Notes under the pieces: generated by a model
What the model was told of the DNA's origin: nothing
What the model saw: only the letters and a program-made list of their open reading frames with translations
Database searches by the model: none
IMG/VR virus record: IMGVR_UViG_3300028275_000006
Location: 62,001 to 126,000 of that record
Reading direction: 5' to 3' (one strand)
DNA length: 64,000 nt
Shown: one piece after another, positions 1 through 64,000 of the stretch
Layout of the letters: every line of letters starts with the position of its first letter
Numbering within the stretch: the first letter of the stretch is position 1
Translations under genes and position numbers: made by a program

Positions 1-1177
1 CTAAGTTCTTATTACCATGTTTGCTTTTTAATTCGTAACCGCCTTTAACTTTAACAATATGTTCGTTAAACTGTTCTGGATTCATTTTACCCCAGTAACG
101 TAGCAATACTCCAGCAAGAGCATTGGCTTCGTTTTCGTCTGGACTGCCAGTTGCACCATCTAATTCTCTTGCTTCGTTTTGTTTGCGATGCACTAATTCG
201 TGTGCTAGTGTTCGCATAATATCCATTTGATGTCTATCTTTAACAGATACAACTATGTCTTGTGTTTCAGGATCAAAGTATCCAAGTGCAGTAGTCTTTG
301 TATCACCTACTAATTTAATACGTGGTGCTTGTTCTATTTCTAAAAGTTTGATAGCCCATAATGCAAAGTCTTTGATACGTTGCTTTTTATCTGGAGTCCA
401 TGCTTCCATCAATCCGCCGCCGTCACCGCCGTCTCCCGCAGGCACACTACCTACACCACTGTAGCCTGCATCGGTACCATATAGTCCGTAAGGACCTGGT
501 CCATATAACGCACCGTATTTGTTTCTGCGTTTTTTCTTACGACCTTCGTCTACATCTTTGTCACCACTAGTGGCAATTAATTTTCCTTGACTTCTATCTA
601 GACTTTTTAACTGCTGTGGTTCGTGTTCTTCTTCACCTTGTCCCACACGTTTAGCACGTTTAAGTCCATCTAATATTACTTGTAAACTATCTTCGTCTGC
701 TTGATATTTGATACCAATACCGCCAGCGGCTTCCCAAGCACTGATATTACTACCTCTGTCGTCAATTAATACGTTAGGCATTCCGCTAGGATTTCTAGCG
801 TACTTGGCTTTGTTTGAAACAATGTAAATGTTGTCTGGCAGTTGATTTAAGTGTTCATCGATCCAAATACGTTTGTATTTTTCACTGCCTTCGTGGTCGC
901 CGCGTAATGGGCTAGAACAAATATTGTAGCCACCGGCCACATCAACTACAATATCAATTAGTTTGTCTGCTGTAGGAAACTTTGGTAGACGTGCAAAAAA
1001 GTCTGTTCCTACCATTTTGTTTAATGTAGGATCAGTCTTCGCTGGTGGAATGTCTCTGTAGTTTCCGCTTTTAATGCCAGCAAGTTTAGCATACTCTGTG
1101 AAAAAGTCTGCAAGAACTCCGTCCATGTCTACATAGACTTCCATGCCTTGGGGTAATTCTAAATCGCTTGCTCTCAT
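1..1177 (-). CDS. Multidomain protein, 3'-truncated by the window edge: HAD 5'(3')-deoxyribonucleotidase (NT5C-like) + HExxH zinc-peptidase-like domain + further module
   Basis: Not in the ORF track; translated by hand from ATG 1177 (ATGA overlap with the upstream stop). MRASDLE...VYVDMDGVLADFF (HAD motif I)...LIDDRGSN (motif IV)...MRTLAHELVHRKQ...ENEANALAG...QFNEHIVKVKGGYELKSKHGNKNL; no stop met up to position 1. Confidence 0.8.
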   Translation of the reverse strand, partial: MRASDLELPQGMEVYVDMDGVLADFFTEYAKLAGIKSGNYRDIPPAKTDPTLNKMVGTDFFARLPKFPTADKLIDIVVDVAGGYNICSSPLRGDHEGSEKYKRIWIDEHLNQLPDNIYIVSNKAKYARNPSGMPNVLIDDRGSNISAWEAAGGIGIKYQADEDSLQVILDGLKRAKRVGQGEEEHEPQQLKSLDRSQGKLIATSGDKDVDEGRKKKRRNKYGALYGPGPYGLYGTDAGYSGVGSVPAGDGGDGGGLMEAWTPDKKQRIKDFALWAIKLLEIEQAPRIKLVGDTKTTALGYFDPETQDIVVSVKDRHQMDIMRTLAHELVHRKQNEARELDGATGSPDENEANALAGVLLRYWGKMNPEQFNEHIVKVKGGYELKSKHGNKNL

Positions 1178-1461
1178 TTTTTATTTACCGGTTTTTCGCC
1201 TGTCATGTAAGGTAAACTAAACCATAACTGAAACCACTCAGGTGTTCCAGGTTTAATGTTTTGTTCTCTCTGTATTCTGCCTTTATCACTGCCAGTAACA
1301 CTGATGTTACTGCCCTGATACTCGTGTAGTCTTGCGGCATGACCTAAGCCTGCAAGATACTGCATAGATTTAATTTCGTATATAGGATCAGAAGGATCAA
1401 GTAAGCAGTCGTCTGGACTGTCTTGATTTAAATTTTCTGTACTGATTCTATATTGTTTCAT
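1174..1461 (-). CDS. hypothetical protein
   Basis: 95-aa ORF tightly coupled to both neighbours. Confidence 0.65.
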   Translation of the reverse strand: MKQYRISTENLNQDSPDDCLLDPSDPIYEIKSMQYLAGLGHAARLHEYQGSNISVTGSDKGRIQREQNIKPGTPEWFQLWFSLPYMTGEKPVNKK

Positions 1462-1464
1462 TTA

Positions 1465-2436
1465 TTATGAAACCTTAACAACAGTAAATCCTGCTTTTAC
1501 GTAGTGATCGTGAGCATAATTCTTTGCGTGTTCGCGACCTTTAGTAGTAGTTACACGGGGTGTTCTTTCAACTTCATTTCCGTCCTTGTCAATAAGAGTA
1601 AAACGGAATGAATACTCTTCTGGATCCGGTCCATTAACATATTCATCATCTTCGCGTTCACGACGTCCAAAGCCTGTGCGACTAGAATCGTAATCGCGTT
1701 GATACGCATCGTAACTACCGTAACGGCCTTCTTCTAATTCTGACATTTTCATAGCATCTTTTTCCTTCTTAGGTTCTTTTTCTTTTTTAGGCTCTTCTTT
1801 TTTCTTAGGTTCTTCTTTTTTCTTAGAATCTTTTTTCTTTGCTTTTTCCTTCGCCTTTTCTTCATAGGGCATCAAGTACTCGGCAACTAAGTCAAAGAAT
1901 GGTTTACCCATAACAGGTGTTTCTGAACTTACGCCAGCGGCATCGCTAAATGCTTGTCTGTCGCCTTTGGCTACTGCTTCACGTAAACTTGTAGCAGAGC
2001 TCTTACGTAATTCTAATTTTGCTTCTTCTATACTGTCGTGGAACAGTCTAATTTCTGGAAAATTGTATTCGCCGTGCGGACCAGACTTTCCATTATAATC
2101 TTGTACAGTAGGAACTACCCATGCTTCGTCAGTAACGATGATTAATTTTACTGCACCGTGTTTCTGATATACATAACTGGCTAATGTTAACCAACTTGTT
2201 TCGGCAACAATATGTCCTGTAACATCAGGCCAAATAACTTTCATACATTCTGTTTTTACATTGTATGGCAGTGGGTCTTTTGGTCCTACAGTACTTTCAT
2301 TAGTACCAACGTACCATACATCTTTAGTAGCGGCAGTTTCCCAAGCGGCTTTATGTCCTTTGTGCGGAGGATTGAATCGACCAAATATAATGGCTACTTC
2401 ACTTGTTTTATTTTCAAATAAATTTCTTAATCTCAT
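1465..2436 (-). CDS. HIGH-superfamily (cytidylyltransferase-like) nucleotidyltransferase with Lys/Glu-rich linker and C-terminal extra module
   Basis: IIFGRFNPPHKGH (HxGH) and SSATSLRE (KMSKS-equivalent) motifs. Confidence 0.8.
   Translation of the reverse strand: MRLRNLFENKTSEVAIIFGRFNPPHKGHKAAWETAATKDVWYVGTNESTVGPKDPLPYNVKTECMKVIWPDVTGHIVAETSWLTLASYVYQKHGAVKLIIVTDEAWVVPTVQDYNGKSGPHGEYNFPEIRLFHDSIEEAKLELRKSSATSLREAVAKGDRQAFSDAAGVSSETPVMGKPFFDLVAEYLMPYEEKAKEKAKKKDSKKKEEPKKKEEPKKEKEPKKEKDAMKMSELEEGRYGSYDAYQRDYDSSRTGFGRREREDDEYVNGPDPEEYSFRFTLIDKDGNEVERTPRVTTTKGREHAKNYAHDHYVKAGFTVVKVS
1760..1862 (-). repeat. low-complexity Lys/Glu/Pro coding repeat (KKKEEPKKKEEPKKEKEPKKEK)
   Basis: Repeated EEPKK/EPKK units in translation. 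Confidence 0.8.
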
Positions 2437-2437
2437 A

Positions 2438-3586
2438 TTATTCCCCAGGAGTCCACTGGTCTCTGTTTACTAACTTTACATTACCGAATTTCTTTTCAGG
2501 GCCAGCATAGCGTACACGACCTTCTCCGTTTGTGTCCCAGATATCTCCTTGCTCGCCTTCAACCTGTGCAAGTATTTGGTTTTTCATTGATTGTATTTGT
2601 TTAACTAGAGAAAATATAGCATCTACAGCGTTAGGATGGGCTTCTATTTTAGCCTGTATTTTTTCTTGTTTTCCTGCACTAACTTTTGACTTTTCCAACC
2701 ATGCGTTAAAATTCTGTAAACCTAAACTGCTTAACTGTTTAGCTCTTGCTGTTTGATTTACATAGGTGTAGAATATATTCTTAAGGTCACTTAACCCAGC
2801 AGTATCGGACAAGAATCCTTCGATTTGTTCTGCGTGTTGTTGTGCATAACCTTCAATGTTATCAATCATCTTAGTATCGATACTAACAGATTTTTTATTG
2901 TATATCGGACCTTGTACAATTAATTTAGGATTAGCATTAAATTGATCAAAATCGTCTAACGGTTCTTGTTCACTGTCATCCATTCCAAATTGTGGGAAAT
3001 AAGCATGACCGACAACCATTACATCTGCATAAGCAATACGCTTACCTAAATCACTGTCGCCTCTGACATGATAACAAGTTTGTGATTTAGGATTTGGACA
3101 GAATGTGTATACTCCGTCTTTTAAATCGGGCCTGTTTAAAAATAATGCGTCAGCATAGACAAAGCCTACAAAATCTTTTGGAGTTGCCGCATCAAATGCT
3201 GGATATAAATTTGCAAACTTGGCGGCAAATTCTTCACGTTGTTTACGCTCTTCTTCTGTCTTAGGTGTACCGCTCTTGTTAGCAATAAAATCTTTTACTG
3301 CTTCTGGATTATCTGTCTTAGCACCACGTGCCCAACCGTTGTGTCCTGCTAGAATTAATGGTCCATTCTTTGTTTCACGACCCCAATAGATTTGAGGATT
3401 ACCGTCCCATTTCATGCGAATGCTTTCAGAACCTTCTTGTGTAGCGATTTCTTTAACGTGGTCTAATGCTTCGATGGTACCGTCGATGCCGTAGAAGAAA
3501 ACTAGATCTTCGAGATGGTTGAATGCACGGCCCAGTTTCTTTTTAACTGTTTCTGTGGATTCAACAAATAGTTCTCTTAATCTCAT
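2438..3586 (-). CDS. DUF6267-like protein, putative ligase-type (KxDG) nucleotidyltransferase
   Basis: NHLEDL, MKWDGNPQIYWG (motif I-like), late GEGRV and VKLVNR resembling ligase motifs IV/V; adjacent to cytidylyltransferase-like gene as in T4-like phages. Confidence 0.6.
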   Translation of the reverse strand: MRLRELFVESTETVKKKLGRAFNHLEDLVFFYGIDGTIEALDHVKEIATQEGSESIRMKWDGNPQIYWGRETKNGPLILAGHNGWARGAKTDNPEAVKDFIANKSGTPKTEEERKQREEFAAKFANLYPAFDAATPKDFVGFVYADALFLNRPDLKDGVYTFCPNPKSQTCYHVRGDSDLGKRIAYADVMVVGHAYFPQFGMDDSEQEPLDDFDQFNANPKLIVQGPIYNKKSVSIDTKMIDNIEGYAQQHAEQIEGFLSDTAGLSDLKNIFYTYVNQTARAKQLSSLGLQNFNAWLEKSKVSAGKQEKIQAKIEAHPNAVDAIFSLVKQIQSMKNQILAQVEGEQGDIWDTNGEGRVRYAGPEKKFGNVKLVNRDQWTPGE

Positions 3587-4437
3587 TCTTCGCCCCTTGA
3601 CTGCTTGGGACCTTTACGTTGTTTCCATTTTTTATCTGTACTGCACCAGTAACGTCCATAAGTACCTTCTACTACGCCTTGCATCCATGAGAACCATTCG
3701 GCAGAACCTTCTTTAACATCTTCAGGCTTTTTGCCTTCGTTGCCAGGCCAGTTCTCATCGGCTAGTGCGTGTTGAATTTTTGGATTTTGTTCTTTACCTG
3801 GTAGTGCGGCAATAATTCTTTCTACATTACCTAAGTCAGCGGCAGTAGCATGAGCACCGATTAAAATTTTAGCAACTTCGTCTGCATTGTGAGAAACAAA
3901 GTCTGCCTTCTTTCCATTTTCATCTCGGGCAAACAGCCCTTGGAATCCGCTCCACATTAGTCCGTAAGGATATCTTTGGTTACGAGTTTCTTTAGCAATA
4001 CTGGAAAGTAGTATGTGCTTATGTAAACCTTTGAATGGAGTATTTTCAATGCTATAATCGTGTTGATGAAATTTACTAACAGAGCCAGCATCTTTAACAA
4101 ACATAATATCTGCTTGTGCAAACTTATCGCCGTTAGGAACTTTAATGTGTACATTGATGCCAGTTAGTGCAGATTCGGTGCCTCTATCTTGAAAGTATGT
4201 TTTTAATTTTTGTCTTGCTTCTTTGGCTGTCTTAACTTTAAAAAAGTCTAACATGGACTGCTCGTCGACCATTAAGTCCATGTCTCCAGAACTGGCTTTA
4301 TGGCCGGCACTGCCAACAGGAATTAAATCAATGCCCTGCGGCATCATTGATTGCGCCTTGGCTAGTACTTCCTTGGCTTCATCCTTGCCAAATGGTTCTA
4401 CATCAGGAAATACATTTCCACCTTCTAATAGGATCAT
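3583..4437 (-). CDS. Pol-beta superfamily nucleotidyltransferase
   Basis: VGSAGHKASSGDMDLMVD (GS...DxD) and third Asp in QADIMF. Confidence 0.7.
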   Translation of the reverse strand: MILLEGGNVFPDVEPFGKDEAKEVLAKAQSMMPQGIDLIPVGSAGHKASSGDMDLMVDEQSMLDFFKVKTAKEARQKLKTYFQDRGTESALTGINVHIKVPNGDKFAQADIMFVKDAGSVSKFHQHDYSIENTPFKGLHKHILLSSIAKETRNQRYPYGLMWSGFQGLFARDENGKKADFVSHNADEVAKILIGAHATAADLGNVERIIAALPGKEQNPKIQHALADENWPGNEGKKPEDVKEGSAEWFSWMQGVVEGTYGRYWCSTDKKWKQRKGPKQSRGEE

Positions 4438-4778
4438 TCATCTCTCCCATCATAAACACCGTTTTCGATGTTATGTTTTTCTTCGTGGAACATTTTAACA
4501 GCCAAGTCCTGTACTTCTTCGGGATCGAATAATACTTTTGGGTTTTGGGTGATTTTGAATTTATTGCAATAAACTGGTATGGCTTTATCGATGCAGGGCA
4601 TAAATGACATTTCGTTGCACTTGCCGCCGGATTTCAACTTGCCTTTTAATTCAGCGATTACAGGATAAACTACCTTACGATAAAAACGTGGGTCGTTGTG
4701 CATAAAAAACTTTAAATCATCGACGAAATCGACGTCTTTAAACTGTTCTGCTTGCTTATCTACATCATTTATTTTCAT
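4434..4778 (-). CDS. hypothetical protein (start probably ATG 4778, MKINDVD; GTG 4823 alternative)
   Basis: ORF directly downstream of the late-promoter box; ATGA overlap with next gene. Confidence 0.6.
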   Translation of the reverse strand: MKINDVDKQAEQFKDVDFVDDLKFFMHNDPRFYRKVVYPVIAELKGKLKSGGKCNEMSFMPCIDKAIPVYCNKFKITQNPKVLFDPEEVQDLAVKMFHEEKHNIENGVYDGRDE

Positions 4779-4831
4779 ATAATCACCATGTTCTGCATAG
4801 AGCCGCGGATATACATACTCCACTAATAGAG

Positions 4832-4838
4832 TATTTAT
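4832..4838 (-). promoter_or_regulatory. T4-late-like promoter (ATAAATA) heading the 4778->1 cluster
   Basis: cATAAATAc in the short intergenic gap; the motif recurs before structural genes. Confidence 0.6.
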
Positions 4839-4855
4839 GCTATTTTACAACTGTA

Positions 4856-5500
4856 TTAAATTTCGCTGATTAGGTACATTTCGTCCACTCTGCGTATCTT
4901 ATTGCCCAGGAATAGTCTGCACATTCCTAGGGTCTTTTCATTTGCGGCGTAAAAGTAGCCTTCGGAGTGGTATGTACGCTTTAGCAGTTTAATGCTGGGA
5001 ATCTGCTCTGCCCATGCGTGGAAACTTTCGCTAGAATCACGTAGAGGATTTACAGTTACTCTATACTTGTGCGTATACTTTTTAGATATAATACAGTTAG
5101 GGTTAGTTAATAGAAACTTCCTAACTTTATCGTCTGCAGGTTTAGTTACTTCTTTAACATGTCCTAATAGTTGAACAGCATCTAATAAAGAATCACTGTT
5201 GGTGTAAATGCTTAATGTGTCGCTTTCTACACGCAACAAAAAATCAGTTTCTTTATTAAGTAAATCTACAAGTTTGTTTATGTAGATTACATCACTGACT
5301 GTAGCATATTTCTTACGCCAGGATCTAAGTTGTACTCTACCATCCGGGACGGCTTCAATTTGATCACTAAGAATCTTGATTGAAGCCATTGCCCGAGCGA
5401 TAGTTCTGCTACGAAACTCCGAAGCAAAAACATTTATTACACTAATCTTGTTGACATATTTGTCAAAAAACAATTTAGATGTTTGCTTGTACAGTTTCAT
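4856..5500 (-). CDS. hypothetical protein (start probably ATG 5500)
   Basis: Overlaps the clpA 3' end; last gene of the dnaJ-def-clpA run. Confidence 0.6.
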   Translation of the reverse strand: MKLYKQTSKLFFDKYVNKISVINVFASEFRSRTIARAMASIKILSDQIEAVPDGRVQLRSWRKKYATVSDVIYINKLVDLLNKETDFLLRVESDTLSIYTNSDSLLDAVQLLGHVKEVTKPADDKVRKFLLTNPNCIISKKYTHKYRVTVNPLRDSSESFHAWAEQIPSIKLLKRTYHSEGYFYAANEKTLGMCRLFLGNKIRRVDEMYLISEI

Positions 5501-7715
5501 TCTGTAATTCGAGTTTAATTTCATCGTCTTCAACATTGATGTTTACTGCTCCACCCTGTTTCAGACCACCAAACAACATAAGTTTGGATAATGGACGCTT
5601 AATATCCTTATCGATTACACGTTGCAATGGGCGAGCACCCATCTTCTTATCAAAGCCCTTATCTACCAAGTAGTCAATTGCTTCGTTGCTGATTGTAATC
5701 TTAATGCCCTTATCCTTGACCTGTGTTTTTAACTCAACTAAGAACTTGCCAACAATTTTAATCATTGTTTCTTTGCTTAGTTTACCAAATGTAACAACAC
5801 CATCTAAACGATTGCGGAACTCTGGAGCGAAGAATTTCTTAAGTTCTTTATCTTCGTAGTCATTATCTTGACTACCAAAACCAATAACGTTCTTTTCAGC
5901 ATCTTGTGCGCCAAGGTTAGTAGTCATAATCAAAATAATGTTACGAGCATCTGCTACTTTACCATTAGATCCTGTTACAAAACCATTGTCCATAATCTGT
6001 AATAGGATAGTTGCTACATCTGGATGTGACTTTTCAATTTCGTCTAACAATAGAACACAATGTGGATTCTCTTGTAGTTTAGTAATCAACAAGCCAGCGT
6101 TTTCTTCAAAGCCAACATATCCAGGAGGGCTACCAATCAACTTAGATACGCTGTGTTTTTCTTGATACTCCGACATGTCAAAGCGAATAAGTGGAACACC
6201 TAACTGTTTACTAAGTTGTTTTGCGGCTTCAGTCTTACCAACACCAGTTGGCCCCATGAATACAAAACTACCCACTGGTTTATTATCAGATTTAAGTCCT
6301 GCTTGTGCTACAAGAATCTTATCAACGATTTCGTCAATGGCTTCATCTTGCCCATAAACTTCACCTTTAAGGTTCTTTTCAAGGTTAACAAGATTTTCGT
6401 TTTCTTTTTCCTTGACTGTGTCTTCGGGAAGTTTAACCATTTTTGCTAATTCGTATTGAATCTCAGGAACATCGACAATCTTATGTTCTGCGTTCTTAAT
6501 ATTGAAACGACTACAAGCCACATCAATTAGATCAATTGCTTTATCTGGTAATTTCTTATCTGTCATATATTTTACAGATAATTTAACTGCTGTTTCAATA
6601 GCCGCATCTGTAATTTCAGCACCGTGATGTTTTTCGTAATACTTCTTAATACCTTTAAGAATATCTACTGCTACTTCTGGAGTAGGCTCGTCAACAGTGA
6701 TGCGTTGGAAACGGCGCATTAACGCACGATCCTTTTCAAAGTACTTACGATATTCTTCCCAAGTAGTAGATGCAACTACTTTAATGTTGCCTTTGCTTAG
6801 AGCAGGCTTCATCATATTAGCCAAGTCATTGGCATTACCTTGTCCACCTGCGCCTGCGCCACTAATCATGTGTGCTTCATCGATGAACAATACAGTTTTG
6901 CCTTTGCCTGTTAGTGCCTTAAGTACTAATTTAAAACGTTCTTCAAAGTCACCGCGATATTTACTACCAGCAAGCATAGCACTAATGTCTAAGTTATAGA
7001 CTGTATATTCTTTTAAGAAGTCAGGAACAGCACCATTAATAATATTATGTGCTAGGCCTTCTGCGATAGCAGTCTTACCTACACCAGGGTCGCCTACTAA
7101 CAATACATTATTTTTAGTTCTGCGACCGAGCCCTAGCGCAATTTGTTCTAGTTCTTCAGTTCTACCGATAACTGGATCGATTTTATTTTTCTTGACTTGG
7201 TCATTGAGGTTAGTAGTAAATGCTTTCAGTGCTTTTTCACTTTGTGCATCTGTGACCTGTTCTTCTTCGTCTTCATCGATTTCGCTGTTAATAAAATCAG
7301 CAAACTTTTCACGATCCACGCCGCCCTTATTAATATAGAATACAGCGTAACTGCGCTTTTCGCTAAGTGCGCTCATAAACACATCTACAAGCTCAATGCT
7401 TTGACGTCCGCTGAAAAGGACTTGTGTGAATGCACGATTAAGAACACGCTCAACAGTTTGAGTCTTCTTAGGTTTAAATCCTTTGGGAATTGGATCTATT
7501 TTAATTTCGTCTAATTGATTTTTAAGATAGTGTTCGAGATTCTTTTTAATGTAATCCCCGTCACCACCGAAGTTTACAAGAAGTTCGTAGAACTTTTCTT
7601 CGCAGAGCATAGCAAAAATAAGATGCTCTAGCGTGACATATTCGTGTCCTAATTTTTTACAGTCTGCAACAGCCTTTTCAAAAACTACTTGCAGTTGATC
7701 ACTTGGTTCTACCAT
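5475..7715 (-). CDS. clpA: ATP-dependent Clp protease ATP-binding subunit ClpA
   Basis: Clp N-domain (HEYVTLEHL); two AAA+ modules (GDPGVGKT/FIDEAH; GPTGVGKT/LLDEIEK); GSKYRGDFEER pore loop; IGF ClpP-docking loop (VIGFG); GARPL; no ClpB middle domain. Confidence 0.93.
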   Translation of the reverse strand: MVEPSDQLQVVFEKAVADCKKLGHEYVTLEHLIFAMLCEEKFYELLVNFGGDGDYIKKNLEHYLKNQLDEIKIDPIPKGFKPKKTQTVERVLNRAFTQVLFSGRQSIELVDVFMSALSEKRSYAVFYINKGGVDREKFADFINSEIDEDEEEQVTDAQSEKALKAFTTNLNDQVKKNKIDPVIGRTEELEQIALGLGRRTKNNVLLVGDPGVGKTAIAEGLAHNIINGAVPDFLKEYTVYNLDISAMLAGSKYRGDFEERFKLVLKALTGKGKTVLFIDEAHMISGAGAGGQGNANDLANMMKPALSKGNIKVVASTTWEEYRKYFEKDRALMRRFQRITVDEPTPEVAVDILKGIKKYYEKHHGAEITDAAIETAVKLSVKYMTDKKLPDKAIDLIDVACSRFNIKNAEHKIVDVPEIQYELAKMVKLPEDTVKEKENENLVNLEKNLKGEVYGQDEAIDEIVDKILVAQAGLKSDNKPVGSFVFMGPTGVGKTEAAKQLSKQLGVPLIRFDMSEYQEKHSVSKLIGSPPGYVGFEENAGLLITKLQENPHCVLLLDEIEKSHPDVATILLQIMDNGFVTGSNGKVADARNIILIMTTNLGAQDAEKNVIGFGSQDNDYEDKELKKFFAPEFRNRLDGVVTFGKLSKETMIKIVGKFLVELKTQVKDKGIKITISNEAIDYLVDKGFDKKMGARPLQRVIDKDIKRPLSKLMLFGGLKQGGAVNINVEDDEIKLELQNETVQANI

Positions 7716-8226
7716 TTAATTTCCTCTGTTTTTTCAGTGCTAAATCTAACTTTAACTTACTTACTCTTTTGGTAAAAGTAATGCCGTCTAAGTGGTCAAT
7801 TTCATGTTGAATACACTTGGCGTCATAACCACTTAATGTAATTGTACATTCTTTTGCTGTCTTGTCAAGATATTTTATTGTAATATTATTAAATCTGTTA
7901 ATCTTTATGAACAAATTTGGAAAACTCAAACAGCCTTCCTCGTCTATACACTCGTCGGATCCGCTGACAATTTCGGGATTAAACATGGCAAATGGTTCTT
8001 GCCCACTAGGTTTGACTACAACAACTCTGCGATCAAATCCAACTTGATTAGCGGCAATGCCGATGCCACGGCCGCCTAGCATTATCTCGACCATGGCTTG
8101 TTCTATTTGGTTAGGATCGATGCCGCAATTAAAATCAAAGGGCTCTAATTTTGTATAGAGTATTGGGTCTGGATCTGTTCTAAGATAAAAATCTTTAGGT
8201 TCTGTAACGGTCTGAAAGTTGCTCAA
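7699..8226 (-). CDS. def: peptide deformylase (start uncertain; TTG 8226 proposed)
   Basis: All three PDF motifs: [24 protein letters not shown]. Confidence 0.92.
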
Positions 8227-9019
8227 TTTGAATCTTATCTTCCGTGAATAGTATTTTGGGAATTGTAATTTGTACTTGTATAAACAAATTTCCTCTTTGA
8301 TGATTGTGTGGACCGACTGGAAGTCCGTAACTATCACACTTAATCATTTGACTAGGTTGTATGCCTGCCGGAACTTTGATTTCTAATTCTTTGTCTTCTA
8401 ATGTTTTAAAGCGGATTGTTTTTCCTAACATAGCATCAAACGCAGAAATTTCTACTTCTGCATATAAGTTCCTGCCATCACGTTTGAATCTTGGATGTGG
8501 AAGTTCAATAATTTGTGCTATTACATCGCCCCTAGGCATATTAGGAATGCTGTCGTCTCCTAATCCTCTAAAACGAATTGAGTCACCGTTTTGTACACCT
8601 GCAGGAATACTTAATTGTAGTGCCTGTTCTTTTCCACTAGGTAATCTGATACTGCCAGTAACTTCTTTGCCGACAAGTATTTCTTCTAAAGTCATTTCGA
8701 CACGGATATTGATATTCCTGTTCTTTCTGGACTGCTGTCTAAAGCCAGCACCAAAGGGATTAGCACCAAACATGGCACCAAACAAATCATTCATGTCGTT
8801 CATATTGCCAGTATGAAAACTATACTGTGGCATTGGGTTGTCGTATTGAGCTCGTTTTTGGTCATCACTAAGGGTGCGATATGCTTCTTCAATTTGTTGA
8901 AATTTAGAAGTATCGCCGCCTCTGTCAGGATGGTGCTTTGAAGCCAATTTACGATATGCTTTTTTGATATCGTCTTGGCTAGCAGATTTTGAAACTCCTA
9001 GTATTGAATAATAATCCAT
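8195..9019 (-). CDS. dnaJ: DnaJ/CbpA-type (class II) co-chaperone
   Basis: J-domain DYYSILGV...HHPDRGG, G/F-rich linker, C-terminal DnaJ_C domain, no zinc finger. Confidence 0.9.
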
Positions 9020-9030
9020 AGTGTATGATG

Positions 9031-9064
9031 AAAAAAGGTATAGTAGTAATTATACTATACCTTT
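9031..9064 (-). terminator. intrinsic terminator of the lysis operon, overlapping the dnaJ promoter
   Basis: Perfect 12-bp inverted repeat AAAGGTATAGTA (9034-9045)/TACTATACCTTT (9053-9064) ending in a T-run on the minus strand. Confidence 0.7.
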
Positions 9065-9077
9065 CTTAGGATGTCAA
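9049..9077 (-). promoter_or_regulatory. sigma70-type promoter for dnaJ-def-clpA
   Basis: TTGACA-17 nt-TATAAT, perfect consensus. Confidence 0.8.
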
Positions 9078-9081
9078 GAAT

Positions 9082-9294
9082 TTATTTCTTAGTCGCTGTA
9101 TCTGGCTTAGTACCTTCTACTTTGGTACCTTCGTGCTTTTTGTGTACTTTGACTGTTTTACAAACTTCTTTTTCCTTACCAGTTTTTGCGTCCTTTTGAG
9201 TTACGCAAGCCTTTTTAGTTTTTGGTGCTTCTTCAGCAGCCATTGTTGGCATTGCAAATGCCGCTGTTAATAATAATGCTAAGAATGTTTTCAT
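9082..9294 (-). CDS. small exported protein with signal peptide and two Cys
   Basis: MKTFLALLLTAAFAMPTMA|AEE signal peptide; AAGGAG RBS. Confidence 0.7.
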   Translation of the reverse strand: MKTFLALLLTAAFAMPTMAAEEAPKTKKACVTQKDAKTGKEKEVCKTVKVHKKHEGTKVEGTKPDTATKK

Positions 9295-9306
9295 TTGTCT
9301 CTCCTT

Positions 9307-9828
9307 TTAGAGTTCTGGTTGTTCTGGTTGTACAGGCATTGGTTTGCCACTGCTTGAGAATCCTACTGCTGGCGCTGGAGTTGCCTTAGGTGTGCTTCCA
9401 AACCCGCCTCCGCCAAAGCCACTTGGTGCTGGTGCTGGGCTTGGTGTTGCAGAACCGAAAGTCCCAGGTGCGGCACCAAATCCTGTTGAAGGTGCGCTAG
9501 GTGCTGTAAAGCCGCTTGGTGCTGTGGTTGGTGCTCCGCCATTGTTTGCTCCTGCTAATTTTTCTTGTGTGCGACCCATTGCCGCGATACCTAGAACAGC
9601 ACCCATTGCGATGTGGAATAATCCAGCACCTTGTAATGTCAATGGTTGCCATTGTGTAATTTGTGATACGTGCATAATTGCTTGTAACATTGACCATAGG
9701 ATTGGAAATAGAACGAAGTCAAATGCACAAACGCCCATGTATAACCAGCCCATCATTGGACGCCATTTACTGTTCATCCAATCTTCTTTTTTCTTTTCTG
9801 AATCACTCATATCTTTATACTCGCTCAT
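9307..9828 (-). CDS. putative holin (3TM gene-transfer-release holin-like) with Gly/Pro-rich tail
   Basis: NSKWRPMMGWLY motif, hydrophobic helices, GRTQEK; located in the lysis cassette. Confidence 0.65.
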   Translation of the reverse strand: MSEYKDMSDSEKKKEDWMNSKWRPMMGWLYMGVCAFDFVLFPILWSMLQAIMHVSQITQWQPLTLQGAGLFHIAMGAVLGIAAMGRTQEKLAGANNGGAPTTAPSGFTAPSAPSTGFGAAPGTFGSATPSPAPAPSGFGGGGFGSTPKATPAPAVGFSSSGKPMPVQPEQPEL

Positions 9829-9846
9829 ATTCGCTCCTTTTAATTT

Positions 9847-10410
9847 TTAGAACCAGAGGAATAAACCGTTTAGGCTTAATACTAGTCCGATACCTGCTAC
9901 TACAAAACTGCTCCAAAACATTGCCATACTAACTGCAAGAATACTTGCTGATAGAACAACAATGGCTAACTGATATGCTGTACTAGCATAACCAATCCAT
10001 GGACTAGATTTTTTAGCGTGTTCACGCTCTGCTTCCATCTTACGTGCATTTACAGCAATTTCTTTCTTATCACTGTCCATGCGTTCTGCTTCTGCTTTAA
10101 ACTCTGCACGTAGTTTAGGATCGCTAGTAGTCTTACTAGCAATTTCGTAACTAACTAAACGATTGTTTTTCGCTTGATATTGTGCCCAAGCATTGTTAGC
10201 ACCTAGTGTATTGTTTAAAACTGTACTAGACAATTTACCACCGTACCAACTGTTTACTGCTAGGAATAATGCAAATACAGAAATAACCATACCTGCTTTA
10301 TCTTTAATCTTTGCTTCACGCTCACTGCGAGAACCGGGTGCTGGCTTTGGTGCGCTTTCGTCCTTAGGTTCTTTATTGATTAGTTTTAAAATTGAATCAT
10401 GTAATGCCAC
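9847..10410 (-). CDS. DUF4337-like membrane protein
   Basis: N-terminal TM, NAWAQYQAK, coiled coil, two C-terminal TMs (QLAIVVLSASIL). Confidence 0.6.
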   Translation of the reverse strand: MALHDSILKLINKEPKDESAPKPAPGSRSEREAKIKDKAGMVISVFALFLAVNSWYGGKLSSTVLNNTLGANNAWAQYQAKNNRLVSYEIASKTTSDPKLRAEFKAEAERMDSDKKEIAVNARKMEAEREHAKKSSPWIGYASTAYQLAIVVLSASILAVSMAMFWSSFVVAGIGLVLSLNGLFLWF

Positions 10411-10435
10411 TTCTCGGCTCCTTTATAATATACTA

Positions 10436-10696
10436 TTATTTAACACTATCTCTGATTTTTTTCTGCCCGTTGTACCATTCGATCCAATCGTCAACTTTAG
10501 CCTTACAGTCGTAGTATTGTTTGTAGTTATCTGCTACAGTATCTACAATAGTGCTTAATTTGTCGTTTTGTGGATCTACAGTTTTTAAGTCTGGGCAAGC
10601 CTCCAGCAATTCTTTAGGAACTTCAGGAAATGGTGGAATTGTTGTTAAACAACCAGTTAACAATACTGCGGGAATCAATAGGAGTAATCTTTTCAT
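10436..10696 (-). CDS. o-spanin (outer-membrane lipoprotein)
   Basis: Lipobox LLTG|C, Pro-rich, ATGA overlap with the i-spanin. Confidence 0.75.
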   Translation of the reverse strand: MKRLLLLIPAVLLTGCLTTIPPFPEVPKELLEACPDLKTVDPQNDKLSTIVDTVADNYKQYYDCKAKVDDWIEWYNGQKKIRDSVK

Positions 10697-11154
10697 TTTG
10701 CCTCCGGATTCTTAGCGGCTTTGTTAATTAGATCATTGACTTTAGGATCTAACTTACAATCTGCGTTAATTTGTTTTTCAACTTCTTTAATTTCAGTTTT
10801 AACGGTGTTGTAATATTCAACACGAACTTTTTGTTTTTTCTTTCGTTCGTCTTCTAACTTTTTATTAAGTTCTGTGGACTGGTCGTTCATTTTAGCAACT
10901 TGAAGTTCTAGTTCTGCAACTTTAGCTCTCCAACTTGCTTCTGTGTCGTATCCACCTTTGAAATAAACACCGCCTACTAATAAAGTCACGCTGACTATTT
11001 GAATTAATAAGTGATATGGTGCTAATGCTGGAAACCAGCGAACAATTCTATGTAATAAAAAGAAACTTAGAACTGTTCCTACAATACCTGCCAGAAGAAC
11101 TGTATGAATAATCCACAGTAAAAAACTATCTGGTACCCACGCAAGTAGCCACAT
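10693..11154 (-). CDS. i-spanin
   Basis: N-terminal TM helices, coiled coil, C-terminal Cys; lies between endolysin and lipoprotein. Confidence 0.7.
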   Translation of the reverse strand: MWLLAWVPDSFLLWIIHTVLLAGIVGTVLSFFLLHRIVRWFPALAPYHLLIQIVSVTLLVGGVYFKGGYDTEASWRAKVAELELQVAKMNDQSTELNKKLEDERKKKQKVRVEYYNTVKTEIKEVEKQINADCKLDPKVNDLINKAAKNPEAK

Positions 11155-11155
11155 A

Positions 11156-11782
11156 TTATGCTCCTAATACGTGTAGTGCGTGATTGTAATGCTTGATACG
11201 GTCTTCTAAACCAATTGTTCCGCCGTTAATGCGTTTTGTTAATGTAAGGATGTCGCCCTTGTCTGCCCATTGGTTTAGGTTATTTGTTTCCCAGAACCAG
11301 CAGGCACTTTGTACAGCACCTTCAAATGTTTCTAGGTATTCTGATGCTTCTTCAACTGGGATTTCAAGGCTAGCGGCAAACCAACTGTAATTGTCTTTTC
11401 CGGTAAGTTGGATAAGACCTCTGCCACAGTAGCGGAAACCATCTCCGGACTCTTCTGGTCCGTTACCCATGCGGTTGCCATAAATTCTGTTAGCGATTTT
11501 CTCTGGTTTCTTTTCATATGCTTGTGCTAATTCATCTGTTGGAAAATACTTAGGAAATACTTTGCGTAAACTTGCGGCTTTGTAATTTAAATTTTCTTTT
11601 AAGAATTTGAACCCACCACTTTCATGAGCGCATTGTGCTAGGAAAGCCGCTACACGTTCTGGAGTATTAATATCATACTCTGGAAGTATTTCGCATAACG
11701 CATGATACCAGTGATCCACATAAGGATTGCCATGAATAATATCTGCTAAATGCTCTTTCTTAAAATCAAACGTAAAACTCAT
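11156..11782 (-). CDS. endolysin, glycoside hydrolase family 19
   Basis: FLAQCAHESGGF, ENLNY, YCGRGLIQLTG, TKRINGG. Confidence 0.9.
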   Translation of the reverse strand: MSFTFDFKKEHLADIIHGNPYVDHWYHALCEILPEYDINTPERVAAFLAQCAHESGGFKFLKENLNYKAASLRKVFPKYFPTDELAQAYEKKPEKIANRIYGNRMGNGPEESGDGFRYCGRGLIQLTGKDNYSWFAASLEIPVEEASEYLETFEGAVQSACWFWETNNLNQWADKGDILTLTKRINGGTIGLEDRIKHYNHALHVLGA

Positions 11783-12525
11783 TATAGTTTCTCCAAAATA
11801 ACTGCACGGCCTTTGTTTTCAAACATGAACTTGTTGCCCAGTTTGGTAATGTTGTAGTTGCCAATGTACTTGGTTAAAAACATAACTTCGGCCATGTCGT
11901 TGTATGAGACAGCAATCCTGTCTTCGACACTTTCTAATACTTCTCTTGTACCGCCGGAAACTAGATATTTGAACTTTAATGGCTCAGCGTACACCTTTTT
12001 AAATTCAATAATGTCGCCGTGCATACGAACACTTTCTAACATACTATTGTTGAAGAACTGTTCGTAACTATTTAGTTCCTGTTCCTGCATACGTTGTTTG
12101 TACAACATAGGATTAGTAGGAATAATTTCATCTAGTTTTTCTTGATTAGCCTCTAGGCTATCAAAACTCTTATGATATCTAAAAGCAAACTTGTCAATGC
12201 CTGCTAGTTTAGAAATACCATATAACATATCGCTGATTTGTTCTGTAACTTTACTTGTTCTTTGTAATTCTACAAACACACGATATTTTCCATCTTCTAA
12301 TTCACCGGGACTCATGTCAGCATCTAGAACAAAGTCGTAACCTTTTTCTACAAAACTAACTAAGTCTTCTGCCGGACTGCGACTTTCCACAGTAAAACTT
12401 AAAACAACGACATCTTCGTCGTCGCCCATTTTAGATTTATAATTGTCTACTTCGAATACACGATTTACTAGATTAACTAGATCGTTGGCTAGTAAACTTG
12501 TTTCATTAAGCGGCTGGTGGGGCAC
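11782..12525 (-). CDS. conserved hypothetical phage protein (GTG start at 12525)
   Basis: AGGAGG upstream of in-frame GTG 12525; the track's longer N-terminus is overlap with the upstream gene. Confidence 0.65.
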   Translation of the reverse strand: MPHQPLNETSLLANDLVNLVNRVFEVDNYKSKMGDDEDVVVLSFTVESRSPAEDLVSFVEKGYDFVLDADMSPGELEDGKYRVFVELQRTSKVTEQISDMLYGISKLAGIDKFAFRYHKSFDSLEANQEKLDEIIPTNPMLYKQRMQEQELNSYEQFFNNSMLESVRMHGDIIEFKKVYAEPLKFKYLVSGGTREVLESVEDRIAVSYNDMAEVMFLTKYIGNYNITKLGNKFMFENKGRAVILEKL

Positions 12526-13072
12526 TTGCTTCTCCTCCTGGTGCTGGAGCGGCTGCGGCCGCTGGTGGTGCGCCTGCTGTGGCTTCACCTGCTGGTGGAG
12601 GTGTAAGCTCTGGCGCCTTTTCATTATTTGCTGGCTCTAGTTCGTCCATTAATTGGTTATGATATCCACGGAAAATTTCTAACATTAACTTCTTAGGCAT
12701 CTGTACTTCTACAATCCAAATTGGATGCTCGTCTAGTTTACCAAGTTTTGTACCTGGACGAATGTCGTCAGGTTCTTTAATTTCTCTAGGCTTGACTAAT
12801 GTATCTTTTTTGTAAATTACTCGACAGCCGTATTCCATCAAACGCTTTGCGGCCTGCGGGTTAGGCATTTGTTTGTGAGGCCACATAAAACTAGCACTGA
12901 CCCAATGACGGTCAACGACAGGTCCTTTGATAAGTTCTCCATCGCGCCAGTTTTCAAATACATACATATCCAACTCGTCAAATACACGCTCGAAATCCTT
13001 AAGGATTGCAAGGCTACTATTGTTGTTATATATGGTGTTGATGTTTTCTATAATATCTAAAATATCGTGCAT
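12506..13072 (-). CDS. conserved hypothetical phage protein with Ala/Pro tail
   Basis: 188-aa ORF downstream of a late-promoter box. Confidence 0.7.
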   Translation of the reverse strand: MHDILDIIENINTIYNNNSSLAILKDFERVFDELDMYVFENWRDGELIKGPVVDRHWVSASFMWPHKQMPNPQAAKRLMEYGCRVIYKKDTLVKPREIKEPDDIRPGTKLGKLDEHPIWIVEVQMPKKLMLEIFRGYHNQLMDELEPANNEKAPELTPPPAGEATAGAPPAAAAAPAPGGEASAPPAA

Positions 13073-13095
13073 TTTTCAGTCATCCCTCGATGAAG

Positions 13096-13102
13096 TATTT
13101 AT
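13096..13102 (-). promoter_or_regulatory. T4-late-like promoter (ATAAATA) for the run ending in the lysis cassette
   Basis: gATAAATAc, intergenic. Confidence 0.6.
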
Positions 13103-13148
13103 CTAGACGATTTTGATATAGTATCAGTTCTATTTTTCTTCTAGATGT

Positions 13149-13154
13149 TAAATA
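13149..13154 (+). promoter_or_regulatory. T4-late-like promoter (TAAATA) for phoH
   Basis: tTAAATAt, divergent from the 13096 box. Confidence 0.45.
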
Positions 13155-13230
13155 TTTTTGTAGGACCTCTCAGTTGTCCTACAAGAAGTGTGACAATATG
13201 ACGTCCTACGCCTCAAAAGGAGAGCAGTTA

Positions 13231-13986
13231 ATGACGACAAAAAGAGCCAAAAAACGTTTTGCCAACGAGGGCTATAATAATCCTCGAGCAAATGTTATTG
13301 AGTTTCAACCATTTCAACACACACTTCCTCAAAGTCTTCCACAGAAGAAAAAGAGCGTACACGTAATTCCGCGCAACCGTAATCAGGAAGAATATCTATT
13401 TAAACTATTAGACCCATCAAAAAACATAGTTTTTGCTCTGGGCCCCGCTGGCACGGGCAAGACGCTGATAGCGTGTCAAGTCGGTATTAAACTCTTTAAA
13501 GAAGGGTTGGTAGATAAAATCGTGGTAACACGCCCTGCTGTTTCTGTAGACGAAGATCATGGATTCCTTCCTGGTACCCTAGAGCAAAAAATGGCTCCCT
13601 GGACTAGACCCATCTTTGATGTGCTAGCCGAGTACTATTACGCTCGCGATATCGAGAATATGATCCGAGAAGGTGTTATTGAAATTAGCCCGTTAGCATA
13701 TATGAGAGGTCGAACCTTCAAGAAGGCATACATTATTGCAGATGAAATGCAAAATGCTACGCCAAATCAAATGAAGATGTTGCTAACGAGATTGGGAGAA
13801 GGCTCTAAGATGGTCGTAACCGGTGATTTAAGACAAGCCGATAGATTAGAAGATAACGGTTTAATTGATTTCACGGAGCGATTGGCAAATAAACAACTAG
13901 ATTTGTTAAGCGTCGTGCAATTTGGTATGAAAGATATCGAAAGACACGAAGCAGTAAAGGAGGTGTTGTCTATTTACGGTGATTAA
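13231..13986 (+). CDS. phoH: PhoH-family ATPase
   Basis: GPAGTGKT, TRPAV, GFLPG, YMRGRTF, DEMQN, LTRLG, GDLRQ, IERH; AAGGAG RBS before ATG 13231. Confidence 0.93.
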   Translation: MTTKRAKKRFANEGYNNPRANVIEFQPFQHTLPQSLPQKKKSVHVIPRNRNQEEYLFKLLDPSKNIVFALGPAGTGKTLIACQVGIKLFKEGLVDKIVVTRPAVSVDEDHGFLPGTLEQKMAPWTRPIFDVLAEYYYARDIENMIREGVIEISPLAYMRGRTFKKAYIIADEMQNATPNQMKMLLTRLGEGSKMVVTGDLRQADRLEDNGLIDFTERLANKQLDLLSVVQFGMKDIERHEAVKEVLSIYGD

Positions 13987-13990
13987 ACCT

Positions 13991-14011
13991 AGGAGGGGTT
14001 AATCCCCCTCC
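13991..14011. terminator. hairpin between convergent phoH and dCMP deaminase
   Basis: GAGGGG/CCCCTC stem at the convergence point; weak U-tracts. Confidence 0.45.
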
Positions 14012-14448
14012 ACTTGTTTTACTTCGATGCCCGATGCTTTGAGAAACTTGACCCCCGAGTCATCTCTATAGTTTTCACCATAGTAAACACGATTAATGCC
14101 AGACTGATAGATAAGTTTGGCGCAATCGAGGCAAGGAGCATGAGTAATAAAAATATTAGCACCAAGCCCAGACTCATTACTACGGGCCAATTTAGCAATG
14201 GCGTTTGTTTCGGCATGTAGTACCTCCGGTTTAGTTTTTAAAACTGTTTCAGGTTCATCGTCGCCGTTATCTTCCCAAATCTCATATTCGCAGTTATTAT
14301 CCCAACCTGCTGGCATACCATTGTAGCCAATACTAATAATTCTATCGTCTTTAACTACAATGGCACCTACGTGTAATCGACGAGCATGACTGAGTTCTGC
14401 GAATGTTTCCGCAGTTTTCATGTATGCTTTTACTAACTTAGGCTTCAT
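13999..14448 (-). CDS. dCMP deaminase
   Basis: GYNG, HAETNA, PCLDC zinc motifs. Confidence 0.9.
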   Translation of the reverse strand: MKPKLVKAYMKTAETFAELSHARRLHVGAIVVKDDRIISIGYNGMPAGWDNNCEYEIWEDNGDDEPETVLKTKPEVLHAETNAIAKLARSNESGLGANIFITHAPCLDCAKLIYQSGINRVYYGENYRDDSGVKFLKASGIEVKQVEGD

Positions 14449-15364
14449 TGAGTCTTGCTAATCTAATCAGCGTGGCCGCTAGATTAATTTCAGGATCTGC
14501 CATAGATACGTGATCCACTAATCCTTGTTTAATTACCAGCACAGCATTGTCTTGTGTATGCTCGTCCTTGCCAAACAGAGTAATGTTGTTGTACATCCAA
14601 GTGTAGATTTCTTCCATTTCTTCTGGACGGGCTTGACTACATAACAGTTTACGTGCTTCTTGAATACGGCCTTTCTTAAACAGTTCAACCATTTCAACTC
14701 TGTAATCTGCACTACCTTCTACAGCATCTGGCAGTATTAATTTACCAGCCAAACTGTTCATTTGAACGTTGTTAATACACTTACGCAAATCTGGATATGT
14801 ACCTTTGACATAAGTGTCCAGTGTATCCAAGTCAAATTCGATATTTTCTTCTACAAGAATAGTTGCTACACGAGCAGTAAACTCTGTAATGTCTGTGCGT
14901 TCAATTTTAATTTCTTGGCAACGACTTTTAACTGGAGTAATAATTCTGTGTGGATAGTTACAAGTAAAAATAAAGCGAACGCTGTTACTGTAATCTTCCA
15001 TTAAGTTACGTAGTGCTGGTTGAACAGAATCTTTGTTCATATAATCTGCTTCGTCGATCAGCACAACTTTATAGTCGCCAAACGGCATAGTTTGACAAAA
15101 ACCGATTAGTTTATCAATCCATTCAATTTTACGACCTTCCTTACTGCCGTTAGCAATAAGAATGTCTGTGTCTTCGACACCGATTTCATTTAACAATACT
15201 TTAGCCAGTGTAGTTTTGCCTGTACCAGCATTGCCGCTAAACAGCAAGTGCGGAATAGCCTTCTGACTAATCCATTTTTCAATTTGCTGTTTTAGTGTTT
15301 CATCCTTAAACACATAACCATCTACAGTTTTAGGACGATACTTTTCTACCCATAATTCTTTCAT
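14438..15364 (-). CDS. sliding-clamp loader AAA+ subunit (T4 gp44/RFC-small-like)
   Basis: WVEKYRPK, GNAGTGKTT, IDEAD, SRC arginine finger. Confidence 0.9.
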   Translation of the reverse strand: MKELWVEKYRPKTVDGYVFKDETLKQQIEKWISQKAIPHLLFSGNAGTGKTTLAKVLLNEIGVEDTDILIANGSKEGRKIEWIDKLIGFCQTMPFGDYKVVLIDEADYMNKDSVQPALRNLMEDYSNSVRFIFTCNYPHRIITPVKSRCQEIKIERTDITEFTARVATILVEENIEFDLDTLDTYVKGTYPDLRKCINNVQMNSLAGKLILPDAVEGSADYRVEMVELFKKGRIQEARKLLCSQARPEEMEEIYTWMYNNITLFGKDEHTQDNAVLVIKQGLVDHVSMADPEINLAATLIRLARLNEA

Positions 15365-15582
15365 TGTAACGATGCCTTTTGAAAAGTTTTAACTTGATCT
15401 CTGCTTTCACTAATATTATCCACCATAGTGTCATATTCTTCTGGACTTAGCGCAGATTTATAAATGGTCAGTGCCTGTGCAATCATAATAGCCGCTACAG
15501 GCAATGGCCCGTATTCTCCAGCCATGGTATCTGTGAATGACAGATACGTTCCGTATAATTCTTCTAATCGTTCGTCTGTCAA
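15361..15582 (-). CDS. hypothetical protein
   Basis: 73-aa ORF with overlapping start/stop coupling. Confidence 0.6.
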   Translation of the reverse strand: MTDERLEELYGTYLSFTDTMAGEYGPLPVAAIMIAQALTIYKSALSPEEYDTMVDNISESRDQVKTFQKASLQ

Positions 15583-15827
15583 AATAATTCCTCCGCAATT
15601 CCTAATACTTCAGCAATAATAATAAACACTCCTGCTCCAATTAAATCGCCTTGGATTAATCTATAACCTGCGGCAAATCTCATTCCGCTTTTAACGATGC
15701 TGATTCTAAAATGCCACTTACTTGTATCTTTAGATTGAATATCTATCATTGGTTTGTGGTGCGGACACCTTCCTTGTTTGTAGTCGCAATCTGGACTATA
15801 TTCTTTTTTACAAATATCACAGTTCAT
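15579..15827 (-). CDS. small Cys-rich membrane protein (start ATG 15827, probably leaderless)
   Basis: MNCDICKK...CDY...CPHH plus hydrophobic C-terminus; ATG 7 nt after a -10 box. Confidence 0.6.
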   Translation of the reverse strand: MNCDICKKEYSPDCDYKQGRCPHHKPMIDIQSKDTSKWHFRISIVKSGMRFAAGYRLIQGDLIGAGVFIIIAEVLGIAEELF

Positions 15828-15833
15828 TTTTTT

Positions 15834-15862
15834 ATTATACAGAATAAAAAAGGGTCCGTCAA
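15834..15862 (-). promoter_or_regulatory. sigma70-type promoter
   Basis: TTGACG-17-TATAAT. Confidence 0.75.
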
Positions 15863-15870
15863 GACCCTTT
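15846..15870 (-). terminator. intrinsic terminator whose loop is the -35 hexamer
   Basis: AAAGGGTC-TTGACG-GACCCTTT-TTT on the minus strand. Confidence 0.75.
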
Positions 15871-15874
15871 GGTG

Positions 15875-16246
15875 TTATTTTTTGGTAACAAATGGTTCTA
15901 ATACTGGAGGAGTCCAACCGAGCGGTTTAAGTACTTTTCCGTCTTCACGCTTGCGAACCTTGCCAGTTTCTTTGTCGATCTTGGCAAAGTTAGTTTTCAT
16001 AACTTCTTTCCAAGCACCTTCGGCATCTGCTCCCATACTATGTATAGCACCGATGGTAACAACCAAAATATCAATTAAGGCATCCAATTGTTCAACATCA
16101 TCATTGGCGGCAACTGCAAGTTGAAGTTCTTTATATTCTTCTTCAATTAATTTTAAGTACATGTCATATTGTGAAAAGTCGTAATCATCTACGCTTTGGT
16201 CACAAGCAACCATGAATTTTTCTTGATCTCGAAATGGGTTTGTCAT
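15875..16246 (-). CDS. MazG-like/all-alpha NTP pyrophosphohydrolase
   Basis: LIEEEYKE...LDALIDILVV...NFAK...REDGKVLKP. Confidence 0.8.
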   Translation of the reverse strand: MTNPFRDQEKFMVACDQSVDDYDFSQYDMYLKLIEEEYKELQLAVAANDDVEQLDALIDILVVTIGAIHSMGADAEGAWKEVMKTNFAKIDKETGKVRKREDGKVLKPLGWTPPVLEPFVTKK

Positions 16247-16587
16247 AGGTGTCCAATAATCATGTCTTTAGGTTCTTCGTCGTCCCACATCATAACTGCT
16301 TCGTTATCAATCATACGAATAGTAATTTCTTCACCGCTTTCATTTTCGTACTTGATACCTCTAGTCCATCGTCCGTGTTCAACTAATATCCAATCACCGA
16401 CTCCGTATTCTTCATCGTGTTCTGGACCAACAGCAAATACCTTAGCCCATCTTGGATGGATGCCGCGATCCTTGCCGTCATCGCTTTGAATGATGATACC
16501 GCTTTGCGTTTTAGTATCACCGAAATCCATATCTGTTACAATGACTTTGTCATGTAACGGTCTAATGGTTCCTTTAACTACCGCCAT
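16243..16587 (-). CDS. groES: GroES-like co-chaperonin
   Basis: IRPLHDKVIV, TQSGIII, VFAVGP, VGDWIL. Confidence 0.8.
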   Translation of the reverse strand: MAVVKGTIRPLHDKVIVTDMDFGDTKTQSGIIIQSDDGKDRGIHPRWAKVFAVGPEHDEEYGVGDWILVEHGRWTRGIKYENESGEEITIRMIDNEAVMMWDDEEPKDMIIGHL

Positions 16588-16590
16588 TTA

Positions 16591-16815
16591 TTATTCCTTT
16601 TCTTGTGGTAATTCGGATTGTTCGTAAAAGTCTTTTAGAATATCTTCACGTTTGCGAAGAATTTGACCACCAGGTCCTAGTTCGTCTCCGCGGGCATTAA
16701 CACGAGCATTACCTACTGCTGGAGTTAATTCGTTGCGTTGACGCAATAGATCCATATCTACAGTTCTACCGTTGGCTGTACGATAAACTTTCTTTGGTGC
16801 TGGTTTCATGGGCAT
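16591..16815 (-). CDS. conserved hypothetical protein
   Basis: AAGGAGG RBS; YRTANGRTVDM...NARGDELGPGG. Confidence 0.65.
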   Translation of the reverse strand: MPMKPAPKKVYRTANGRTVDMDLLRQRNELTPAVGNARVNARGDELGPGGQILRKREDILKDFYEQSELPQEKE

Positions 16816-16841
16816 TTTAATGTCCTCCTTAATATATGTAC

Positions 16842-17348
16842 TTATCTCAGGAATTCGCGCCAGTCTAAATTATATTTCAAACTGTCAATTTTATGTACAC
16901 CAATTAAGTATAGTACATAACTGGCTACGCTACTTCCTCTTCCTACACCCCAAACTATACCTTCCTTACGACAAGTATCTACAAAGTATTTTAGCCAGCG
17001 TAGTAGATCCAGCATATTTCTTTCTCTATACTCTTGTAATTCTTCTATTAGTCTTTGGTAGTTTTCTTTAGGACATTCGTTAACAAGGAACCCTTCAATG
17101 TCCATTTGTTTGTATTCCTCAGGCATATTCCAATTACTCTGCATTAAGGAATCAAACTCTGTTTTAGAAAGTTGTGGTTCTTGATATTCTCGTATTTTTA
17201 CAGATTCAGTATGTAGATTAAACTGCTTAACGTCTGTATCGTCAGGCTCTGCCAAAATATTAGGCAAGACATCCAATTTACCTTGGTAAATTAAATCAAA
17301 GATGTCTTTGGCTGAATATACTGGAATACCTAAATTATCAATCCTCAT
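16842..17348 (-). CDS. DNA polymerase III alpha (DnaE)-like fragment (split polymerase piece)
   Basis: WGVGRGSSVASYVLYLIGVHKIDSLKYNLDWREFL matches DnaE GPGRGS...LLFERFL; ends before the catalytic PDIDxD. Confidence 0.8.
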   Translation of the reverse strand: MRIDNLGIPVYSAKDIFDLIYQGKLDVLPNILAEPDDTDVKQFNLHTESVKIREYQEPQLSKTEFDSLMQSNWNMPEEYKQMDIEGFLVNECPKENYQRLIEELQEYRERNMLDLLRWLKYFVDTCRKEGIVWGVGRGSSVASYVLYLIGVHKIDSLKYNLDWREFLR

Positions 17349-17354
17349 GCAAGT

Positions 17355-17383
17355 ATTTTAACTTACATTAATGAGGCTGTCAA
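17355..17383 (-). promoter_or_regulatory. sigma70-type promoter (leaderless dnaE-fragment mRNA)
   Basis: TTGACA-17-TAAAAT; ATG 7 nt downstream. Confidence 0.7.
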
Positions 17384-17591
17384 GATCTGTGTCTCGTTTT
17401 TGGTATTGTTCTTCCCAGAGTTTTTGTCTGCGAATGTTTAGTTCTGCTTTATACATGTCCAACAACATAATAATCTGCTGTTGAACTCCAGAGTTACTAG
17501 CGGCCATGAAATATCTTCTACTAAGATCTTGGATCTTAGTTTCAAGTTCCACATCCTTTAGTTTGGAAAAATCTTCTGCTAGTGGGTGCAT
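17358..17591 (-). CDS. hypothetical protein
   Basis: 77-aa helical ORF. Confidence 0.6.
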   Translation of the reverse strand: MHPLAEDFSKLKDVELETKIQDLSRRYFMAASNSGVQQQIIMLLDMYKAELNIRRQKLWEEQYQKRDTDLDSLINVS

Positions 17592-18172
17592 TATAGTGCT
17601 GTAAAGTTACCTAAGTATCTTCCAAATACGTTTACGCCACCATCGTAAGTCCAGAATTCAAAAATCTTTGGACTTGTCGAACTAGTAACGCTTTGTGTAC
17701 CGGGCCATCCTGATTCTACATAGAAGTCACCAATGGATTCTGTGTTAAAGGAAAAGAATTGTTCTGTACCATTTCCATATAAATGAACTCTAATAACAGC
17801 CAATGTTCCGCTTGCTGGTAAGTCAGAGAATGTAAGTTCTAAAGGACTTCCTGCGTCAGGATCTGTTGCAGCCAATGTGTACACATGATATGCTCCGCTG
17901 GTAAAACTTACGTTTTGACTAGCAACAATGTTGCCACCTGCATTAAATTCGAAACTGGCACCTTTTAGGTTTGCATTAGCAATGGTGTTTCCGCTAAGAT
18001 CTGTTTCTGGACTAGAAATGTCTAGTCTAGATGCTTGTAAATCTTGAATGTCAGACTTGGCCTGAATTAGCGTATCTTTAATTGCTGAGAAGTTATCACG
18101 GAAGCCTTGGCTTTCGTTGTCTACGCCCGCTACTGGGAACGCTTCATCTATTTGGGTCTCGCGGTATGTCAT
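17591..18172 (-). CDS. putative virion structural protein
   Basis: FPVAGVDNESQGFRDNF N-terminus, beta-rich; late box upstream. Confidence 0.6.
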   Translation of the reverse strand: MTYRETQIDEAFPVAGVDNESQGFRDNFSAIKDTLIQAKSDIQDLQASRLDISSPETDLSGNTIANANLKGASFEFNAGGNIVASQNVSFTSGAYHVYTLAATDPDAGSPLELTFSDLPASGTLAVIRVHLYGNGTEQFFSFNTESIGDFYVESGWPGTQSVTSSTSPKIFEFWTYDGGVNVFGRYLGNFTAL

Positions 18173-18195
18173 TTTACTGGGTATCCTTTATTTGA

Positions 18196-18202
18196 TATTT
18201 AT
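18196..18202 (-). promoter_or_regulatory. T4-late-like promoter
   Basis: gATAAATAt. Confidence 0.55.
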
Positions 18203-21200
18203 CATATGTTATAACGTGCATCGGAGAATTTTAGGTATTTTTCCTGCACATCGTTGATGTCAGAATCTATGATAAATCTGTCAATTTCAAAATCTAACTG
18301 ATTAAAATCAAAGTTTCTGTTAATAATGTTGTCTAAAATATACTGTCCCTCGCCAGGTTTACAGTAGCATAGAGGTACTGCTTTAACAAATCCTGTAGCC
18401 GCAGTTCTAGCATCCTGTGGAGTAGTCATCCAAAGTGGCAGGAATTCATTTTCAGTTAATCCTACTTCTGAGATATTTGCTCTAACATTTTTAATACTGC
18501 TAGGGTAAACATATTCTGTATCATTGCCACTGACCATAACATTTGCTGTATCGATAGTCACAGGTGTCGACATAGGACTAAATCTGTCAAATGCTTGTTC
18601 ATTTAGTTTGCCATTAATGTATGTACTTCCGTAGGTAACAGTTCCGTTACCGTCAACAGTTCCTAGGGAACCGTCCACTGGATTACGTCTTGCTTGATTA
18701 ATTTTTGTTGGGCTGTTTACACCTCTGTCCAACTTAATTCTGCTGGCCGCAGATTTATTAGCAATTTCATAATCATCTAATATTTCAAGATAAATCACTT
18801 CATAGACAATGTCGTTAGTGCCCTGTACTTTAGCAATGGCCTTTTTAAGATTACCAATTCTGTAACGTTTACGTCGAATGTTCTTTGATATGGCAGCAAT
18901 ATATTCTGGCATTGCTTTACTCTCAATTCCAGCATAGATTAACATTTTTAATTCTGTCTGTAATCCGTAATTAGGATCGCCTAAGCGATAAATTTTTTCT
19001 GGAGTAAACACAGTTGTGTCATTGATAAAGTTATAAAACAATTCTCTCTTTGATTGTTTAGGCAAAGGTTTGGTATAGATATTACTATACAGAGTTAGTG
19101 TACCTTCGCTGATTGTAATTATAAATTCTTTACTTACTGAACTATATCTAAATTGATCCTGTGCATTAACAACAAATCTATAAGAACGATCTACGGTTAA
19201 TAAGTCACCGTCGAATGTGGTATCGCCACCGTCGAATAATGTAAATCCTGAAATGCTGTTAGCACGGAACTGATTAATTTTTCCTTCAATAATACCAGAT
19301 GATTTTAATGTAAGTCCTTCAGGCAATCTTCCGTCTACTAATGTGTATCTTAATTTAGCATTAGGCACGGTTGTAGTTGCTTCCACATAAAAGTTACTTG
19401 GGAAACTTGGTTTAATTGATCCTAGTATTCTATCTGTTGTAAATTGAATTACAGAATCTACTTCGCCTAAGATAGCAATAGTAAATGTCTTCGGAGCAAT
19501 CTGTGTTGAAAACTCACTAACTGATTGGTTATATGTTTTTCTAATAATTAATCCGTCTGTTACATTAGTTAATAATGCATCGGATAGTTTAAGTGTAGCC
19601 ATTGTTCCGCCTAGCACAGTATTACTAATATATTCAGTCATAGTATAGATACTAGGACCAATACGGATAACGTCTCCTATTAGTAAGCCAACATCTTCTT
19701 CTGGTAAAGGCAGTATCTTTAAGAAAGTTTGACCAATAGGTGCATCGTCTGCTACTACAATAGCGACTTCAACTTCTGTTAAATTTTCTTTGTCGTACTT
19801 AATGGCATTAACTGTAAATTTAAACTCTTTAGTAATTGCTGGCTGATACGGTGCAAATCCAAATACTTCAGCAGTATCGGAATCAATATATAAGCCGTCA
19901 GGCAATACGCTTGGAGTCAAATCGTCATTGAGTGCGGCTAATTCATATCTTACAGGACCAACTTCTGGATTAGGATCGAAAACATCCAATAAAATAGTTA
20001 CATAATTGTTGGCTCTTCTTAGGCCAAGGTTGGCGGCACTTAACCATATTGGTGCTCTTAAGTATGTAGAGTCTGCCGTGTAAGCACCGTTACCAACTTG
20101 TAAAAGTGTATTGTCGGTTCTTAAGAAGTCATCGCCTACTACATAAATTCTAAATCTTCTTCTAGCAACAGATTCACCATCGCTGACTGTAACAATAAAT
20201 TCGTAATTTCGATTTAGTTTTCTAGGAGTAACAACATTTAAATAATCTTCTTCTCCTATGTTAGGACGCTTACCAAAGTCATAGGCATAGGCATCATACA
20301 AGTTTGTATCATAGAATCCTGTACGTGCTGTTACGTCTAGGGCAAGGATAGGATCGATAATACCAGTAATTCTTCCTGTGCTACTCATAGACAGACCTGG
20401 GGGAAGTTCTCCATCGCCGTCACCGATAAAATATTCCAAAGTATCTGTTGATGACAAATCTGTATCTGTTGCTTCTAATTGAAAATCTACAGGTGTATTA
20501 TCTAACACAAATGTTAACGGATCTTTAATTAATGTAACAGTACCAGAAACAGTTTGTGAACCTAGGTCGCCACCAAGTTTATTAAAGGTAATTGTAGTAG
20601 AAATTCTTGTTAGATATTCTTCGTACTGTTCTCCGTCTAAAGGCAATGGTTGTAGCACTTCTACATTGGCAGCGTTGAATGCCGCAACGTTGGTAGCAAT
20701 AGTTACAATATTTCCAAATACAAAGTTGTGAGCGGATGCAGTAGTTATAGTAACAAGGTTACTTTGACGTTTGGCGCTAACAACTGCCGACACCCTAGTT
20801 GTGACTGGACCGACTGGTAGTAATCCGGTATCTTCTGTGAAAACTTGATAATATGTACTGTTTGGAGGAGTCACTCCTGAAACAGTAGTTGTAGTTCTGT
20901 ATAGTGTACTTTCGTTAGACACAGTATGTCTAATAACAGTATCTGGGATATAAGTTGCTTCTGGATCAAAATCGTAGATTTGAATGTCTGGATTTGGACC
21001 AGGAGTGATCCATACAGGTGCGTCTGGACCTGCAATGGTCATTGTAAATGTTCTGTCGGAAATTTCTGTACCGTTAGATGCACGGATTACAAATGTAGAT
21101 GTTGTGTTAGTAGAAACTTCTAAAGGAGAGCCCTTGATAACCCAAGTGCTTAAATTTGTATCGTAGGCGACTCGTAGCCCGCTGGGCAAATTGCCTGCGA

Positions 21201-21324
21201 TAACTGAAAATGTTACTCCGGTTAAGTCTGCGCTTGGAATTATAGGCAGAGGTATAGTCTGGGTCTGTCGTTCGTTGTAAGTATTAAAACTGTATCCAGA
21301 CGGTTGATTCCATATATTAAGCAT
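18202..21324 (-). CDS. putative baseplate/structural protein with repeated Ig-like (He_PIG-type) domains
   Basis: Repeated LPSGL/LPPGL/LPDGL/LPEGL Ig-like motifs; structural context. Confidence 0.65.
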   Translation of the reverse strand: MLNIWNQPSGYSFNTYNERQTQTIPLPIIPSADLTGVTFSVIAGNLPSGLRVAYDTNLSTWVIKGSPLEVSTNTTSTFVIRASNGTEISDRTFTMTIAGPDAPVWITPGPNPDIQIYDFDPEATYIPDTVIRHTVSNESTLYRTTTTVSGVTPPNSTYYQVFTEDTGLLPVGPVTTRVSAVVSAKRQSNLVTITTASAHNFVFGNIVTIATNVAAFNAANVEVLQPLPLDGEQYEEYLTRISTTITFNKLGGDLGSQTVSGTVTLIKDPLTFVLDNTPVDFQLEATDTDLSSTDTLEYFIGDGDGELPPGLSMSSTGRITGIIDPILALDVTARTGFYDTNLYDAYAYDFGKRPNIGEEDYLNVVTPRKLNRNYEFIVTVSDGESVARRRFRIYVVGDDFLRTDNTLLQVGNGAYTADSTYLRAPIWLSAANLGLRRANNYVTILLDVFDPNPEVGPVRYELAALNDDLTPSVLPDGLYIDSDTAEVFGFAPYQPAITKEFKFTVNAIKYDKENLTEVEVAIVVADDAPIGQTFLKILPLPEEDVGLLIGDVIRIGPSIYTMTEYISNTVLGGTMATLKLSDALLTNVTDGLIIRKTYNQSVSEFSTQIAPKTFTIAILGEVDSVIQFTTDRILGSIKPSFPSNFYVEATTTVPNAKLRYTLVDGRLPEGLTLKSSGIIEGKINQFRANSISGFTLFDGGDTTFDGDLLTVDRSYRFVVNAQDQFRYSSVSKEFIITISEGTLTLYSNIYTKPLPKQSKRELFYNFINDTTVFTPEKIYRLGDPNYGLQTELKMLIYAGIESKAMPEYIAAISKNIRRKRYRIGNLKKAIAKVQGTNDIVYEVIYLEILDDYEIANKSAASRIKLDRGVNSPTKINQARRNPVDGSLGTVDGNGTVTYGSTYINGKLNEQAFDRFSPMSTPVTIDTANVMVSGNDTEYVYPSSIKNVRANISEVGLTENEFLPLWMTTPQDARTAATGFVKAVPLCYCKPGEGQYILDNIINRNFDFNQLDFEIDRFIIDSDINDVQEKYLKFSDARYNI

Positions 21325-21343
21325 TGTTTAATCCCCGATACTG

Positions 21344-21350
21344 TATTTAT
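21344..21350 (-). promoter_or_regulatory. T4-late-like promoter
   Basis: gATAAATAc within a CCGATA/TATCGG inverted repeat. Confidence 0.55.
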
Positions 21351-21372
21351 CGGTACCGGGAAATTAAATTTA

Positions 21373-22602
21373 TTACCAAGTACCGCCAGTAAATGCTACT
21401 CTGACCCAAATATCGGCTGCGCCGGTTGTATAATCTGCAATACAGCGATAAATGTACGAATTTGTAATAATAACAGTTCCGGCAGCATCTCCAGATGCGC
21501 CCTTAGATGAAGTAGGTGCAGTGGCTGTACTTAATATTAAAGAATCGTTAAGTACAAAATTTCCGCTTACTAGTACACCGTCTCCGTCAAAACTTAGGGG
21601 AATTAGGTCATATGAGCTGGTTCCAGTATTGTAAACTTTAAAGTTTAAACCAGGACTTAGTGCAGGAATTAAGTTGGACTGTGTATATGCTTCTAACTTA
21701 ACTAACTGCTCAGTTGTTGTACCGTTGTTTACTTTAAACTCCATAGCAGAGCCAGATCCTAGCAAATCTAATGCGCGACCATTAATTTCTAATGCTATAG
21801 GACGAGCGCCTGAAGTTGAAGTATCAGTAACCTTTAATAATGTAGGGCTACCAGCAGTTGCATTAAACGTACCGACGCCAGTAACTGTTACATTTCCAAA
21901 TGTAGAAGCACCTGTTACATCGATACCGTTTGAAAAATTAGTGTTAGGAGTTACAGTTAAATCCCCAGAAGTAGTAGTAATGGAACTTGTAACAACACCA
22001 CCAGTAAAACTAGAACCAGTAATAGCGCCGCTAACAGCAAGACTAGTCAGCGTACCAACGCTGGTAATGTTTGTCTGTGCGGCAGTTAATACTGTTCCTG
22101 TTAAATTGCCTGATACATTACCAGTTACATTGCCTGATACATTACCAGTTACATTGCCTGTAAACGTACCTTTAACAACTTCTGCTGGAATTCTTCCGTT
22201 ACCCGAATCAACAAGGAGAGTTGAGTCGCTTGCAAATACATTACCTTCAAGCCACCCATTAAAACCATTAGCATTAACTAGACCAGTAACATTCACGTTA
22301 CCAACATAAGGAGTAGATGTTAAGTTAACAGCGGCACTAAAACTACCAATATTGTTGCCATCGTCAACATATGAAAAGTTTATATTTGTGTGTGTACCTG
22401 TTGCAAATACTGCCGCAACTGCATCTCTTGCGTTTTCGTCTGAAAACGCAGTTACTGATTTGCCACCGGCTGTTCCGTCGATGCCGTTGGTACTGTCGCC
22501 TACATACACTTGCTGAAGTGTTGTATCATAAATTAGTTCGCCTTCGAGGAATTTTCTTGCGGTTCTCTCAGCGGTTGTTCCTCTACGGATTTGTAATGCC
22601 AT
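21373..22602 (-). CDS. tail fibre-like protein
   Basis: ALQIRRGT...GELIYDT N-terminus (Mtd-N-like), TGNV repeats, ITSVGTLTSL. Confidence 0.7.
   Translation of the reverse strand: MALQIRRGTTAERTARKFLEGELIYDTTLQQVYVGDSTNGIDGTAGGKSVTAFSDENARDAVAAVFATGTHTNINFSYVDDGNNIGSFSAAVNLTSTPYVGNVNVTGLVNANGFNGWLEGNVFASDSTLLVDSGNGRIPAEVVKGTFTGNVTGNVSGNVTGNVSGNLTGTVLTAAQTNITSVGTLTSLAVSGAITGSSFTGGVVTSSITTTSGDLTVTPNTNFSNGIDVTGASTFGNVTVTGVGTFNATAGSPTLLKVTDTSTSGARPIALEINGRALDLLGSGSAMEFKVNNGTTTEQLVKLEAYTQSNLIPALSPGLNFKVYNTGTSSYDLIPLSFDGDGVLVSGNFVLNDSLILSTATAPTSSKGASGDAAGTVIITNSYIYRCIADYTTGAADIWVRVAFTGGTW
22105..22160. repeat. 24-bp tandem repeat (2.3 copies) encoding TGNVSGNV
   Basis: attgcctgatacattaccagttac x2 + attgcctg. 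Confidence 0.85.
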
Positions 22603-22614
22603 TCTATTCTCTCC

Positions 22615-23196
22615 TTATGCTATGGGTCCAGCGTCTATACTTATAGGGCTCGGGTCGGTAAACGTGCCCATGTCCGTTCCAATTTCATTTAACAAATAAG
22701 TAATTGGATCGTAGTACGTAGGTGCAATGGGTCCATAGTCAAATGTATTTACCTGTCTATCTAAAAGTGTTACATCAACAAACGGGTTTTGAGTTGCAGT
22801 TCCGCCGTTTCTAATTAAACCTACAACATTTCCAGTTAAAGTGCCAGAAAATGTAGTGGCTGTAACAGTACTAATGTTATTAATAGCCTGCCCATTAAAG
22901 TCAACTGTAGCCGTTGGATGTAAATCTAACTGCAACACATCTCCTACTAATTGTAATCTTAGTGGTCCTAGCGCATCTAGTTTTCTAAGTTCTAGATTGC
23001 TGTCTGCGTTCTTTTGTTTAAAAACACCTAGTCCTGAAGTGCCTATATTTTCAGCACTAACTGGAGCATAACCGTTGTTGTACAGATATTCAAAGTTAGT
23101 TTTAACTTTTTCAAAGGCTGTACGCAGGTCGTCCCCAGTACCGTCGTTGACGACATTTCCTAGGTTAATCTCTTGTAAATCATCATATAATGCCAT
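22615..23196 (-). CDS. baseplate wedge/fibre-connector protein (T4 gp9/gp10 N-terminal-like)
   Basis: INLGNVVNDGTGDDLRTAFEKVKTNF; AAGG RBS before ATG 23196. Confidence 0.7.
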   Translation of the reverse strand: MALYDDLQEINLGNVVNDGTGDDLRTAFEKVKTNFEYLYNNGYAPVSAENIGTSGLGVFKQKNADSNLELRKLDALGPLRLQLVGDVLQLDLHPTATVDFNGQAINNISTVTATTFSGTLTGNVVGLIRNGGTATQNPFVDVTLLDRQVNTFDYGPIAPTYYDPITYLLNEIGTDMGTFTDPSPISIDAGPIA

Positions 23197-23206
23197 GTTA
23201 TTTTCC

Positions 23207-26200
23207 TTAGAATCTACCAACAACAATCTCAACTAGGCCTTCGCCTAAATCGTCTTTGTTCTCTAAACTCTTACCAATAATAGTTCCTACAGATGGAGTA
23301 TTATTAACTATTGCGTAACCTTTCTTAGCCGCAGTAACTAGAATATCACCTTTCTTAACCTTACCAAGTACTTTACATGGCAAGCGTCCTGTTAGGCCTA
23401 CTGCTAGTGGATGTTTTCCTGCTAAATCAGAGTTCATCAAATGCGCTGGTTTTTCAGAAATAACACCAGCAACTCTAGTATCGTTATGTTTGTCAGTGAC
23501 TGTAATTTCTTCATCACCACCAAATACTACAACAGTACCAGTTTCATATTCTGCATCTGACAAGTATTTTTCAGCCAAGTCAGCGTAACGAGCACTTGTA
23601 GCAGTACCATTGAATAATGTTGCGTATAGTGTGTCGGTAAATGGATTACAATAAATGCCGCCTGTGCCATATACACTATTACCGCTACCCCATAACATTT
23701 GATATGTGCTGTTACTATCGTTGTTATAGTTAATTGTAACTGTACTTGCATTACCTGCAATGTTCATTGACTGTCCGCTAATGAACGAAGCAACTTTTGC
23801 GGCTGTAGCAGAGCGATAGTAGTTATCGCCAAACTTAGCCATTATGTATGTAATGGTGCCACCACTTACATCGTCGCTACTGTTAAAGTAACTGCTGTTA
23901 ATATAACGTCCGTTGAAGTCACCGTTAACGTCACGTGCAACTAATGTGCTTCCTGTGGCCGCACTTGTTGCGTTAGTTTGGATTGTACGTGTTGTACTAC
24001 CATCGTAACTTGAACCAGCAGTGAAACTTAGGTATGTGCTTAGACCCAGTGTACCAGCCAATGTACCAGTAACAGCACCGTAGATAGTTCCACCAACACG
24101 TAGGTCGCCACTGATACCTGCACCGCCTGTAACCTGTAATGTACCAGTACCGTTGGCAGCACCTGTTACTGCTTGGTTAGCAGTTAAGGTTACTGTATCG
24201 TTAGCAGACAACAATTTAAAATAACCATTACCTCGAGTAGTTGCACCAATGTTTACGTTGTTTATTGATCCGACACTGGCCGGAGCAATAGTTACAGTAC
24301 CGGTACCACTTGGACTTAGTGTTACGTTAGCATTAGCAGGACTAAATGTTGTAGTGCTTGCTGATGTTATTGCGTTTGCACTTAAAGTACCAACTGTGGT
24401 AATAGTTGTGCCTGCTGAAGTAGTTCCAACTGCTGTTAAGAAGTCTACAGCACCGGGTGTAGTCATAGTCAGTGTAGTTCCGCTGACGCTTAAGGTCTTA
24501 TAACTACTTGAAGTTAAGTCTAACTGTGCTACAGCAACACGGCCGCTACCATCAGATTGTATCAATGAACTAGCCTGAGCACTTGTACTAATGTTTGTTG
24601 TACTGTAAGCGTTTGGACCAATAGCAGTTAAAATCATTGCACGACCATTGCTACCTACTGATCCTGGAGCAAATGACGCATTCTTAATACCATCGCCGTT
24701 GGTAACAATCTGTCCAGATGTTACTTGACGAGGATATGTAGCACTGCCTGTATTATTACCTAAATAAGTGTCGTTGGCAATATACTGTAATTTAGTTTGT
24801 AATACACCTGTAGTTGTTGAACTGGATGTTTGCAACTCAATCCAACCGTTAGTTGCAGTAAATTCTGTACTCTTGAAACTTGCTAGACCCAAATCTGCCT
24901 GTGCAATACTTGTAGCATTTGCACGAGTAGTTGCTTTATTCATGTCTAACTTACTTTGTGCAATAGCCGCACTAGAATTAACGTCTGCGTTAATAATTAC
25001 ATTAGACTTGATGTTTAAAGCAAGATTTTTAGTTCCAGGAGTCAATGAAGTTTGAATATCGCCTGTGCTAACTGTTTCAGCGTTGATCCATTTAACTCCG
25101 TTATAAACTAATAAATCATTTAAACTTCTTGCTGGACTTGTTGAAGTATCAACTCTGTCATCGCTTAGTTCTTGATTTCTAACATATAACTTGTTAGCCG
25201 CATCTGTATCAGCAGTAGGACTACCTAAGTTAGCAATAACAAATCCGCCCATGTCCATTGGATCTGGACCAGTAAATGTTAACAAACCAGCACGATCCAT
25301 GTAGCCTGGACCAATTAGTGCAGTTGGATCTAGAACGTTATTTGTACGATCCATTCCAAGACGTCTGTCAATGTAACCTTGTGTTGCCGCTTCAGTTGGT
25401 AGCGCATCGTTAGCACCGTCAGTAAATCTATCATCGTTTGAGAATTCACTAACTGTAACACCACGCTTAAATCCTAGACCGTCTAAGTTTGACAACGCAA
25501 TAGATGCCGCAAACGTTACACGACCAGTACCTTGGTCAACTGTAAAGAATCGACCTACACGGAAAATACCGTCTTGGTCTGTGGTTACATAGAAACAACG
25601 TCCTCTTGTACGTTCTGTAACTTCACGTGCTTGGTTAGGTTCTTTTGGAGCACCGTAAATCTTGCTTGGGAAGTTAGTATCGTTATAGCCTCCAGTACCA
25701 ATGTCTAAGAAGTCATGTCCTGTAACACGGCAAGTACTAATACGTACAATAACTTCTGCTGGCTCTGTGCTAGATAAACCTGCACGTAATGTTGGAGGTT
25801 CAGAAATATCCAAGTTAAAGTCTGGATCAACTGGTGTATTAATACCGCTAGCAGATGTTCCTGCTAGACACTTATCAGCGACATCTTCTATTTCAACATA
25901 AGCGTAACCGGCTAATAACCCCATGTCAGTGTAACTTAAAATTTTATGAATCTTGCCATCCCAGGCAGTAATCATATCTCCGGTATTAAGTCTGCTTTCA
26001 ATGTCAGTTTCGTTTACACGGTCGATGGCAATCTTAGTATCACCAGCAGTCGACCCCATAGTCTGTCCAACATTATCTGGATCAGCGTTAGATACATTTT
26101 CTGCATTGACTAGTAATTTTACATAATCGTAAGTTGTATCGAAGCCTAGAATACTTTCGTCTACCGCAAGGTCTTCATTTAATGGACCTTTGTTACCGTA

Positions 26201-29200
26201 TGCTAACACACGATAAACAATAGCACCTGCATCGGGATCACCGACGAATGTCAATGCAGTACTTGGACGAACCGGGTTAGTGTCATCGACTTCGTAGAAC
26301 TTAAAGTTTTGGTTACTGCGAATAATAATTGGTTGGTCATGTGACAATGCTACGGCCAAGCCGTTTGTAGCAGTATCATTATTACCGCCAGTGTTGATGT
26401 TTAGACGTAGAACGTTGCCTAGGCCCCATAGGCTAGCCAAACCGCCTGCCCATGTTCCAGGATTGGTACTGTACTCTAGTGTAACACTAGATGTTGTACT
26501 AGCGGTAGCAGTATATACACCGTTAAACCCAGAAGTTGTTGATCCACTAACTGTGTAAGGTACACCAATTCTTGGTGTATATGGTTCAGCAGTGAACGAA
26601 TATGTTACGTAATATTTTCCGCCTGTTGGCCCAGTCTTAAGTGGTGTTCCAGAAACAGACTGTGCCAAGGTACTTGAAACATCAGTTACACCTGCAACTT
26701 CGTAACGAGCAATACCGTTACCAATAATAGTTTTAACAGTGATAAAGAAGCCCGAACCTGTTCCGCCTACGTTTGTATTACTGCAACTTAAAATATCACC
26801 TTCGCTGTATCTAATACCTGCGGCAACTAAACCTACAGTAGTTACTACACCTCCTGACACAACAATGTTAGCAGTGATACCACTACCAGTTCCGCCTGTT
26901 AACGGAACATTAATATATGTGCCGTTGGTATAACCACTACCACCGATTAAACTAGTTGCGTCTAGTTCTGTAACAACGCCAGCGCCGTGGTTAATTTCAA
27001 CTTCAGATACGTTGTATGGTGAGTAATCATGTTGGTAGAAAAATACCTGTAAATCACCAACATCGTTGTCTGTGCTATAAATTCCTTGTTTGTAAACACG
27101 AGCAACCTGCATCATGTTGTCTGACAAGTTACACTTATCTGGAACTTCTAATGGATCACTACCTTCAGAAATAATACCATACTCGCCGTGTGCGTTAGAA
27201 CCGTTCAATGAACGAATCTGTCCACCGTTGTTGGCATAATAAGCAGTCCAGCAATAGTAACTGAACACAGAAACTGTTTCAATCAAACCAATGTTTGTAG
27301 CAACCAGTCCATAACCTAAGTCGTTAATCTGTGTAAAGTCATTTGAACACATACTGGTGTTACCAGCACTTAGTAGCATAAAGTCTTTTACATACTCTAT
27401 GGTAGTAGTGCCAGTGCCAAATGCACCCGGGTCACTTGGATAACGTAGTGTCATCGAAGTTAGTGTAGATGCTACACACTCTACAGCATCATTGTTATAG
27501 TTAGAGTTGCTGTTGCCAAACACTCTATAACGTGTTTTAGTTCTAGGAGCAGTAGTTCCAACGGGCGTAACAATGCTGAATACTACATCGTAAGATCCAT
27601 CCCCGACGCCCGAGTCTGCCTTGCTAGTGAAGGTAGAAATAGTATATTCTAAGTCGTTAGTTACAGGAGTAGTTGTAGAAAGAACTAATCTGTATGTTGG
27701 GTAAACGATAGGTTTGGCACCAGTTAATACTGTTGAAACATCTACTTCCGGGTCTGTAATAACTTCGTTTAATAAATCAAACAACTGTCCTGCTCGTGTA
27801 ACAAATGCAGAGCCGTCGTAGTCAGAACTGAATACCTGTGATACTCTATTCTCTACAGCAACATCGTTAATAACTTGATAATTTAATGTTGGTGGAACTT
27901 GATTCAATACAGCCTGTGCAACTTCCTTGGCATAGGCAAATGAATCTAATGTTTGTGATAATTGATTTTCTAATACAACACGGCTACTAGCAGTACCTAC
28001 ATAGTAACGCTGTGCGGCACGAATTGTTAAGTATGTTCCGCCATATAACAAGTCTGCTGAAACTGCGGCAACAATAAAGCCAACGTCTCGTGAACAAATT
28101 TCTTCATTGTAAACTAATGTGTTTGTATAATTAGCATCGATATAATTTGTTACAGCAGTTTGTAAAGTTGACTTAGCACTTTGTAGTGCAGAATTTGCAC
28201 CAGTTAAGCCAGCACTTACCCAAGCAGTACTTGGAGTAATTGTTGAAGGAACAGAACCGAGCCCAAGGTCGATAATTGTTAAAATTTCTCCAATACGCTG
28301 TCCAGCAGTAGCACTGGCAGAACTGTTACCTGGAGTACCGCGAACCTGCGCAACACCACCTTGTAATGCAGTAATAGGTAAGTCTAATGCAATGTCTTCA
28401 ACTAGACTTTGTAGATAACCATATGCGGCCAATGTTGCTGGTTTCTCAGGAGCCGCAACTTGTAGAGTTGTGTAAGAATAATAAGCCTTACCAGCAATCA
28501 ATGTTTGAATGTTACCACCGTAGGTTAGGTCGTGATATAGTGCATCTAAAATGTATTCTGTATCACGTAAGCATACAGCAGGGTCATAACTTAATCCAAC
28601 ATAGTTGTTAGAAATATATTGAATTACTTCTGCTTTAATAAATTCTCTGTTAGATTCAATCAGTGTTCTAGCACGATTATAATTTACATCGTAGCCTGTT
28701 GGATCAGGAGTTACGATTGCAGGTTCTTGAGTTAGTCCGTTAGTAATAACATCTAAGAACATATTCATGTTGGTAGTTACACTAGTAACTGCGGTAGCAC
28801 TTGCACTAACAACAGATAATATTTCATCTCTTAAGAAAGTAAATGCGTCAATAGTTGCGGCTTTTTGTACGCCAACAGCCACAGCGGCTGAAGCTCTGTA
28901 ATAAGATCTTGCCGCTGTAATTGTCTGGAAGTTGCCGCCAAACATTAAGTCGTAACCAATAGCATCAATTACATAACCCACGTCACGTTGACATGTAGCA
29001 GAATCATAGGTAAATCCTACATATTTGTTGTTAATGTAGTTAATAACTTCTGCTTTGATAAAATCTTTATTATCGACTAACAATGCACGAGCACCACGAG
29101 CACTTGGCGGATTTTCTAAAATGCCAATGAACTCGTCAAACAAATCTTGAATAGTTGCTTCTGCTAAGCCGCCATCGGTAATATCGGTATCGATATACTG

Positions 29201-32200
29201 TAGAACAGATTGTTGATATCGTACTGTTGGATCTTCGTTATTAATAACATTTAATATCAATGTTTCAATGTAGTTAATAGCCGCAAGTGTGTTGGCCAAC
29301 TGCTGGTCAATAACAATCTTAGAACTAGCACTAGCATTGAAGTATGCTAGAGCTGCCTGAACTGTTTTTAAATTACCGCTATAATAAATGTCGTGTGCAA
29401 TAGCATCGCAGATGTATCCAGTGTCACGAGCACAAGTATCTTGGTTGTAACTATATCTTTGTTGTAGATAAACTAATGTGTCAGACTTGATACTTTCTTT
29501 GTTGTTTAACAATAATGTTCTGCTGTCTGTTAACGAACCAGACACACTATAGAAAGTTGGATATTCAATAGTAGGAGCCGCTTCACGTCCGCTTAAAATA
29601 ATAGTATTAATGTAGCCCATTAACACACCTACTCTAGCAGATTCAGTTGCGCTACCTGGATTAACTAAATCAAATACCTGTGTTACAGCACTTTGTTTAG
29701 GGAACGGAACAGGAGTATTAGTAACAACTAACTGTGCAACACCACTGGCATAGGCCAATGCTTCTGTGGTTTGCAATGTTTGTCCAGGAATTTGCAAACT
29801 TCCGTTACCATCGTAATATTGATATCCGGCTTCTACAGTTGCCGAGTTACCTTCATATAGTAAGTCGTAAACAATAGAATTTAAAATGTATGCCGCATCT
29901 CGACGACACTTGTCTTCGTCGTAGACAAAGTCTGGATATTCTTCAGCAATCCAGGCAATAATTTCTTCTTTAATAAATTCAATGTTATCTAAAATAAGAT
30001 TTTTTGCATTTACTCTTGAAGTAGGAGCACCTGACGGATCTGACCATGTAATTGTATCTGATGAAATAATACCGTTAGCAATGATATCTGTTATCTCATC
30101 AAAACTTGCTTCTGCTCTTAGACGTGCAACAGAGTTACCGGCTAATACATCAGAAATTAATGTTCTTGTATAGATTAACGCATCTAAGTATTCATCTTTT
30201 TGGTCTGGAAGAATACTGTATTGTGTGCCGCGATAGTATGATTGTCCAGCACGTACAGCATTAAAGTTTGTACCTAGTGCTAGATCGTAACCTAGTGCAT
30301 CAACAATCAATCCAACGTCACGAGCACATTTGGTTTCGTTGAATGTAAATGGTGGACTTAGTTCTGTATTAATATAACCAATAACTTCTGCTTTGATAAA
30401 GTCGATGTTTCGACGAATTAATTTTCTAGCATTTCCATAGCCGTTGCCGTCATCAGTGTATGCTTCAACTTTAAAAGTTCTTCCGTCAATAACAAATGAG
30501 CAAGGAGTTGTTGGAGCACGTTCACTGCCTGTTACTAGGAATTCTGTGTCGCTGATTTTTTCTTGAATCTTAAGAGGAACGTTACCAGCAAAGCCGTCAA
30601 CATACTGTCCACCAGCAAAACGTTGTTTGTTTAGTGATCCTGCAAAAGAACCGGACTGTTGAATATATGCAGACTTGGTTAAAATTTGACCTTCTGGGTC
30701 AAGTACCATCATAAAGCCGCCGTGGCCTTGACAGGTAATCTGACGAATAATAACAGCATCGTTACATAAGAATACGTCAAGGTCTCTGTTGTTCTTTGGT
30801 TCACTTAAAATATCAGACGGGTCTGTTAGATAGTGATAACCGTATTCTGTGCTGGTTAAAGTTAATCCGTCAAATGTTTTATCTCTACGGAACCAAACGT
30901 CAACCCATGGACTGCGACTTGGGCGGTCCGCTGGACGAACAATACATCTACGCAATTCGTCACCAACGATAGCAACGTTTGGCGGGACACGAATTGGATA
31001 GTCTTCAAAATAGATACCAGATTCAACAACAATACTAATTTGGATATTTTTAACTGCTTGGTCAAACTCTAGGTTTTCGCCAGGCACAAAATCACCAATA
31101 ACATCCTGCAAGTCAAAATAGTCTTCGCCGATACTTGAACTACCATCGGAGCCATAGTATTGATAAATGAAACCCTGTGCGCCGCTGGTACGTCCAACAA
31201 CAATCTTACCGGAGACAATATCTGGTTTTGGTAATTGACCTTGGTCAACACGAGAACCACCGTTGTTAGTAAAGTAAACACGAGTAGTACCAGATGCACC
31301 AGATTCAATTCTTGTAACTTCAGAGAACGCTTCACCGCCACCGTAGGCAATTAACTGACGATAAGGACCAGTTTCCCATGGTGCATCATTTACTAATTGT
31401 TCTGCTTTTTGACAGGCTTTGTTAATACTTGCATAAGCATAAGAACGATCGCGTCCTTCTTTTCCACGCGGTGTACGTGCCTGTGTGTCGTCACCGCCTG
31501 TGGTAACGTACAAGTTAAATCTGCTTGAATAACTTGAATTATCTACATAATATTTTGTAGCGGCTTGTAAGTCATCTTCTCCGTTAGGCGTACCAGCACC
31601 TGCAAGTCCGCCTGGATGATCTGCTAAGTTTAGCACACCAGTCATATCGCCGCCAGTTTTTAATACAACTTCTGCGGCACGTGGTGCTTGGTTACCTGTG
31701 GCGTTTGCTGGCACATTTAAGTGACCAGTCATTGTGTCGCCTGTAATGTTTACATATTTGGAGTCGGCATAACCTTTGTTAATAGCAAAGGAATCTATGC
31801 TATAAAGAGTTTCGTGCTGTGTGTTGAAACTATTAACAGCAGTTTGGAAATCTGTTTGATTAATAGGACTGCGTAAGCCGCCGATTAATTGATTACGTGC
31901 ATCCAGCGCATATTGTAATTTTGGTAATGGGTCGTCCTGTAATTTAGAACTTAATGTATCAATTTTAACGGAACCGTAACTGGTAATAGTACCAGTTGCC
32001 GCACTAGTTGATAAGTTTGTTCCTGCGTTTGTATATACTAGAACATTGTCTACTGTGCCAGTTAACAATAGGGCAGAAGTAGTGTTAAATGAAGTATTGT
32101 CTGTGGACGCGATTGTAACTCGTTGTCCAGGATCTAAATTGTGGTTTGCTGAAAGTGTAATAGTGGCAACGTTGCTACTTCTTGATACACTAACAATATC

Positions 32201-32485
32201 AAAGGTTTCTTGCTCGGAATAATCAAACTGGATAGTACCGTTAGGACTGAAAAAGTCTTTGAATACTAAACTAGTACCAATAGAATTAACTACTGGAATC
32301 TTATTACCTTGTCCTACTAATGTATCAGGAGTATCGCTAAGGTCAGTGAACTTTAAAAATCCGCCTTGACCGAAAACAGCATATAACTCTTGGAAGTTTT
32401 CATTCGTTTTTCTAAACGCTTCACGGATACTATCACCAGTTCCGTCATTACCTGATACGCCGATGTCGACTATTTTACGTGCCAT
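23207..32485 (-). CDS. giant (~3,090 aa) tail/baseplate structural protein with six ~150-aa repeats and a C-terminal chaperone-like domain
   Basis: gp9/gp10-like N-terminus GNDGTGDSIREAFRKTNENF; AATKYYVD fibre motif; C-terminal ATSARYADLAEKY; GGAG RBS before ATG 32485. Confidence 0.8.
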   Translation of the reverse strand: MARKIVDIGVSGNDGTGDSIREAFRKTNENFQELYAVFGQGGFLKFTDLSDTPDTLVGQGNKIPVVNSIGTSLVFKDFFSPNGTIQFDYSEQETFDIVSVSRSSNVATITLSANHNLDPGQRVTIASTDNTSFNTTSALLLTGTVDNVLVYTNAGTNLSTSAATGTITSYGSVKIDTLSSKLQDDPLPKLQYALDARNQLIGGLRSPINQTDFQTAVNSFNTQHETLYSIDSFAINKGYADSKYVNITGDTMTGHLNVPANATGNQAPRAAEVVLKTGGDMTGVLNLADHPGGLAGAGTPNGEDDLQAATKYYVDNSSYSSRFNLYVTTGGDDTQARTPRGKEGRDRSYAYASINKACQKAEQLVNDAPWETGPYRQLIAYGGGEAFSEVTRIESGASGTTRVYFTNNGGSRVDQGQLPKPDIVSGKIVVGRTSGAQGFIYQYYGSDGSSSIGEDYFDLQDVIGDFVPGENLEFDQAVKNIQISIVVESGIYFEDYPIRVPPNVAIVGDELRRCIVRPADRPSRSPWVDVWFRRDKTFDGLTLTSTEYGYHYLTDPSDILSEPKNNRDLDVFLCNDAVIIRQITCQGHGGFMMVLDPEGQILTKSAYIQQSGSFAGSLNKQRFAGGQYVDGFAGNVPLKIQEKISDTEFLVTGSERAPTTPCSFVIDGRTFKVEAYTDDGNGYGNARKLIRRNIDFIKAEVIGYINTELSPPFTFNETKCARDVGLIVDALGYDLALGTNFNAVRAGQSYYRGTQYSILPDQKDEYLDALIYTRTLISDVLAGNSVARLRAEASFDEITDIIANGIISSDTITWSDPSGAPTSRVNAKNLILDNIEFIKEEIIAWIAEEYPDFVYDEDKCRRDAAYILNSIVYDLLYEGNSATVEAGYQYYDGNGSLQIPGQTLQTTEALAYASGVAQLVVTNTPVPFPKQSAVTQVFDLVNPGSATESARVGVLMGYINTIILSGREAAPTIEYPTFYSVSGSLTDSRTLLLNNKESIKSDTLVYLQQRYSYNQDTCARDTGYICDAIAHDIYYSGNLKTVQAALAYFNASASSKIVIDQQLANTLAAINYIETLILNVINNEDPTVRYQQSVLQYIDTDITDGGLAEATIQDLFDEFIGILENPPSARGARALLVDNKDFIKAEVINYINNKYVGFTYDSATCQRDVGYVIDAIGYDLMFGGNFQTITAARSYYRASAAVAVGVQKAATIDAFTFLRDEILSVVSASATAVTSVTTNMNMFLDVITNGLTQEPAIVTPDPTGYDVNYNRARTLIESNREFIKAEVIQYISNNYVGLSYDPAVCLRDTEYILDALYHDLTYGGNIQTLIAGKAYYSYTTLQVAAPEKPATLAAYGYLQSLVEDIALDLPITALQGGVAQVRGTPGNSSASATAGQRIGEILTIIDLGLGSVPSTITPSTAWVSAGLTGANSALQSAKSTLQTAVTNYIDANYTNTLVYNEEICSRDVGFIVAAVSADLLYGGTYLTIRAAQRYYVGTASSRVVLENQLSQTLDSFAYAKEVAQAVLNQVPPTLNYQVINDVAVENRVSQVFSSDYDGSAFVTRAGQLFDLLNEVITDPEVDVSTVLTGAKPIVYPTYRLVLSTTTPVTNDLEYTISTFTSKADSGVGDGSYDVVFSIVTPVGTTAPRTKTRYRVFGNSNSNYNNDAVECVASTLTSMTLRYPSDPGAFGTGTTTIEYVKDFMLLSAGNTSMCSNDFTQINDLGYGLVATNIGLIETVSVFSYYCWTAYYANNGGQIRSLNGSNAHGEYGIISEGSDPLEVPDKCNLSDNMMQVARVYKQGIYSTDNDVGDLQVFFYQHDYSPYNVSEVEINHGAGVVTELDATSLIGGSGYTNGTYINVPLTGGTGSGITANIVVSGGVVTTVGLVAAGIRYSEGDILSCSNTNVGGTGSGFFITVKTIIGNGIARYEVAGVTDVSSTLAQSVSGTPLKTGPTGGKYYVTYSFTAEPYTPRIGVPYTVSGSTTSGFNGVYTATASTTSSVTLEYSTNPGTWAGGLASLWGLGNVLRLNINTGGNNDTATNGLAVALSHDQPIIIRSNQNFKFYEVDDTNPVRPSTALTFVGDPDAGAIVYRVLAYGNKGPLNEDLAVDESILGFDTTYDYVKLLVNAENVSNADPDNVGQTMGSTAGDTKIAIDRVNETDIESRLNTGDMITAWDGKIHKILSYTDMGLLAGYAYVEIEDVADKCLAGTSASGINTPVDPDFNLDISEPPTLRAGLSSTEPAEVIVRISTCRVTGHDFLDIGTGGYNDTNFPSKIYGAPKEPNQAREVTERTRGRCFYVTTDQDGIFRVGRFFTVDQGTGRVTFAASIALSNLDGLGFKRGVTVSEFSNDDRFTDGANDALPTEAATQGYIDRRLGMDRTNNVLDPTALIGPGYMDRAGLLTFTGPDPMDMGGFVIANLGSPTADTDAANKLYVRNQELSDDRVDTSTSPARSLNDLLVYNGVKWINAETVSTGDIQTSLTPGTKNLALNIKSNVIINADVNSSAAIAQSKLDMNKATTRANATSIAQADLGLASFKSTEFTATNGWIELQTSSSTTTGVLQTKLQYIANDTYLGNNTGSATYPRQVTSGQIVTNGDGIKNASFAPGSVGSNGRAMILTAIGPNAYSTTNISTSAQASSLIQSDGSGRVAVAQLDLTSSSYKTLSVSGTTLTMTTPGAVDFLTAVGTTSAGTTITTVGTLSANAITSASTTTFSPANANVTLSPSGTGTVTIAPASVGSINNVNIGATTRGNGYFKLLSANDTVTLTANQAVTGAANGTGTLQVTGGAGISGDLRVGGTIYGAVTGTLAGTLGLSTYLSFTAGSSYDGSTTRTIQTNATSAATGSTLVARDVNGDFNGRYINSSYFNSSDDVSGGTITYIMAKFGDNYYRSATAAKVASFISGQSMNIAGNASTVTINYNNDSNSTYQMLWGSGNSVYGTGGIYCNPFTDTLYATLFNGTATSARYADLAEKYLSDAEYETGTVVVFGGDEEITVTDKHNDTRVAGVISEKPAHLMNSDLAGKHPLAVGLTGRLPCKVLGKVKKGDILVTAAKKGYAIVNNTPSVGTIIGKSLENKDDLGEGLVEIVVGRF
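27750..30450 (-). repeat. six tandem 140-159-aa repeats, consensus N(x)2-FIKAEVIxYI...C-x-R-D-x-G-Y-I-x-D-A-I-x-Y-D-L-x-Y-G-G-N
   Basis: Cys codons at 30326, 29906, 29432, 28991, 28571, 28094 (spacing 140/158/147/140/159 aa). Confidence 0.85.
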
Positions 32486-32515
32486 TGAATACTCCAAAAA
32501 AGACTTTGTATCCAA

Positions 32516-32521
32516 TATTTA
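32516..32521 (-). promoter_or_regulatory. T4-late-like promoter for the giant tail gene
   Basis: gcTAAATAt. Confidence 0.55.
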
Positions 32522-32545
32522 GCAGATAATTTTATAACCTTAATG

Positions 32546-32551
32546 TAAATA
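32546..32551 (+). promoter_or_regulatory. T4-late-like promoter (divergent)
   Basis: gTAAATAa, 5 nt before ATG 32556. Confidence 0.45.
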
Positions 32552-32555
32552 ACTG

Positions 32556-32843
32556 ATGTTCATACGTATAGATACAGAAAAAAGTCAGCATACACGAACT
32601 AGTAAACTTGGTCGTGAGCATACTTATGAACGTAAAAAAACTATTGTAGTCCTGCGCTGTGATAACTGCGGTGAAACATTTACTAGGACTAAAGGATCAA
32701 TGGATCCTAATAGGTTAAACAATAATTTCTTTCACTGTTGCCCTAGTTGCGATCCTAAGAGATTTGCACAGAAAAAAGGTGCAGAACGCAAAATCATATG
32801 GGATAAGACTGTTTCGAGCCTGGATGATATTAGTAAACTATAA
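32556..32843 (+). CDS. small zinc-binding protein
   Basis: CDNC and CCPSC motifs. Confidence 0.65.
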   Translation: MFIRIDTEKSQHTRTSKLGREHTYERKKTIVVLRCDNCGETFTRTKGSMDPNRLNNNFFHCCPSCDPKRFAQKKGAERKIIWDKTVSSLDDISKL

Positions 32844-32846
32844 ATA
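32839..32846 (+). promoter_or_regulatory. T4 late promoter, exact consensus TATAAATA
   Basis: Exact octamer upstream of GGAGG RBS and ATG 32869. Confidence 0.65.
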
Positions 32847-32868
32847 TTTGCTCATGGAGGACACTAGA

Positions 32869-33087
32869 ATGTTGTCATTATTAAAAAAACTATTTGGCGG
32901 TAAGTCTCAAGAAACCGTAGCAGAAGCACCATACAAGGTTGAAGCACCTAAAGTGGAAGAAACTAAAGTAGAAGCACCTGCTCCAGTTGCTGAGGCACCT
33001 AAAGCAGAAGCACCTAAGAAAAAGGCCGCTGGCCGTAAACCAGCAGCCGCAAAAAAGGCTCCTGCTAAGAAAGCCCCTAAGAAGTAA
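32869..33087 (+). CDS. small Ala/Lys/Pro-rich protein
   Basis: MLSLLKKLFGG amphipathic start, EAPK repeats, histone-H1-like KKAPAKK tail. Confidence 0.7.
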   Translation: MLSLLKKLFGGKSQETVAEAPYKVEAPKVEETKVEAPAPVAEAPKAEAPKKKAAGRKPAAAKKAPAKKAPKK

Positions 33088-34096
33088 TCGCTTGTTTGTG
33101 TAGTGCAAACGAGGCTAGATTTTTAGCCTTGCTTTCGCACATAATATCAAACTGATCCCAAAAACTCAGTGCCCATTCGTTCACTGCTGTGTTCCAGTAG
33201 AAGTTCGAATGTGCTCTGAGTTTTGCTTTTTTGTGTCCACTTTCCATTAGTGAAAGTAGGGAGGGAGCGGAGTCTGTGGCATGGCCATTAAGATGCTCTT
33301 CCCGTGAAACACTATAATGTATGACAGGGCGCACACCACGCCAACTATCGATAATCCTTTTAACACGGTCGTCAGTTGCTTCAATATATTCTCCAGTATT
33401 AATCCAATGATGGTGTATGTCTAGCACCAAAGCGAGATCTTTGGCAAGTTCGAGGCTTGAGTCGATTCCCCAGGTGATTTCGTCATTTTCGATGGTGATG
33501 CAGTTTCTTGCTTCGGGGGAAAGTCTCGGGAGGGCACTTTTAATACCGGCTGGACCGGCTCTACCGGCGATGTGGACGTTGATCTTAAAGTCCTGAAATC
33601 TTTTACCATACCCCATCCATCTCGCCATATCCGCATGATACTCAAACTCCTCTATAGAACGCTGAACAATATCAGGATTGTCGCTTGCCAACACAGTAAA
33701 TTGACCAGGATGAAAACTGAGACGAACGTTGCGGGAACGAGCAATATCTCCCACTTCTGCAAAATGTTTTTGGGCGTATGTCTGCACATCATTTTCACGC
33801 CAAAACCAGCACCAAGTAGGCTCAGTGTAGACAGGAAGAATATCACTGCTAAGGCGTACCATACGTAAGTCATCATCTAATTGCCCTACCCTTTCTACTA
33901 ATAATTTAGTTGAGTTGATATTTTGTTCAAGCAAAGACCACAATTTTTCAACAGCCACATCTTTGGTTTGACGGTTAAGCCAAGCCACAGTTGTTGCTCC
34001 TGTATTGTATTTCTTACATTCATCTTTGGGTTTAATACCGTCTACTTGATCTGGACGGTCGATCCATTTACAGGCAAAGCCAATACGTTTGTTCAC
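33077..34096 (-). CDS. uvsE: UV damage endonuclease UvsE/UVDE (GTG start proposed)
   Basis: RIGFAC, RLSSDILP, RLSFHPGQF, IENDE, LDIHHHW, HYS, AHS, MCESKAK. Confidence 0.9.
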   Translation of the reverse strand: MNKRIGFACKWIDRPDQVDGIKPKDECKKYNTGATTVAWLNRQTKDVAVEKLWSLLEQNINSTKLLVERVGQLDDDLRMVRLSSDILPVYTEPTWCWFWRENDVQTYAQKHFAEVGDIARSRNVRLSFHPGQFTVLASDNPDIVQRSIEEFEYHADMARWMGYGKRFQDFKINVHIAGRAGPAGIKSALPRLSPEARNCITIENDEITWGIDSSLELAKDLALVLDIHHHWINTGEYIEATDDRVKRIIDSWRGVRPVIHYSVSREEHLNGHATDSAPSLLSLMESGHKKAKLRAHSNFYWNTAVNEWALSFWDQFDIMCESKAKNLASFALHKQAITS

Positions 34097-34124
34097 AAAA
34101 CTCTCGATAAAGTTACGATAATAT

Positions 34125-34153
34125 ATTATAGCATCGTTACTGCCAGTTGTCAA
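34125..34153 (-). promoter_or_regulatory. sigma70-type promoter for uvsE
   Basis: TTGACA-17-TATAAT. Confidence 0.8.
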
Positions 34154-34832
34154 CAATGATTTGGTCCTGGACATCTTCGGGATTTGGTGTTCCGTGGAAC
34201 GCAATTACGCTACAATCCGGGTTCATAGACGGGCTACGCACCGTCTTAAACACGTTTTTACCCTGAACCCTAATCAACTCTTCCCGCTGTCTTATTTCCC
34301 ACTTGTAGCTCTGTATCCAAGTTTCAGGGAAAAATTTTATAATACTTTTGTGTGACTGCCAAATCCAATCTTGATCACCTGGGAACTTTTTGGTTAACGC
34401 TGGATTGTTTTCCAAATCGTCCCAAATATTGCTGAAATGGTTACTGGGCCAACGCAGTACAGCACTACCTAATTTTGGTGGCACACGTCTAAACACTCTG
34501 CCTACATCTTCCAAACCAACAAAATTTCCAGGCAGGTACGAAACCAATTTGTCTATATTACCTACAATAACCATATCCAAATCAAAGAACAAATTTACAT
34601 CACCGTCTGGAAAATGTCCTTGTTTAAAGATATATGGTTTCCACCACCAACCAGAAAACAGTCCTTTGGGCAAGGGTTTAATTTTAATTGCAGGATTTAA
34701 GTTTGTAGGATCTTCAGTAAAGCAATAAAAATCAAAAGGCACAGTTAAGTGCCTTGAGACCATATTGTAAAGTTTGTTTACATATTCCGGACCGTACTTT
34801 GTACCGTGTTTTAAACTAATGACGTTTAGCAT
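34137..34832 (-). CDS. GT-A fold glycosyltransferase-like protein
   Basis: KHGTKYGPEYV, CFTED, WWWKPYIF, FFDLD (DxD), GDQDWI, FHGTPNP. Confidence 0.7.
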   Translation of the reverse strand: MLNVISLKHGTKYGPEYVNKLYNMVSRHLTVPFDFYCFTEDPTNLNPAIKIKPLPKGLFSGWWWKPYIFKQGHFPDGDVNLFFDLDMVIVGNIDKLVSYLPGNFVGLEDVGRVFRRVPPKLGSAVLRWPSNHFSNIWDDLENNPALTKKFPGDQDWIWQSHKSIIKFFPETWIQSYKWEIRQREELIRVQGKNVFKTVRSPSMNPDCSVIAFHGTPNPEDVQDQIIVDNWQ

Positions 34833-34993
34833 TACCAGTGCCTTATTACACCCGCTACAATGAATATGTTAGTTATTATATAAGTCAATACAATAACAGT
34901 TCGAATCAATGCAATCCTGTCCGCTTCTTGTTTGGTAACACCGGCTTTCTCTCCTAGTGCCTTGGCCCATAGTCTCCAAAACTTACGTACCAT
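34832..34993 (-). CDS. small membrane protein (53 aa) of the WRLWAKALG type
   Basis: Hand translation MVRKFWRLWAKALGEKAGVTKQEADRIALIRTVIVLTYIITNIFIVAGVIRHW; fills the gap between queD and the GT gene. Confidence 0.75.
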   Translation of the reverse strand: MVRKFWRLWAKALGEKAGVTKQEADRIALIRTVIVLTYIITNIFIVAGVIRHW

Positions 34994-35540
34994 CTTTATA
35001 AAAAACACTACGACTCTTAGGAGTTTCCCACCATTCGATGCTGTGAACTTTGACGCCTAATTTTTTCATTTTGACATCAACTAATTCTGCCATCCAACTA
35101 CTTAGGTGTTCCGATGTTGGAACAAAGTCTACTACCATAAATCCTTCGTAGTATTCTTGTTCAGGACCAGACATATTAGCATAATAGATTGGATGAATAT
35201 GCCAACCTGCAACGTATTCGGTTTCTGGAACATACACTGGAATTAGCTCGACTTTTTCTCCCAGCATCTTAGTAAACAGCGGATCGTTTTTATCAATAAT
35301 AAATTGATGATCAATATAAGTGTTGATCCATTTCTTTAGCCATTCTAAATGTCTAAAGTCAGTGACCATTCCAGTTTTATCTAATCCGTCGCCTGTTAAA
35401 TGAACCTGCATTTTACCTTCGTGTCCATGTAAATGTCTGCAAGCACATTTCAAGTCTGCCGCATATTCGCCGTTTAGTGTTTGTGTATGAACACGATGTC
35501 CATAACAAAATTCAAATGTTTTATCAATGATCCAAGTCAT
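34983..35540 (-). CDS. queD: 6-carboxy-5,6,7,8-tetrahydropterin synthase QueD (PTPS family)
   Basis: FCYGHRV, CRHLHGH, GMVTDF, IDHQF, PTSEHL, WETPKS. Confidence 0.88.
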   Translation of the reverse strand: MTWIIDKTFEFCYGHRVHTQTLNGEYAADLKCACRHLHGHEGKMQVHLTGDGLDKTGMVTDFRHLEWLKKWINTYIDHQFIIDKNDPLFTKMLGEKVELIPVYVPETEYVAGWHIHPIYYANMSGPEQEYYEGFMVVDFVPTSEHLSSWMAELVDVKMKKLGVKVHSIEWWETPKSRSVFYKDGT

Positions 35541-35613
35541 CTCTTGCCCTTTTTAAGTTAAGTTTGATGACACGCAGAGTATTTAAAGAGGGGTGAGCGT
35601 CTAGTCCTCTATT
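35541..35613 (-). ncRNA. candidate preQ1-I-like riboswitch/pseudoknot leader of queD
   Basis: Leader AAU-AGAGG-ACUAGACGCUCACC-CCUCU-UUAAAUACUCU-GCGU-GUC...: P1 AGAGG/CCUCU, loop ACGC pairs with downstream GCGU; begins at the predicted +1 of a sigma70 promoter. Confidence 0.5.
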
Positions 35614-35618
35614 GATAC

Positions 35619-35647
35619 AGTATATAGGTATTACATTATACTGTCAA
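35619..35647 (-). promoter_or_regulatory. sigma70-type promoter for queD
   Basis: TTGACA-17-TATACT. Confidence 0.8.
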
Positions 35648-36206
35648 TAGTTTTGAATTTAACATTTGCCAAAAGCCAACTACTGGGCATCTGCCATTCT
35701 GTATTGTTAAAAACTACAAAGTACTTATCGGGGAAACATTCAAACACGCGAGCAATCTGGTATATCCAATACCTTGGATCCACTGCGGGTTTAGTAGCAT
35801 CTGCATAGTTAGCAGTATCTTTGTAAATGTTATTGACAAACTGTGTTGGGCTGTGTAGATCAAAACCAAATAAGTTTACATGGTCGTCTAGCATAGCGGC
35901 TAACAAAACAGCATACGGACCACTGCCCCATTGAAAAGGCTCGTCAGGTCTAGTAGTGCCCTGGTAAGGCAAGTCTGGTAATATTTTTACAGGATTGTTT
36001 TTGTAGAAGTGTGCCCAATCTTTTCTAGTATAGATTGTGCCAGCAAAGTGGCTATCCAGTGCTTCTTGTACCATACGTCTGTCTACACAGACTAAATGGT
36101 CGACTGAGTAGTCTCTATGTATGGCGTTACAGCCAACTTTAGTTTCTGTAAGTGAATTTAAATCTAAATGTTTTCTGGATTCGCCGTTGCCAAATACAGA
36201 TATCAT
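35631..36206 (-). CDS. GNGxS-motif Rossmann-like protein (sialyltransferase/Maf/MptE-like)
   Basis: MISVFGNGESR, VGCNAIHRD, LVCVD, SGPYA, LFGFD; ATGA overlap at 36203-36206. Confidence 0.55.
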   Translation of the reverse strand: MISVFGNGESRKHLDLNSLTETKVGCNAIHRDYSVDHLVCVDRRMVQEALDSHFAGTIYTRKDWAHFYKNNPVKILPDLPYQGTTRPDEPFQWGSGPYAVLLAAMLDDHVNLFGFDLHSPTQFVNNIYKDTANYADATKPAVDPRYWIYQIARVFECFPDKYFVVFNNTEWQMPSSWLLANVKFKTIDSIM

Positions 36207-37816
36207 CTTCCGCCAATATAACCGAACGGCTCCCAAGTACCAGGAGTACCGCTCATTACGCAGATCCATCCAACGTAACTAGTTCTTACTGGACTGCTAT
36301 TCCAAATGATATCGCCTTTGTTCCAGGCTTTTTCTGTAGGAGCACCTACGCCGTGTGCAAAGCGTTTACCATTGATAACCATCATTCCGTCTACGCTGAA
36401 TGCCGCATCTTCTTGTGGGTTGGTAATGTTTACACTTAGTTGTCCATAGATGTTTACATTTCTAGTTGTATTATTTTTGTCACCGATACGGATACTGCCA
36501 GCGTTATCTACTTCAAAGTCTTCGCCAATGCCAAACTTATCTGCTGTAATACCACTGCTGGATAATCTTAATGTGCCCGAGCCGTCTTTGATTGTTACAG
36601 AATTGTTAATTGTAACTACGCTGTCTTGTACAGTAATGCTGTCTGACAAGTTTACTGTTCCAGCAACATCTAATGATGTCAGTGTGCCTAAACGAGTAAG
36701 ACTAGAGTTAACAACGCTAACTCCTAGGTCAGTTCTGTTTAATACACTCTTACCGTCGATCCAGAATTCTTTGTTAATTGCTAATTCAAGACTTTCTGAA
36801 GAATAGATTCTGTCAGGGTTTGGAAGCATAATAAACTGACGTGTACCACCTTCGCCCTTCCATTGCATACCCTTGCCAAAAATACTGTTATCCTTACTGG
36901 CTATAAATTCTATTGGACTAGTTTTTTCGATTCTGATGTCAGATACAATGCTGTCTACTTCTAATCTGCCGTGAACTTTGACTATTGCGCCTTTGCTCTT
37001 AGCATTGCCAAACTCTGTAGTGTTTCCTGATACTGTAATACGTCTTGTGTTATCGGTAACAATACTGAAACTGTTACTGCCCCAAGTACCTACAAAACCC
37101 ACTGAGTCTTGATCCGCACCTAAAATTACTTCTACATTATTGTCAACGGCACTGATAACTGCGTTTGGTTCTTCTGTATTGACACCTAGTCTTCCTAGGG
37201 CATTAACAAAAACTGTGTCACCTAGGTTTGTTTCGCCTGTAACACGTAGTTCTTCTAAAGGACCCACTGTGCGTAGGTTACTGTCACGTACTGAATTACC
37301 TAATCTTGTGCGCTCTAAAACATCTGTGCCTTCAATTTGATACTTAGAACCTTTGTATAAATCAATAGATTCTGTGCTGAAAATTCTTTTTGGGTTTGCT
37401 TTAAAAACAAACTGATAACTTACATCTGGGCTGTCCCATTGCAAGCCTTTACCATCTAAATCGCTGAGTTGTCTGCTGGCAAAAGAAATGGATTTTGTAA
37501 ATGATTCTAGGCTTTGTTCTGAAATAACATTCTTAACTAACAGCGTATCTGCTTCTAATTTGCCGTTAACTTTTAAGTTAGCAAATTCGCTAGTACCTGC
37601 GGCAACAATTTTTCCAGCGCCAAGAACGCCTTCTACGTGAATGTTTCCGCTAATTCTGTCAGCACTTAATACGCCAACCTGTACACCTTTATCTGTAACA
37701 ATCATCTGCTCACGTGTAGCAGTATCAGAAATGCCCTTAGATAGTGTGCCACCGTTAGCGGCTGATTTTAGTGCGTCACCTAAATCTTGAAGAATTTTGT
37801 CGATGTTTGAGCTCAT
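36203..37816 (-). CDS. fibre-like structural protein with internal duplication (start ATG 37816)
   Basis: Two copies of KGxQW...QF...NPxRIxSxES...SxLxxxGxL; C-terminal GDIIWN...GWIC...GTPGTW. Confidence 0.7.
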   Translation of the reverse strand: MSSNIDKILQDLGDALKSAANGGTLSKGISDTATREQMIVTDKGVQVGVLSADRISGNIHVEGVLGAGKIVAAGTSEFANLKVNGKLEADTLLVKNVISEQSLESFTKSISFASRQLSDLDGKGLQWDSPDVSYQFVFKANPKRIFSTESIDLYKGSKYQIEGTDVLERTRLGNSVRDSNLRTVGPLEELRVTGETNLGDTVFVNALGRLGVNTEEPNAVISAVDNNVEVILGADQDSVGFVGTWGSNSFSIVTDNTRRITVSGNTTEFGNAKSKGAIVKVHGRLEVDSIVSDIRIEKTSPIEFIASKDNSIFGKGMQWKGEGGTRQFIMLPNPDRIYSSESLELAINKEFWIDGKSVLNRTDLGVSVVNSSLTRLGTLTSLDVAGTVNLSDSITVQDSVVTINNSVTIKDGSGTLRLSSSGITADKFGIGEDFEVDNAGSIRIGDKNNTTRNVNIYGQLSVNITNPQEDAAFSVDGMMVINGKRFAHGVGAPTEKAWNKGDIIWNSSPVRTSYVGWICVMSGTPGTWEPFGYIGGR

Positions 37817-37823
37817 AGTGTAG

Positions 37824-37854
37824 TATTTATATAGAATCCAACATAGCATAAATA
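37824..37854. promoter_or_regulatory. back-to-back late promoters
   Basis: TATAAATA on minus (37824-37831) and ATAAATA on plus (37848-37854) in a 63-bp divergent gap. Confidence 0.65.
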
Positions 37855-37879
37855 TTGGTAACACAGGAATATACCTAAA

Positions 37880-39814
37880 ATGCCAGCAGCCTTTTACGAT
37901 TTTTTTAGAAAAATAAGATTTAGACCCAGCGAAAGCGTTACAACTATCCCCAACGCAATTACTGTAGATACTGAAATTGAAGCAGACAGCGTCACGGATA
38001 CTGCTACCATTGTTGCTGGGCAGAATATTGCATTTAGCATTGAGGATAGTTCCACAGCAACGCCTGGACAGACAACTGATACCATTACAATTCATGGTCC
38101 AGATTATCAAACTTATGTACCGTTAGGCACAACAAAGTTACGTTTAGAGCGCGACCTAGGCGCAGAGACTAGCGATATCGAATTATATCCAGATCCACTA
38201 AGTCCAATTCTTATTACTAGAACTGGCGCAAATCAGATTACAATTGGTTCTAACAGTCCTAGTTTACCATTTAGCCAAGAACAAATTGAAGATTTATCTG
38301 CTTCACTTTTGACTAACGGAACACATACAGAGTTAACAGTTACCTATCAGGATTCCGTTACTTTGCCATCGACATTTGCTCAAAATGCAACTAGCGGCTC
38401 GGGCATTAATGCTGTATTCAATATTTCAATTATTAACAATACCTATGTGGCCAGCGTTAGCAATGGTGGTACTGGTTTTGCCGCAGGTAATACCGTAACA
38501 GTCTATGGAACTAATTTCCCAGGCGGATTGAATCCGGCCAACAATGTAACAATTACTGTAGGCTCTGTTGATGGTAGCGGAACAATTTTAACTATTACTT
38601 CTGCAACAGGAACTCCAATAGCATCAGATAACATAGATTTGGCTGTTACATCTACACTACAAAATGTTACAAGCCGCGGTGCAACAACTACATCAGCAAT
38701 TACGATTAGTAATGCTACAGGCAGTAGTAATACATCTACTGGCGCATTAAAATTAACCGCCGGCGGCCTTGCTGTATTTGAAAATGCTAACATTGGTGGG
38801 TATGTAAAAGCAACAACATTTGAAAGTACTCAGACAACTGGTACTGCTCCATTTACTGTGGCTAGCACTACCGCTGTGGCAAATTTACAAGCCGCCACTG
38901 CAAGTAAATGGCATACTGCTCGTACAGTTACATTCACAGGCGATGTAACAGGTTCATTCAGCATCGATGGATCGGCAGATGTTACTAGCGTAGCATTAAC
39001 AGTTGGCAGTGATACAGTTGCACTTGGTACAGATACTACAGGTAACTATGTTGCTACAGCCGGAGTAAGCGGTAACGGTCTATCAGGAAGTTCGAGTTCA
39101 GAAGGTGGAACATTTACAGTTAGTTCAAATGCTACTGCAAACAACACAGCATCAACTATTGTATTCCGTGATACTAACGGCGACTTTAGTGCAGGCACAA
39201 TTACAGCCACAGCGTTTACAGGACCAGCAAGTCAGGTAGCATTAACAGCAACATCGACTAATGCCGCACACTATCTAACATTTGTCGATACAACCACAGG
39301 TAACGAAAATATTAGAACTGATGTAGACTTAGCCTACAATCCTAGCACAAATGTTCTTACAGCAGGGACATTCAGTGGTATTATCAGTGGTAGTACAGTC
39401 AGTGCAAGTAGTACACTTAGCATTGGCACTAGCACAATTGAAACGGTTTCAGTTAACCCAGCGGCACTTACTGGCGCAACAACATTAGATTGCAAAACAA
39501 ATAGTGTGTTTTACTATTCCTCTAATGCAGCCGCAAACTGGACACTGAACTTCCGTGGTGACGGAAGTACAACAATGAATACATTCTTAACCACAGGACA
39601 GAGTGTAACAGTAGTATTGCTAGCCACACAAGGCGGCACAGCATACTATCCAACAGCGTTTACTGTCGATGGATCTGCCGTTACTCCTAAATGGTTAGGC
39701 GGTGCCGCACCGACAGGCGGTAATGCTAGTAGCATTGACTCATATTCATTTACAATTATTAAAACAGCCGCAAGTACATATACAATTATTGCTAGTCAGG
39801 CTAGATTTGCTTAA
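37880..39814 (+). CDS. tail fibre-like protein
   Basis: Thr/Ser/Gly-rich; TARTVTFTGDVTGS, STIVFRDTNGDFSAGTITA fibre motifs. Confidence 0.7.
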   Translation: MPAAFYDFFRKIRFRPSESVTTIPNAITVDTEIEADSVTDTATIVAGQNIAFSIEDSSTATPGQTTDTITIHGPDYQTYVPLGTTKLRLERDLGAETSDIELYPDPLSPILITRTGANQITIGSNSPSLPFSQEQIEDLSASLLTNGTHTELTVTYQDSVTLPSTFAQNATSGSGINAVFNISIINNTYVASVSNGGTGFAAGNTVTVYGTNFPGGLNPANNVTITVGSVDGSGTILTITSATGTPIASDNIDLAVTSTLQNVTSRGATTTSAITISNATGSSNTSTGALKLTAGGLAVFENANIGGYVKATTFESTQTTGTAPFTVASTTAVANLQAATASKWHTARTVTFTGDVTGSFSIDGSADVTSVALTVGSDTVALGTDTTGNYVATAGVSGNGLSGSSSSEGGTFTVSSNATANNTASTIVFRDTNGDFSAGTITATAFTGPASQVALTATSTNAAHYLTFVDTTTGNENIRTDVDLAYNPSTNVLTAGTFSGIISGSTVSASSTLSIGTSTIETVSVNPAALTGATTLDCKTNSVFYYSSNAAANWTLNFRGDGSTTMNTFLTTGQSVTVVLLATQGGTAYYPTAFTVDGSAVTPKWLGGAAPTGGNASSIDSYSFTIIKTAASTYTIIASQARFA

Positions 39815-39823
39815 GGTTTAACA

Positions 39824-41905
39824 ATGCCATTATTAACTACATTAGGTAGCGCAGGCGTACAATCATATGGAACTTCTGGAATACAGCCGGGAGGAAGTTT
39901 GTACTTTGTTGGCGGCAGTCAGTACTTAACATTTTCGGGAACTAGTTTAACCTACGGTACGGCAAACTTTACCATAGAGTTTTGGTGGAAACCAATTACT
40001 AATTTGACTGGTATTAAAGTTTTATATGCTCAATGGTTTGGTAACAATAATTATCTTTGGATTTATCAACGTGATGGCCAAATTGTATTTGCCACAGTAG
40101 GCGGCGCCATTCGAGCATTTGGTGGAACATTGACATTAAACACTTGGAATCATATTGCTTTAGTTCGAAACAGTGGTAGTGCTAGATTGTTCGTAAACGG
40201 TGTAGCCTATGCTTCTGCAACCTGTACTAATAACTATGCTACTAATACAACATATAATCCGTGTGTGGGGCAATGGTATCCGGGCAATAGTACTTACCCA
40301 GCATTGGGTTACTTAACCAATTTAAGAATTTCTAAGAGTGCGTTATACACTACAGGATTTACTCCTAGCAAAGTTCCTTTTACTAGAACAAGTCAGGGTG
40401 CAACCGCATCTCTATTATTAAATGTAAAATCTAGTGGAACATTTACTACTGATAGTTCAGCCAATGCGATAGCAGTGACAAACAATCTTGTAACATATAT
40501 TGCTGAATCTCCATATACTGAAAATTATGTAACGCCGCCAACAGTAACAGTAGTATCTGCTACAGTAACTCCATCTACTCTTACAGGCAGCGAGGGTAGT
40601 GCAATTACGTTTACTATTGCTGGAACAAACGTTACAGATGGAACATACTACTATACAATTGAACAAGCATCCGGTAGTACAGCAATTACTACATCTGATT
40701 TTACCTCTGCATCCTTGTCTGGTACATTTACAATGACCAGCAATAGCGGATCATTTAATATAACACCTGCAAAGGATTTATTTACAGAAGGTACCGAAAC
40801 GTTTTCTGTTGCAGTAAGACAAACATCGATTACAGGAACAATTATTGGCGCCAGTGATGAAATAACTATAACAGATATTTCTATTACACCAACATTAACA
40901 CCTGACGCGGCAACTGTAAACGAAGGAAGTAGTGTATCGTTCACCGCAGCCAATGTTGGCCCAGACGGAACATACTACTGGACAACATCTGGTATTAGTG
41001 CAGGCGATGTAACTGCTACTAGCGGCTCATTTACAATAAGCGGTAGTACTGGTGGAATAGAAAACGGCACGGGCACATTTAGCATCACTACGTCTTCGGA
41101 TAGAACAACCGAAGGATCTGAAACTATGAACGTACAAGTTCGAAGTGGCAGTACTAGCGGAACTATTATTGTATCAACTAGTGTAACGATACTTGATACC
41201 TCATTGACACCATTTACTTCATTTACTGCCAATAGTACTATTGCAGAAATGGCAGGCAACATATCCGGGTATGCTACATCGACTACATTACAAGTAGGAA
41301 ACCTTGGGCCTGCTGGAACATATTATTATACATTTAATAACGTATCTGGAACACTATTGACCACAGATATTTCTACAGGAAGTCTATCAGGATCTTTCAC
41401 AACAACTTCATTAAATCAAACAACTACATTAACTATCGGTGCGGCCTCTGATACTGTAGCAGAAACTAATAGTGTCCAAGTGTTTACAGTTCAAATTAGA
41501 GAAGGTTCTATATCAGGAACAGTATTAGTAACTAGTGGACAGATAATATTATACGATTCATCGATGACAATTTCTGCAGTTTCTCCGAACCCTGCTAGTG
41601 AAGGTAACGGATTAAACATTACAGTAACTACACCATTATCGTCTCCTAACGGAATGGTTCAAGGAACATATTGGTTAACATTTGAAAGCACCAGCTCTGC
41701 TGTAGCCGCAGACGTTAGCGGACTACCGTATTCGTTTAATATTACCAGCCAAGGAAACTATTTTATTAACGGTATAGTTTCTATTCGTGCCACGGACGGA
41801 GCAGAAGCCGCAGAAACATTTAGAATTGGTGTGAGACAAGGGTCCACTACCGGAACCCTTGTTGGACTAAGTCCTGTGATTACAATTAACGCTAGTGCTA
41901 CTTAA
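39824..41905 (+). CDS. putative receptor-binding/adhesin protein: LamG/ConA domain + four Calx-beta/Ig-like repeats
   Basis: NFTIEFW...NTWNHIALVRN...LFVNG...GYLTNLRISK; four GTYY(Y/W)T...E(G)xETF modules. Confidence 0.7.
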   Translation: MPLLTTLGSAGVQSYGTSGIQPGGSLYFVGGSQYLTFSGTSLTYGTANFTIEFWWKPITNLTGIKVLYAQWFGNNNYLWIYQRDGQIVFATVGGAIRAFGGTLTLNTWNHIALVRNSGSARLFVNGVAYASATCTNNYATNTTYNPCVGQWYPGNSTYPALGYLTNLRISKSALYTTGFTPSKVPFTRTSQGATASLLLNVKSSGTFTTDSSANAIAVTNNLVTYIAESPYTENYVTPPTVTVVSATVTPSTLTGSEGSAITFTIAGTNVTDGTYYYTIEQASGSTAITTSDFTSASLSGTFTMTSNSGSFNITPAKDLFTEGTETFSVAVRQTSITGTIIGASDEITITDISITPTLTPDAATVNEGSSVSFTAANVGPDGTYYWTTSGISAGDVTATSGSFTISGSTGGIENGTGTFSITTSSDRTTEGSETMNVQVRSGSTSGTIIVSTSVTILDTSLTPFTSFTANSTIAEMAGNISGYATSTTLQVGNLGPAGTYYYTFNNVSGTLLTTDISTGSLSGSFTTTSLNQTTTLTIGAASDTVAETNSVQVFTVQIREGSISGTVLVTSGQIILYDSSMTISAVSPNPASEGNGLNITVTTPLSSPNGMVQGTYWLTFESTSSAVAADVSGLPYSFNITSQGNYFINGIVSIRATDGAEAAETFRIGVRQGSTTGTLVGLSPVITINASAT

Positions 41906-43098
41906 GAACTAGCCTTAAGAAGAATAATCTCTTCGTTAATGCGTCCATTCATACGAGCCTCTGTAGCATTAATCTCGTCTAAGAACTTACGCAACTGCAC
42001 CTTACCAGCGGCTTTGAACTCTTTCATCTTTTCCTCTGGCTTACGCACAGTCTTCATAATGCTGAGTGTTTCGCTAAAGCCGGTAATTGTGGTGCCTTTA
42101 ACACCTAATTCCATATATTCGTTGGCAACATACTTGCCCAACTTACGGCTCTTAGTGTTATAAACCCACAACTCCTTGCTACCGATAATGTCAGTAGGAT
42201 TAATTGACACCAATTTCAATGGCTCGTCAGTTTTCTTGTACTTGAGTTTAGCAACAAGTTTGTCAACACTGACTGCTTTCTTAGCACGAGGAGCACGATT
42301 CACTTTGGCTTCCTGCATTAACATAGTACAGGCGTTTTGAATCTCCTGCAAAAATGTAATGAAGTTACGAATCTGCTTTTTGCTACGATGACTGTAACCT
42401 TCTTTCAACTGTTCGTCTGCTTTACCGCTGGCAAGCTCTTCTAGTTCTGCCAAATCGCGAGCATAAAAGTCACGAATGATACGAGCGTGTGCGGCTTTGG
42501 CCTGCTGGCTCTTCAACAAATTAAGAACCTTAAATGCTTTTGGATCAAAGTTTTCCGGATCGATTTGAAACGACTCATAGGCCTTTTCAATTTCTTCAGT
42601 CATATTCAGCGCAACTTCACGCAGACGTTCTTGAATGCTAGGAGTGTACACTTCTTTTTTGACTTCAACTTTTTCTTCGCCCTCGGTATCGTCTTTGCCT
42701 TCGAGGATTACATTGACAATGGCATTACGCAACCAAGCGGCGGTGTCCTTGCCGCTGTTAAAGTCTGCACGTTGCGGAGTCATACCACGTAACAGACAGT
42801 GAGCAATGGCGCCCATTGTGGTGCTGATACGATTGTCTTTGACTTTCTTAATAGCAACAATGTCTTCTTTAGCACAGCCTGCATCAGTCATCCACTTAAC
42901 AATAATTGGCTTGTAAGTTTTAATGTCGCTTTCTAAACGATAGTAGTCCATGCTACTACGAAAGTGTTTATGGAACTTGTCGGCATCCCAAGATTCGCAA
43001 CCTTCCCAATTTGGGCTAGTATCTTTGACTGCACGAGTGCGGTGTGCAATAACTTGCTTTTTGGTTACACGGGTTTTGGTTGCTGTCTTAGTAGCCAT
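41902..43098 (-). CDS. conserved hypothetical phage protein
   Basis: 398 aa, AGGAG RBS, own sigma70 promoter; VSINPTDIIG...WVYNTKSRKL. Confidence 0.75.
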   Translation of the reverse strand: MATKTATKTRVTKKQVIAHRTRAVKDTSPNWEGCESWDADKFHKHFRSSMDYYRLESDIKTYKPIIVKWMTDAGCAKEDIVAIKKVKDNRISTTMGAIAHCLLRGMTPQRADFNSGKDTAAWLRNAIVNVILEGKDDTEGEEKVEVKKEVYTPSIQERLREVALNMTEEIEKAYESFQIDPENFDPKAFKVLNLLKSQQAKAAHARIIRDFYARDLAELEELASGKADEQLKEGYSHRSKKQIRNFITFLQEIQNACTMLMQEAKVNRAPRAKKAVSVDKLVAKLKYKKTDEPLKLVSINPTDIIGSKELWVYNTKSRKLGKYVANEYMELGVKGTTITGFSETLSIMKTVRKPEEKMKEFKAAGKVQLRKFLDEINATEARMNGRINEEIILLKASS

Positions 43099-43129
43099 TT
43101 TTGCTCCTGTTAATTAACTTAATAAACAT

Positions 43130-43158
43130 ATTATATAGTCACTCTTCCGAAATGTCAA
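43130..43158 (-). promoter_or_regulatory. sigma70-type promoter
   Basis: TTGACA-17-TATAAT. Confidence 0.8.
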
Positions 43159-43429
43159 CTCCGCTCCAATACAGAACAAACCAATCCAAATCCTTTTTAT
43201 TCTTAAACCAAAATTGGGTATAGCTCATTCTGCGAGCTCTTTTGGGCCAAATATACGTCTTAAACGTATTGTAACACCAATTACTTATATTTTGGTAAGT
43301 AGATTCGCTAAACGGTTCTTCAAACCCGTCCCATTCCGGAAAGAGTTCTTGTTGTCCACTTTGGGTAACATAATAAACGTCAGCAGTCCAAAACCCGTCT
43401 CTTTTGTCGATTCGGAACTGTGGTTTCAT
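43139..43429 (-). CDS. hypothetical protein
   Basis: 96-aa ORF in operon. Confidence 0.6.
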   Translation of the reverse strand: MKPQFRIDKRDGFWTADVYYVTQSGQQELFPEWDGFEEPFSESTYQNISNWCYNTFKTYIWPKRARRMSYTQFWFKNKKDLDWFVLYWSGVDISEE

Positions 43430-43734
43430 TACAACATGAAATTTATTTTTTGGATGTTCTCAAACTTAAAACTACGCCAATTGCCAATTACGGTATCCCA
43501 AACTGTACAAAGAACTTCTGAAGTTTTTGGGTTCTCTACTGTAGGGCAAATGCCTTCTTTAAGAGTACACTTCATTTCTCTCAGTGTGCCATCAGTTTTT
43601 TTGAATGTTACTTCCACTGTGTCGTGCATACGTAGAACGTTAATCAACCATTCGCGAAATGACTTGCGTTCATCTTCTGTGGCAGTAGCATACCAATCAC
43701 TTTGAAACTCTACTAAATCTGTTACCTGTGTCAT
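43429..43734 (-). CDS. WYL-like/SH3-fold protein
   Basis: VEVTFKKTDGTLREMKCTL...VWD...WRSFKFENI. Confidence 0.65.
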   Translation of the reverse strand: MTQVTDLVEFQSDWYATATEDERKSFREWLINVLRMHDTVEVTFKKTDGTLREMKCTLKEGICPTVENPKTSEVLCTVWDTVIGNWRSFKFENIQKINFML

Positions 43735-43735
43735 A

Positions 43736-44299
43736 TTAAAACTCCAAATCTGCGGCTAATACATATCTAAATTCTTTACTCTGTGGAGGAGTTGGTCTGT
43801 GATATATCTTGCCAGGATATATTAACCAATGATTCTGCACAGGCTCTATGGTGATTCGTTCTGGCTGACCGACACCGTTAGGGGCAAACTCTGTACCACT
43901 TGACTTATAGTCTGCATCGGTGGGTATCTTTAAATACCAAATGCCTGATACAGTAGTTTTCCCTTCGGTATAATGGTGCGTGTGCCAAAGATTATCTCGA
44001 TCCTCGGTAATTTCATTGTTAGTCATGAAACTCCAAGCCATTAATTGATTAATCTTTACTTCTTTACCTAAATACATAAACACACTAAAGATAAAACTCA
44101 TTCTAAATTTCATCCAAAGCGGGTCAGGCAATCCAAATAAATTAACCTGTGTTTGATACTTGGGACTGTTTTTAAAATACTGTCCAGAATTTACAATGTC
44201 TGTAATTCGTTGTATAGCATCGGCCTGGTCTTGTTCTGTAATTACAGAACTAAAATTATATTTTTCAAATTGCCCAGTATGGTCTACGTATGTGGTCAT
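43736..44299 (-). CDS. putative 2OG-Fe(II) oxygenase-fold protein
   Basis: WHTHH, SGIWYL, GTEF, distal YHRP and RYVLA. Confidence 0.55.
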
Positions 44300-44919
44300 T
44301 CACGTTTCTCAATTACTTTATCTGCAAGTCCATATTCAACAGCCTGTTGTGCAGATAAGAATGTATCAAACTTCATGTCGCCAAACATTTCGTCATAGGT
44401 TTTACCTGCCGTATTGTGTTTAACATACAATTCAGTTAGACGTTTGTTGATACGCTGACTTTCCTCGTAAGTACGTTTAGCATCTTCGAACTGTAGTTCT
44501 TGTACGTGTACGCTACCACGTGTGCCAGGAGTTCCTGAACTAACACGATGAATCATTGTGCGACTTTCTGGCAATACAAATCGTTTACCTTTTGCACCAG
44601 CAGACGCTAGGAATGATCCCATACTTGCGGCCTGCCCAACTACGTAAGTGGCAACATCTGGTTTGATAAACTGCATGGTATCGTAAATAGCCAGTCCCGC
44701 AGTTACACTTCCACCAGGACTGTTAATAAACAGACTAATGTCTTTTTCGCTATTCTCACTTTCGAGGAATAGCAGTTGTGCCACAATCACACTGGCTGAA
44801 TGTTCATTGACGTCGGTGTCTAACATAATTACACGATCCTTTAATAGACGTGAATAAATGTCATAGGCACGTTCGCCTTTGTTTGTGGACTCTACTACCA
44901 TTGGCACCAAATGTGGCAT
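44296..44919 (-). CDS. clpP: ATP-dependent Clp protease proteolytic subunit
   Basis: [26 protein letters not shown] (Ser), MIHRV (His), DTFLSA (Asp). Confidence 0.95.
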
Positions 44920-44920
44920 C

Positions 44921-45205
44921 TTATTCTACCTTTTCGTAAGTTTGTTCAAAAATATCTGGCTTGCAGGCATAGAACTCGCCCTGCACTCCTTTAATAATCC
45001 AATCGCCTTCGGTGGCAATATGTTTAACTGTTAAACCTATACCGTCTTCTAATGTGCGTATTTCTGCTTCGGCTGGATCATTGTTATGTTCTTTGCGAAT
45101 GTTGCCTAGAGATTCTCCGCAGAATTCTTCTAACTGTGCAACAGATTCGTCTGTGTAAAAAAATTGTACAGCCTCGATAATCACAGGCTTCTTACGAAAT
45201 TTCAT
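44921..45205 (-). CDS. conserved phage protein
   Basis: [13 protein letters not shown]...[24 protein letters not shown]. Confidence 0.75.
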
Positions 45206-45908
45206 TATGTTCCTTTGCTAACGTAAAATTAAAAAGTTTATAAAAATACAATTGATCTATCCTGTCAACTTCATAGAAGGTATCAAACGCAACTTCAGTC
45301 TTGTCAACAACTAACTGCTTAAACATCTCCAATAAAGGATTATCGCTGGCTACTTCGATGTTGTATAGATAACGGTCATCTGTAAACCAAAAACGATTAA
45401 TATTTCGCTTCTGTTGTCTGCTAGAAGTAGTCTTCAAATACTTTAATTTTAGTTGACTCTTAACAGGCTTACCCATACCACGAATTATACGTGGAACATC
45501 TGTGGTGTTATATTGTTTTTTGAAATCATCGTATATCATATCTTCTTCGTAAAAGTAAGGAAGTTTATAATATATACCTAGGTCTTTGCCTTCGCAGGTA
45601 TGAATACGATTTTCTAACAAATAGCAAACACGACTTCTAAAGTCACTGATATTTCTAGCATTAGTAAGATTAGACCAAAAGTATTTCTTACCGTAATATT
45701 TTCTAATCTTTTCGGCTAATGTTCTAGTTTCATCTTTGATATTATTTTTTACACGGTCGTCTTCCATGGAATAAAAAGAACCTGGATTTCCCTCCATAAG
45801 TTCTTTTAGACTTACAGACAACACCAGTGGATCTTCTTGAAACTCCGTGGCTTTTTCTTTATAAGTTGCGGAAAAAATATTATCAAGATCTGAAACTACA
45901 ACGTTCAT
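45192..45908 (-). CDS. hypothetical protein
   Basis: 238-aa ORF in operon. Confidence 0.65.
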   Translation of the reverse strand: MNVVVSDLDNIFSATYKEKATEFQEDPLVLSVSLKELMEGNPGSFYSMEDDRVKNNIKDETRTLAEKIRKYYGKKYFWSNLTNARNISDFRSRVCYLLENRIHTCEGKDLGIYYKLPYFYEEDMIYDDFKKQYNTTDVPRIIRGMGKPVKSQLKLKYLKTTSSRQQKRNINRFWFTDDRYLYNIEVASDNPLLEMFKQLVVDKTEVAFDTFYEVDRIDQLYFYKLFNFTLAKEHNEIS

Positions 45909-46144
45909 TATCTGCCCTCTGTATATTTTTGACCTTTTGGTCCGTTACTAATAAAATCCATTCCGGCCATACGACCTTCGTAAACTCTGCCATTCCAGTT
46001 CATTAATAGTTTAACACTTTTGTTCATTACCACAGTTAAGTTACGACCTTCATTGAATGCCATAACATCTGCTTGAACAACTCTACCCGAACTTTCCTGT
46101 TTAACTTCGCAGGTAGCATCGTATCTCACTTTAATATTACTCAT
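45908..46144 (-). CDS. hypothetical protein
   Basis: Coupled ORF. Confidence 0.6.
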   Translation of the reverse strand: MSNIKVRYDATCEVKQESSGRVVQADVMAFNEGRNLTVVMNKSVKLLMNWNGRVYEGRMAGMDFISNGPKGQKYTEGR

Positions 46145-46530
46145 GGCGCACTCTGTACTTGTTCTGATTCGGATTCATATTTGCCAGCAATGGCTTCTAA
46201 TAAATCAAAGTTTTCTTCTGCACGTTGAATTGCTTCATATGCTTTCTTCAGTGCGGGATTATTTTCTGCGGCATATTTTCTGGCCTGTTGCTTACTACGC
46301 TGTTCACGTGCCCACTCTAACAAACTTTCTGCTTCTTGTGTAAGTTCAACAGTGGCATAATTCATGTTTAGTTGTTGCCATGAATTGCCATCGTTGACTT
46401 CCATAGCACTCGTGTTAGGGTTATACCGCAACATACCTGCACCACTGGAGCCAGGACTAATATAGTTACTGCTGGGCTGGCCACCAGATACAGTAACAAA
46501 TCTTCCACTAGAATTAATACCTTTAATCAT
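46141..46530 (-). CDS. hypothetical protein
   Basis: Coupled ORF, AAGGAG RBS. Confidence 0.6.
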   Translation of the reverse strand: MIKGINSSGRFVTVSGGQPSSNYISPGSSGAGMLRYNPNTSAMEVNDGNSWQQLNMNYATVELTQEAESLLEWAREQRSKQQARKYAAENNPALKKAYEAIQRAEENFDLLEAIAGKYESESEQVQSAP

Positions 46531-46952
46531 TTATACTCCTTATCTAATTCTACATTAGTTAGTCCAGCCACTGTTTGAAATTTATCCCATGCCGCCTTGG
46601 CCGCGGGATTAGTAGCCAACTCACTGCTAGGCAAAACTGTTTCTAACCAAATCTCTGGGCGACGACTTGGATGTGCGCCAAACTTTCTTGGCTGGTGCAT
46701 TTTACCCGAATCATACAATTCGATGCTAATATCACGAAACTGTTGTTCGTTATGATAACCAGTCCATTCTGGGTTACTCCAGATACTGCCCGCACTACGA
46801 CCACCGCCGTAGCCTTCCCAAATATTGCCCCATTGTTCATCGTTATGCGGATCAAAGTCCGTACGAGTAATGAGAACAAGAACATCATTGATATCTACAA
46901 CACCATCAACAATGTCTCGAACACAACGGCTATAACTTAATCCAACTTTCAT
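46527..46952 (-). CDS. conserved hypothetical protein
   Basis: MKVGLSYSRCVRDIV...GKMHQPR. Confidence 0.65.
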   Translation of the reverse strand: MKVGLSYSRCVRDIVDGVVDINDVLVLITRTDFDPHNDEQWGNIWEGYGGGRSAGSIWSNPEWTGYHNEQQFRDISIELYDSGKMHQPRKFGAHPSRRPEIWLETVLPSSELATNPAAKAAWDKFQTVAGLTNVELDKEYK

Positions 46953-47803
46953 TATACTTCCAATACTATGTTAGGGTTCCAGCCACTATCTTCGCTGTAA
47001 CCATCTGATTCGTAACCACGTGGATTACACACAACTCTTGTTTCACCAATCATATAATCAAAACAATGATGAGTGTGACCGTGTACCCACAGTTTGATTT
47101 GTGGACGATCCAAGATGAACTCACTCAAATCACTGTGGTAAGCACCGTTCATTAGTGTTTCACCTCTGTACTGTTCGTGTACACTTTGGAAACTCGGCGA
47201 ATGATGTCCTACTACAACAAACTTTTCGTCAGGGCGTTCTGCTACTACATTTTTGATGTAGCCAAGCATATGACGATGACGGATAACAGTATCATGTGGC
47301 TTAAGGTTAGTGTAACCTTCTTCTTCCTTTTTGATAACACGAAAGTCATTCATCATATCCCGCACAGCATGGAGTGTCAAAGGATCACCTTTGTTCATGT
47401 CAGTCCACAATGTACCACCAATAAATGTTACATCATCAATTTTCTTTGAGCCTGCCTCCAAGAAGTAGACATTAGGGAACTGAGCGCACTCCTCAGATAG
47501 TACAGTAAGTGTACGATTCCATTTACCGTGATAGAATTCATGGTTACCCGCTACGTAAATTGTATTTGGGAATTGGAAACTGCAACGTTTCAAAAAGTCA
47601 CGAAAGCGAGCTACCCTTTGTTGTTTACGTCCAAGGTCAGCAAACGCACCATACTCGTAGATGCTGGGCACAACAGGATGGTCGTAGAGTTCCTCTGCAA
47701 TCATAATATCGCCGGCAAGAATAAGCACATCGTAATCCTGATCATTTTGGATATTGATGTCGCTAAACTCTAAATGGAGATCTGACACAAGTTTAATTTT
47801 CAT
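46952..47803 (-). CDS. calcineurin-like metallophosphoesterase (start ATG 47803)
   Basis: SDLHLE, AGDI, GNHEFY, GHHSP, HGHTH. Confidence 0.88.
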   Translation of the reverse strand: MKIKLVSDLHLEFSDINIQNDQDYDVLILAGDIMIAEELYDHPVVPSIYEYGAFADLGRKQQRVARFRDFLKRCSFQFPNTIYVAGNHEFYHGKWNRTLTVLSEECAQFPNVYFLEAGSKKIDDVTFIGGTLWTDMNKGDPLTLHAVRDMMNDFRVIKKEEEGYTNLKPHDTVIRHRHMLGYIKNVVAERPDEKFVVVGHHSPSFQSVHEQYRGETLMNGAYHSDLSEFILDRPQIKLWVHGHTHHCFDYMIGETRVVCNPRGYESDGYSEDSGWNPNIVLEV

Positions 47804-47809
47804 ACTAGT

Positions 47810-47839
47810 ATTATACTTGAAATGTACCGATTCTGTCAA
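47810..47839 (-). promoter_or_regulatory. sigma70-type promoter (leaderless mRNA)
   Basis: TTGACA-18-TATAAT; ATG 7 nt downstream. Confidence 0.7.
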
Positions 47840-48206
47840 TGCTATTGCCCCATTTTAATATAAAAAATGTAGCATCTTGAGCAGTTAGTTTGGCTGTTAT
47901 AGCATAATCGGTATGATAGTTCATTGGAGCCATATGTCTATGCCATATAGGAGTTTCTACAGCGTGACTCATAACCCATTTACCCGATTCGCTTTCCTGC
48001 CATTCTAATAATGGTTGTGCGGCATACAGGTCTGGATCTTCCACATCTCCCATTTTAAATCGATGTACAATTAGTTCTTTGAACTCTACAACCTTGTCAT
48101 CGATTAAATTATATTGATGTTTGTAATGACCCGGAGGATTATTATTGTAATTGTTTGGAGTGGGCATAGTTACAGGCCAATTAAAACGGCCACTTATTGT
48201 TCCCAT
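47811..48206 (-). CDS. hypothetical protein (start uncertain)
   Basis: GDVEDPDLYAAQPL...W...GKWVM. Confidence 0.55.
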   Translation of the reverse strand: MGTISGRFNWPVTMPTPNNYNNNPPGHYKHQYNLIDDKVVEFKELIVHRFKMGDVEDPDLYAAQPLLEWQESESGKWVMSHAVETPIWHRHMAPMNYHTDYAITAKLTAQDATFFILKWGNSIDRIGTFQV

Positions 48207-48720
48207 TTTCTTCCTGCCATTTTCGAACAGACTCAGCAAGTTCTTCTCTAGTACGTAATTTAACGTTTTCTTCAACAACAGTACCGTCATCTTCACAGAG
48301 ACTGACTTGGAAAGGAGCGTCGATAACTAGGTAGTCATCTTCAACTTGCCAATCATGATTGCCTTCAAACAACCAAGCCGCACCACTGCGCTCGTCGTCA
48401 TCGTCTGGATCGCCTTCTAGGTAACACTCTTTAATTTGTTCTTGCTCTTCTTCAGTGATATCATCGCTAAATTCAAACCAACAAGCGTGTTGGTCATCTA
48501 ATTCAGACCCCCAACCGCAGTCTGTCTTAGCGTGTGCTTGAGCATCGCCTTCTAAAGGCAAGTTACAATCCATGTCTTCTTCAACAAACCCTTGACCCCA
48601 ACGATAGTGATCATCGATGTTGAACCAACTAATTGAACCATCCGCATTTTCGCGGTACATTTCAATGTGCCAGCAGATACTTTTCTTTTCTAACGGTTTG
48701 ATCAGATATACTTTGCTCAT
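48181..48720 (-). CDS. highly acidic hypothetical protein
   Basis: Asp/Glu-rich; resembles 48942-49445. Confidence 0.7.
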   Translation of the reverse strand: MSKVYLIKPLEKKSICWHIEMYRENADGSISWFNIDDHYRWGQGFVEEDMDCNLPLEGDAQAHAKTDCGWGSELDDQHACWFEFSDDITEEEQEQIKECYLEGDPDDDDERSGAAWLFEGNHDWQVEDDYLVIDAPFQVSLCEDDGTVVEENVKLRTREELAESVRKWQEENGNNKWPF

Positions 48721-48723
48721 TCT

Positions 48724-48945
48724 TCAACTCCGAAATGTTCTTGCCACATACGCTTGGGTTCGCTGATTATTGGTTGCCTTGCCATGAAACCATTCAGATT
48801 CTACCATTGCATCCAACACCATTCGTTCCATCAACTCTACATACTTTTCTGCGTATGCTTGACTATACGGCATTGCTGTAGTTTCGTTTTGCTTGACAGC
48901 ATAGATACGAGCCTGTTGCTCAAGTTGTTGAATTCGTTCGTTCAT
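48724..48945 (-). CDS. hypothetical protein
   Basis: MNERIQQL N-terminus typical of small phage ORFs. Confidence 0.6.
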   Translation of the reverse strand: MNERIQQLEQQARIYAVKQNETTAMPYSQAYAEKYVELMERMVLDAMVESEWFHGKATNNQRTQAYVARTFRS

Positions 48946-49445
48946 TCTTCGTCCTTAAAGTCAATAACATTACCGTCTTCATCTGCACAGATGATGCGTA
49001 CAGTTTCGCCGTCTTCGTTTTTAATCTCAATAGGACCCCAAATCCACCATTCAGTTTCATCTTGATACCATGAATCTTCGCGATCTTCTAAATCGTAAAT
49101 GCTATTCTCGTCGATAAACTCTTGCAGTTCTTCTTCCTCTTCTTCTGTTAGGCCATCAAACTCGATATCATACCAGCAACCACCGTCGTCCATACTGATA
49201 AGTTCAACTTCTTCAATATTATTGTATGAGCAGTCTAGCATATTGATGCTGTCTTTTCGGCCATCGCCTCCAGGAACTTCTGTAAATTCAAATTCTGGAG
49301 GATTGTCGTCACTGGTTTCTACTGACCATTCTCCCCAACGGAATCCATTGGTGGTAGTAATTCTGCCTTTACCTTCTCGTTGAACCCAAAATTCAACTTC
49401 TTGTACACTCTTTTTGTAATAAGTTCTTACTGTCCAGGTTGCCAT
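48942..49445 (-). CDS. highly acidic hypothetical protein (start ATG 49445)
   Basis: AAGGAG RBS; Asp/Glu-rich. Confidence 0.7.
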   Translation of the reverse strand: MATWTVRTYYKKSVQEVEFWVQREGKGRITTTNGFRWGEWSVETSDDNPPEFEFTEVPGGDGRKDSINMLDCSYNNIEEVELISMDDGGCWYDIEFDGLTEEEEEELQEFIDENSIYDLEDREDSWYQDETEWWIWGPIEIKNEDGETVRIICADEDGNVIDFKDEE

Positions 49446-49456
49446 GCTACTTCTCC

Positions 49457-49939
49457 TTAAAGTTCTAAACCGTTTTGTTTGGCATAATCCTCGGGTGATT
49501 GACGTTTTTTCTGATACTCTGCTTCGTGCATATCGCATAGCGTACGAATCCATCCGCCATCTCTACGTTTGCCAGGAGCACAACATTCTTCGCAACAAGA
49601 GTCTGCCCAGGATTCTGCCATGGTAACCATGCCGTGAATGTATTCGTCACCGCCTTGATAATAGAAACGAAGCCCGCCAAACTTTTCTTTAATTTGTTCT
49701 ACAACTACCTGCGGAATAAGTTCACGAGCAGGTTCTTTTTTATTTTCAACGTCCCAATCGTGTTGCTTCTTTGCCCAATCAATCCTGCCCTGTATATTGG
49801 CACAGAGATTTTCTAGGATAGGCCACCAACCTTTACCTACAGCAAATCCGCCGTAGCGTTCCGCAAACATTAATGGAAATCTTTCTTCCATACGTTTAGC
49901 AAAGGCTTCGTATTCGTTATACTCTTGATCTTCTGTCAT
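49457..49939 (-). CDS. conserved phage protein with Cys/His zinc motif
   Basis: QIKEKFGGLRFY, CEECCAPG, WIRTLCDMH. Confidence 0.7.
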   Translation of the reverse strand: MTEDQEYNEYEAFAKRMEERFPLMFAERYGGFAVGKGWWPILENLCANIQGRIDWAKKQHDWDVENKKEPARELIPQVVVEQIKEKFGGLRFYYQGGDEYIHGMVTMAESWADSCCEECCAPGKRRDGGWIRTLCDMHEAEYQKKRQSPEDYAKQNGLEL

Positions 49940-50190
49940 TTTATATCATCCGAGGTTTCAGGGAAATGGCTAATAATTAAATCTAATGCTTCAATGGTAC
50001 GCATATTGATTACAACATCTTCAGGGTGTAACCAATAGCCGTCTGGATTTGATTCTGTTTTAGGATTCTTTTTCCATTGACGTAATTCTTTTTTCAAGTA
50101 AGCACGATAGTCTTTTAGATTAAGACTAGTAATTCGATCCGCAGTTTCGCCATCAATCCATTGATAAGGTTTATGCTTTGCTTTACTCAC
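49936..50190 (-). CDS. hypothetical protein
   Basis: Coupled ORF. Confidence 0.6.
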   Translation of the reverse strand: MSKAKHKPYQWIDGETADRITSLNLKDYRAYLKKELRQWKKNPKTESNPDGYWLHPEDVVINMRTIEALDLIISHFPETSDDIK

Positions 50191-50408
50191 GACTTCAGTC
50201 CTTCTAACGTTTGACGTTTGGCTTCTTCTTTGACTTCTTGTTTATGAATTGTCTGCAATCCGCGAAACATTTCTTCGACTACATGAATAATAGCATTCTT
50301 ACCGTCTTCAGTTAAGTGACTGTATTCAGGACTTACAGTACTTTCGTGCCAGACTCTACCGTTTTGGCTAAGTTCTAGTAATGCTCCATAGAGCATATCC
50401 TTGTGCAT
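50187..50408 (-). CDS. hypothetical protein (start probably ATG 50408)
   Basis: Non-overlapping part of track ORF 50187-50666. Confidence 0.55.
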   Translation of the reverse strand: MHKDMLYGALLELSQNGRVWHESTVSPEYSHLTEDGKNAIIHVVEEMFRGLQTIHKQEVKEEAKRQTLEGLKS

Positions 50409-50421
50409 ACTTCTGCGGATA

Positions 50422-51744
50422 TCAAATTTTCTCGCCACTTTGGAACCCTCTAAAATGTAAGAAGCGCGGAAAGCGTAAAGAGTAACTTCCATCCTGGTTT
50501 TGTGTGATAGCGTCAGCACGTACCTCAACGATTTTGCCAACCACCTCTTCACGACCGGACCAATAAGCATCGCGATCAGCATCAGTAAAACCGCTACCAA
50601 CATTAACAATGATATCACGTCCATCGTCTCTGCCTTCGCAAACAAAAGCGCCAAGTTTTCCGACATTTTTACCTGTTCCTTCTTCTACTGCTGTAACAGC
50701 CAATGACACTTCGATAAATGGCTTTAGTTTAAGCCAAGCCACACTACGTTTACATTCATATCCAGCATTAGGATCTTTGATCATAATACCTTCGTAACCG
50801 CCATCGATTGCCTTTTGATTAATTTCTTTGAAACGTTTTTTACCTGCATCAGTATCGAGATCGACAAGTTCGTGTCCAACAACTGCTACATTAGGTAACG
50901 CATCTTTATGTTTCTTGTGCCAGTAGTAGACCATATCGCTACGATCCGATTGGCTTTTATCCCAAGAGCCTTGTTCAAAGTTTGACAAAGGTAGTACGTC
51001 AAACAAATTAAGTACAGCATCATCGCTTTGTACATCACTCTTGCGGTGTACCTGCTTCATCAAATCTTGGAAACTGCTAGACATAACTTCGCCGTCTAGC
51101 ACCAAATCATATGGCGGAGGATCTTGTTTAACTACTGCACTAATCTGCTCTGCTATGTGAGGAAAATTGACAAGCTCTTTGCCGTTACGACTAAACATAT
51201 CAACACGCCCGTCGGCCCTGACGATAGTAATAACTCGTACTCCATCAAGTTTGACTTCGATAAGTTTCTTTCCAACCACCTTAGCCTCATGATTTGCGCT
51301 ATCGTGAGCGAGCTGGCAACTAAACACAGGCACACTATAGTGAGCATATTTCTTCTCCACAACTTTGTTGATTGTTTTTTCGCTTACGCCACAACGCAAG
51401 TCTTTAATAAGGATACGACGATACCAGCCATTCCACTGTTTCTTAGTGGCTGACTTTATCATTGTTTGAATCATATCCCTCGCTGTATTACCGGTGACAT
51501 TGCGAGTGACAAAGCCAGTAATAGCGAGAGTAAAACTGCCCCAGTCTAAGCCTGGACCGTCTGCATCTGTTTTCTCTGGGATTTGTTTAAGTCCAAAGGT
51601 AATCATTGGATCTAATGCAAGACGCACACCTTCGAAGAATTCGTTGTTACCTGCCTCCGCTTGTGCAAGAATGATTGCTTCTTTGTTCAAACGACTAGGA
51701 TGATCTTCTAGTGTACTAATAACATTTTGGCATGGATCGCTCAC
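50422..51744 (-). CDS. ATP-dependent DNA ligase
   Basis: EVKLDGVR (motif I), LDGEV, YEGIMIKD, WLKLK, OB-fold VGSGF...SLRFPRF. Confidence 0.93.
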   Translation of the reverse strand: MSDPCQNVISTLEDHPSRLNKEAIILAQAEAGNNEFFEGVRLALDPMITFGLKQIPEKTDADGPGLDWGSFTLAITGFVTRNVTGNTARDMIQTMIKSATKKQWNGWYRRILIKDLRCGVSEKTINKVVEKKYAHYSVPVFSCQLAHDSANHEAKVVGKKLIEVKLDGVRVITIVRADGRVDMFSRNGKELVNFPHIAEQISAVVKQDPPPYDLVLDGEVMSSSFQDLMKQVHRKSDVQSDDAVLNLFDVLPLSNFEQGSWDKSQSDRSDMVYYWHKKHKDALPNVAVVGHELVDLDTDAGKKRFKEINQKAIDGGYEGIMIKDPNAGYECKRSVAWLKLKPFIEVSLAVTAVEEGTGKNVGKLGAFVCEGRDDGRDIIVNVGSGFTDADRDAYWSGREEVVGKIVEVRADAITQNQDGSYSLRFPRFLHFRGFQSGEKI

Positions 51745-51773
51745 AATATCTCCTAAAATTTAACTATGCTATT

Positions 51774-51802
51774 ATTTTACTGCCAAATTAACTCTTTGTC
51801 AA
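51774..51802 (-). promoter_or_regulatory. sigma70-type promoter for the ligase run
   Basis: TTGACA-17-TAAAAT. Confidence 0.7.
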
Positions 51803-52490
51803 TTGGTTTGACATAATTTAATTGGGTTTCAATGGATTTGGTTGTGTAATTTACACCGTGTGCTTTGACTCTGGCACGTATAGTTTGAGTCTCTCCAGTC
51901 TTACCTAGTGCAGACTTATTCAAAAAGTTTACCAAATGACCGCCATCTGTGACAGCATCGTGGGCATAGCAGTTAAGTTTTTTGACATATCTAGTATTAA
52001 CATATCTAATATTCAGTAAAATTGGCTCACCTACTACTCCGATATGCTCTTGTTTGGCAGTTTTGGACTCTGTGATAATACGTTTCTTTTCCATTTCTTT
52101 GAAATACAAACTAGGAACGCTGGCCAAAATACCAAAGTCTTTAAAAATTACTTCAGGTTTTTGAGTACTAGAAAACACTCGTTGCATATAGTCGTTGAGA
52201 TTGTCTGCAATAACACCAAATGTCAGTCTACGATAATAATGTATAATAGCACTGGCTGTATCTGTATCTTCCTGAGTAACTTTGACCAGTACTTTATAAT
52301 CTTTATTCAAGTCCGGAACCATTTGATAACTCAAATGTTCTTTGCTATTCCAGCGTTCATCGCTGTCAGGATCTGCATTGGTAAAAGCACTAACGCTGGT
52401 ATAGCCTTTAGTTCTAAAAATAGCACAGGCCATAGCCAAAACATTTTCAGCAGGCCATGTACGTTCATTTAATGGAGTAAAATCATTCAT
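51777..52490 (-). CDS. hypothetical protein (possible C-terminal OB-like domain)
   Basis: 237-aa ORF in operon. Confidence 0.65.
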   Translation of the reverse strand: MNDFTPLNERTWPAENVLAMACAIFRTKGYTSVSAFTNADPDSDERWNSKEHLSYQMVPDLNKDYKVLVKVTQEDTDTASAIIHYYRRLTFGVIADNLNDYMQRVFSSTQKPEVIFKDFGILASVPSLYFKEMEKKRIITESKTAKQEHIGVVGEPILLNIRYVNTRYVKKLNCYAHDAVTDGGHLVNFLNKSALGKTGETQTIRARVKAHGVNYTTKSIETQLNYVKPIDKELIWQ

Positions 52491-52728
52491 AATCGATCAT
52501 CGTTTGTTGTTGAATAAGAATGTTTTTGCCTATTTCAAATAAGCCTACCCCGCCAATAAGGTCTTTAACGCTGGCGTGAATGTTTACTTCGCCATCTTTG
52601 TCTATACTGGCCATGACAAATTCTTCCATGCTACCTTCTTCGATACGCTTACGCACTTCTTCGATAACATCCAGCATATTTTCTTTGCGACGTTTTTCGT
52701 TGCGGTCGTTGATGTTAATTACTTCCAT
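52483..52728 (-). CDS. hypothetical protein
   Basis: AAGGAG RBS. Confidence 0.6.
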   Translation of the reverse strand: MEVININDRNEKRRKENMLDVIEEVRKRIEEGSMEEFVMASIDKDGEVNIHASVKDLIGGVGLFEIGKNILIQQQTMIDYE

Positions 52729-53185
52729 TAGATTCTCCTTTATTACCCTTAAGATAATCTTTTTCTTTGTAAGTCTTAATCATGTGACAACGACAGCAGA
52801 GTGTTTGAATATTTTCTGCAACATCTTTACCACCATCGCTTTGACGTTCTAAGTGGTCGCCGTGCATTACACCACGCATACAACGTAATTTATGGAACGG
52901 ATCTTCGATATCGTCAAACTGCGGATCAACACGAGGATCGTATCCACACTTCTCGCACACCCACCCACGATAGAATGTGTGTGGACGATCCGCTTTGCCC
53001 ATACCACCGTACTCTGTTAATTGCAGTTGGTGTTCACGACAGTAACCATCGCTACCAGGACCATCGAAGATTGTAAGGTCATTGTCACAATCTTCTAACT
53101 TACATTTGCATTGTAAGCGATATTGTTCCTTAAGGATACTCTGTCCTTTGAGTTTATCCTTATTAGGATCTCTGAGCTTGGACAT
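52715..53185 (-). CDS. zinc-binding HNH (His-Me) endonuclease-like protein
   Basis: CEKCG...GDHLERQSDGGKDVAENIQTLCCRCH; ATG 1 nt after the upstream stop. Confidence 0.75.
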   Translation of the reverse strand: MSKLRDPNKDKLKGQSILKEQYRLQCKCKLEDCDNDLTIFDGPGSDGYCREHQLQLTEYGGMGKADRPHTFYRGWVCEKCGYDPRVDPQFDDIEDPFHKLRCMRGVMHGDHLERQSDGGKDVAENIQTLCCRCHMIKTYKEKDYLKGNKGESNGSN

Positions 53186-53186
53186 A

Positions 53187-54332
53187 TTACCACAAGTCTT
53201 TCTTAGCAACAGTAAAACCGTTGTTAGCAGAATATTCTGGTGTCTTCAATTTAGTACTCTTCTTAACCTGTGCAATCAAGAACGGAATACCTGTACGCAT
53301 TTCTGAAGTAAAGCCACGCAATCCTGACTCTGCGTATGACTCTGGGTTGGCCTTCTTGTACCATTCTTCATAGGCCATCTTAACCTTATCCCAGAACGGA
53401 CCGTTGGGGCCAAAGTCACCATCGAAGTATTCTTTTGTAAATGCCGCAAAGTCTAGCAAGTATTTGTCATCAACAGTAATGCCTTGTTCAAAACACAGAT
53501 TAAAGTATTCGTATAACTGACGTGCTTCCTTAGGTTCTACAGGACGTTGTTGGTTTAAGTAAGTCCAGTACTGAGCAAACATACGGGTGACTTCCGGATC
53601 CTTACGAGTCTTCAGACTCTTGCTCATAAGTGTGTCAGCCAACAAACTGAACGCACCAGGTTGGTCTTCGTCACCAAACTTGCTGTGTGTGGCAAACAAG
53701 CCAGCGGCCGCAAGATAATCGTTCTTCTTGGCTGTGTCAGTCCATTCGGTGTCATCTGCACCGTCAACCTTAGAGCCATAAACCATTTGCTTGTACTTGT
53801 CAATGAAGTCAAGTTCTTCTTTAGCATCGCCGTTTAACAAAATAAAGTTACGACGAATTTCTAATTTGTGTTTTACATTATACACAACCACTGGCACCAT
53901 TGTTTGTGCTGTGCGTTCACCGAACACTTTGGTAAGAATAATGTAAAGAGTAATTGCGGTGTGCTGTCCGTCCCAGGCAATGTAATAACCAGGCTTGTCT
54001 TCGTCAATATAAACTTGAATAGCCATAGTCATTGTGCTACGGAAGTGTTGAAGAATGTTTAGAACATGTCGCAGATTAAGACTGCGTTGCATCGTGGAGT
54101 CAATTAGGATCTTGTCCATTGGCACCATGATTGCTTGGCACAACAGCAGGTCGGTAAAGGTTGTCCATTCTTTGTGACGACGTTTAAATTCGTCAACTAC
54201 TCCGGTGAGTAGTCCAACAAACATAGGAGCGGTTTTGAGTGCTTCAGCCAAACGTTCTTGTAGAGTTACAAAATGGCTATCCGATTTGAGATATTGCTCG
54301 TTGATAATCTGAGCATGGGTTTTTTGTGTCAT
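53187..54332 (-). CDS. ParB/Srx-fold protein with DUF262 (GmrS)/DndB-like motifs
   Basis: MQRSL, WDGQHT, NFILLNG in the order QR...DGQ(Q/H)...FxxxN. Confidence 0.6.
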   Translation of the reverse strand: MTQKTHAQIINEQYLKSDSHFVTLQERLAEALKTAPMFVGLLTGVVDEFKRRHKEWTTFTDLLLCQAIMVPMDKILIDSTMQRSLNLRHVLNILQHFRSTMTMAIQVYIDEDKPGYYIAWDGQHTAITLYIILTKVFGERTAQTMVPVVVYNVKHKLEIRRNFILLNGDAKEELDFIDKYKQMVYGSKVDGADDTEWTDTAKKNDYLAAAGLFATHSKFGDEDQPGAFSLLADTLMSKSLKTRKDPEVTRMFAQYWTYLNQQRPVEPKEARQLYEYFNLCFEQGITVDDKYLLDFAAFTKEYFDGDFGPNGPFWDKVKMAYEEWYKKANPESYAESGLRGFTSEMRTGIPFLIAQVKKSTKLKTPEYSANNGFTVAKKDLW

Positions 54333-54397
54333 ATAATTTCCTTTCTAGGCCTTCTCTTGGCCACCTACACACAACATTATTATTGTGTATATGGAAT

Positions 54398-54426
54398 ATT
54401 ATACAGTCAAATTATTTAAAAGTCAA
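54398..54426 (-). promoter_or_regulatory. sigma70-type promoter for the ParB-fold/HNH operon
   Basis: TTGACT-17-TATAAT. Confidence 0.75.
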
Positions 54427-54427
54427 G

Positions 54428-54643
54428 TCAAAGGCGGTATGTAATTCGGCCTTTGGACAAATCGTAAGGGCTCATTTCAATCCGAACTTTGTCGCCCAAG
54501 ATGATTTTGATTTTATTTTGGCGCAGTCGGCCATTAGTGTAGCAAGTAAGAACATGCCCATTTTCCAAAGTTACCCTAAACATATTGCTAGGTAATACTT
54601 CAGAAATGGATCCTTCCATTTCTAATAAATCGCTTTTGCTCAT
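54428..54643 (-). CDS. infA: translation initiation factor IF-1
   Basis: [11 protein letters not shown]...FRVTLENGH...[21 protein letters not shown]. Confidence 0.93.
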
Positions 54644-54813
54644 TCTTTAGTAAAGATCATACGACCATCGGTTACGGAGATATGAATTTTATCTCCTTCT
54701 TTCCATCCCATTTTTTCACAGATTTCAGGAGGAATTTTGAACATGACATTATCTGGATCTCCAGGTATGTCTTCGAATATTTCCTCTACCGTGTACGTTT
54801 TTGATTCGTTCAT
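54640..54813 (-). CDS. AbrB/MazE-like small DNA-binding protein (57 aa)
   Basis: Hand translation [57 protein letters not shown]; AAGGA RBS; ATGA overlap with infA. Confidence 0.65.
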
Positions 54814-54852
54814 AATCCTTAGTTTATTATATTAGTTTAAAAATGTCAACTT

Positions 54853-57507
54853 TTAGTTTACCGATATATTGACATTTGGTGCAGGAAATATCCCCAAACG
54901 CACATTCATAGTCAGCGCCGATTGGGTGTTAATAGTTATTGGTAATGATGCGGTATTACTGCTAACCGTCATTACTCCAGTTAATGGAACACTAACATCA
55001 CCAGCCGCAAATGGATATGTTGCTACAGTAGTAGACCAACGAGCGTTAACTCCTGTATGTACATCAACTTGATTAGGAGTGGCTTCGTAAAAGACTGCTT
55101 CGTAAACCATATTAGGTGAACCTAGTGTGCCAGATGTAGACGCTGTTCCCTCCCAGCGAACACGGAAAGTTCTGTTAGGTGCTGTGCCTTCTGCACCATA
55201 ATAGATTCGTTGACAACTATTGTCTGCAGAACTTATCATTATCTTTGGATAAGGAGGGTTAGTACCATTTAACTGACTCCAGTTTGATGAACCAGCACCA
55301 AATGTGATATATGTATTTGTTCCAATATAAATTGTATTGTATGTTGTACCACAGAATGTTACATTGAACGGCAGTGGAACAGTCCAGTATCCATCGTCTT
55401 GACTGCCAACAAAGGTCAACGCTCCAGGCACAGTAGGTGTTGAACTAGACAATGCTAGGGCACCTAATATACTATTTGTAATAACACTACTGGAACCGTT
55501 AGGTAAACCAGTAGTTAAGAATCTATTTCCGCTGTTAGGTCTTGTATCTAAAGTTATACCAGTAACTATAGCATCAGCAGTATAAACACCAGAGAACGCA
55601 GTAGTAGTCAATGAACCGGACGGCGCAGGCTTTGCTGTAATAATATAAGGAACCTGTGTACCATTAGCAACGTTAGTAGTAGTTAATGTTACTGTAGCAG
55701 TTTGAGTATTTGATACTGTTGAATCGTCTACTGCTAGACTAAATGTTGCGGCCTTATTATAACTGTTAAGAGTTTTCTTTCTTGGATATACTTGTCCACT
55801 GGTAGGTCTGTACCAGTTGTTTACTGTTGGGAAAGGTGTTGGATAATATCCACCGACTTCTTGACCTGGATGTCTTGTTCCTTGAAAGAACAACATCTTT
55901 CTACAACTATTTGGATTGTAAGTAAACCCAGCATCTTTACCATCAAACGTTCCGCCGTTGGTACTTAATACTGTGTCTGTACTAATTGCGGCTATTAATG
56001 CACGAGCATCTGCCTGTGTCATACGAGGATATTTTTCTGCATAACAGGCAATTACACCTACGGTATTAGGACAACTCATACTAGTGCCAGGACACTTTTT
56101 AAAATTATTATTAATTGAGTCAGATCCGCCTAATGCAGTAACTCTTGGATCAGTAGCGGCAGTCCCATCATACAACGATGCTCCACTATTCCAAACACTT
56201 TGAACACCAGAACCGGGTGCATATACATCAATGCGAGGACCGTAGTTACTAAATTCTGCTTTGTAGTCGCCGACCTCAATACCAGTCGAGGCGTAGATAC
56301 TAGCATTTGTTGCTTCGTTGTGTTGTCCTATTGCTCCGCTACAGATAATTTTTGTATCTTCTGTGCCACCATTTGCCGAGCCAGGACTACTACCTCGGTG
56401 AATATAGTAACTAACTCCTCCGTAGACCATATAATTGTCATAGTCAGGACCTCCAGGAACATCTATATACCAATAACTATTTCCTGCGCTGGCTACAATG
56501 ATGACGCCTTCGCTCATCGCCTCAATCATATCTATATCCGTTGCGGAACTTTGTGTTGGCAATGCCGCACCAGTACGGATCCTAAATGTGTCTAAATCTG
56601 CTGTAGTCCATCCTGTACTAGGACGATTATATGTAACACCTCTATAATACACAGAACTAATGCTAGACTCTGTAATTCCATTTAAACGATATCCCCAACT
56701 GTTATTCATAACTGTTGGATTTTTAACACCAGTCAACGGATTGATTGGTTTATTTTTATGAAATTCTCTTACATAATCTATGCTATCGTAGAATGTAATA
56801 TTATAGATATTAGCATCGCGAGCAAACCCTTGTGTGTTACCTGCACAGTTTCCAGTAGTATGTCCACCATGTTCTTGTAATCGGTAACCCGGATAACTGT
56901 ATTCGCCTGCCGCACCACCAGTTACTACAGGATTGTGTTGCTCCCAGTTGTATTCAACCATTCGGCTATAACCAGTACCATCTGGATTCTGTGCATATTC
57001 GTACACAGTAGGGTACGGAGTTCCATCGTCCATAACAACTACGTCAACATTTTTACCACTGGCATCCATAATAATAGTTGCCGCTTGATTAACTGTGCCA
57101 GTAATACCCCAATTACTAATATCTGTTTTTCTGTTTAGTCGTAACAGGCCCCAGTTGATATCGACGCTGTCGCTGGCCACACGTTTGTCAAAGTTTGAAC
57201 TAGTTTGAGTAAACCCGTCACAGCCGATAACCATACCAAGATCTGTATGATTTAATTCAACAGTAAAAACTCTAGGATCGTTTCTAACCTGTGCCGCTTC
57301 GTCATAGGTCAACATATAATGTGTATTTCGACTAATAGGTCGTCTGTTAACACACTCTACCATTCGATCAGGAATGTATAAATTTCCGCTAGGTGTTTCC
57401 ATATCTTTATAAAACTCTTCCGAGTCTTTAAAGTCTTTTAAGGTAACAATGTATTCTTTAAGACTTTGATCTTCTGGATTCCCTAGATGAGGAATTGGTG
57501 TTGTCAT
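54853..57507 (-). CDS. subtilisin-like (S8) serine protease with prodomain and C-terminal beta domains, probably virion-associated
   Basis: VVVMDDG (Asp), HGGHTTG (His), SAGNS (oxyanion), GTSMSCP (Ser). Confidence 0.85.
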   Translation of the reverse strand: MTTPIPHLGNPEDQSLKEYIVTLKDFKDSEEFYKDMETPSGNLYIPDRMVECVNRRPISRNTHYMLTYDEAAQVRNDPRVFTVELNHTDLGMVIGCDGFTQTSSNFDKRVASDSVDINWGLLRLNRKTDISNWGITGTVNQAATIIMDASGKNVDVVVMDDGTPYPTVYEYAQNPDGTGYSRMVEYNWEQHNPVVTGGAAGEYSYPGYRLQEHGGHTTGNCAGNTQGFARDANIYNITFYDSIDYVREFHKNKPINPLTGVKNPTVMNNSWGYRLNGITESSISSVYYRGVTYNRPSTGWTTADLDTFRIRTGAALPTQSSATDIDMIEAMSEGVIIVASAGNSYWYIDVPGGPDYDNYMVYGGVSYYIHRGSSPGSANGGTEDTKIICSGAIGQHNEATNASIYASTGIEVGDYKAEFSNYGPRIDVYAPGSGVQSVWNSGASLYDGTAATDPRVTALGGSDSINNNFKKCPGTSMSCPNTVGVIACYAEKYPRMTQADARALIAAISTDTVLSTNGGTFDGKDAGFTYNPNSCRKMLFFQGTRHPGQEVGGYYPTPFPTVNNWYRPTSGQVYPRKKTLNSYNKAATFSLAVDDSTVSNTQTATVTLTTTNVANGTQVPYIITAKPAPSGSLTTTAFSGVYTADAIVTGITLDTRPNSGNRFLTTGLPNGSSSVITNSILGALALSSSTPTVPGALTFVGSQDDGYWTVPLPFNVTFCGTTYNTIYIGTNTYITFGAGSSNWSQLNGTNPPYPKIMISSADNSCQRIYYGAEGTAPNRTFRVRWEGTASTSGTLGSPNMVYEAVFYEATPNQVDVHTGVNARWSTTVATYPFAAGDVSVPLTGVMTVSSNTASLPITINTQSALTMNVRLGIFPAPNVNISVN

Positions 57508-57508
57508 A

Positions 57509-59668
57509 TTATGCTTCCAATTGTAGTAGTTTTACTGTAACAGTAATAGCCGCTGTTGAGCCGCTTCTGTTAACTACTTTAATTTGTATATCTGTAGTTG
57601 GACTAGATTCATCGTTATAGCCAAATACACCAGGAGTAAATGTTTGTGTTTGTGCTCCGGTAGTAATTACCTCAGCAATTACTCCACTACCTGGTACTGG
57701 ATCATCTGTAATTGCACGACTAGCATCTGCTGTACGTGCCGCAGAAGATGTATAAACAGTTACCCAAGCCGCCGCACTAGTTTGAATACTTAATAACGCA
57801 TAACCACTGAAGCCTGTAATTGTAGCATTAGCACTGGCTAAGTTTGCTATCGAAGAAGTAGTAACAGAACGTGTTGTTCTGGTCGATAGTGTACCACCGC
57901 CGCCCCCGCCACCAGTTGCATCGGTATCATTAACCCATGCACTACCATTCCATTTTAAAACTTGCCCAACACTTGGACTAGAAACAGTCACATCTGCCAG
58001 GTCATTAATACTGGCCGTAGAAATATCTGTGCCACCACCTCCGCCGCTAATTGTTGTCCATGCCAATGTTCCTGAACCGTTTGTTGCTAGAACTTGTCCA
58101 CTGGTTCCGTCTGTGGCTGGGAATGTGAACCCTGGAAATCTTGTTGTGCCGTTTTCTTTGAATACCCATGTAGGCTTGGTAATATCGTTGAACGTTTGAA
58201 TATAGATATCGTTCTCAGCATATAGCCCCCAACCAATAGTTGGACCTGCTAGGAATTCTTTCCAACCAACTGATGCTTGTCCATTGGCAGCACTGCCTGC
58301 ATTAATAATACCGTTGTTAGGTAGTGTTACTGAACCGTCTGTATTAAATGTAAAATCTTTAGTACCGTTTGTAGTTAATTTAACACCGGTATTATTTAAA
58401 ATAATTTTATTAGTATATGCGCTATGACTTACACCCCAGTTAAGTGTAATGCTACCTGCGGTATCGGCAACATTAATGGCAAACGGGTCGTTAGTATTTC
58501 TTGTATATCCGTCCACAGCCAATGTACCGTTGTCAAATGCAATAGTGCCACCTGCTGGTAATGTTAGAGTACCATCGTCTCCAAATATCCAACCATGCAC
58601 GGTTGCACCATAGTTACCAGTTGAAATCTTTACTGCCTTTAATCCATCGGAATCAGAATTAAAGCCAATGGTCGCCAAATCGAGACCGTTAGAAGATGTC
58701 CAGCCTACTAATATCTGAGAATTATTACCCGGTGCCGCAATATGTATTGATTCATTTAGTGCCTGAATCATCATCGTTCCGAGACTTGGGCTATAGTCGC
58801 CTAACTTAGCAATTTTTAAATTAGTAGGAAAATCTAACGCACCGTCTGTACCAAATGACCAAGTATTAGTACTATTAGTAATCGAAGGAGTTGTGACGTC
58901 TGCAAATTCTACGCTATCTGTTGTGTTTAAATTTTGATTAGGTGCATCTAACAAATCGTTATAACTTACACTCTGACCAATAGTTGCACTTAAAGTGGTA
59001 GCAGTTGCTTGACAGCGAACAGCGAAAGGAATCTGTTGCCAATCGGACGCTACAAAGGAGGCAAACGGATCAGTTACGCCACCGATGTAAACATACATAT
59101 AATCTGTACAGATTGTAGCAACATCAACAACTCCATTGATATCGCTGTCAGAATAGTGGTTACCGCCAGTGTCTACGGTGGCGCCGCTGATATAACCATC
59201 AGCATCTAATGTTGCAGAATACGTTGCTCTGATCCATCCATAGGGAACAGTTAGTTGTGTACCACCTAATACTGCCCATGCAAAAGCATCGATTAATTTA
59301 ACATTTAAAGCGTTCCCCCATGTTCTGTCTTGTACTGGACCTGCTTTGGGATAGACTTCAACTGCTTGGTGTCCAGTAGGATCATAAACACCAGGAAGAA
59401 TAACCTGTCCATTAGTAGTTGCTGATAGTTTGGCATCGCCAATATACACAGATCCAGAACCAACATATAAACTGTGCCAACGATTTGTAGGGCTACCTAA
59501 GTTGTATGTTAAATCACTGTCTGGAACAATATTTTGTGATACTGCTGAAAAGTCACCTTCTGGAATTGTAGTGTACAATTCTCCGATCATTGTATCAATC
59601 TTTTTTAAGGCTGATCCTAACGGTTCTCTACTAATGCCGTCGCCTAAATTTAATGGTGTATATGCCAT
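57509..59668 (-). CDS. tail fibre-like structural protein
   Basis: YNLGSPTNRWHSLYV, WxFGxDGxL repeats, GQVLKWNGSAW, poly-Gly hinges. Confidence 0.7.
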   Translation of the reverse strand: MAYTPLNLGDGISREPLGSALKKIDTMIGELYTTIPEGDFSAVSQNIVPDSDLTYNLGSPTNRWHSLYVGSGSVYIGDAKLSATTNGQVILPGVYDPTGHQAVEVYPKAGPVQDRTWGNALNVKLIDAFAWAVLGGTQLTVPYGWIRATYSATLDADGYISGATVDTGGNHYSDSDINGVVDVATICTDYMYVYIGGVTDPFASFVASDWQQIPFAVRCQATATTLSATIGQSVSYNDLLDAPNQNLNTTDSVEFADVTTPSITNSTNTWSFGTDGALDFPTNLKIAKLGDYSPSLGTMMIQALNESIHIAAPGNNSQILVGWTSSNGLDLATIGFNSDSDGLKAVKISTGNYGATVHGWIFGDDGTLTLPAGGTIAFDNGTLAVDGYTRNTNDPFAINVADTAGSITLNWGVSHSAYTNKIILNNTGVKLTTNGTKDFTFNTDGSVTLPNNGIINAGSAANGQASVGWKEFLAGPTIGWGLYAENDIYIQTFNDITKPTWVFKENGTTRFPGFTFPATDGTSGQVLATNGSGTLAWTTISGGGGGTDISTASINDLADVTVSSPSVGQVLKWNGSAWVNDTDATGGGGGGGTLSTRTTRSVTTSSIANLASANATITGFSGYALLSIQTSAAAWVTVYTSSAARTADASRAITDDPVPGSGVIAEVITTGAQTQTFTPGVFGYNDESSPTTDIQIKVVNRSGSTAAITVTVKLLQLEA

Positions 59669-59689
59669 GGGAAATCCTCGCTTATCCTA

Positions 59690-59695
59690 TATTTA
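59690..59695 (-). promoter_or_regulatory. T4-late-like promoter for fibre + S8 protease
   Basis: gcTAAATAt. Confidence 0.55.
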
Positions 59696-59722
59696 GCGAG
59701 TTTTGGTATAGATACAATAGTC

Positions 59723-59747
59723 AAAAAAATACCCGCCGAAGCGGGTA
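59723..59747 (-). terminator. intrinsic terminator with UUCG tetraloop
   Basis: TACCCGC-TTCG-GCGGGTA-TTTTTTT. Confidence 0.88.
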
Positions 59748-59758
59748 AAGTTTGTAGT

Positions 59759-60352
59759 TTATTCGTCTTCCCAGGGTACAGGAATCCAACCTAGTTTAAG
59801 TAAATCTGCTTCTATTTCTTCTGTAACAATGCCTTCGGGCACATATCCTGTACGCTTTTGCCATTGTTCATTAGTTTCTTTAGCATCGTACTCTTGATTA
59901 AGTCCGCCCATACCTGAACAGTACCAATCAATGTAATCACCTTCTTGACGCATATCTGCAACAATGCCGCCAGCACTACGCCAACTAGCACTCCACAAAT
60001 CTTTGTCAGGATCTTGTCGCAGATAAGGAAACATTTCTTTACGAACAAAACGCATATTACACATAGCCGCATAAAGATTCTGTGCATAGGCATCGCTGTT
60101 ACGAACCTTGGCTAGAATCCAATCTGTACTACGTAGGTCGTATTCTAAATTATTTTCCTGCCATTCGGGGTTAGACATGTTTTCTTCGTCTTGTTCACGA
60201 AAGGTTTTAAAAAGATTTAAGTAATCTTCTCTAGGCTCTTTACCTTCTTCCGCACAACGTTCGATATATCCGTTTAATTGAAAACTATGACGCTCTGGGC
60301 TTGAGCTTATTTTAACGTTTGTATCCGGTGAATCCGAGTTTTCTGTAGGCAT
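59759..60352 (-). CDS. conserved hypothetical protein
   Basis: YAQNLYAAMCN...WSASWRSAGG...DYIDWYCSG. Confidence 0.7.
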   Translation of the reverse strand: MPTENSDSPDTNVKISSSPERHSFQLNGYIERCAEEGKEPREDYLNLFKTFREQDEENMSNPEWQENNLEYDLRSTDWILAKVRNSDAYAQNLYAAMCNMRFVRKEMFPYLRQDPDKDLWSASWRSAGGIVADMRQEGDYIDWYCSGMGGLNQEYDAKETNEQWQKRTGYVPEGIVTEEIEADLLKLGWIPVPWEDE

Positions 60353-60845
60353 TACGCACTCCTATAGCCTGTCGTTTAGCATCTTCTAACGCATTGTGTT
60401 TTGCATCCTGCGGCATTTCAGGATCTGCTAGTTCAAACAATGTACGTGTGTCACGCATTTCCCAGAAGTTCCAAGGATATGCACGACCTAATTTTTCGTA
60501 GATATTCTGCAAAATCATTAAGTCAAAAGTAGCACCGTGACTCCAAAAATGACTGCACCCCCATGCTAGTGCATGAAACTGATTAATAACTTCATGGATT
60601 GGAATACGATCCCTTGGATCAAATGCTTCCTCCATGATGTTAGTATCCTGCTGATTCCACCATTTTAGTGTGTCGTCGCTTACAGTACAACCTAGAGCAT
60701 CTTGGCTGTCTATCTCCACACGCAGATAAAGTTCTTTCATGGGTGCATTTGTAAACGGATCAAACCTTACTGCGCCCAAGGTAAGAATAGTTGCTGTAGT
60801 CTTTGTGTCAAGAGTTTCCAAGTCGACCATTAAGTGTTGTGCCAT
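60312..60845 (-). CDS. DEDDh 3'-5' exonuclease (Rv2179c/RNase AS-like)
   Basis: MVDLETL, GATFD, RDTRT, HNALEDA. Confidence 0.85.
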   Translation of the reverse strand: MAQHLMVDLETLDTKTTATILTLGAVRFDPFTNAPMKELYLRVEIDSQDALGCTVSDDTLKWWNQQDTNIMEEAFDPRDRIPIHEVINQFHALAWGCSHFWSHGATFDLMILQNIYEKLGRAYPWNFWEMRDTRTLFELADPEMPQDAKHNALEDAKRQAIGVRNAYRKLGFTGYKR

Positions 60846-60848
60846 ATA

Positions 60849-61211
60849 TTATACCAGAATGAAAATGATTAAAAGATAACCTAGTTGATGAGCCATTTGA
60901 TCTAGGCCTAAATGATTCCAAAATTCCTTAGTAGTAATATCTCTATTACCCCAATTCATTTTAGCCCAGTCTATGTGGTAGTGCATTATAAAATCTAACG
61001 CACCCATAGCCAGTGCTACATTAAGATTGGCCACAGTTAGCACGACTACGGTTGTACCAAAGCCGTGTTTTAGACTGTGTTTAATGCCACGCCAGTCGAG
61101 ATAAATTCCTTTATGCTTGACCTCTTCGTCACTTTGATTAACAAAGTCAATGTACCAATGCTTAACCTGAAGTAAAGCCAATAGAATGAGTGCAATAGTT
61201 AGATAGTCCAT
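60849..61211 (-). CDS. DUF3307-like membrane protein
   Basis: KHWYIDF...H...H...HYHIDW...LGLDQMAH. Confidence 0.7.
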   Translation of the reverse strand: MDYLTIALILLALLQVKHWYIDFVNQSDEEVKHKGIYLDWRGIKHSLKHGFGTTVVVLTVANLNVALAMGALDFIMHYHIDWAKMNWGNRDITTKEFWNHLGLDQMAHQLGYLLIIFILV

Positions 61212-61218
61212 GCTTATG

Positions 61219-61247
61219 ATTATACTATCTTATTAATGTAAAGTCAA
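61219..61247 (-). promoter_or_regulatory. sigma70-type promoter (leaderless or near-leaderless mRNA)
   Basis: TTGACT-17-TATAAT; ATG 8 nt downstream. Confidence 0.75.
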
Positions 61248-61249
61248 GT

Positions 61250-61435
61250 TTACTTCTTGGGTTTATCGTTCGATTCGTCCAAATCGTAGTATTCGTTTTT
61301 CATTATTGCTTCATCAAACTTTTCTGCATCTGTCTTTTTATTTTTTCGAAAAATGTTATCGTAATTATTACGATAGTTGTCAGTGACTCCTTTGGTTTGA
61401 ATAGAGTCGCCTGTGATGTCGTTTCTTGCTACCAT
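61250..61435 (-). CDS. hypothetical protein
   Basis: AAGGAG RBS; NDITGDSIQTK. Confidence 0.65.
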   Translation of the reverse strand: MVARNDITGDSIQTKGVTDNYRNNYDNIFRKNKKTDAEKFDEAIMKNEYYDLDESNDKPKK

Positions 61436-61471
61436 ACCACACTCCTTAAAAGTATAGTTATCTGGAGAAGG

Positions 61472-61930
61472 TCAAGTTCTCCAGATTTCCTTAAAGCCTT
61501 CGTCTTCGGTTGGCATTTCAAAAGTATCAATCATGCTACGCATAACTGAATCTGGAATGTTCTTGCCTGGACGACTGGCTAAACGTCGATCCAATTCTTC
61601 CTTTTTAGGAGTTGGAAATACCACAGCAATATGTTCATAGTTAGGCAACATATTGAACTTACGCTTACGGCTCTTAATCGAAACACTGGTCTGATCCCAG
61701 ATGATATCTAAATTATTTGCCTTACAAATTTCGACTTGGTTAGCCATCAACTTTACGGCAATAGGCATATATTCATCAAAAACTTCGTTGTAGGTTTTAC
61801 CCATTTTTTCAGCGTATTCTTCCACAAACTTATCTGTGCTAACCACAGGAATATCCTTAGCCCAGTCTTGATTCTTAATCCAAGTGCTCTTACCTGCACC
61901 TGGCACTCCGATTAATTGATAACACTTCAT
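61472..61930 (-). CDS. P-loop kinase (polynucleotide 5'-kinase-like, AAA_33)
   Basis: LIGVPGAGKSTW, VSTD, WDQT, RLASR lid. Confidence 0.8.
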   Translation of the reverse strand: MKCYQLIGVPGAGKSTWIKNQDWAKDIPVVSTDKFVEEYAEKMGKTYNEVFDEYMPIAVKLMANQVEICKANNLDIIWDQTSVSIKSRKRKFNMLPNYEHIAVVFPTPKKEELDRRLASRPGKNIPDSVMRSMIDTFEMPTEDEGFKEIWRT

Positions 61931-62160
61931 GGTTGAAAGTTGTCCCTTCCTTTTGTATGCTTACTGATTTCGGCTAAGGTTGCCCTTAGCATTTGAATTT
62001 CCATTGCGGCTTCTTCTAACAAGTTAGCAATCTTGTCGGGCTTACCTTCTGTGACTGCTAACCTGCCAGGAATCTGCCTACGTATCTCTGCTCGTTTATA
62101 CAAGCGGAACACTAGGCTTTGCTCTGCTACAGGCAAATGACTTTCATCTTCACATCTCAT
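61927..62160 (-). CDS. hypothetical protein (start ATG 62160)
   Basis: ATGA overlaps on both sides. Confidence 0.6.
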   Translation of the reverse strand: MRCEDESHLPVAEQSLVFRLYKRAEIRRQIPGRLAVTEGKPDKIANLLEEAAMEIQMLRATLAEISKHTKGRDNFQP

Positions 62161-63041
62161 ACTGTCTCCATATAGTTGCGTACCCAAGATAAACGAGCTT
62201 GCTCGTCCATAGCAGTATACTCCTCAATGTTAGCACGGATAGCATCCACTAGTGGATAGTATTCTTCGTCTAAATTGTGCTTGATGTCTTTGTTCAAGTC
62301 TACTAACTTGTCTGTGCGTGGATTGCGAGCAACCCACTTTGAAGTCAAGTAGTAAGGTGACTTGATCTTAGAACCAACGCCGTCCTTAGTATAGAATACA
62401 AAACCTTCGTGCTTAACAGTCTTTACTAGAGCCTTTAACTCGCCTACTGTAGTAGTAAAGATATCCACAGGGAGGCATCCAAGATGCTTGCCCAAAGGTT
62501 CTAGCGTAAACTTTTCGTAGTATAACTTACCGTTCCAGTCTTTGTGACGGAATCCGATAAAGTACAGTCCAGGTTCTTCAGGTATGATGTGTGGGTCAGT
62601 TGGATGAACGCACTCAAACATAAAAGTAAAATCTGGGGCACATCTTAGTACATCACGGAAGTTATCAGTGATATATTCCTTTGCCATATCGACAAACTCG
62701 CCTGAAGTAGAACCTGTTGTTGAAACTAGGATATCTCCATTGTGCCAAGTCATAGCAACCATAAAGCCGTTAACTTTACGAAGTGCTGTGATCTCAGTAT
62801 CGTCGGATAGCACTGGTGCTTCCTTTTCAATACCATAGTTATAGATCTTTGTGAATGGTCGTTGTACTACATTAAACTCAGAGTCTACAATAGTACCTCG
62901 ACATTCGGCGATGTATTCGTTCCACAAGTTATCGTAGAACACTTTCTTCTTGTACTTTAGCACATAGATACCATCGCCACATTCTTTCATGTTGACTAGG
63001 TTACTAGTGTTTACATACTCCTTCAATTCATCTTTAAACAT
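62157..63041 (-). CDS. RNA ligase 1 (T4 Rnl1-like)
   Basis: ECRG, PFTKIYN, RKVNGF (motif I), FMFEC, HEGFV (IV), KIKS (V). Confidence 0.82.
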   Translation of the reverse strand: MFKDELKEYVNTSNLVNMKECGDGIYVLKYKKKVFYDNLWNEYIAECRGTIVDSEFNVVQRPFTKIYNYGIEKEAPVLSDDTEITALRKVNGFMVAMTWHNGDILVSTTGSTSGEFVDMAKEYITDNFRDVLRCAPDFTFMFECVHPTDPHIIPEEPGLYFIGFRHKDWNGKLYYEKFTLEPLGKHLGCLPVDIFTTTVGELKALVKTVKHEGFVFYTKDGVGSKIKSPYYLTSKWVARNPRTDKLVDLNKDIKHNLDEEYYPLVDAIRANIEEYTAMDEQARLSWVRNYMETV

Positions 63042-63582
63042 GATGACCCTTAATTTCGTTGTTTTTAATTCTGCCAATCGCATATTCCATTGACACAACA
63101 ATCTCACCGGTTGAATCCATACCTACATCGAATGCACGATACTTTTCTAATCCACTAACACCTCCGTGTAAGTGACCATGAAAATGTAATGCTCCTCTGT
63201 GCATTTGATCCCACTCAGCAATCGGATAGTGAAACATGACAATCTTGTGACCATCATATGTAATATCCAAATACTCGTGTACTTCTGCAAACGCACCACG
63301 GAACGTTTCGTCCATCAATGTCTTACGGTCATGATTTCCTCTAATTAAAATCTTTGTGCCATTCAAACGCTTTACCATTCTACCAGCATCACTACCTGAC
63401 ATGAACGCTACATCGCCTAAGATGTAGACTGTGTCTTCAGGTTTGACTTTATGGTTCCATTCTTCGGCCATGGCGTTGTTCATATATGCAACGTCGTCTT
63501 TAAATCGTGCTCTCGTCACTGGACAGAACTTCATGATGTTCTTATGTCCAAAGTGTAAGTCGCTTGTAATCCATGTTTTCAT
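63034..63582 (-). CDS. calcineurin-like metallophosphoesterase (start ATG 63582)
   Basis: SDLHFGH, LGDV, GNHD, HYP, HGHLH. Confidence 0.88.
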   Translation of the reverse strand: MKTWITSDLHFGHKNIMKFCPVTRARFKDDVAYMNNAMAEEWNHKVKPEDTVYILGDVAFMSGSDAGRMVKRLNGTKILIRGNHDRKTLMDETFRGAFAEVHEYLDITYDGHKIVMFHYPIAEWDQMHRGALHFHGHLHGGVSGLEKYRAFDVGMDSTGEIVVSMEYAIGRIKNNEIKGHHV

Positions 63583-63606
63583 TTTTTCGCTCTTCTTTCT
63601 TGTTAT

Positions 63607-63635
63607 ATTATACAGCCAAAAGAACGCCCTGTCAA
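63607..63635 (-). promoter_or_regulatory. sigma70-type promoter for the RNA-repair operon
   Basis: TTGACA-17-TATAAT. Confidence 0.8.
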
Positions 63636-63662
63636 CTCTCGAAGACAGGGCAAATGTTGTTT

Positions 63663-64000
63663 TTATACAACGGGCTTGTATGTGCGCCAATCGTCGATGT
63701 TGGGCTTTTCGTCCGCATCGTAGGTCCAACCCAAGGCTCGCATCATTCTGTGCTTAACGAGCAGATTAGGGCTTCTAAACCGCCCTGTATCCTGAAAGCC
63801 CAGCATTACGCCTACTTCGCATACAGCACCGCTACGACAAATTCCAGCAAAACAATGAACAACAACGTTCATTTTGTTATCCAAAGCGTGTTGTAAAAGA
63901 GCCACAAGTTGATTGGCTTGTTCTTGACTACACTTCATTGCTTCGTCGTCTACGTGGTCGTTTTCCTCCACGTCCAAAAATTCAAAGTTATGAATTTCCT
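63663..64000 (-). CDS. CX5R (tyrosine/dual-specificity) phosphatase-like protein, 5'-truncated
   Basis: VVHCFAGICRSG; frame stays open to the window edge. Confidence 0.8.
   Translation of the reverse strand, partial: EIHNFEFLDVEENDHVDDEAMKCSQEQANQLVALLQHALDNKMNVVVHCFAGICRSGAVCEVGVMLGFQDTGRFRSPNLLVKHRMMRALGWTYDADEKPNIDDWRTYKPVV

Follow-up and report, generated by a model that had tools for sequence, protein, structure and literature searches.

The 64,000-nt stretch analysed here (referred to as the window; positions 62,001 to 126,000 of IMG/VR record IMGVR_UViG_3300028275_000006) is phage DNA. It encodes a baseplate wedge, tail fibre proteins, a DNA ligase and a Lon-like protease, and it is identical to IMG/VR contigs of up to 270 kb. 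On its minus strand, a promoter-like sequence is followed 8 nt later by a 42-nt element (35610-35569) and then, after AUC and a 25-nt linker, by a queD gene that starts with ATG at 35540. Read 5' to 3', the element runs from AGAGG through ACUA, GACGC, UCACC and CCUCU to UUAAAUACUCUGC and GUGUC. The features of the locus, all on the minus strand, are as follows.

35642-35647, minus strand: -35 hexamer TTGACA
35619-35624, minus strand: -10 hexamer TATACT, after a 17-nt spacer; predicted start of transcription at about 35612
35606-35610, minus strand: P1 5' strand AGAGG, pairing with 35591-35587
35602-35605, minus strand: L1, ACUA (consensus n-C-U plus 0-9 variable nucleotides)
35594-35601, minus strand: P2 5' strand GACGC plus the extension U-C-A
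35592-35593, minus strand: L2, C-C (consensus n(n)C), the last C invariant
35587-35591, minus strand: P1 3' strand CCUCU
35577-35586, minus strand: L3, UUAAAUACUC (consensus nnAnAAAy-U-C)
35569-35576, minus strand: P2 3' strand, U-G-C plus GUGUC (the latter, P2b, at 35573-35569)
35566-35571, minus strand: anti-start arm GUCAUC, which shares GUC with the P2 3' strand and is seen in the MFE folds, forming a conserved helix with 35541-35536
35547-35550, minus strand: Shine-Dalgarno (SD)-like AGGG in the loop of the platform hairpin, inferred from the sequence
35536-35541, minus strand: GAUGAC, the start codon and flanks, 3' arm of the sequestering hairpin
34983-35540, minus strand: queD (PTPS/QueD family, 185 aa), the regulated gene
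33024-33048, minus strand: terminator-like hairpin (11 pairs followed by a T run) after the UvdE-like gene, inferred to end a queD / 58-aa / glycosyltransferase / uvdE transcription unit

The 185-aa ORF is a PTPS/QueD protein (PF01242, E = 2e-27; phrog_2389), and its best NCBIfam model is QueD, although below cut-off. The promoter scores 11 of 12 and is one of only two sites at 11/12 or better in 12 kb. On its own this would not be significant, because the total number of promoter-like sites in the region is no higher than in shuffled sequences (32 versus 32.2). The preliminary description had reported this promoter, leader and gene; its transcription of the sequence is accurate and its observation is confirmed, with one correction to the P2 register given below.

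We first asked whether the leader recurs. QueD homologues in viral contigs carry the same leader in about 30 of 80 loci, with compensatory changes in P1 (AGAGG/CCUCU, AGUGG/CCACU, UGCGG/CCGCA and AGACG/CGUCU). A scan of viral contigs with a degenerate pattern of the loop nucleotides gave at least 120 matches, and 107 of the 120 examined have five of five P1 pairs. When the same pattern was applied to 185,579 bacterial and archaeal genomes, only 1 of the 121 matches examined has a perfect P1 and none looks like the motif; these matches cover an estimated 9% of that collection, so absence from bacteria is not shown. Two sister patterns of equal information content, scanned over the whole viral collection, returned about 90 matches each, which is the chance background. 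In total, scans of viral contigs that did not exhaust the collection gave 229 distinct copies, every one in front of a queD operon. A covariance model built from 129 unique copies finds exactly one copy in the window (59.9 bits).

A lack of conservation or covariation of P1 and P2 in homologous leaders had been proposed in advance as a result that would refute the riboswitch candidate, and the opposite was found. In a model-based alignment of 100 sequences, P1 is 96.8% paired and P2 (GACGC:GUGUC) is 84.5% paired, with changes on both sides in four of the five pairs of each helix. The covariation score is 0.531, compared with 0.171 in shuffles (0 of 500 reach the observed value) and 0.05-0.13 when the partners are slid. 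Several of our alignments were built from pattern-selected sequences, which introduces ascertainment bias. G.U pairs are frequent, so the structure belongs to the RNA of this strand. The P2 register preferred in the preliminary description, ACGC:GCGU, is only 56.7% paired and was rejected. The data therefore support an H-type pseudoknot, in which the loop of the P1 hairpin pairs with the 3' tail.

To test whether the conserved loops are an artefact of the search pattern, we repeated the scans with parts of the motif left free. A scan that fixed only P1, L1 and L2 recovered UCUGC (the end of L3 and the start of the P2 3' strand) at its fixed position in 75 of 76 true motifs. A scan that fixed only P1 and L3 recovered n-C-U at the start of the loop, with C-U conserved in about 108 of 113 loops, and UCA-n(n)-C at its end, with the last C invariant. 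A second QueD subfamily, retrieved purely by protein homology, gave at least 600 stretches; among the best 80, which are at least 88% identical to the query, all 75 loci with enough 5' flank carry the motif.

This last set revealed a further base pair. Five of its sequences have UCG in L2 together with UCCGC in L3, and when L2 position 3 and L3 position 11 are counted as a pair, the set contains 48 A-U, 5 G-C and 0 unpaired; the neighbouring C-G is invariant. We then scanned the viral contig collection for each combination. The G/C double variant gave at least 120 matches, 81 of them with a perfect P1 (55 unique, with queD downstream). Complete scans for the A/C mismatch and the G/U wobble gave 91 and 99 matches, of which 1 and 0, respectively, are true motif copies. 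On a FastTree of 286 associated QueD proteins, the A-U/G-C state changes at least 28 times, compared with about 55 times when labels are shuffled, so the switch happened many times or the leaders recombine. P2 therefore continues across an invariant U.C mismatch (U35596.C35574) into C-G (C35595-G35575) and a strictly Watson-Crick R-Y pair (A35594-U35576), and the true L2 and L3 are n(n)C and nnAnAAAyUC. Intolerance of G.U at this pair, next to the P1-P2 junction, is what one expects of a pair that lines a binding pocket, although this step is inference. We also considered whether the L1 C-U forms isosteric triples with the C-G/A-U extension, but there is no co-change of L1 in the G-C variants.

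Every one of the 151 instances with a callable downstream ORF lies in a queD operon. In 148 queD is the next gene: 146 downstream ORFs form one cluster, from which all eight diverse representatives tested match PF01242, and two more were artefacts of start-codon calling. In the other three, one inserted gene (a cupin, a methyltransferase or an unknown) is followed immediately by queD. The associated QueD proteins are as little as 22% identical to that of the window, so the RNA is far better conserved than the protein. BLAST searches of the locus and of the leader against 50,697 phage records gave no real match, and our covariance model found no motif upstream of queD in Vibrio phage 2.275.O, Pseudomonas phage PA5oct or Campylobacter phage CP20.

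In 207 unique instances, the start codon lies 21-84 nt (median 33) after UCUGC. When the tail alone is folded, at least 4 nt of positions -14 to +3 pair with the first 14 nt after UCUGC in 200 of 207 instances, and at least two of the five P2b nucleotides are part of that hairpin in 199 of 207. The overlap between P2 and the hairpin is only 2-5 nt. The duplex energy between each tail and its own ribosome-binding site averages -8.6 kcal/mol, compared with -6.8 for swapped partners and -4.5 for shuffled tails. At least four unrelated platforms share this design: GUCAUC..GAUGAC, the type found in the window, and CAUUG..CAAUGG, which hide the AUG, and CCUAUG..CAUAGGAG and ACUCC..GGAGU, which hide the SD. 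In the AUG-hiding types, the nucleotide before AUG and the first nucleotide of codon 2 (-1 and +4) covary with the arm, as C-G/U-A and U-A/U-G/C-G, although these sequences had been selected for a paired AUG and the 99.6% pairing is inflated. Blocking P2b costs the hairpin 4.45 kcal/mol on average; in the window the hairpin goes from -9.6 to -3.0, whereas the P2 duplex is worth -4.4, so the hairpin should dominate unless something stabilizes P2. MFE-based accessibility of the ribosome-binding site changes only modestly when P2b is blocked (0.54 to 0.62 unpaired). We also considered pairing of UCUGC with the platform, because AGAG precedes AUG in one platform type, but UCUGC is conserved across unrelated platforms and this idea was rejected.

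A promoter of the form TTGAY-N16-18-TAnAnT is present in the 70 nt upstream of only 39 of the 207 unique copies, mostly from the clade of the window. In 35 of these the -10 ends 5-11 nt before P1, and a control stretch inside queD has none (0 of 207). The other 168 copies are intercistronic, which fits control of translation rather than of transcription. A start site downstream of the hairpin had also been named beforehand as a result that would refute the riboswitch candidate, and the start inferred here has not been observed directly: four riverine metatranscriptome assemblies contain the region, but their contigs break at 35559-35602, because several co-occurring strains share this 43-nt core with different flanks, and they give no 5' end; DNA carry-over is not excluded.

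The preliminary description had interpreted the leader as a variant of the preQ1-I riboswitch, and this interpretation is partly supported. Of the features that define preQ1-I (PMC10622847), the motif has the H-type pseudoknot and a cytidine at the 3' end of L2, next to the P1 3' strand, which is invariant in 229 unique copies; its equivalence to the preQ1-I specificity base is by position only. It also shares a 5-bp P1 topped by two near-invariant G-C pairs and an A-rich first half of L3. The E. coli yhhQ aptamer even ends its loop with UCAC before CCC, much like UCAnC before CC here. Three other features are absent. The first L1 nucleotide is U, A or C (86/84/55) rather than a conserved ligand-reading U, with invariant C-U at positions 2-3 instead. 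The four to five adenines that directly precede the P2 3' strand and read the ligand in all three preQ1-I types are replaced by invariant y-U-C followed by the Y-G-C of the P2 extension, the A-rich part lying 5' of these. Finally, the P2 3' strand does not include the SD or control a terminator, but overlaps the arm that pairs with the SD or AUG, which predicts activation and not the repression implied by the feedback logic of the earlier interpretation. P2 is also longer, with 7-9 positions rather than 3-4. Like the known preQ1-I riboswitches (types I-III, with the B. subtilis queC, T. tengcongensis and E. coli yhhQ aptamers), which have a P1 of 5-6 bp, the motif is a minimal H-type pseudoknot linked to the queuosine/7-deazaguanine pathway and predicted to act on translation, but in this analysis it was found only in phage contigs, always at queD.

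A comparison with the Rfam preQ1 models had been suggested at the outset. Rfam 15 gave no family for the motif, RF00522 included, either at gathering score on the whole window or at E<=10 on the leader and on 14 other motif-bearing loci. However, the validated E. coli yhhQ preQ1-I type III aptamer also gave no hit at the same settings, so the scan has little power and does not settle whether the motif belongs to this family. Our own model gives the E. coli aptamer no score. We therefore regard the motif as working like a preQ1-I-type pseudoknot aptamer, but not as a demonstrated member; it may be a distant offshoot or an independent class.

Beyond reasonable doubt, this is a functional, phage-borne, queD-specific pseudoknot RNA. 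The interpretation we favor, as more likely than not, is that the 42-nt element is the aptamer of a translational ON riboswitch whose P2, of 4-6 variable pairs plus the extension, competes with the sequestering hairpin. In this model, the hairpin wins in the absence of ligand and queD is not translated; when a ligand stabilizes P2, the anti-start arm is withdrawn, the ribosome-binding site opens and QueD is made. The comparative analysis establishes the structure, its conservation, its exclusive association with queD and the overlap between P2 and the hairpin, whereas ligand binding, the identity of the ligand and the direction of regulation in vivo are inferred; no binding or expression experiment exists. 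ON control of a biosynthetic gene is unusual, no ligand is obvious, and translational coupling or a protein partner could use the same structure at the intercistronic copies.

Nothing in this analysis identifies the ligand; within this model, it is most likely a metabolite of the GTP to 7-deazaguanine pathway. The invariant cytidine suggests a 2-amino-4-oxo (guanine-like) face, which every intermediate from GTP to preQ1 has. Known ON switches usually sense the substrate or an excess compound that the gene product consumes, and by this analogy the candidates are H2NTP (the FolE product and QueD substrate), GTP or guanine. A positive-feedback response to a deazaguanine product is not excluded, and all of this is inference.

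An alternative is that the element is a divergent subtype of the preQ1-I class (a 'type IV') that binds preQ1 or preQ0, with an inverted expression platform. In addition to the shared features above, L3 plus the P2 extension is 13 nt, the same as the distance from P1 to P2b in the E. coli type III aptamer, the regulated gene belongs to the preQ1 pathway and the negative Rfam result is weak evidence. We nevertheless consider this unlikely, because of the missing A-tract, the variable first L1 nucleotide, the far longer P2 with its conserved U.C mismatch, the lack of recognition of the E. coli aptamer by our model and the platform, with which preQ1 would activate its own synthesis.

A somewhat less likely alternative is a ligand-independent or protein- or ribosome-dependent element that sets the translation level of queD, mediates coupling to the upstream cistron or binds a phage or host protein. 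The small size of the RNA, the absence of a nameable ligand and the 168 copies that sit directly after an upstream gene are consistent with this view, and some queD homologues do without the motif and are simply coupled to the upstream ORF. However, about 13 unpaired or non-covarying nucleotides are nearly invariant across many phage lineages, which is typical of a small-molecule pocket; the internal pair that tolerates A-U or G-C but neither G.U nor A.C points to a geometry-critical core; the unrelated platforms all keep the P2b overlap, as expected for a switch; and the clade of the window places the element at the very 5' end of its own transcript, where coupling cannot apply. Chance resemblance or a plain hairpin without function, to which the unremarkable single-sequence fold of the window leader (z = -0.57) might point, is refuted by the hundreds of covarying copies in a fixed position relative to queD and by the chance-level matches in the estimated 9% of the cellular genome collection that was covered.

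Other known systems are less similar. The preQ1-II and preQ1-III riboswitches belong to the same pathway, are pseudoknotted and control translation, but they are larger HLout pseudoknots with an embedded hairpin and a three-way-junction pocket (PMC11602147); the element has no embedded hairpin and no Rfam match was found. The add adenine riboswitch of Vibrio vulnificus, a translational ON switch, has the same logic, in that an aptamer strand pairs with the ribosome-binding region in the free state and is withdrawn upon ligand binding, but it has a different fold (a three-way-junction purine aptamer), ligand and gene context. The THF-II riboswitch (folE motif) acts on a neighboring step of GTP-derived pterin metabolism (PMC6800512), but is a simple hairpin with internal loops, found in bacteria upstream of folE and acting as an OFF switch, with no sequence or structural similarity to the element.

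It is possible, although we hold this only tentatively, that the motif represents a riboswitch class not yet described, carried by phages (mostly large freshwater ones), that activates translation of QueD on binding a pathway metabolite with a guanine-like face, such as GTP, H2NTP or a 7-deazaguanine base, through a pocket different from all three preQ1 classes. It would be the first riboswitch dedicated to a phage nucleobase-modification pathway. Riboswitches in phages are rarely described, none is known to control the 7-deazaguanine pathway that shields phage DNA from restriction, and our literature searches found no description of a queD-associated or phage 7-deazaguanine riboswitch and, among the papers searched, none that mentions both a riboswitch and dpdA. 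If this RNA, present in at least hundreds of uncultured phage genomes, binds a metabolite, it adds a new aptamer fold variant for a guanine-like ligand for comparison with the much-studied preQ1-I pocket, provides a natural example of inverted logic built on the smallest riboswitch architecture and gives a handle on when and why phages switch on base hypermodification. The strict A-U/G-C pair and the invariant U.C mismatch are concrete structural predictions.

The window itself has no folE or queE homologue detectable by tblastn with representatives from related loci; the rest of the genome (270 kb or more) was not examined, and whether this phage has a DpdA was not checked. Across the motif-bearing loci, recurrent neighbors within 6 kb are GTP cyclohydrolase I (34 loci), a QueE-like radical-SAM protein (35 loci), a Gpt-like phosphoribosyltransferase (22 loci), a UvdE endonuclease (55 loci), and glycosyltransferases and sugar-nucleotide enzymes. 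No QueC or DpdA family appeared among the frequent neighbors, and FolE plus QueD plus QueE without QueC is the gene set described for phages that make CDG-derived bases (PMC10516641).

The genes that flank the candidate riboswitch–queD unit, and the promoter-like sequences close to it, are as follows, in coordinates of the window:
35631–36269, minus strand, and 38 related loci: a 212-aa protein of unknown function, the upstream neighbor
33077–34204, minus strand, and 55 related loci: a UvdE-type UV-damage endonuclease
23207–32515, minus strand: a single ORF of 3102 aa
34125–34153, minus strand: a perfect sigma-70 consensus
35635–35640, minus strand: a second, perfect TATAAT hexamer

The 212-aa protein is a conserved upstream neighbor that matches only phrog_30607 and has an N-terminal GNGxS motif, whereas a 231-aa glycosyltransferase (phrog_1962) is a conserved downstream neighbor. 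The most frequent downstream neighbor of the unit is the UvdE-type endonuclease (PF03851, E=4e-41). Why a UV repair nuclease travels with queD is unexplained. The 3102-aa ORF lies directly downstream of the queD–uvdE block, and because relatives in other loci begin with a T4 gp9/gp10-like N-terminal domain, it is probably a giant baseplate or fiber protein. In addition, a Gpt-like (xanthine/guanine) phosphoribosyltransferase often follows queD, as at positions 3800–4333 of locus L167 (one of the related loci) and in 21 other loci. This hints that these phages may convert a deazaguanine base into a nucleotide rather than relying only on a transglycosylase.

The perfect sigma-70 consensus (TTGACA-17-TATAAT with an upstream TG, 12 of 12) lies inside the 3' end of the 231-aa glycosyltransferase ORF, just upstream of the UvdE-like gene, and may be an internal promoter for uvdE. 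The second TATAAT hexamer near queD is found directly after the TTGACA and overlaps the end of the upstream ORF. With a weak TTAAAT 16 nt upstream, it could give a transcript about 18 nt longer.

We also compared the aptamer between strains and between loci. Metatranscriptome contigs (RNA runs X19–X22) from several co-occurring strains share the exact 43-nt aptamer core at window positions 35559–35602 but diverge on both sides, so the assemblies break there. The aptamer is the most conserved stretch of the locus between strains. A subgroup of aptamers, from related loci L403, L405–L407, L410, L413, L415, L416, L420, L424, L425, L428, L430, L434, L435 and L437, has a loop end that is one nucleotide longer (UCAUUC or UCACUC instead of UCAnC), and two of these also have CGC instead of nCU at the start of L1. 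In three phages (loci L182, L189 and L197), a gene has been inserted between the aptamer and queD, encoding a cupin, a DUF1698-like methyltransferase or an unknown 243-aa protein, and the inserted gene takes over the putatively regulated start site.

As a positive control for the Rfam searches, we scanned the E.coli K-12 yhhQ leader (locus L438, positions 6166–6212), which contains the experimentally validated preQ1-I type III aptamer. The Rfam 15 scan did not report this aptamer, even at E≤10 on a 401-nt stretch, a blind spot to be kept in mind whenever a negative Rfam result is used for small aptamers. Elsewhere in the window, at 5475–7715 on the minus strand, the phage encodes a full-length Lon-like ATP-dependent protease (phrog_4871, E=2e-250).

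What the first reader, a model, noticed from the sequence alone, without database searches (positions are those of the whole stretch)
52715..54426. Phage-borne GmrS-like ParB-fold protein plus HNH nuclease under its own promoter
Seen: a sigma70 promoter, a 381-aa protein with QR...DGQHT...FILLN, and 1 nt later a zinc HNH protein. Known: QR, DGQQR and FxxxN are the signature motifs of DUF262 (GmrS/SspE), which partners with a His-Me nuclease in type IV modification-dependent restriction; DGQHR marks DndB-like proteins. Inference: a phage-encoded modification-sensing nuclease that targets competing phage or host DNA. This fits with queD/GT genes that may modify the phage's own DNA. The conserved Arg is replaced by Thr, so activity may differ.
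Basis: partly seen in the sequence, partly recalled or inferred. Interest (0 to 1): 0.7.

Follow-up and report, generated by a model that had tools for sequence, protein, structure and literature searches.

The report
Phage ParB-like plus HNH nuclease cassette
A river jumbo phage carries a tightly linked, self-promoted gene pair, an unnamed ParB-fold protein and a zinc HNH nuclease, that is found only in uncultured phages, is strongly conserved, and probably acts as a two-part DNA-cutting weapon rather than as a classical GmrSD restriction enzyme.

Summary
On the minus strand lie a near-consensus sigma-70 promoter, a 381-aa ORF (QR, DGQHT, FILLN), and 1 nt later a 156-aa zinc HNH.

- **Fold:** The 381-aa protein folds confidently (pLDDT 96) with a ParB/Srx domain at residues 66-175. 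It matches no Pfam, PHROG or PADLOC model. Its nearest named fold is DUF6551, with weak DGQHR/DUF262 sequence signals.
- **Thr, not Arg:** The Thr in DGQHT is conserved across the family, so it is not a lesion.
- **Linkage:** 73/73 ParB-anchored and 78/78 HNH-anchored loci carry both genes.
- **Distribution:** No relative was found in cultured phages or in 185,579 prokaryote genomes.
- **Selection and mobility:** The pair is under strong purifying selection and moves as a unit between genome positions. In the same slot of related phages it is replaced by other ParB-like genes paired with T5orf172 (GIY-YIG-type) or EndoVII-like ORFs.
- **Leader:** The transcribed leader carries covarying GGNC/GN'CC hairpins that travel with the cassette.
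- **Self-modification:** I found no support for a self-modification link. QueD is present, but TGT/DpdA and the two DNA-methylase families searched are absent.

My best reading is an NTP-gated, two-component early nuclease used in DNA-level conflict. This is a new variant of the GmrSD-like kind, and its target is unknown.

The parts
54398..54426 (-). Sigma-70-type promoter TTGACT-17 nt-TATAAT. The -35 hexamer starts right after the stop codon of the upstream IF-1 gene.
   Evidence: 11/12 matches. 49 of 55 distinct relatives' leaders have TTGACN-16..18-TANNNT ending 29-94 nt before the ATG, whatever the genomic context.
54366..54391 (-). Leader hairpin A, an 11-bp stem with a 4-nt loop at the predicted 5' end of the mRNA.
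   Evidence: RNA fold of 54327-54392(-): MFE -17.3 kcal/mol, z -3.77. Analogous stems with different sequences are visible in relatives' leaders, by inspection only.
54348..54362 (-). Leader hairpin B, GGCC-AAGAGAA-GGCC, specific to the cassette.
   Evidence: It is the only perfect NNNN-AAGNGAA-N'N'N'N' hairpin in the 270-kb genome. In 56 distinct leaders there are 76 GC-rich 4-bp hairpins against 6.2+-3.0 in shuffles. Anchored on the loop motif alone, the variable stem position is Watson-Crick in 33/33 cases, with all four pair types. No Rfam match.
54339..54342 (-). Ribosome-binding site AGGA, 6 nt before the ATG, left unpaired in the predicted fold.
53187..54332 (-). 381-aa ParB/Srx-fold protein of an unnamed, phage-only family. 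It has an N-terminal helical extension (1-65), a ParB/Srx domain (66-175) with Q82-R83, D121GQHT125, R160 and F163xxxN167, and an all-helical C-terminal domain (176-381).
52715..53185 (-). 156-aa zinc HNH (beta-beta-alpha-Me) nuclease with an N-terminal CCCH knuckle. Its start lies 1 nt after the stop of the ParB-like gene, so translational coupling is likely.
   Evidence: A homologue lies immediately downstream of the ParB-like gene in 73/73 loci. The reciprocal count is 78/78.

Best explanation
The two genes form a self-contained, early-expressed, two-component nuclease cassette.

Proposed mechanism (inferred, not shown):
- Host RNA polymerase transcribes the cassette from a near-consensus sigma-70 promoter through a structured leader. 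The two ORFs are translationally coupled.
- The 381-aa protein is a divergent member of the DGQHR/DUF262/DUF6551 branch of the ParB/Srx fold. I infer that it binds a nucleotide triphosphate and DNA, and that it supplies loading, target choice or gating.
- The small Zn-HNH has no obvious DNA-targeting domain of its own. I infer that it is the catalytic cutter or nicker.

Proposed role (inferred): DNA-level conflict during infection, most likely against co-infecting related phages or other parasitic DNA, as exclusion or homing-like competition. Self DNA would be spared through sequence or regulatory specificity, not through DNA modification. The leader hairpins are a candidate site of autoregulation.

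Shown here: the fold, conserved catalytic and motif residues, obligate linkage, the promoter, purifying selection, cassette relocation and replacement, and hairpin covariation.
For: - Fold and motifs: AF2 pLDDT 96. The ParB/Srx domain matches KorB, SerK, Srx, SbnI and PadC at Z 5.7-6.6 and ParB/Noc at Foldseek probability 0.99. A DUF6551 cluster aligns at TM 0.53/0.72 over residues 66-371. The QR, DGQHT and R..F...N motifs are conserved in 92 relatives.
- NTP binding: phage DUF6551 fusions bind CTP or ATP experimentally (PMC12704722).
- Nuclease: HNH catalytic and Zn residues are invariant, and the fold neighbours are McrA, ZRANB3 and Gme nicking HNH.
- Linkage: 73/73 and 78/78 loci. It holds down to 26-38% identity.
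- Modular effector: in the same IF-1/orf81 slot, related phages carry other ParB-like genes paired with T5orf172/MUG113-like ORFs (by ESM Atlas features only) or a weakly EndoVII-like one.
- Relocation as a unit: the pair sits between PhoH and its neighbour in L027 and at other positions in L006-L016.
- Phage-only distribution.
- Strong purifying selection: 92-94% amino-acid identity where 4-fold sites are near saturation.
- Early promoter in 49/55 contexts.
- No DNA-modification genes of the kinds searched.
Against: - No biochemical data exist for any member.
- No target is known.
- The complex prediction gave no answer.
- ParB-like and HNH divergences correlate only moderately (r 0.54), with many discordant pairs. 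A tight, co-evolving interface is therefore not evident.
- Strong purifying selection, and the fact that the conserved slot was never seen empty, fit a housekeeping-like role such as host DNA breakdown at least as well as a selfish or arms-race role.
- The genome is only about 71% complete, so self-modification genes could be missing from view.
- The Thr in place of the phosphate-contacting Arg leaves NTP binding unproven.
Confidence: 0.4

Rival explanations
1. Host-takeover nuclease. The pair degrades or nicks the host chromosome early in infection to shut the host down and supply nucleotides, in the way T4 EndoII and EndoIV do. The ParB-like subunit would load on host DNA.
For: - Early sigma-70 promoter.
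- Strong purifying selection, stronger than on the ligase and the S8 protease.
- Every lineage with the conserved slot has some ParB-like plus small-ORF cassette in it and never an empty site.
- One copy per genome in G000.
- The small partner ORFs resemble T4 EndoII (GIY-YIG) and EndoVII in kind; that comparison rests on my own knowledge.
Against: - No means of sparing phage DNA was found: no TGT/DpdA, Dam or N6_N4 methylase, and ThyA looks canonical.
- Replacement by non-orthologous cassettes and relocation are unusual for a simple housekeeping nuclease.
Confidence: 0.25
2. One reading: a split GmrSD-like type IV enzyme that senses modified DNA (glc-hmC, 7-deazaguanine, phosphorothioate) of rival phages or the host and cuts it.
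For: - The architecture, a DGQ[HQ]x ParB/Srx protein plus a His-Me nuclease, parallels GmrSD, BrxU and SspE.
- Weak PF03235 and TIGR03187 signals in some relatives.
- ESM Atlas neighbours include a viral cluster in which 51% of members carry GmrSD_N.
- A weak PADLOC mREase_IV hit of the HNH core, E 2e-4.
Against: - DUF262 and DUF1524 HMM membership is not met.
- BrxU aligns only at Z 4.2, rmsd 10 A.
- The family is absent from prokaryote genomes, where type IV systems live.
- No evidence that this phage modifies its own DNA.
- Nothing here tests modification sensing.
Confidence: 0.12
3. A purely selfish homing element. The HNH is a homing endonuclease, and the ParB-like gene is either its DNA-binding subunit or a hitch-hiker. 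The cassette spreads by cutting empty sites in co-infecting genomes.
For: - The cassette sits at different positions in related genomes and between otherwise adjacent conserved genes.
- Different cassettes occupy one intergenic slot.
- The partner ORFs point to families typical of homing endonucleases: HNH, plus weaker T5orf172/GIY-YIG and EndoVII-like signals.
Against: - The HNH was never found without the ParB-like gene.
- Both genes are under strong purifying selection with no decayed copies seen.
- No empty slot was observed.
- The same cassette type occurs at many different sites, which strict site-specific homing does not predict.
Confidence: 0.12
4. The pair acts on the phage's own DNA or gene expression. 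This could be site-specific nicking, replication or recombination initiation, or packaging help. Alternatively the ParB-like protein is a DndB/KorB-like NTP-dependent repressor acting at the leader hairpins.
For: - DndB and KorB are ParB-fold transcriptional repressors (PMC12704722; KorB is a fold neighbour).
- Covarying hairpins lie between the promoter and the RBS.
- A DNA ligase gene lies close by.
- Weak HNH similarity to terminase-associated HNHs of mycobacteriophages.
Against: - The cassette is not near packaging genes, and its position is not conserved.
- Regulation alone does not explain obligate pairing with a catalytically intact nuclease.
Confidence: 0.08

Closest known systems
GmrSD / BrxU / SspE (DUF262 ParB/Srx NTPase plus DUF1524 His-Me nuclease; type IV or PT-dependent restriction)
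   Same: - A ParB/Srx-fold domain with the QR, DGQ[QH]x and FxxxN motifs, combined with a His-Me-finger nuclease.
- A helical domain follows the ParB-like domain.
- Linked to mobile DNA.
   Different: - No PF03235 or PF07510-type HMM membership.
- The motif is DGQHT, not DGQQR.
- The nuclease is a separate Zn-HNH (PF01844), and in relatives it can be swapped for T5orf172-like or EndoVII-like ORFs.
- The family occurs only in uncultured, apparently lytic jumbo phages and not in cells.
- Modification dependence is untested.
DUF6551 (PF20188), phage ParB-like proteins
   Same: - The best named structural match covers both the ParB/Srx and helical domains: TM 0.53 by query and 0.72 by hit.
- Six of 92 relatives give weak N-terminal HMM hits.
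- Members are viral.
- Two phage DUF6551 fusions bind CTP or ATP (PMC12704722).
   Different: - The protein itself has no PF20188 hit at E<=1.
- It is longer, with a 65-residue N-terminal extension.
- No function is known for DUF6551, and no nuclease partnership has been described for it in the papers read.
DndB / DGQHR domain (TIGR03187, PF14072)
   Same: - Shares four residues of the DGQHR signature, plus QR and FxxxN.
- 18 of 92 relatives give sub-threshold TIGR03187 hits.
- DndB is an NTP-binding ParB-fold autoregulator, and this cassette has a structured leader that could be an operator.
   Different: - Scores lie far below the cut-off: 14 bits against 58.85.
- Thr replaces Arg.
- No dnd genes lie nearby.
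- The partner is a nuclease.
Free-standing phage homing endonucleases (T4 Mob/Seg types; ICP1 Odn with T5orf172)
   Same: - Small HNH, T5orf172/GIY-YIG-like or EndoVII-like ORFs inserted between conserved phage genes.
- Variable position.
- Alternative occupants of one slot.
   Different: - The nuclease is always paired with a ParB-like gene.
- It has no recognisable DNA-binding domain apart from a small zinc knuckle.
- It shows no decay.
- No empty sites were seen.
Canonical ParB / Noc / KorB CTPase clamps
   Same: The N-terminal fold is shared (Foldseek probability 0.99; VIA Z 6.5 to KorB).
   Different: - No GERRxR box.
- No HTH or parS-type module detected.
- No ParA partner.
- No PF02195 hit.

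Membership tests
GmrS / DUF262 (PF03235 GmrSD_N) | Profile HMM match at or above the gathering score | tested here: not met
   No hit at E<=1 for the protein. Only 2 of 92 relatives hit, at E 0.015-0.045 and 14-16 bits against a cut-off of 33.2.
GmrS / DUF262 (PF03235 GmrSD_N) | DGQQR motif together with QR and FxxxN (PMC4619093) | tested here: inconclusive
   QR (82-83) and FxxxN (163-167) are present and conserved. The pentapeptide is DGQHT, with H and T family-wide.
GmrS / DUF262 (PF03235 GmrSD_N) | ParB/Srx fold | tested here: met
   BrxU itself aligns only at Z 4.2, rmsd 10 A.
GmrSD system | Partner or fused DUF1524 (GmrD) His-Me nuclease | tested here: not met
   The partner matches PF01844 and PF14279 HNH, not DUF1524. 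Its fold neighbours are ZRANB3, McrA and Gme HNH.
GmrSD system | NTP-dependent cleavage of modified DNA | not testable with these tools
   Needs biochemistry.
DGQHR domain / DndB (TIGR03187, PF14072) | Profile match above the cut-off and an invariant DGQHR | tested here: not met
   TIGR03187 gives E 0.024 and 14.4 bits against a cut-off of 58.85. 18 of 92 relatives hit below threshold. PF14072 hits 1 of 92. The motif has Thr in place of Arg.
DUF6551 (PF20188) | Profile HMM match | tested here: not met
   No hit for the protein. Six of 92 relatives match only profile positions 3-50 of 242, at 22-25 bits against a cut-off of 26.8.
DUF6551 (PF20188) | Shared two-domain fold | tested here: met
   An ESM Atlas cluster in which 89% of members carry PF20188 aligns at TM 0.53/0.72, 251 residues, rmsd 4.2 A, over residues 66-371.
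ParB-CTPase (PF02195 ParB_N) | HMM match, the GERRxR box II and an HTH/parS module | tested here: not met
   No PF02195 hit. The motif is DGQHT. No HTH family was detected. Only the fold is shared.
HNH endonuclease (PF01844) | HMM above the cut-off, the catalytic D/H-N-H residues and a Cys4 zinc site | tested here: met
   33.9 bits against 21.4. D110, H111, N125, C130 and C133 are invariant, and C77, C80 and H134 at least 90% conserved. The model has pLDDT 90.8 with HNH neighbours.
Free-standing homing endonuclease | The nuclease gene occurs alone and sporadically, with empty sites in relatives | tested here: not met
   78/78 HNH-anchored loci have the ParB-like gene upstream. The conserved slot is always filled by some ParB-like plus small-ORF pair. 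The position is variable.

The most novel reading that the evidence does not exclude
A phage-only class of two-component nucleases in which a ParB-fold, NTP-gated DNA clamp supplies target recognition for interchangeable, catalytic-only nuclease subunits (Zn-HNH, EndoVII-like, T5orf172/GIY-YIG). The cassette would be autoregulated through covarying RNA hairpins in its own leader and used by abundant freshwater jumbo phages for kin discrimination or exclusion of co-infecting genomes. It would then be a new mechanism of inter-phage warfare, or a split homing system.
Probability: 0.25. Interest if true: 0.8.

Novelty: new variant of a known kind. Interest (0 to 1): 0.62.

Why it matters
- **Scale.** The ParB-like family has at least 513 clusters at 90% identity and 205 at 50%. 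It has no name in Pfam, PHROGs or PADLOC, and it occurs in widespread river and lake jumbo phages that have no cultured representative.
- **What it would extend.** If the pair is an NTP-gated nuclease, the GmrSD/SspE logic (a ParB-fold sensor plus a His-Me cutter) would reach from cellular defence into lytic phage genomes. The effector would also be shown to be modular.
- **ParB-fold diversity.** It adds a natural DGQHT variant to the growing set of non-CTP ParB-fold switches.
- **A possible new cis-regulatory element.** The cassette-specific covarying leader hairpins are testable and not in Rfam.
- **Practical use.** The family gives an annotation handle for hundreds of hypothetical proteins in viromes.

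Tried and rejected
- **Complex prediction.** ParB-like plus HNH, using alignments A1 and A2, scored 0.00: no answer, neither for nor against binding.
- **Cultured phages.** Searches of INPHARED by DNA and by protein (P0001, P0001:60-240, P0264) found nothing useful. For the HNH they found only weak core similarity to terminase-proximal HNHs of mycobacteriophages.
- **PDB profile search.** The A1 profile against PDB sequences gave only chance hits.
- **Profile-profile comparison.** I could not compare A1 with DUF262, DndB or DUF6551 because no member sequences of those families were available. A last homologue search with P0264 returned 3 proteins without Pfam labels.
- **Relatives search.** The A1 alignment is too diverse for pattern scans, so A3 was used instead.
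- **RNAalifold.** On a MAFFT alignment of leaders it predicted no structure, because the stems are short and the loops misaligned. I therefore used a loop-anchored, non-circular count. The hairpin-filtered alignment A5 was not used for statistics because it was selected on pairing.
- **15-mer hairpin scan.** Scanning IMG/VR with the exact 15-mer gave mostly chance hits; 11 of 80 lay upstream of the family.
- **Five related fragments.** Five 65-95 kb fragments around the ligase lack the cassette. They are only 16-26% complete, so this shows variable position, not absence from those genomes.
- **Metatranscriptome contigs.** They cover the operon at low depth. DNA carry-over cannot be excluded and no 5' ends are resolved.
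- **Recent horizontal transfer.** I considered it as the cause of the high identity and rejected it, because synonymous sites are near saturation.
Full report
**1. What is there**

The window is bases 174577-238576 of a 270-kb IMG/VR virus record. CheckV estimates it at about 71% complete. Identical DNA is held in many riverine metagenome runs. All elements of the finding lie on the minus strand.

- A promoter, TTGACT-17-TATAAT, occupies 54426..54398. It is the best match in the 3.7 kb scanned.
- A leader of about 60 nt follows.
- A 381-aa ORF occupies 53187..54332.
- After a 1-nt gap comes a 156-aa ORF at 52715..53185.
- The second ORF matches PF01844 HNH above its cut-off and several PHROG HNH families.
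- The next two small genes (orf81 at 52483..52728 and orf237 at 51777..52490) overlap in series, and no terminator is predicted. They are probably co-transcribed, but they do not belong to the cassette (see section 4).

**2. The 381-aa protein**

It has no hit in Pfam (even at E<=1), PHROGs or PADLOC. Even so, it belongs to a large family:

- 513 clusters at 90% identity, most of them 78-96% identical to it.
- 205 representatives at 50% identity, down to about 22-25% identity.

In an alignment of 92 diverse full-length members (A1):

- R83 is invariant.
- Q82, G122, Q123, H124, T125 and R160 are at least 90% conserved.
- The consensus reads QR ... WDGQHT ... RxxFIxxN.

QR, DGQH(R) and FxxxN are the triad that Machnicka et al. 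describe for DGQHR domains and GmrS (PMC4619093). The Thr is a fixed family character, not a lapse.

Sequence-level links to named families are weak and partial:

| Family | Relatives with a hit (of 92) | Best E-value |
|---|---|---|
| TIGR03187 DGQHR | 18 | 1e-4 |
| PF20188 DUF6551 | 6 | 2e-5 |
| PF03235 GmrSD_N | 2 | 0.015 |
| PF14072 DndB | 1 | 0.026 |

All of these fall below the curated cut-offs. The window's own protein gives TIGR03187 at E 0.024.

An AlphaFold2 model built with A1 is very confident (pLDDT 96.1, pTM 0.91). Structure searches gave the following:

- Foldseek places residues of about 66-175 in the ParB/Noc/KorB/sulfiredoxin fold (probability 0.99, E from 2e-3).
- An independent VIA-align search gives SerK at Z 6.6, KorB 6.5, Srx 6.5, SbnI 6.0 and PadC 5.7 over 66-175.
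- The same search gives BrxU (GmrSD family) only Z 4.2, with rmsd 10 A.
- The best named match over both domains is an ESM Atlas cluster in which 89% of members carry DUF6551. It aligns at TM 0.53 by query and 0.72 by hit, over 251 residues (66-371).
- Feature-based Atlas neighbours are mostly viral clusters (50-100% of members with a record), a few of which carry GmrSD_N, DUF6551 or ParB_N.
- BFVD hits are uncharacterised proteins of uncultured phages and of T4-like cyanophages.

In a recent survey, phage ParB-fold proteins fused to DUF6551 bound CTP or ATP (PMC12704722).

My conclusion is that this is a new, unnamed, phage-only branch of the DGQHR/DUF262/DUF6551 part of the ParB/Srx superfamily. 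NTP binding is plausible but unproven.

**3. The HNH**

In 25 relatives (A2):

- D110-H111, N125, C130 and C133 are invariant, and H134 is nearly so.
- C77 and C80, the other two cysteines of the Cys4 zinc site, are at least 90% conserved.
- So is an N-terminal C28/C33/C49/H52 knuckle.
- The model has pLDDT 90.8.
- Its nearest solved structures are the ZRANB3 HNH, EcoKMcrA, the Gme nicking HNH, TasH and ScoMcrA. All scores are weak.
- Atlas neighbours are viral PF01844 clusters.

It is an intact McrA-type beta-beta-alpha-Me nuclease, not a DUF1524/GmrD domain. Apart from the small knuckle it has no recognisable DNA-targeting domain.

**4. Linkage, distribution and mobility**

*Linkage.*
- In 80 IMG/VR loci found with the ParB-like gene, all 73 with enough downstream DNA carry the HNH directly after it, with overlapping or nearly abutting ORFs.
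- In 80 loci found with the HNH, all 78 with enough upstream DNA carry the ParB-like gene.
- The pairing persists in relatives at 38% (L027) and 26% (L031) identity. One relative at 32% identity (L030) has a different 183-aa ORF downstream instead.

*Distribution.*
- No relative was found in 50,697 cultured-phage records.
- A scan with the family's conserved WDGQHT pattern found none in one genome from each of 185,579 prokaryote species.
- G000 has a single copy.

*Position.*
- The pair sits at different positions in related jumbo phages. In L027 it lies between PhoH and a gene that is PhoH's neighbour in G000. In L006-L016 the flanks are homologues of distant G000 regions.
- Most ligase-anchored loci lack it near the ligase.

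*Replacement in the same slot.* Where the G000 synteny (S8 protease, AbrB-like, IF-1, [slot], orf81, orf237, ligase) is kept, the slot is never empty. It holds either this cassette or a different one:

| Locus | ParB-like gene | Partner ORF | Partner affinity |
|---|---|---|---|
| L058 | 367 aa, DGNHT | 143 aa | T5orf172/MUG113-like (GIY-YIG clan) by ESM Atlas features only; no Pfam or PHROG hit |
| L114 | 375 aa, DGQHT | 122 aa | T5orf172/MUG113-like (GIY-YIG clan) by ESM Atlas features; Pfam GIY-YIG only at E 0.05 |
| L107 | 420 aa, ..MQHRT | 167 aa | Weakly EndoVII-like, with D-H..N residues |

The L107 gene did not reach the A1 profile threshold and was called ParB-like on its motifs alone. 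So the recurring unit is a ParB-like gene plus a small ORF that is an HNH or, by weaker evidence, another nuclease type.

*Selection.*
- Against L006 and L007 the pair keeps 92-94% amino-acid identity.
- In the same comparisons, four-fold degenerate sites are only 40-56% identical, which is near saturation.
- The ligase and the S8 protease keep about 82-84% at similar synonymous divergence.
- This is strong purifying selection, not recent transfer.

*Partner shuffling.* ParB-like and HNH pairwise identities correlate only moderately (r 0.54). There are 127 pairs with ParB-like above 75% but HNH below 55%, and 37 pairs the other way round. HNH alleles have therefore been shuffled among ParB-like lineages.

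**5. Promoter and leader**

- 49 of 55 distinct upstream regions have TTGACN-16..18-TANNNT ending 29-94 nt before the ATG, in every genomic context.
- The predicted leader of the window folds into an 11-bp hairpin plus GGCC-AAGAGAA-GGCC and leaves the RBS free (-17.3 kcal/mol, z -3.77).
- The second hairpin is the only one of its form in the 270-kb genome.
- Across 56 distinct leaders there are 76 GC-rich 4-bp hairpins in the 62 nt before the RBS, against 6.2+-3.0 in shuffles. There are usually two in tandem, each followed by GC.
- In a test anchored only on the loop motif CAAGWGAAG, the adjacent variable stem position is Watson-Crick in 33 of 33 cases. The pair types are G:C 13, C:G 11, T:A 6 and A:T 3.
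- Pairing kept at a freely varying position argues for a base-paired nucleic-acid structure, most simply RNA, because it lies in the transcribed leader.
- There is no Rfam match.
- Its function is unknown. Candidates are autoregulation by one of the two proteins or mRNA stabilisation.

**6. Self-modification**

- G000 encodes a QueD/PTPS homologue (window 34983..35540).
- It has no TGT/DpdA and only a sub-threshold QueC-like stretch.
- ThyA matches at full length with a strong score.
- There is no Dam or N6_N4 methylase.

Within the 71% of the genome available, nothing supports the idea that the phage protects itself by modifying its DNA.

**7. Interpretation**

*Shown:* the fold, the conserved motifs, an intact nuclease, obligate linkage, an early-type promoter, purifying selection, relocation and replacement of the cassette, a phage-only distribution, and a covarying leader.

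*Inferred:* the ParB-like protein is an NTP-gated DNA-binding or targeting subunit, and the small nuclease is the effector. This rests on analogy with GmrSD, BrxU and SspE, and with ParB-fold fusions to DNA enzymes.

On the biological role I favour DNA-level conflict with co-infecting phages or other parasitic DNA (confidence about 0.4), for these reasons:
- Alternative cassettes segregate in one slot among close relatives.
- The effector ORFs point to the families used by homing and exclusion nucleases.
- The family is absent from cells.
- No self-modification is apparent.

Host-chromosome degradation is a serious rival (0.25). The cassette looks quasi-essential: it is never absent from the conserved slot and it is under strong constraint.

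Three other readings are each less likely:
- A purely selfish homing element (0.12).
- A role on the phage's own DNA or gene expression (0.08).

The complex prediction gave no answer. Metatranscriptome contigs cover the operon only at low depth, and DNA carry-over is not excluded.

**8. Verdict**

The feature is real and more than chance. Its family assignment (GmrS) and its modification story are not supported.

This is a new variant of the known kind "ParB/Srx NTPase plus His-Me nuclease". It is carried by uncultured freshwater jumbo phages, has a modular effector, and has its own structured leader. I score interest at 0.62.

Noticed in passing
window 54348-54391 (-), and leaders of L201-L264: The cassette-specific 5' leader carries one to three small hairpins (GGNC-RAG..-GN'CC followed by GC). 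They covary perfectly at the variable stem position and move with the cassette. They are not in Rfam.
   Followed up: partly
L058:1436-2967, L107:4249-6016, L114:252-1750: In related phages, the slot between the IF-1 gene and orf81 holds alternative cassettes: other ParB-like genes (DGNHT, MQHRT, DGQHT) paired with T5orf172/MUG113-like or weakly EndoVII-like ORFs. The slot was never seen empty.
   Followed up: partly
window 54428-54643 (-): A phage-encoded translation initiation factor IF-1 homologue (PF01176, E 5e-23). It is 93-100% conserved in the closest relatives and 55-84% in more distant ones. The cassette's -35 hexamer starts right after its stop codon.
   Followed up: no
window 54640-54813 (-) and 54853-57507 (-): A 57-aa AbrB/MazE-like ORF (a weak PF04014 hit) and an 884-aa S8 subtilase lie upstream in the same orientation, behind another TTGACA-17-TAAACT site at 54849.
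   Followed up: no
L201-L280 pairs: ParB-like and HNH divergences are discordant (r 0.54). At least two HNH subtypes, one with HNN (C-N-S-D-K) in place of the last His, are paired with both near and far ParB-like lineages. This implies recombination at the gene boundary.
   Followed up: partly
window 34983-35540 (-); genome C1:37188-37331: A QueD/PTPS homologue is present, with only a sub-threshold QueC-like stretch and no TGT/DpdA in the 270 kb. A 7-deazaguanine DNA modification pathway is therefore not evident.
   Followed up: partly
L027:1506-3008: A relative carries a 500-aa radical-SAM gene between the clamp-loader and PhoH genes, which are much closer together in G000 (one 149-aa ORF between them). 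This is a second indel hot spot next to where that phage keeps its ParB-like/HNH cassette.
   Followed up: no
window 23207-32515 (-): A very long ORF of 3102 aa, not examined.
   Followed up: no
window 52944-54348: One metatranscriptome contig (run X21) ends at 54348, the 3' foot of leader hairpin B. Others read through the promoter from the IF-1 gene. Depth is too low, and these are contigs rather than reads, so no transcript end can be called.
   Followed up: partly
L030:5229-5780: A relative at 32% identity is followed by an unrelated 183-aa ORF with an E-F-E-H-V-I-P...H-N-H-like stretch instead of the zinc HNH. Its family is unresolved.
   Followed up: no
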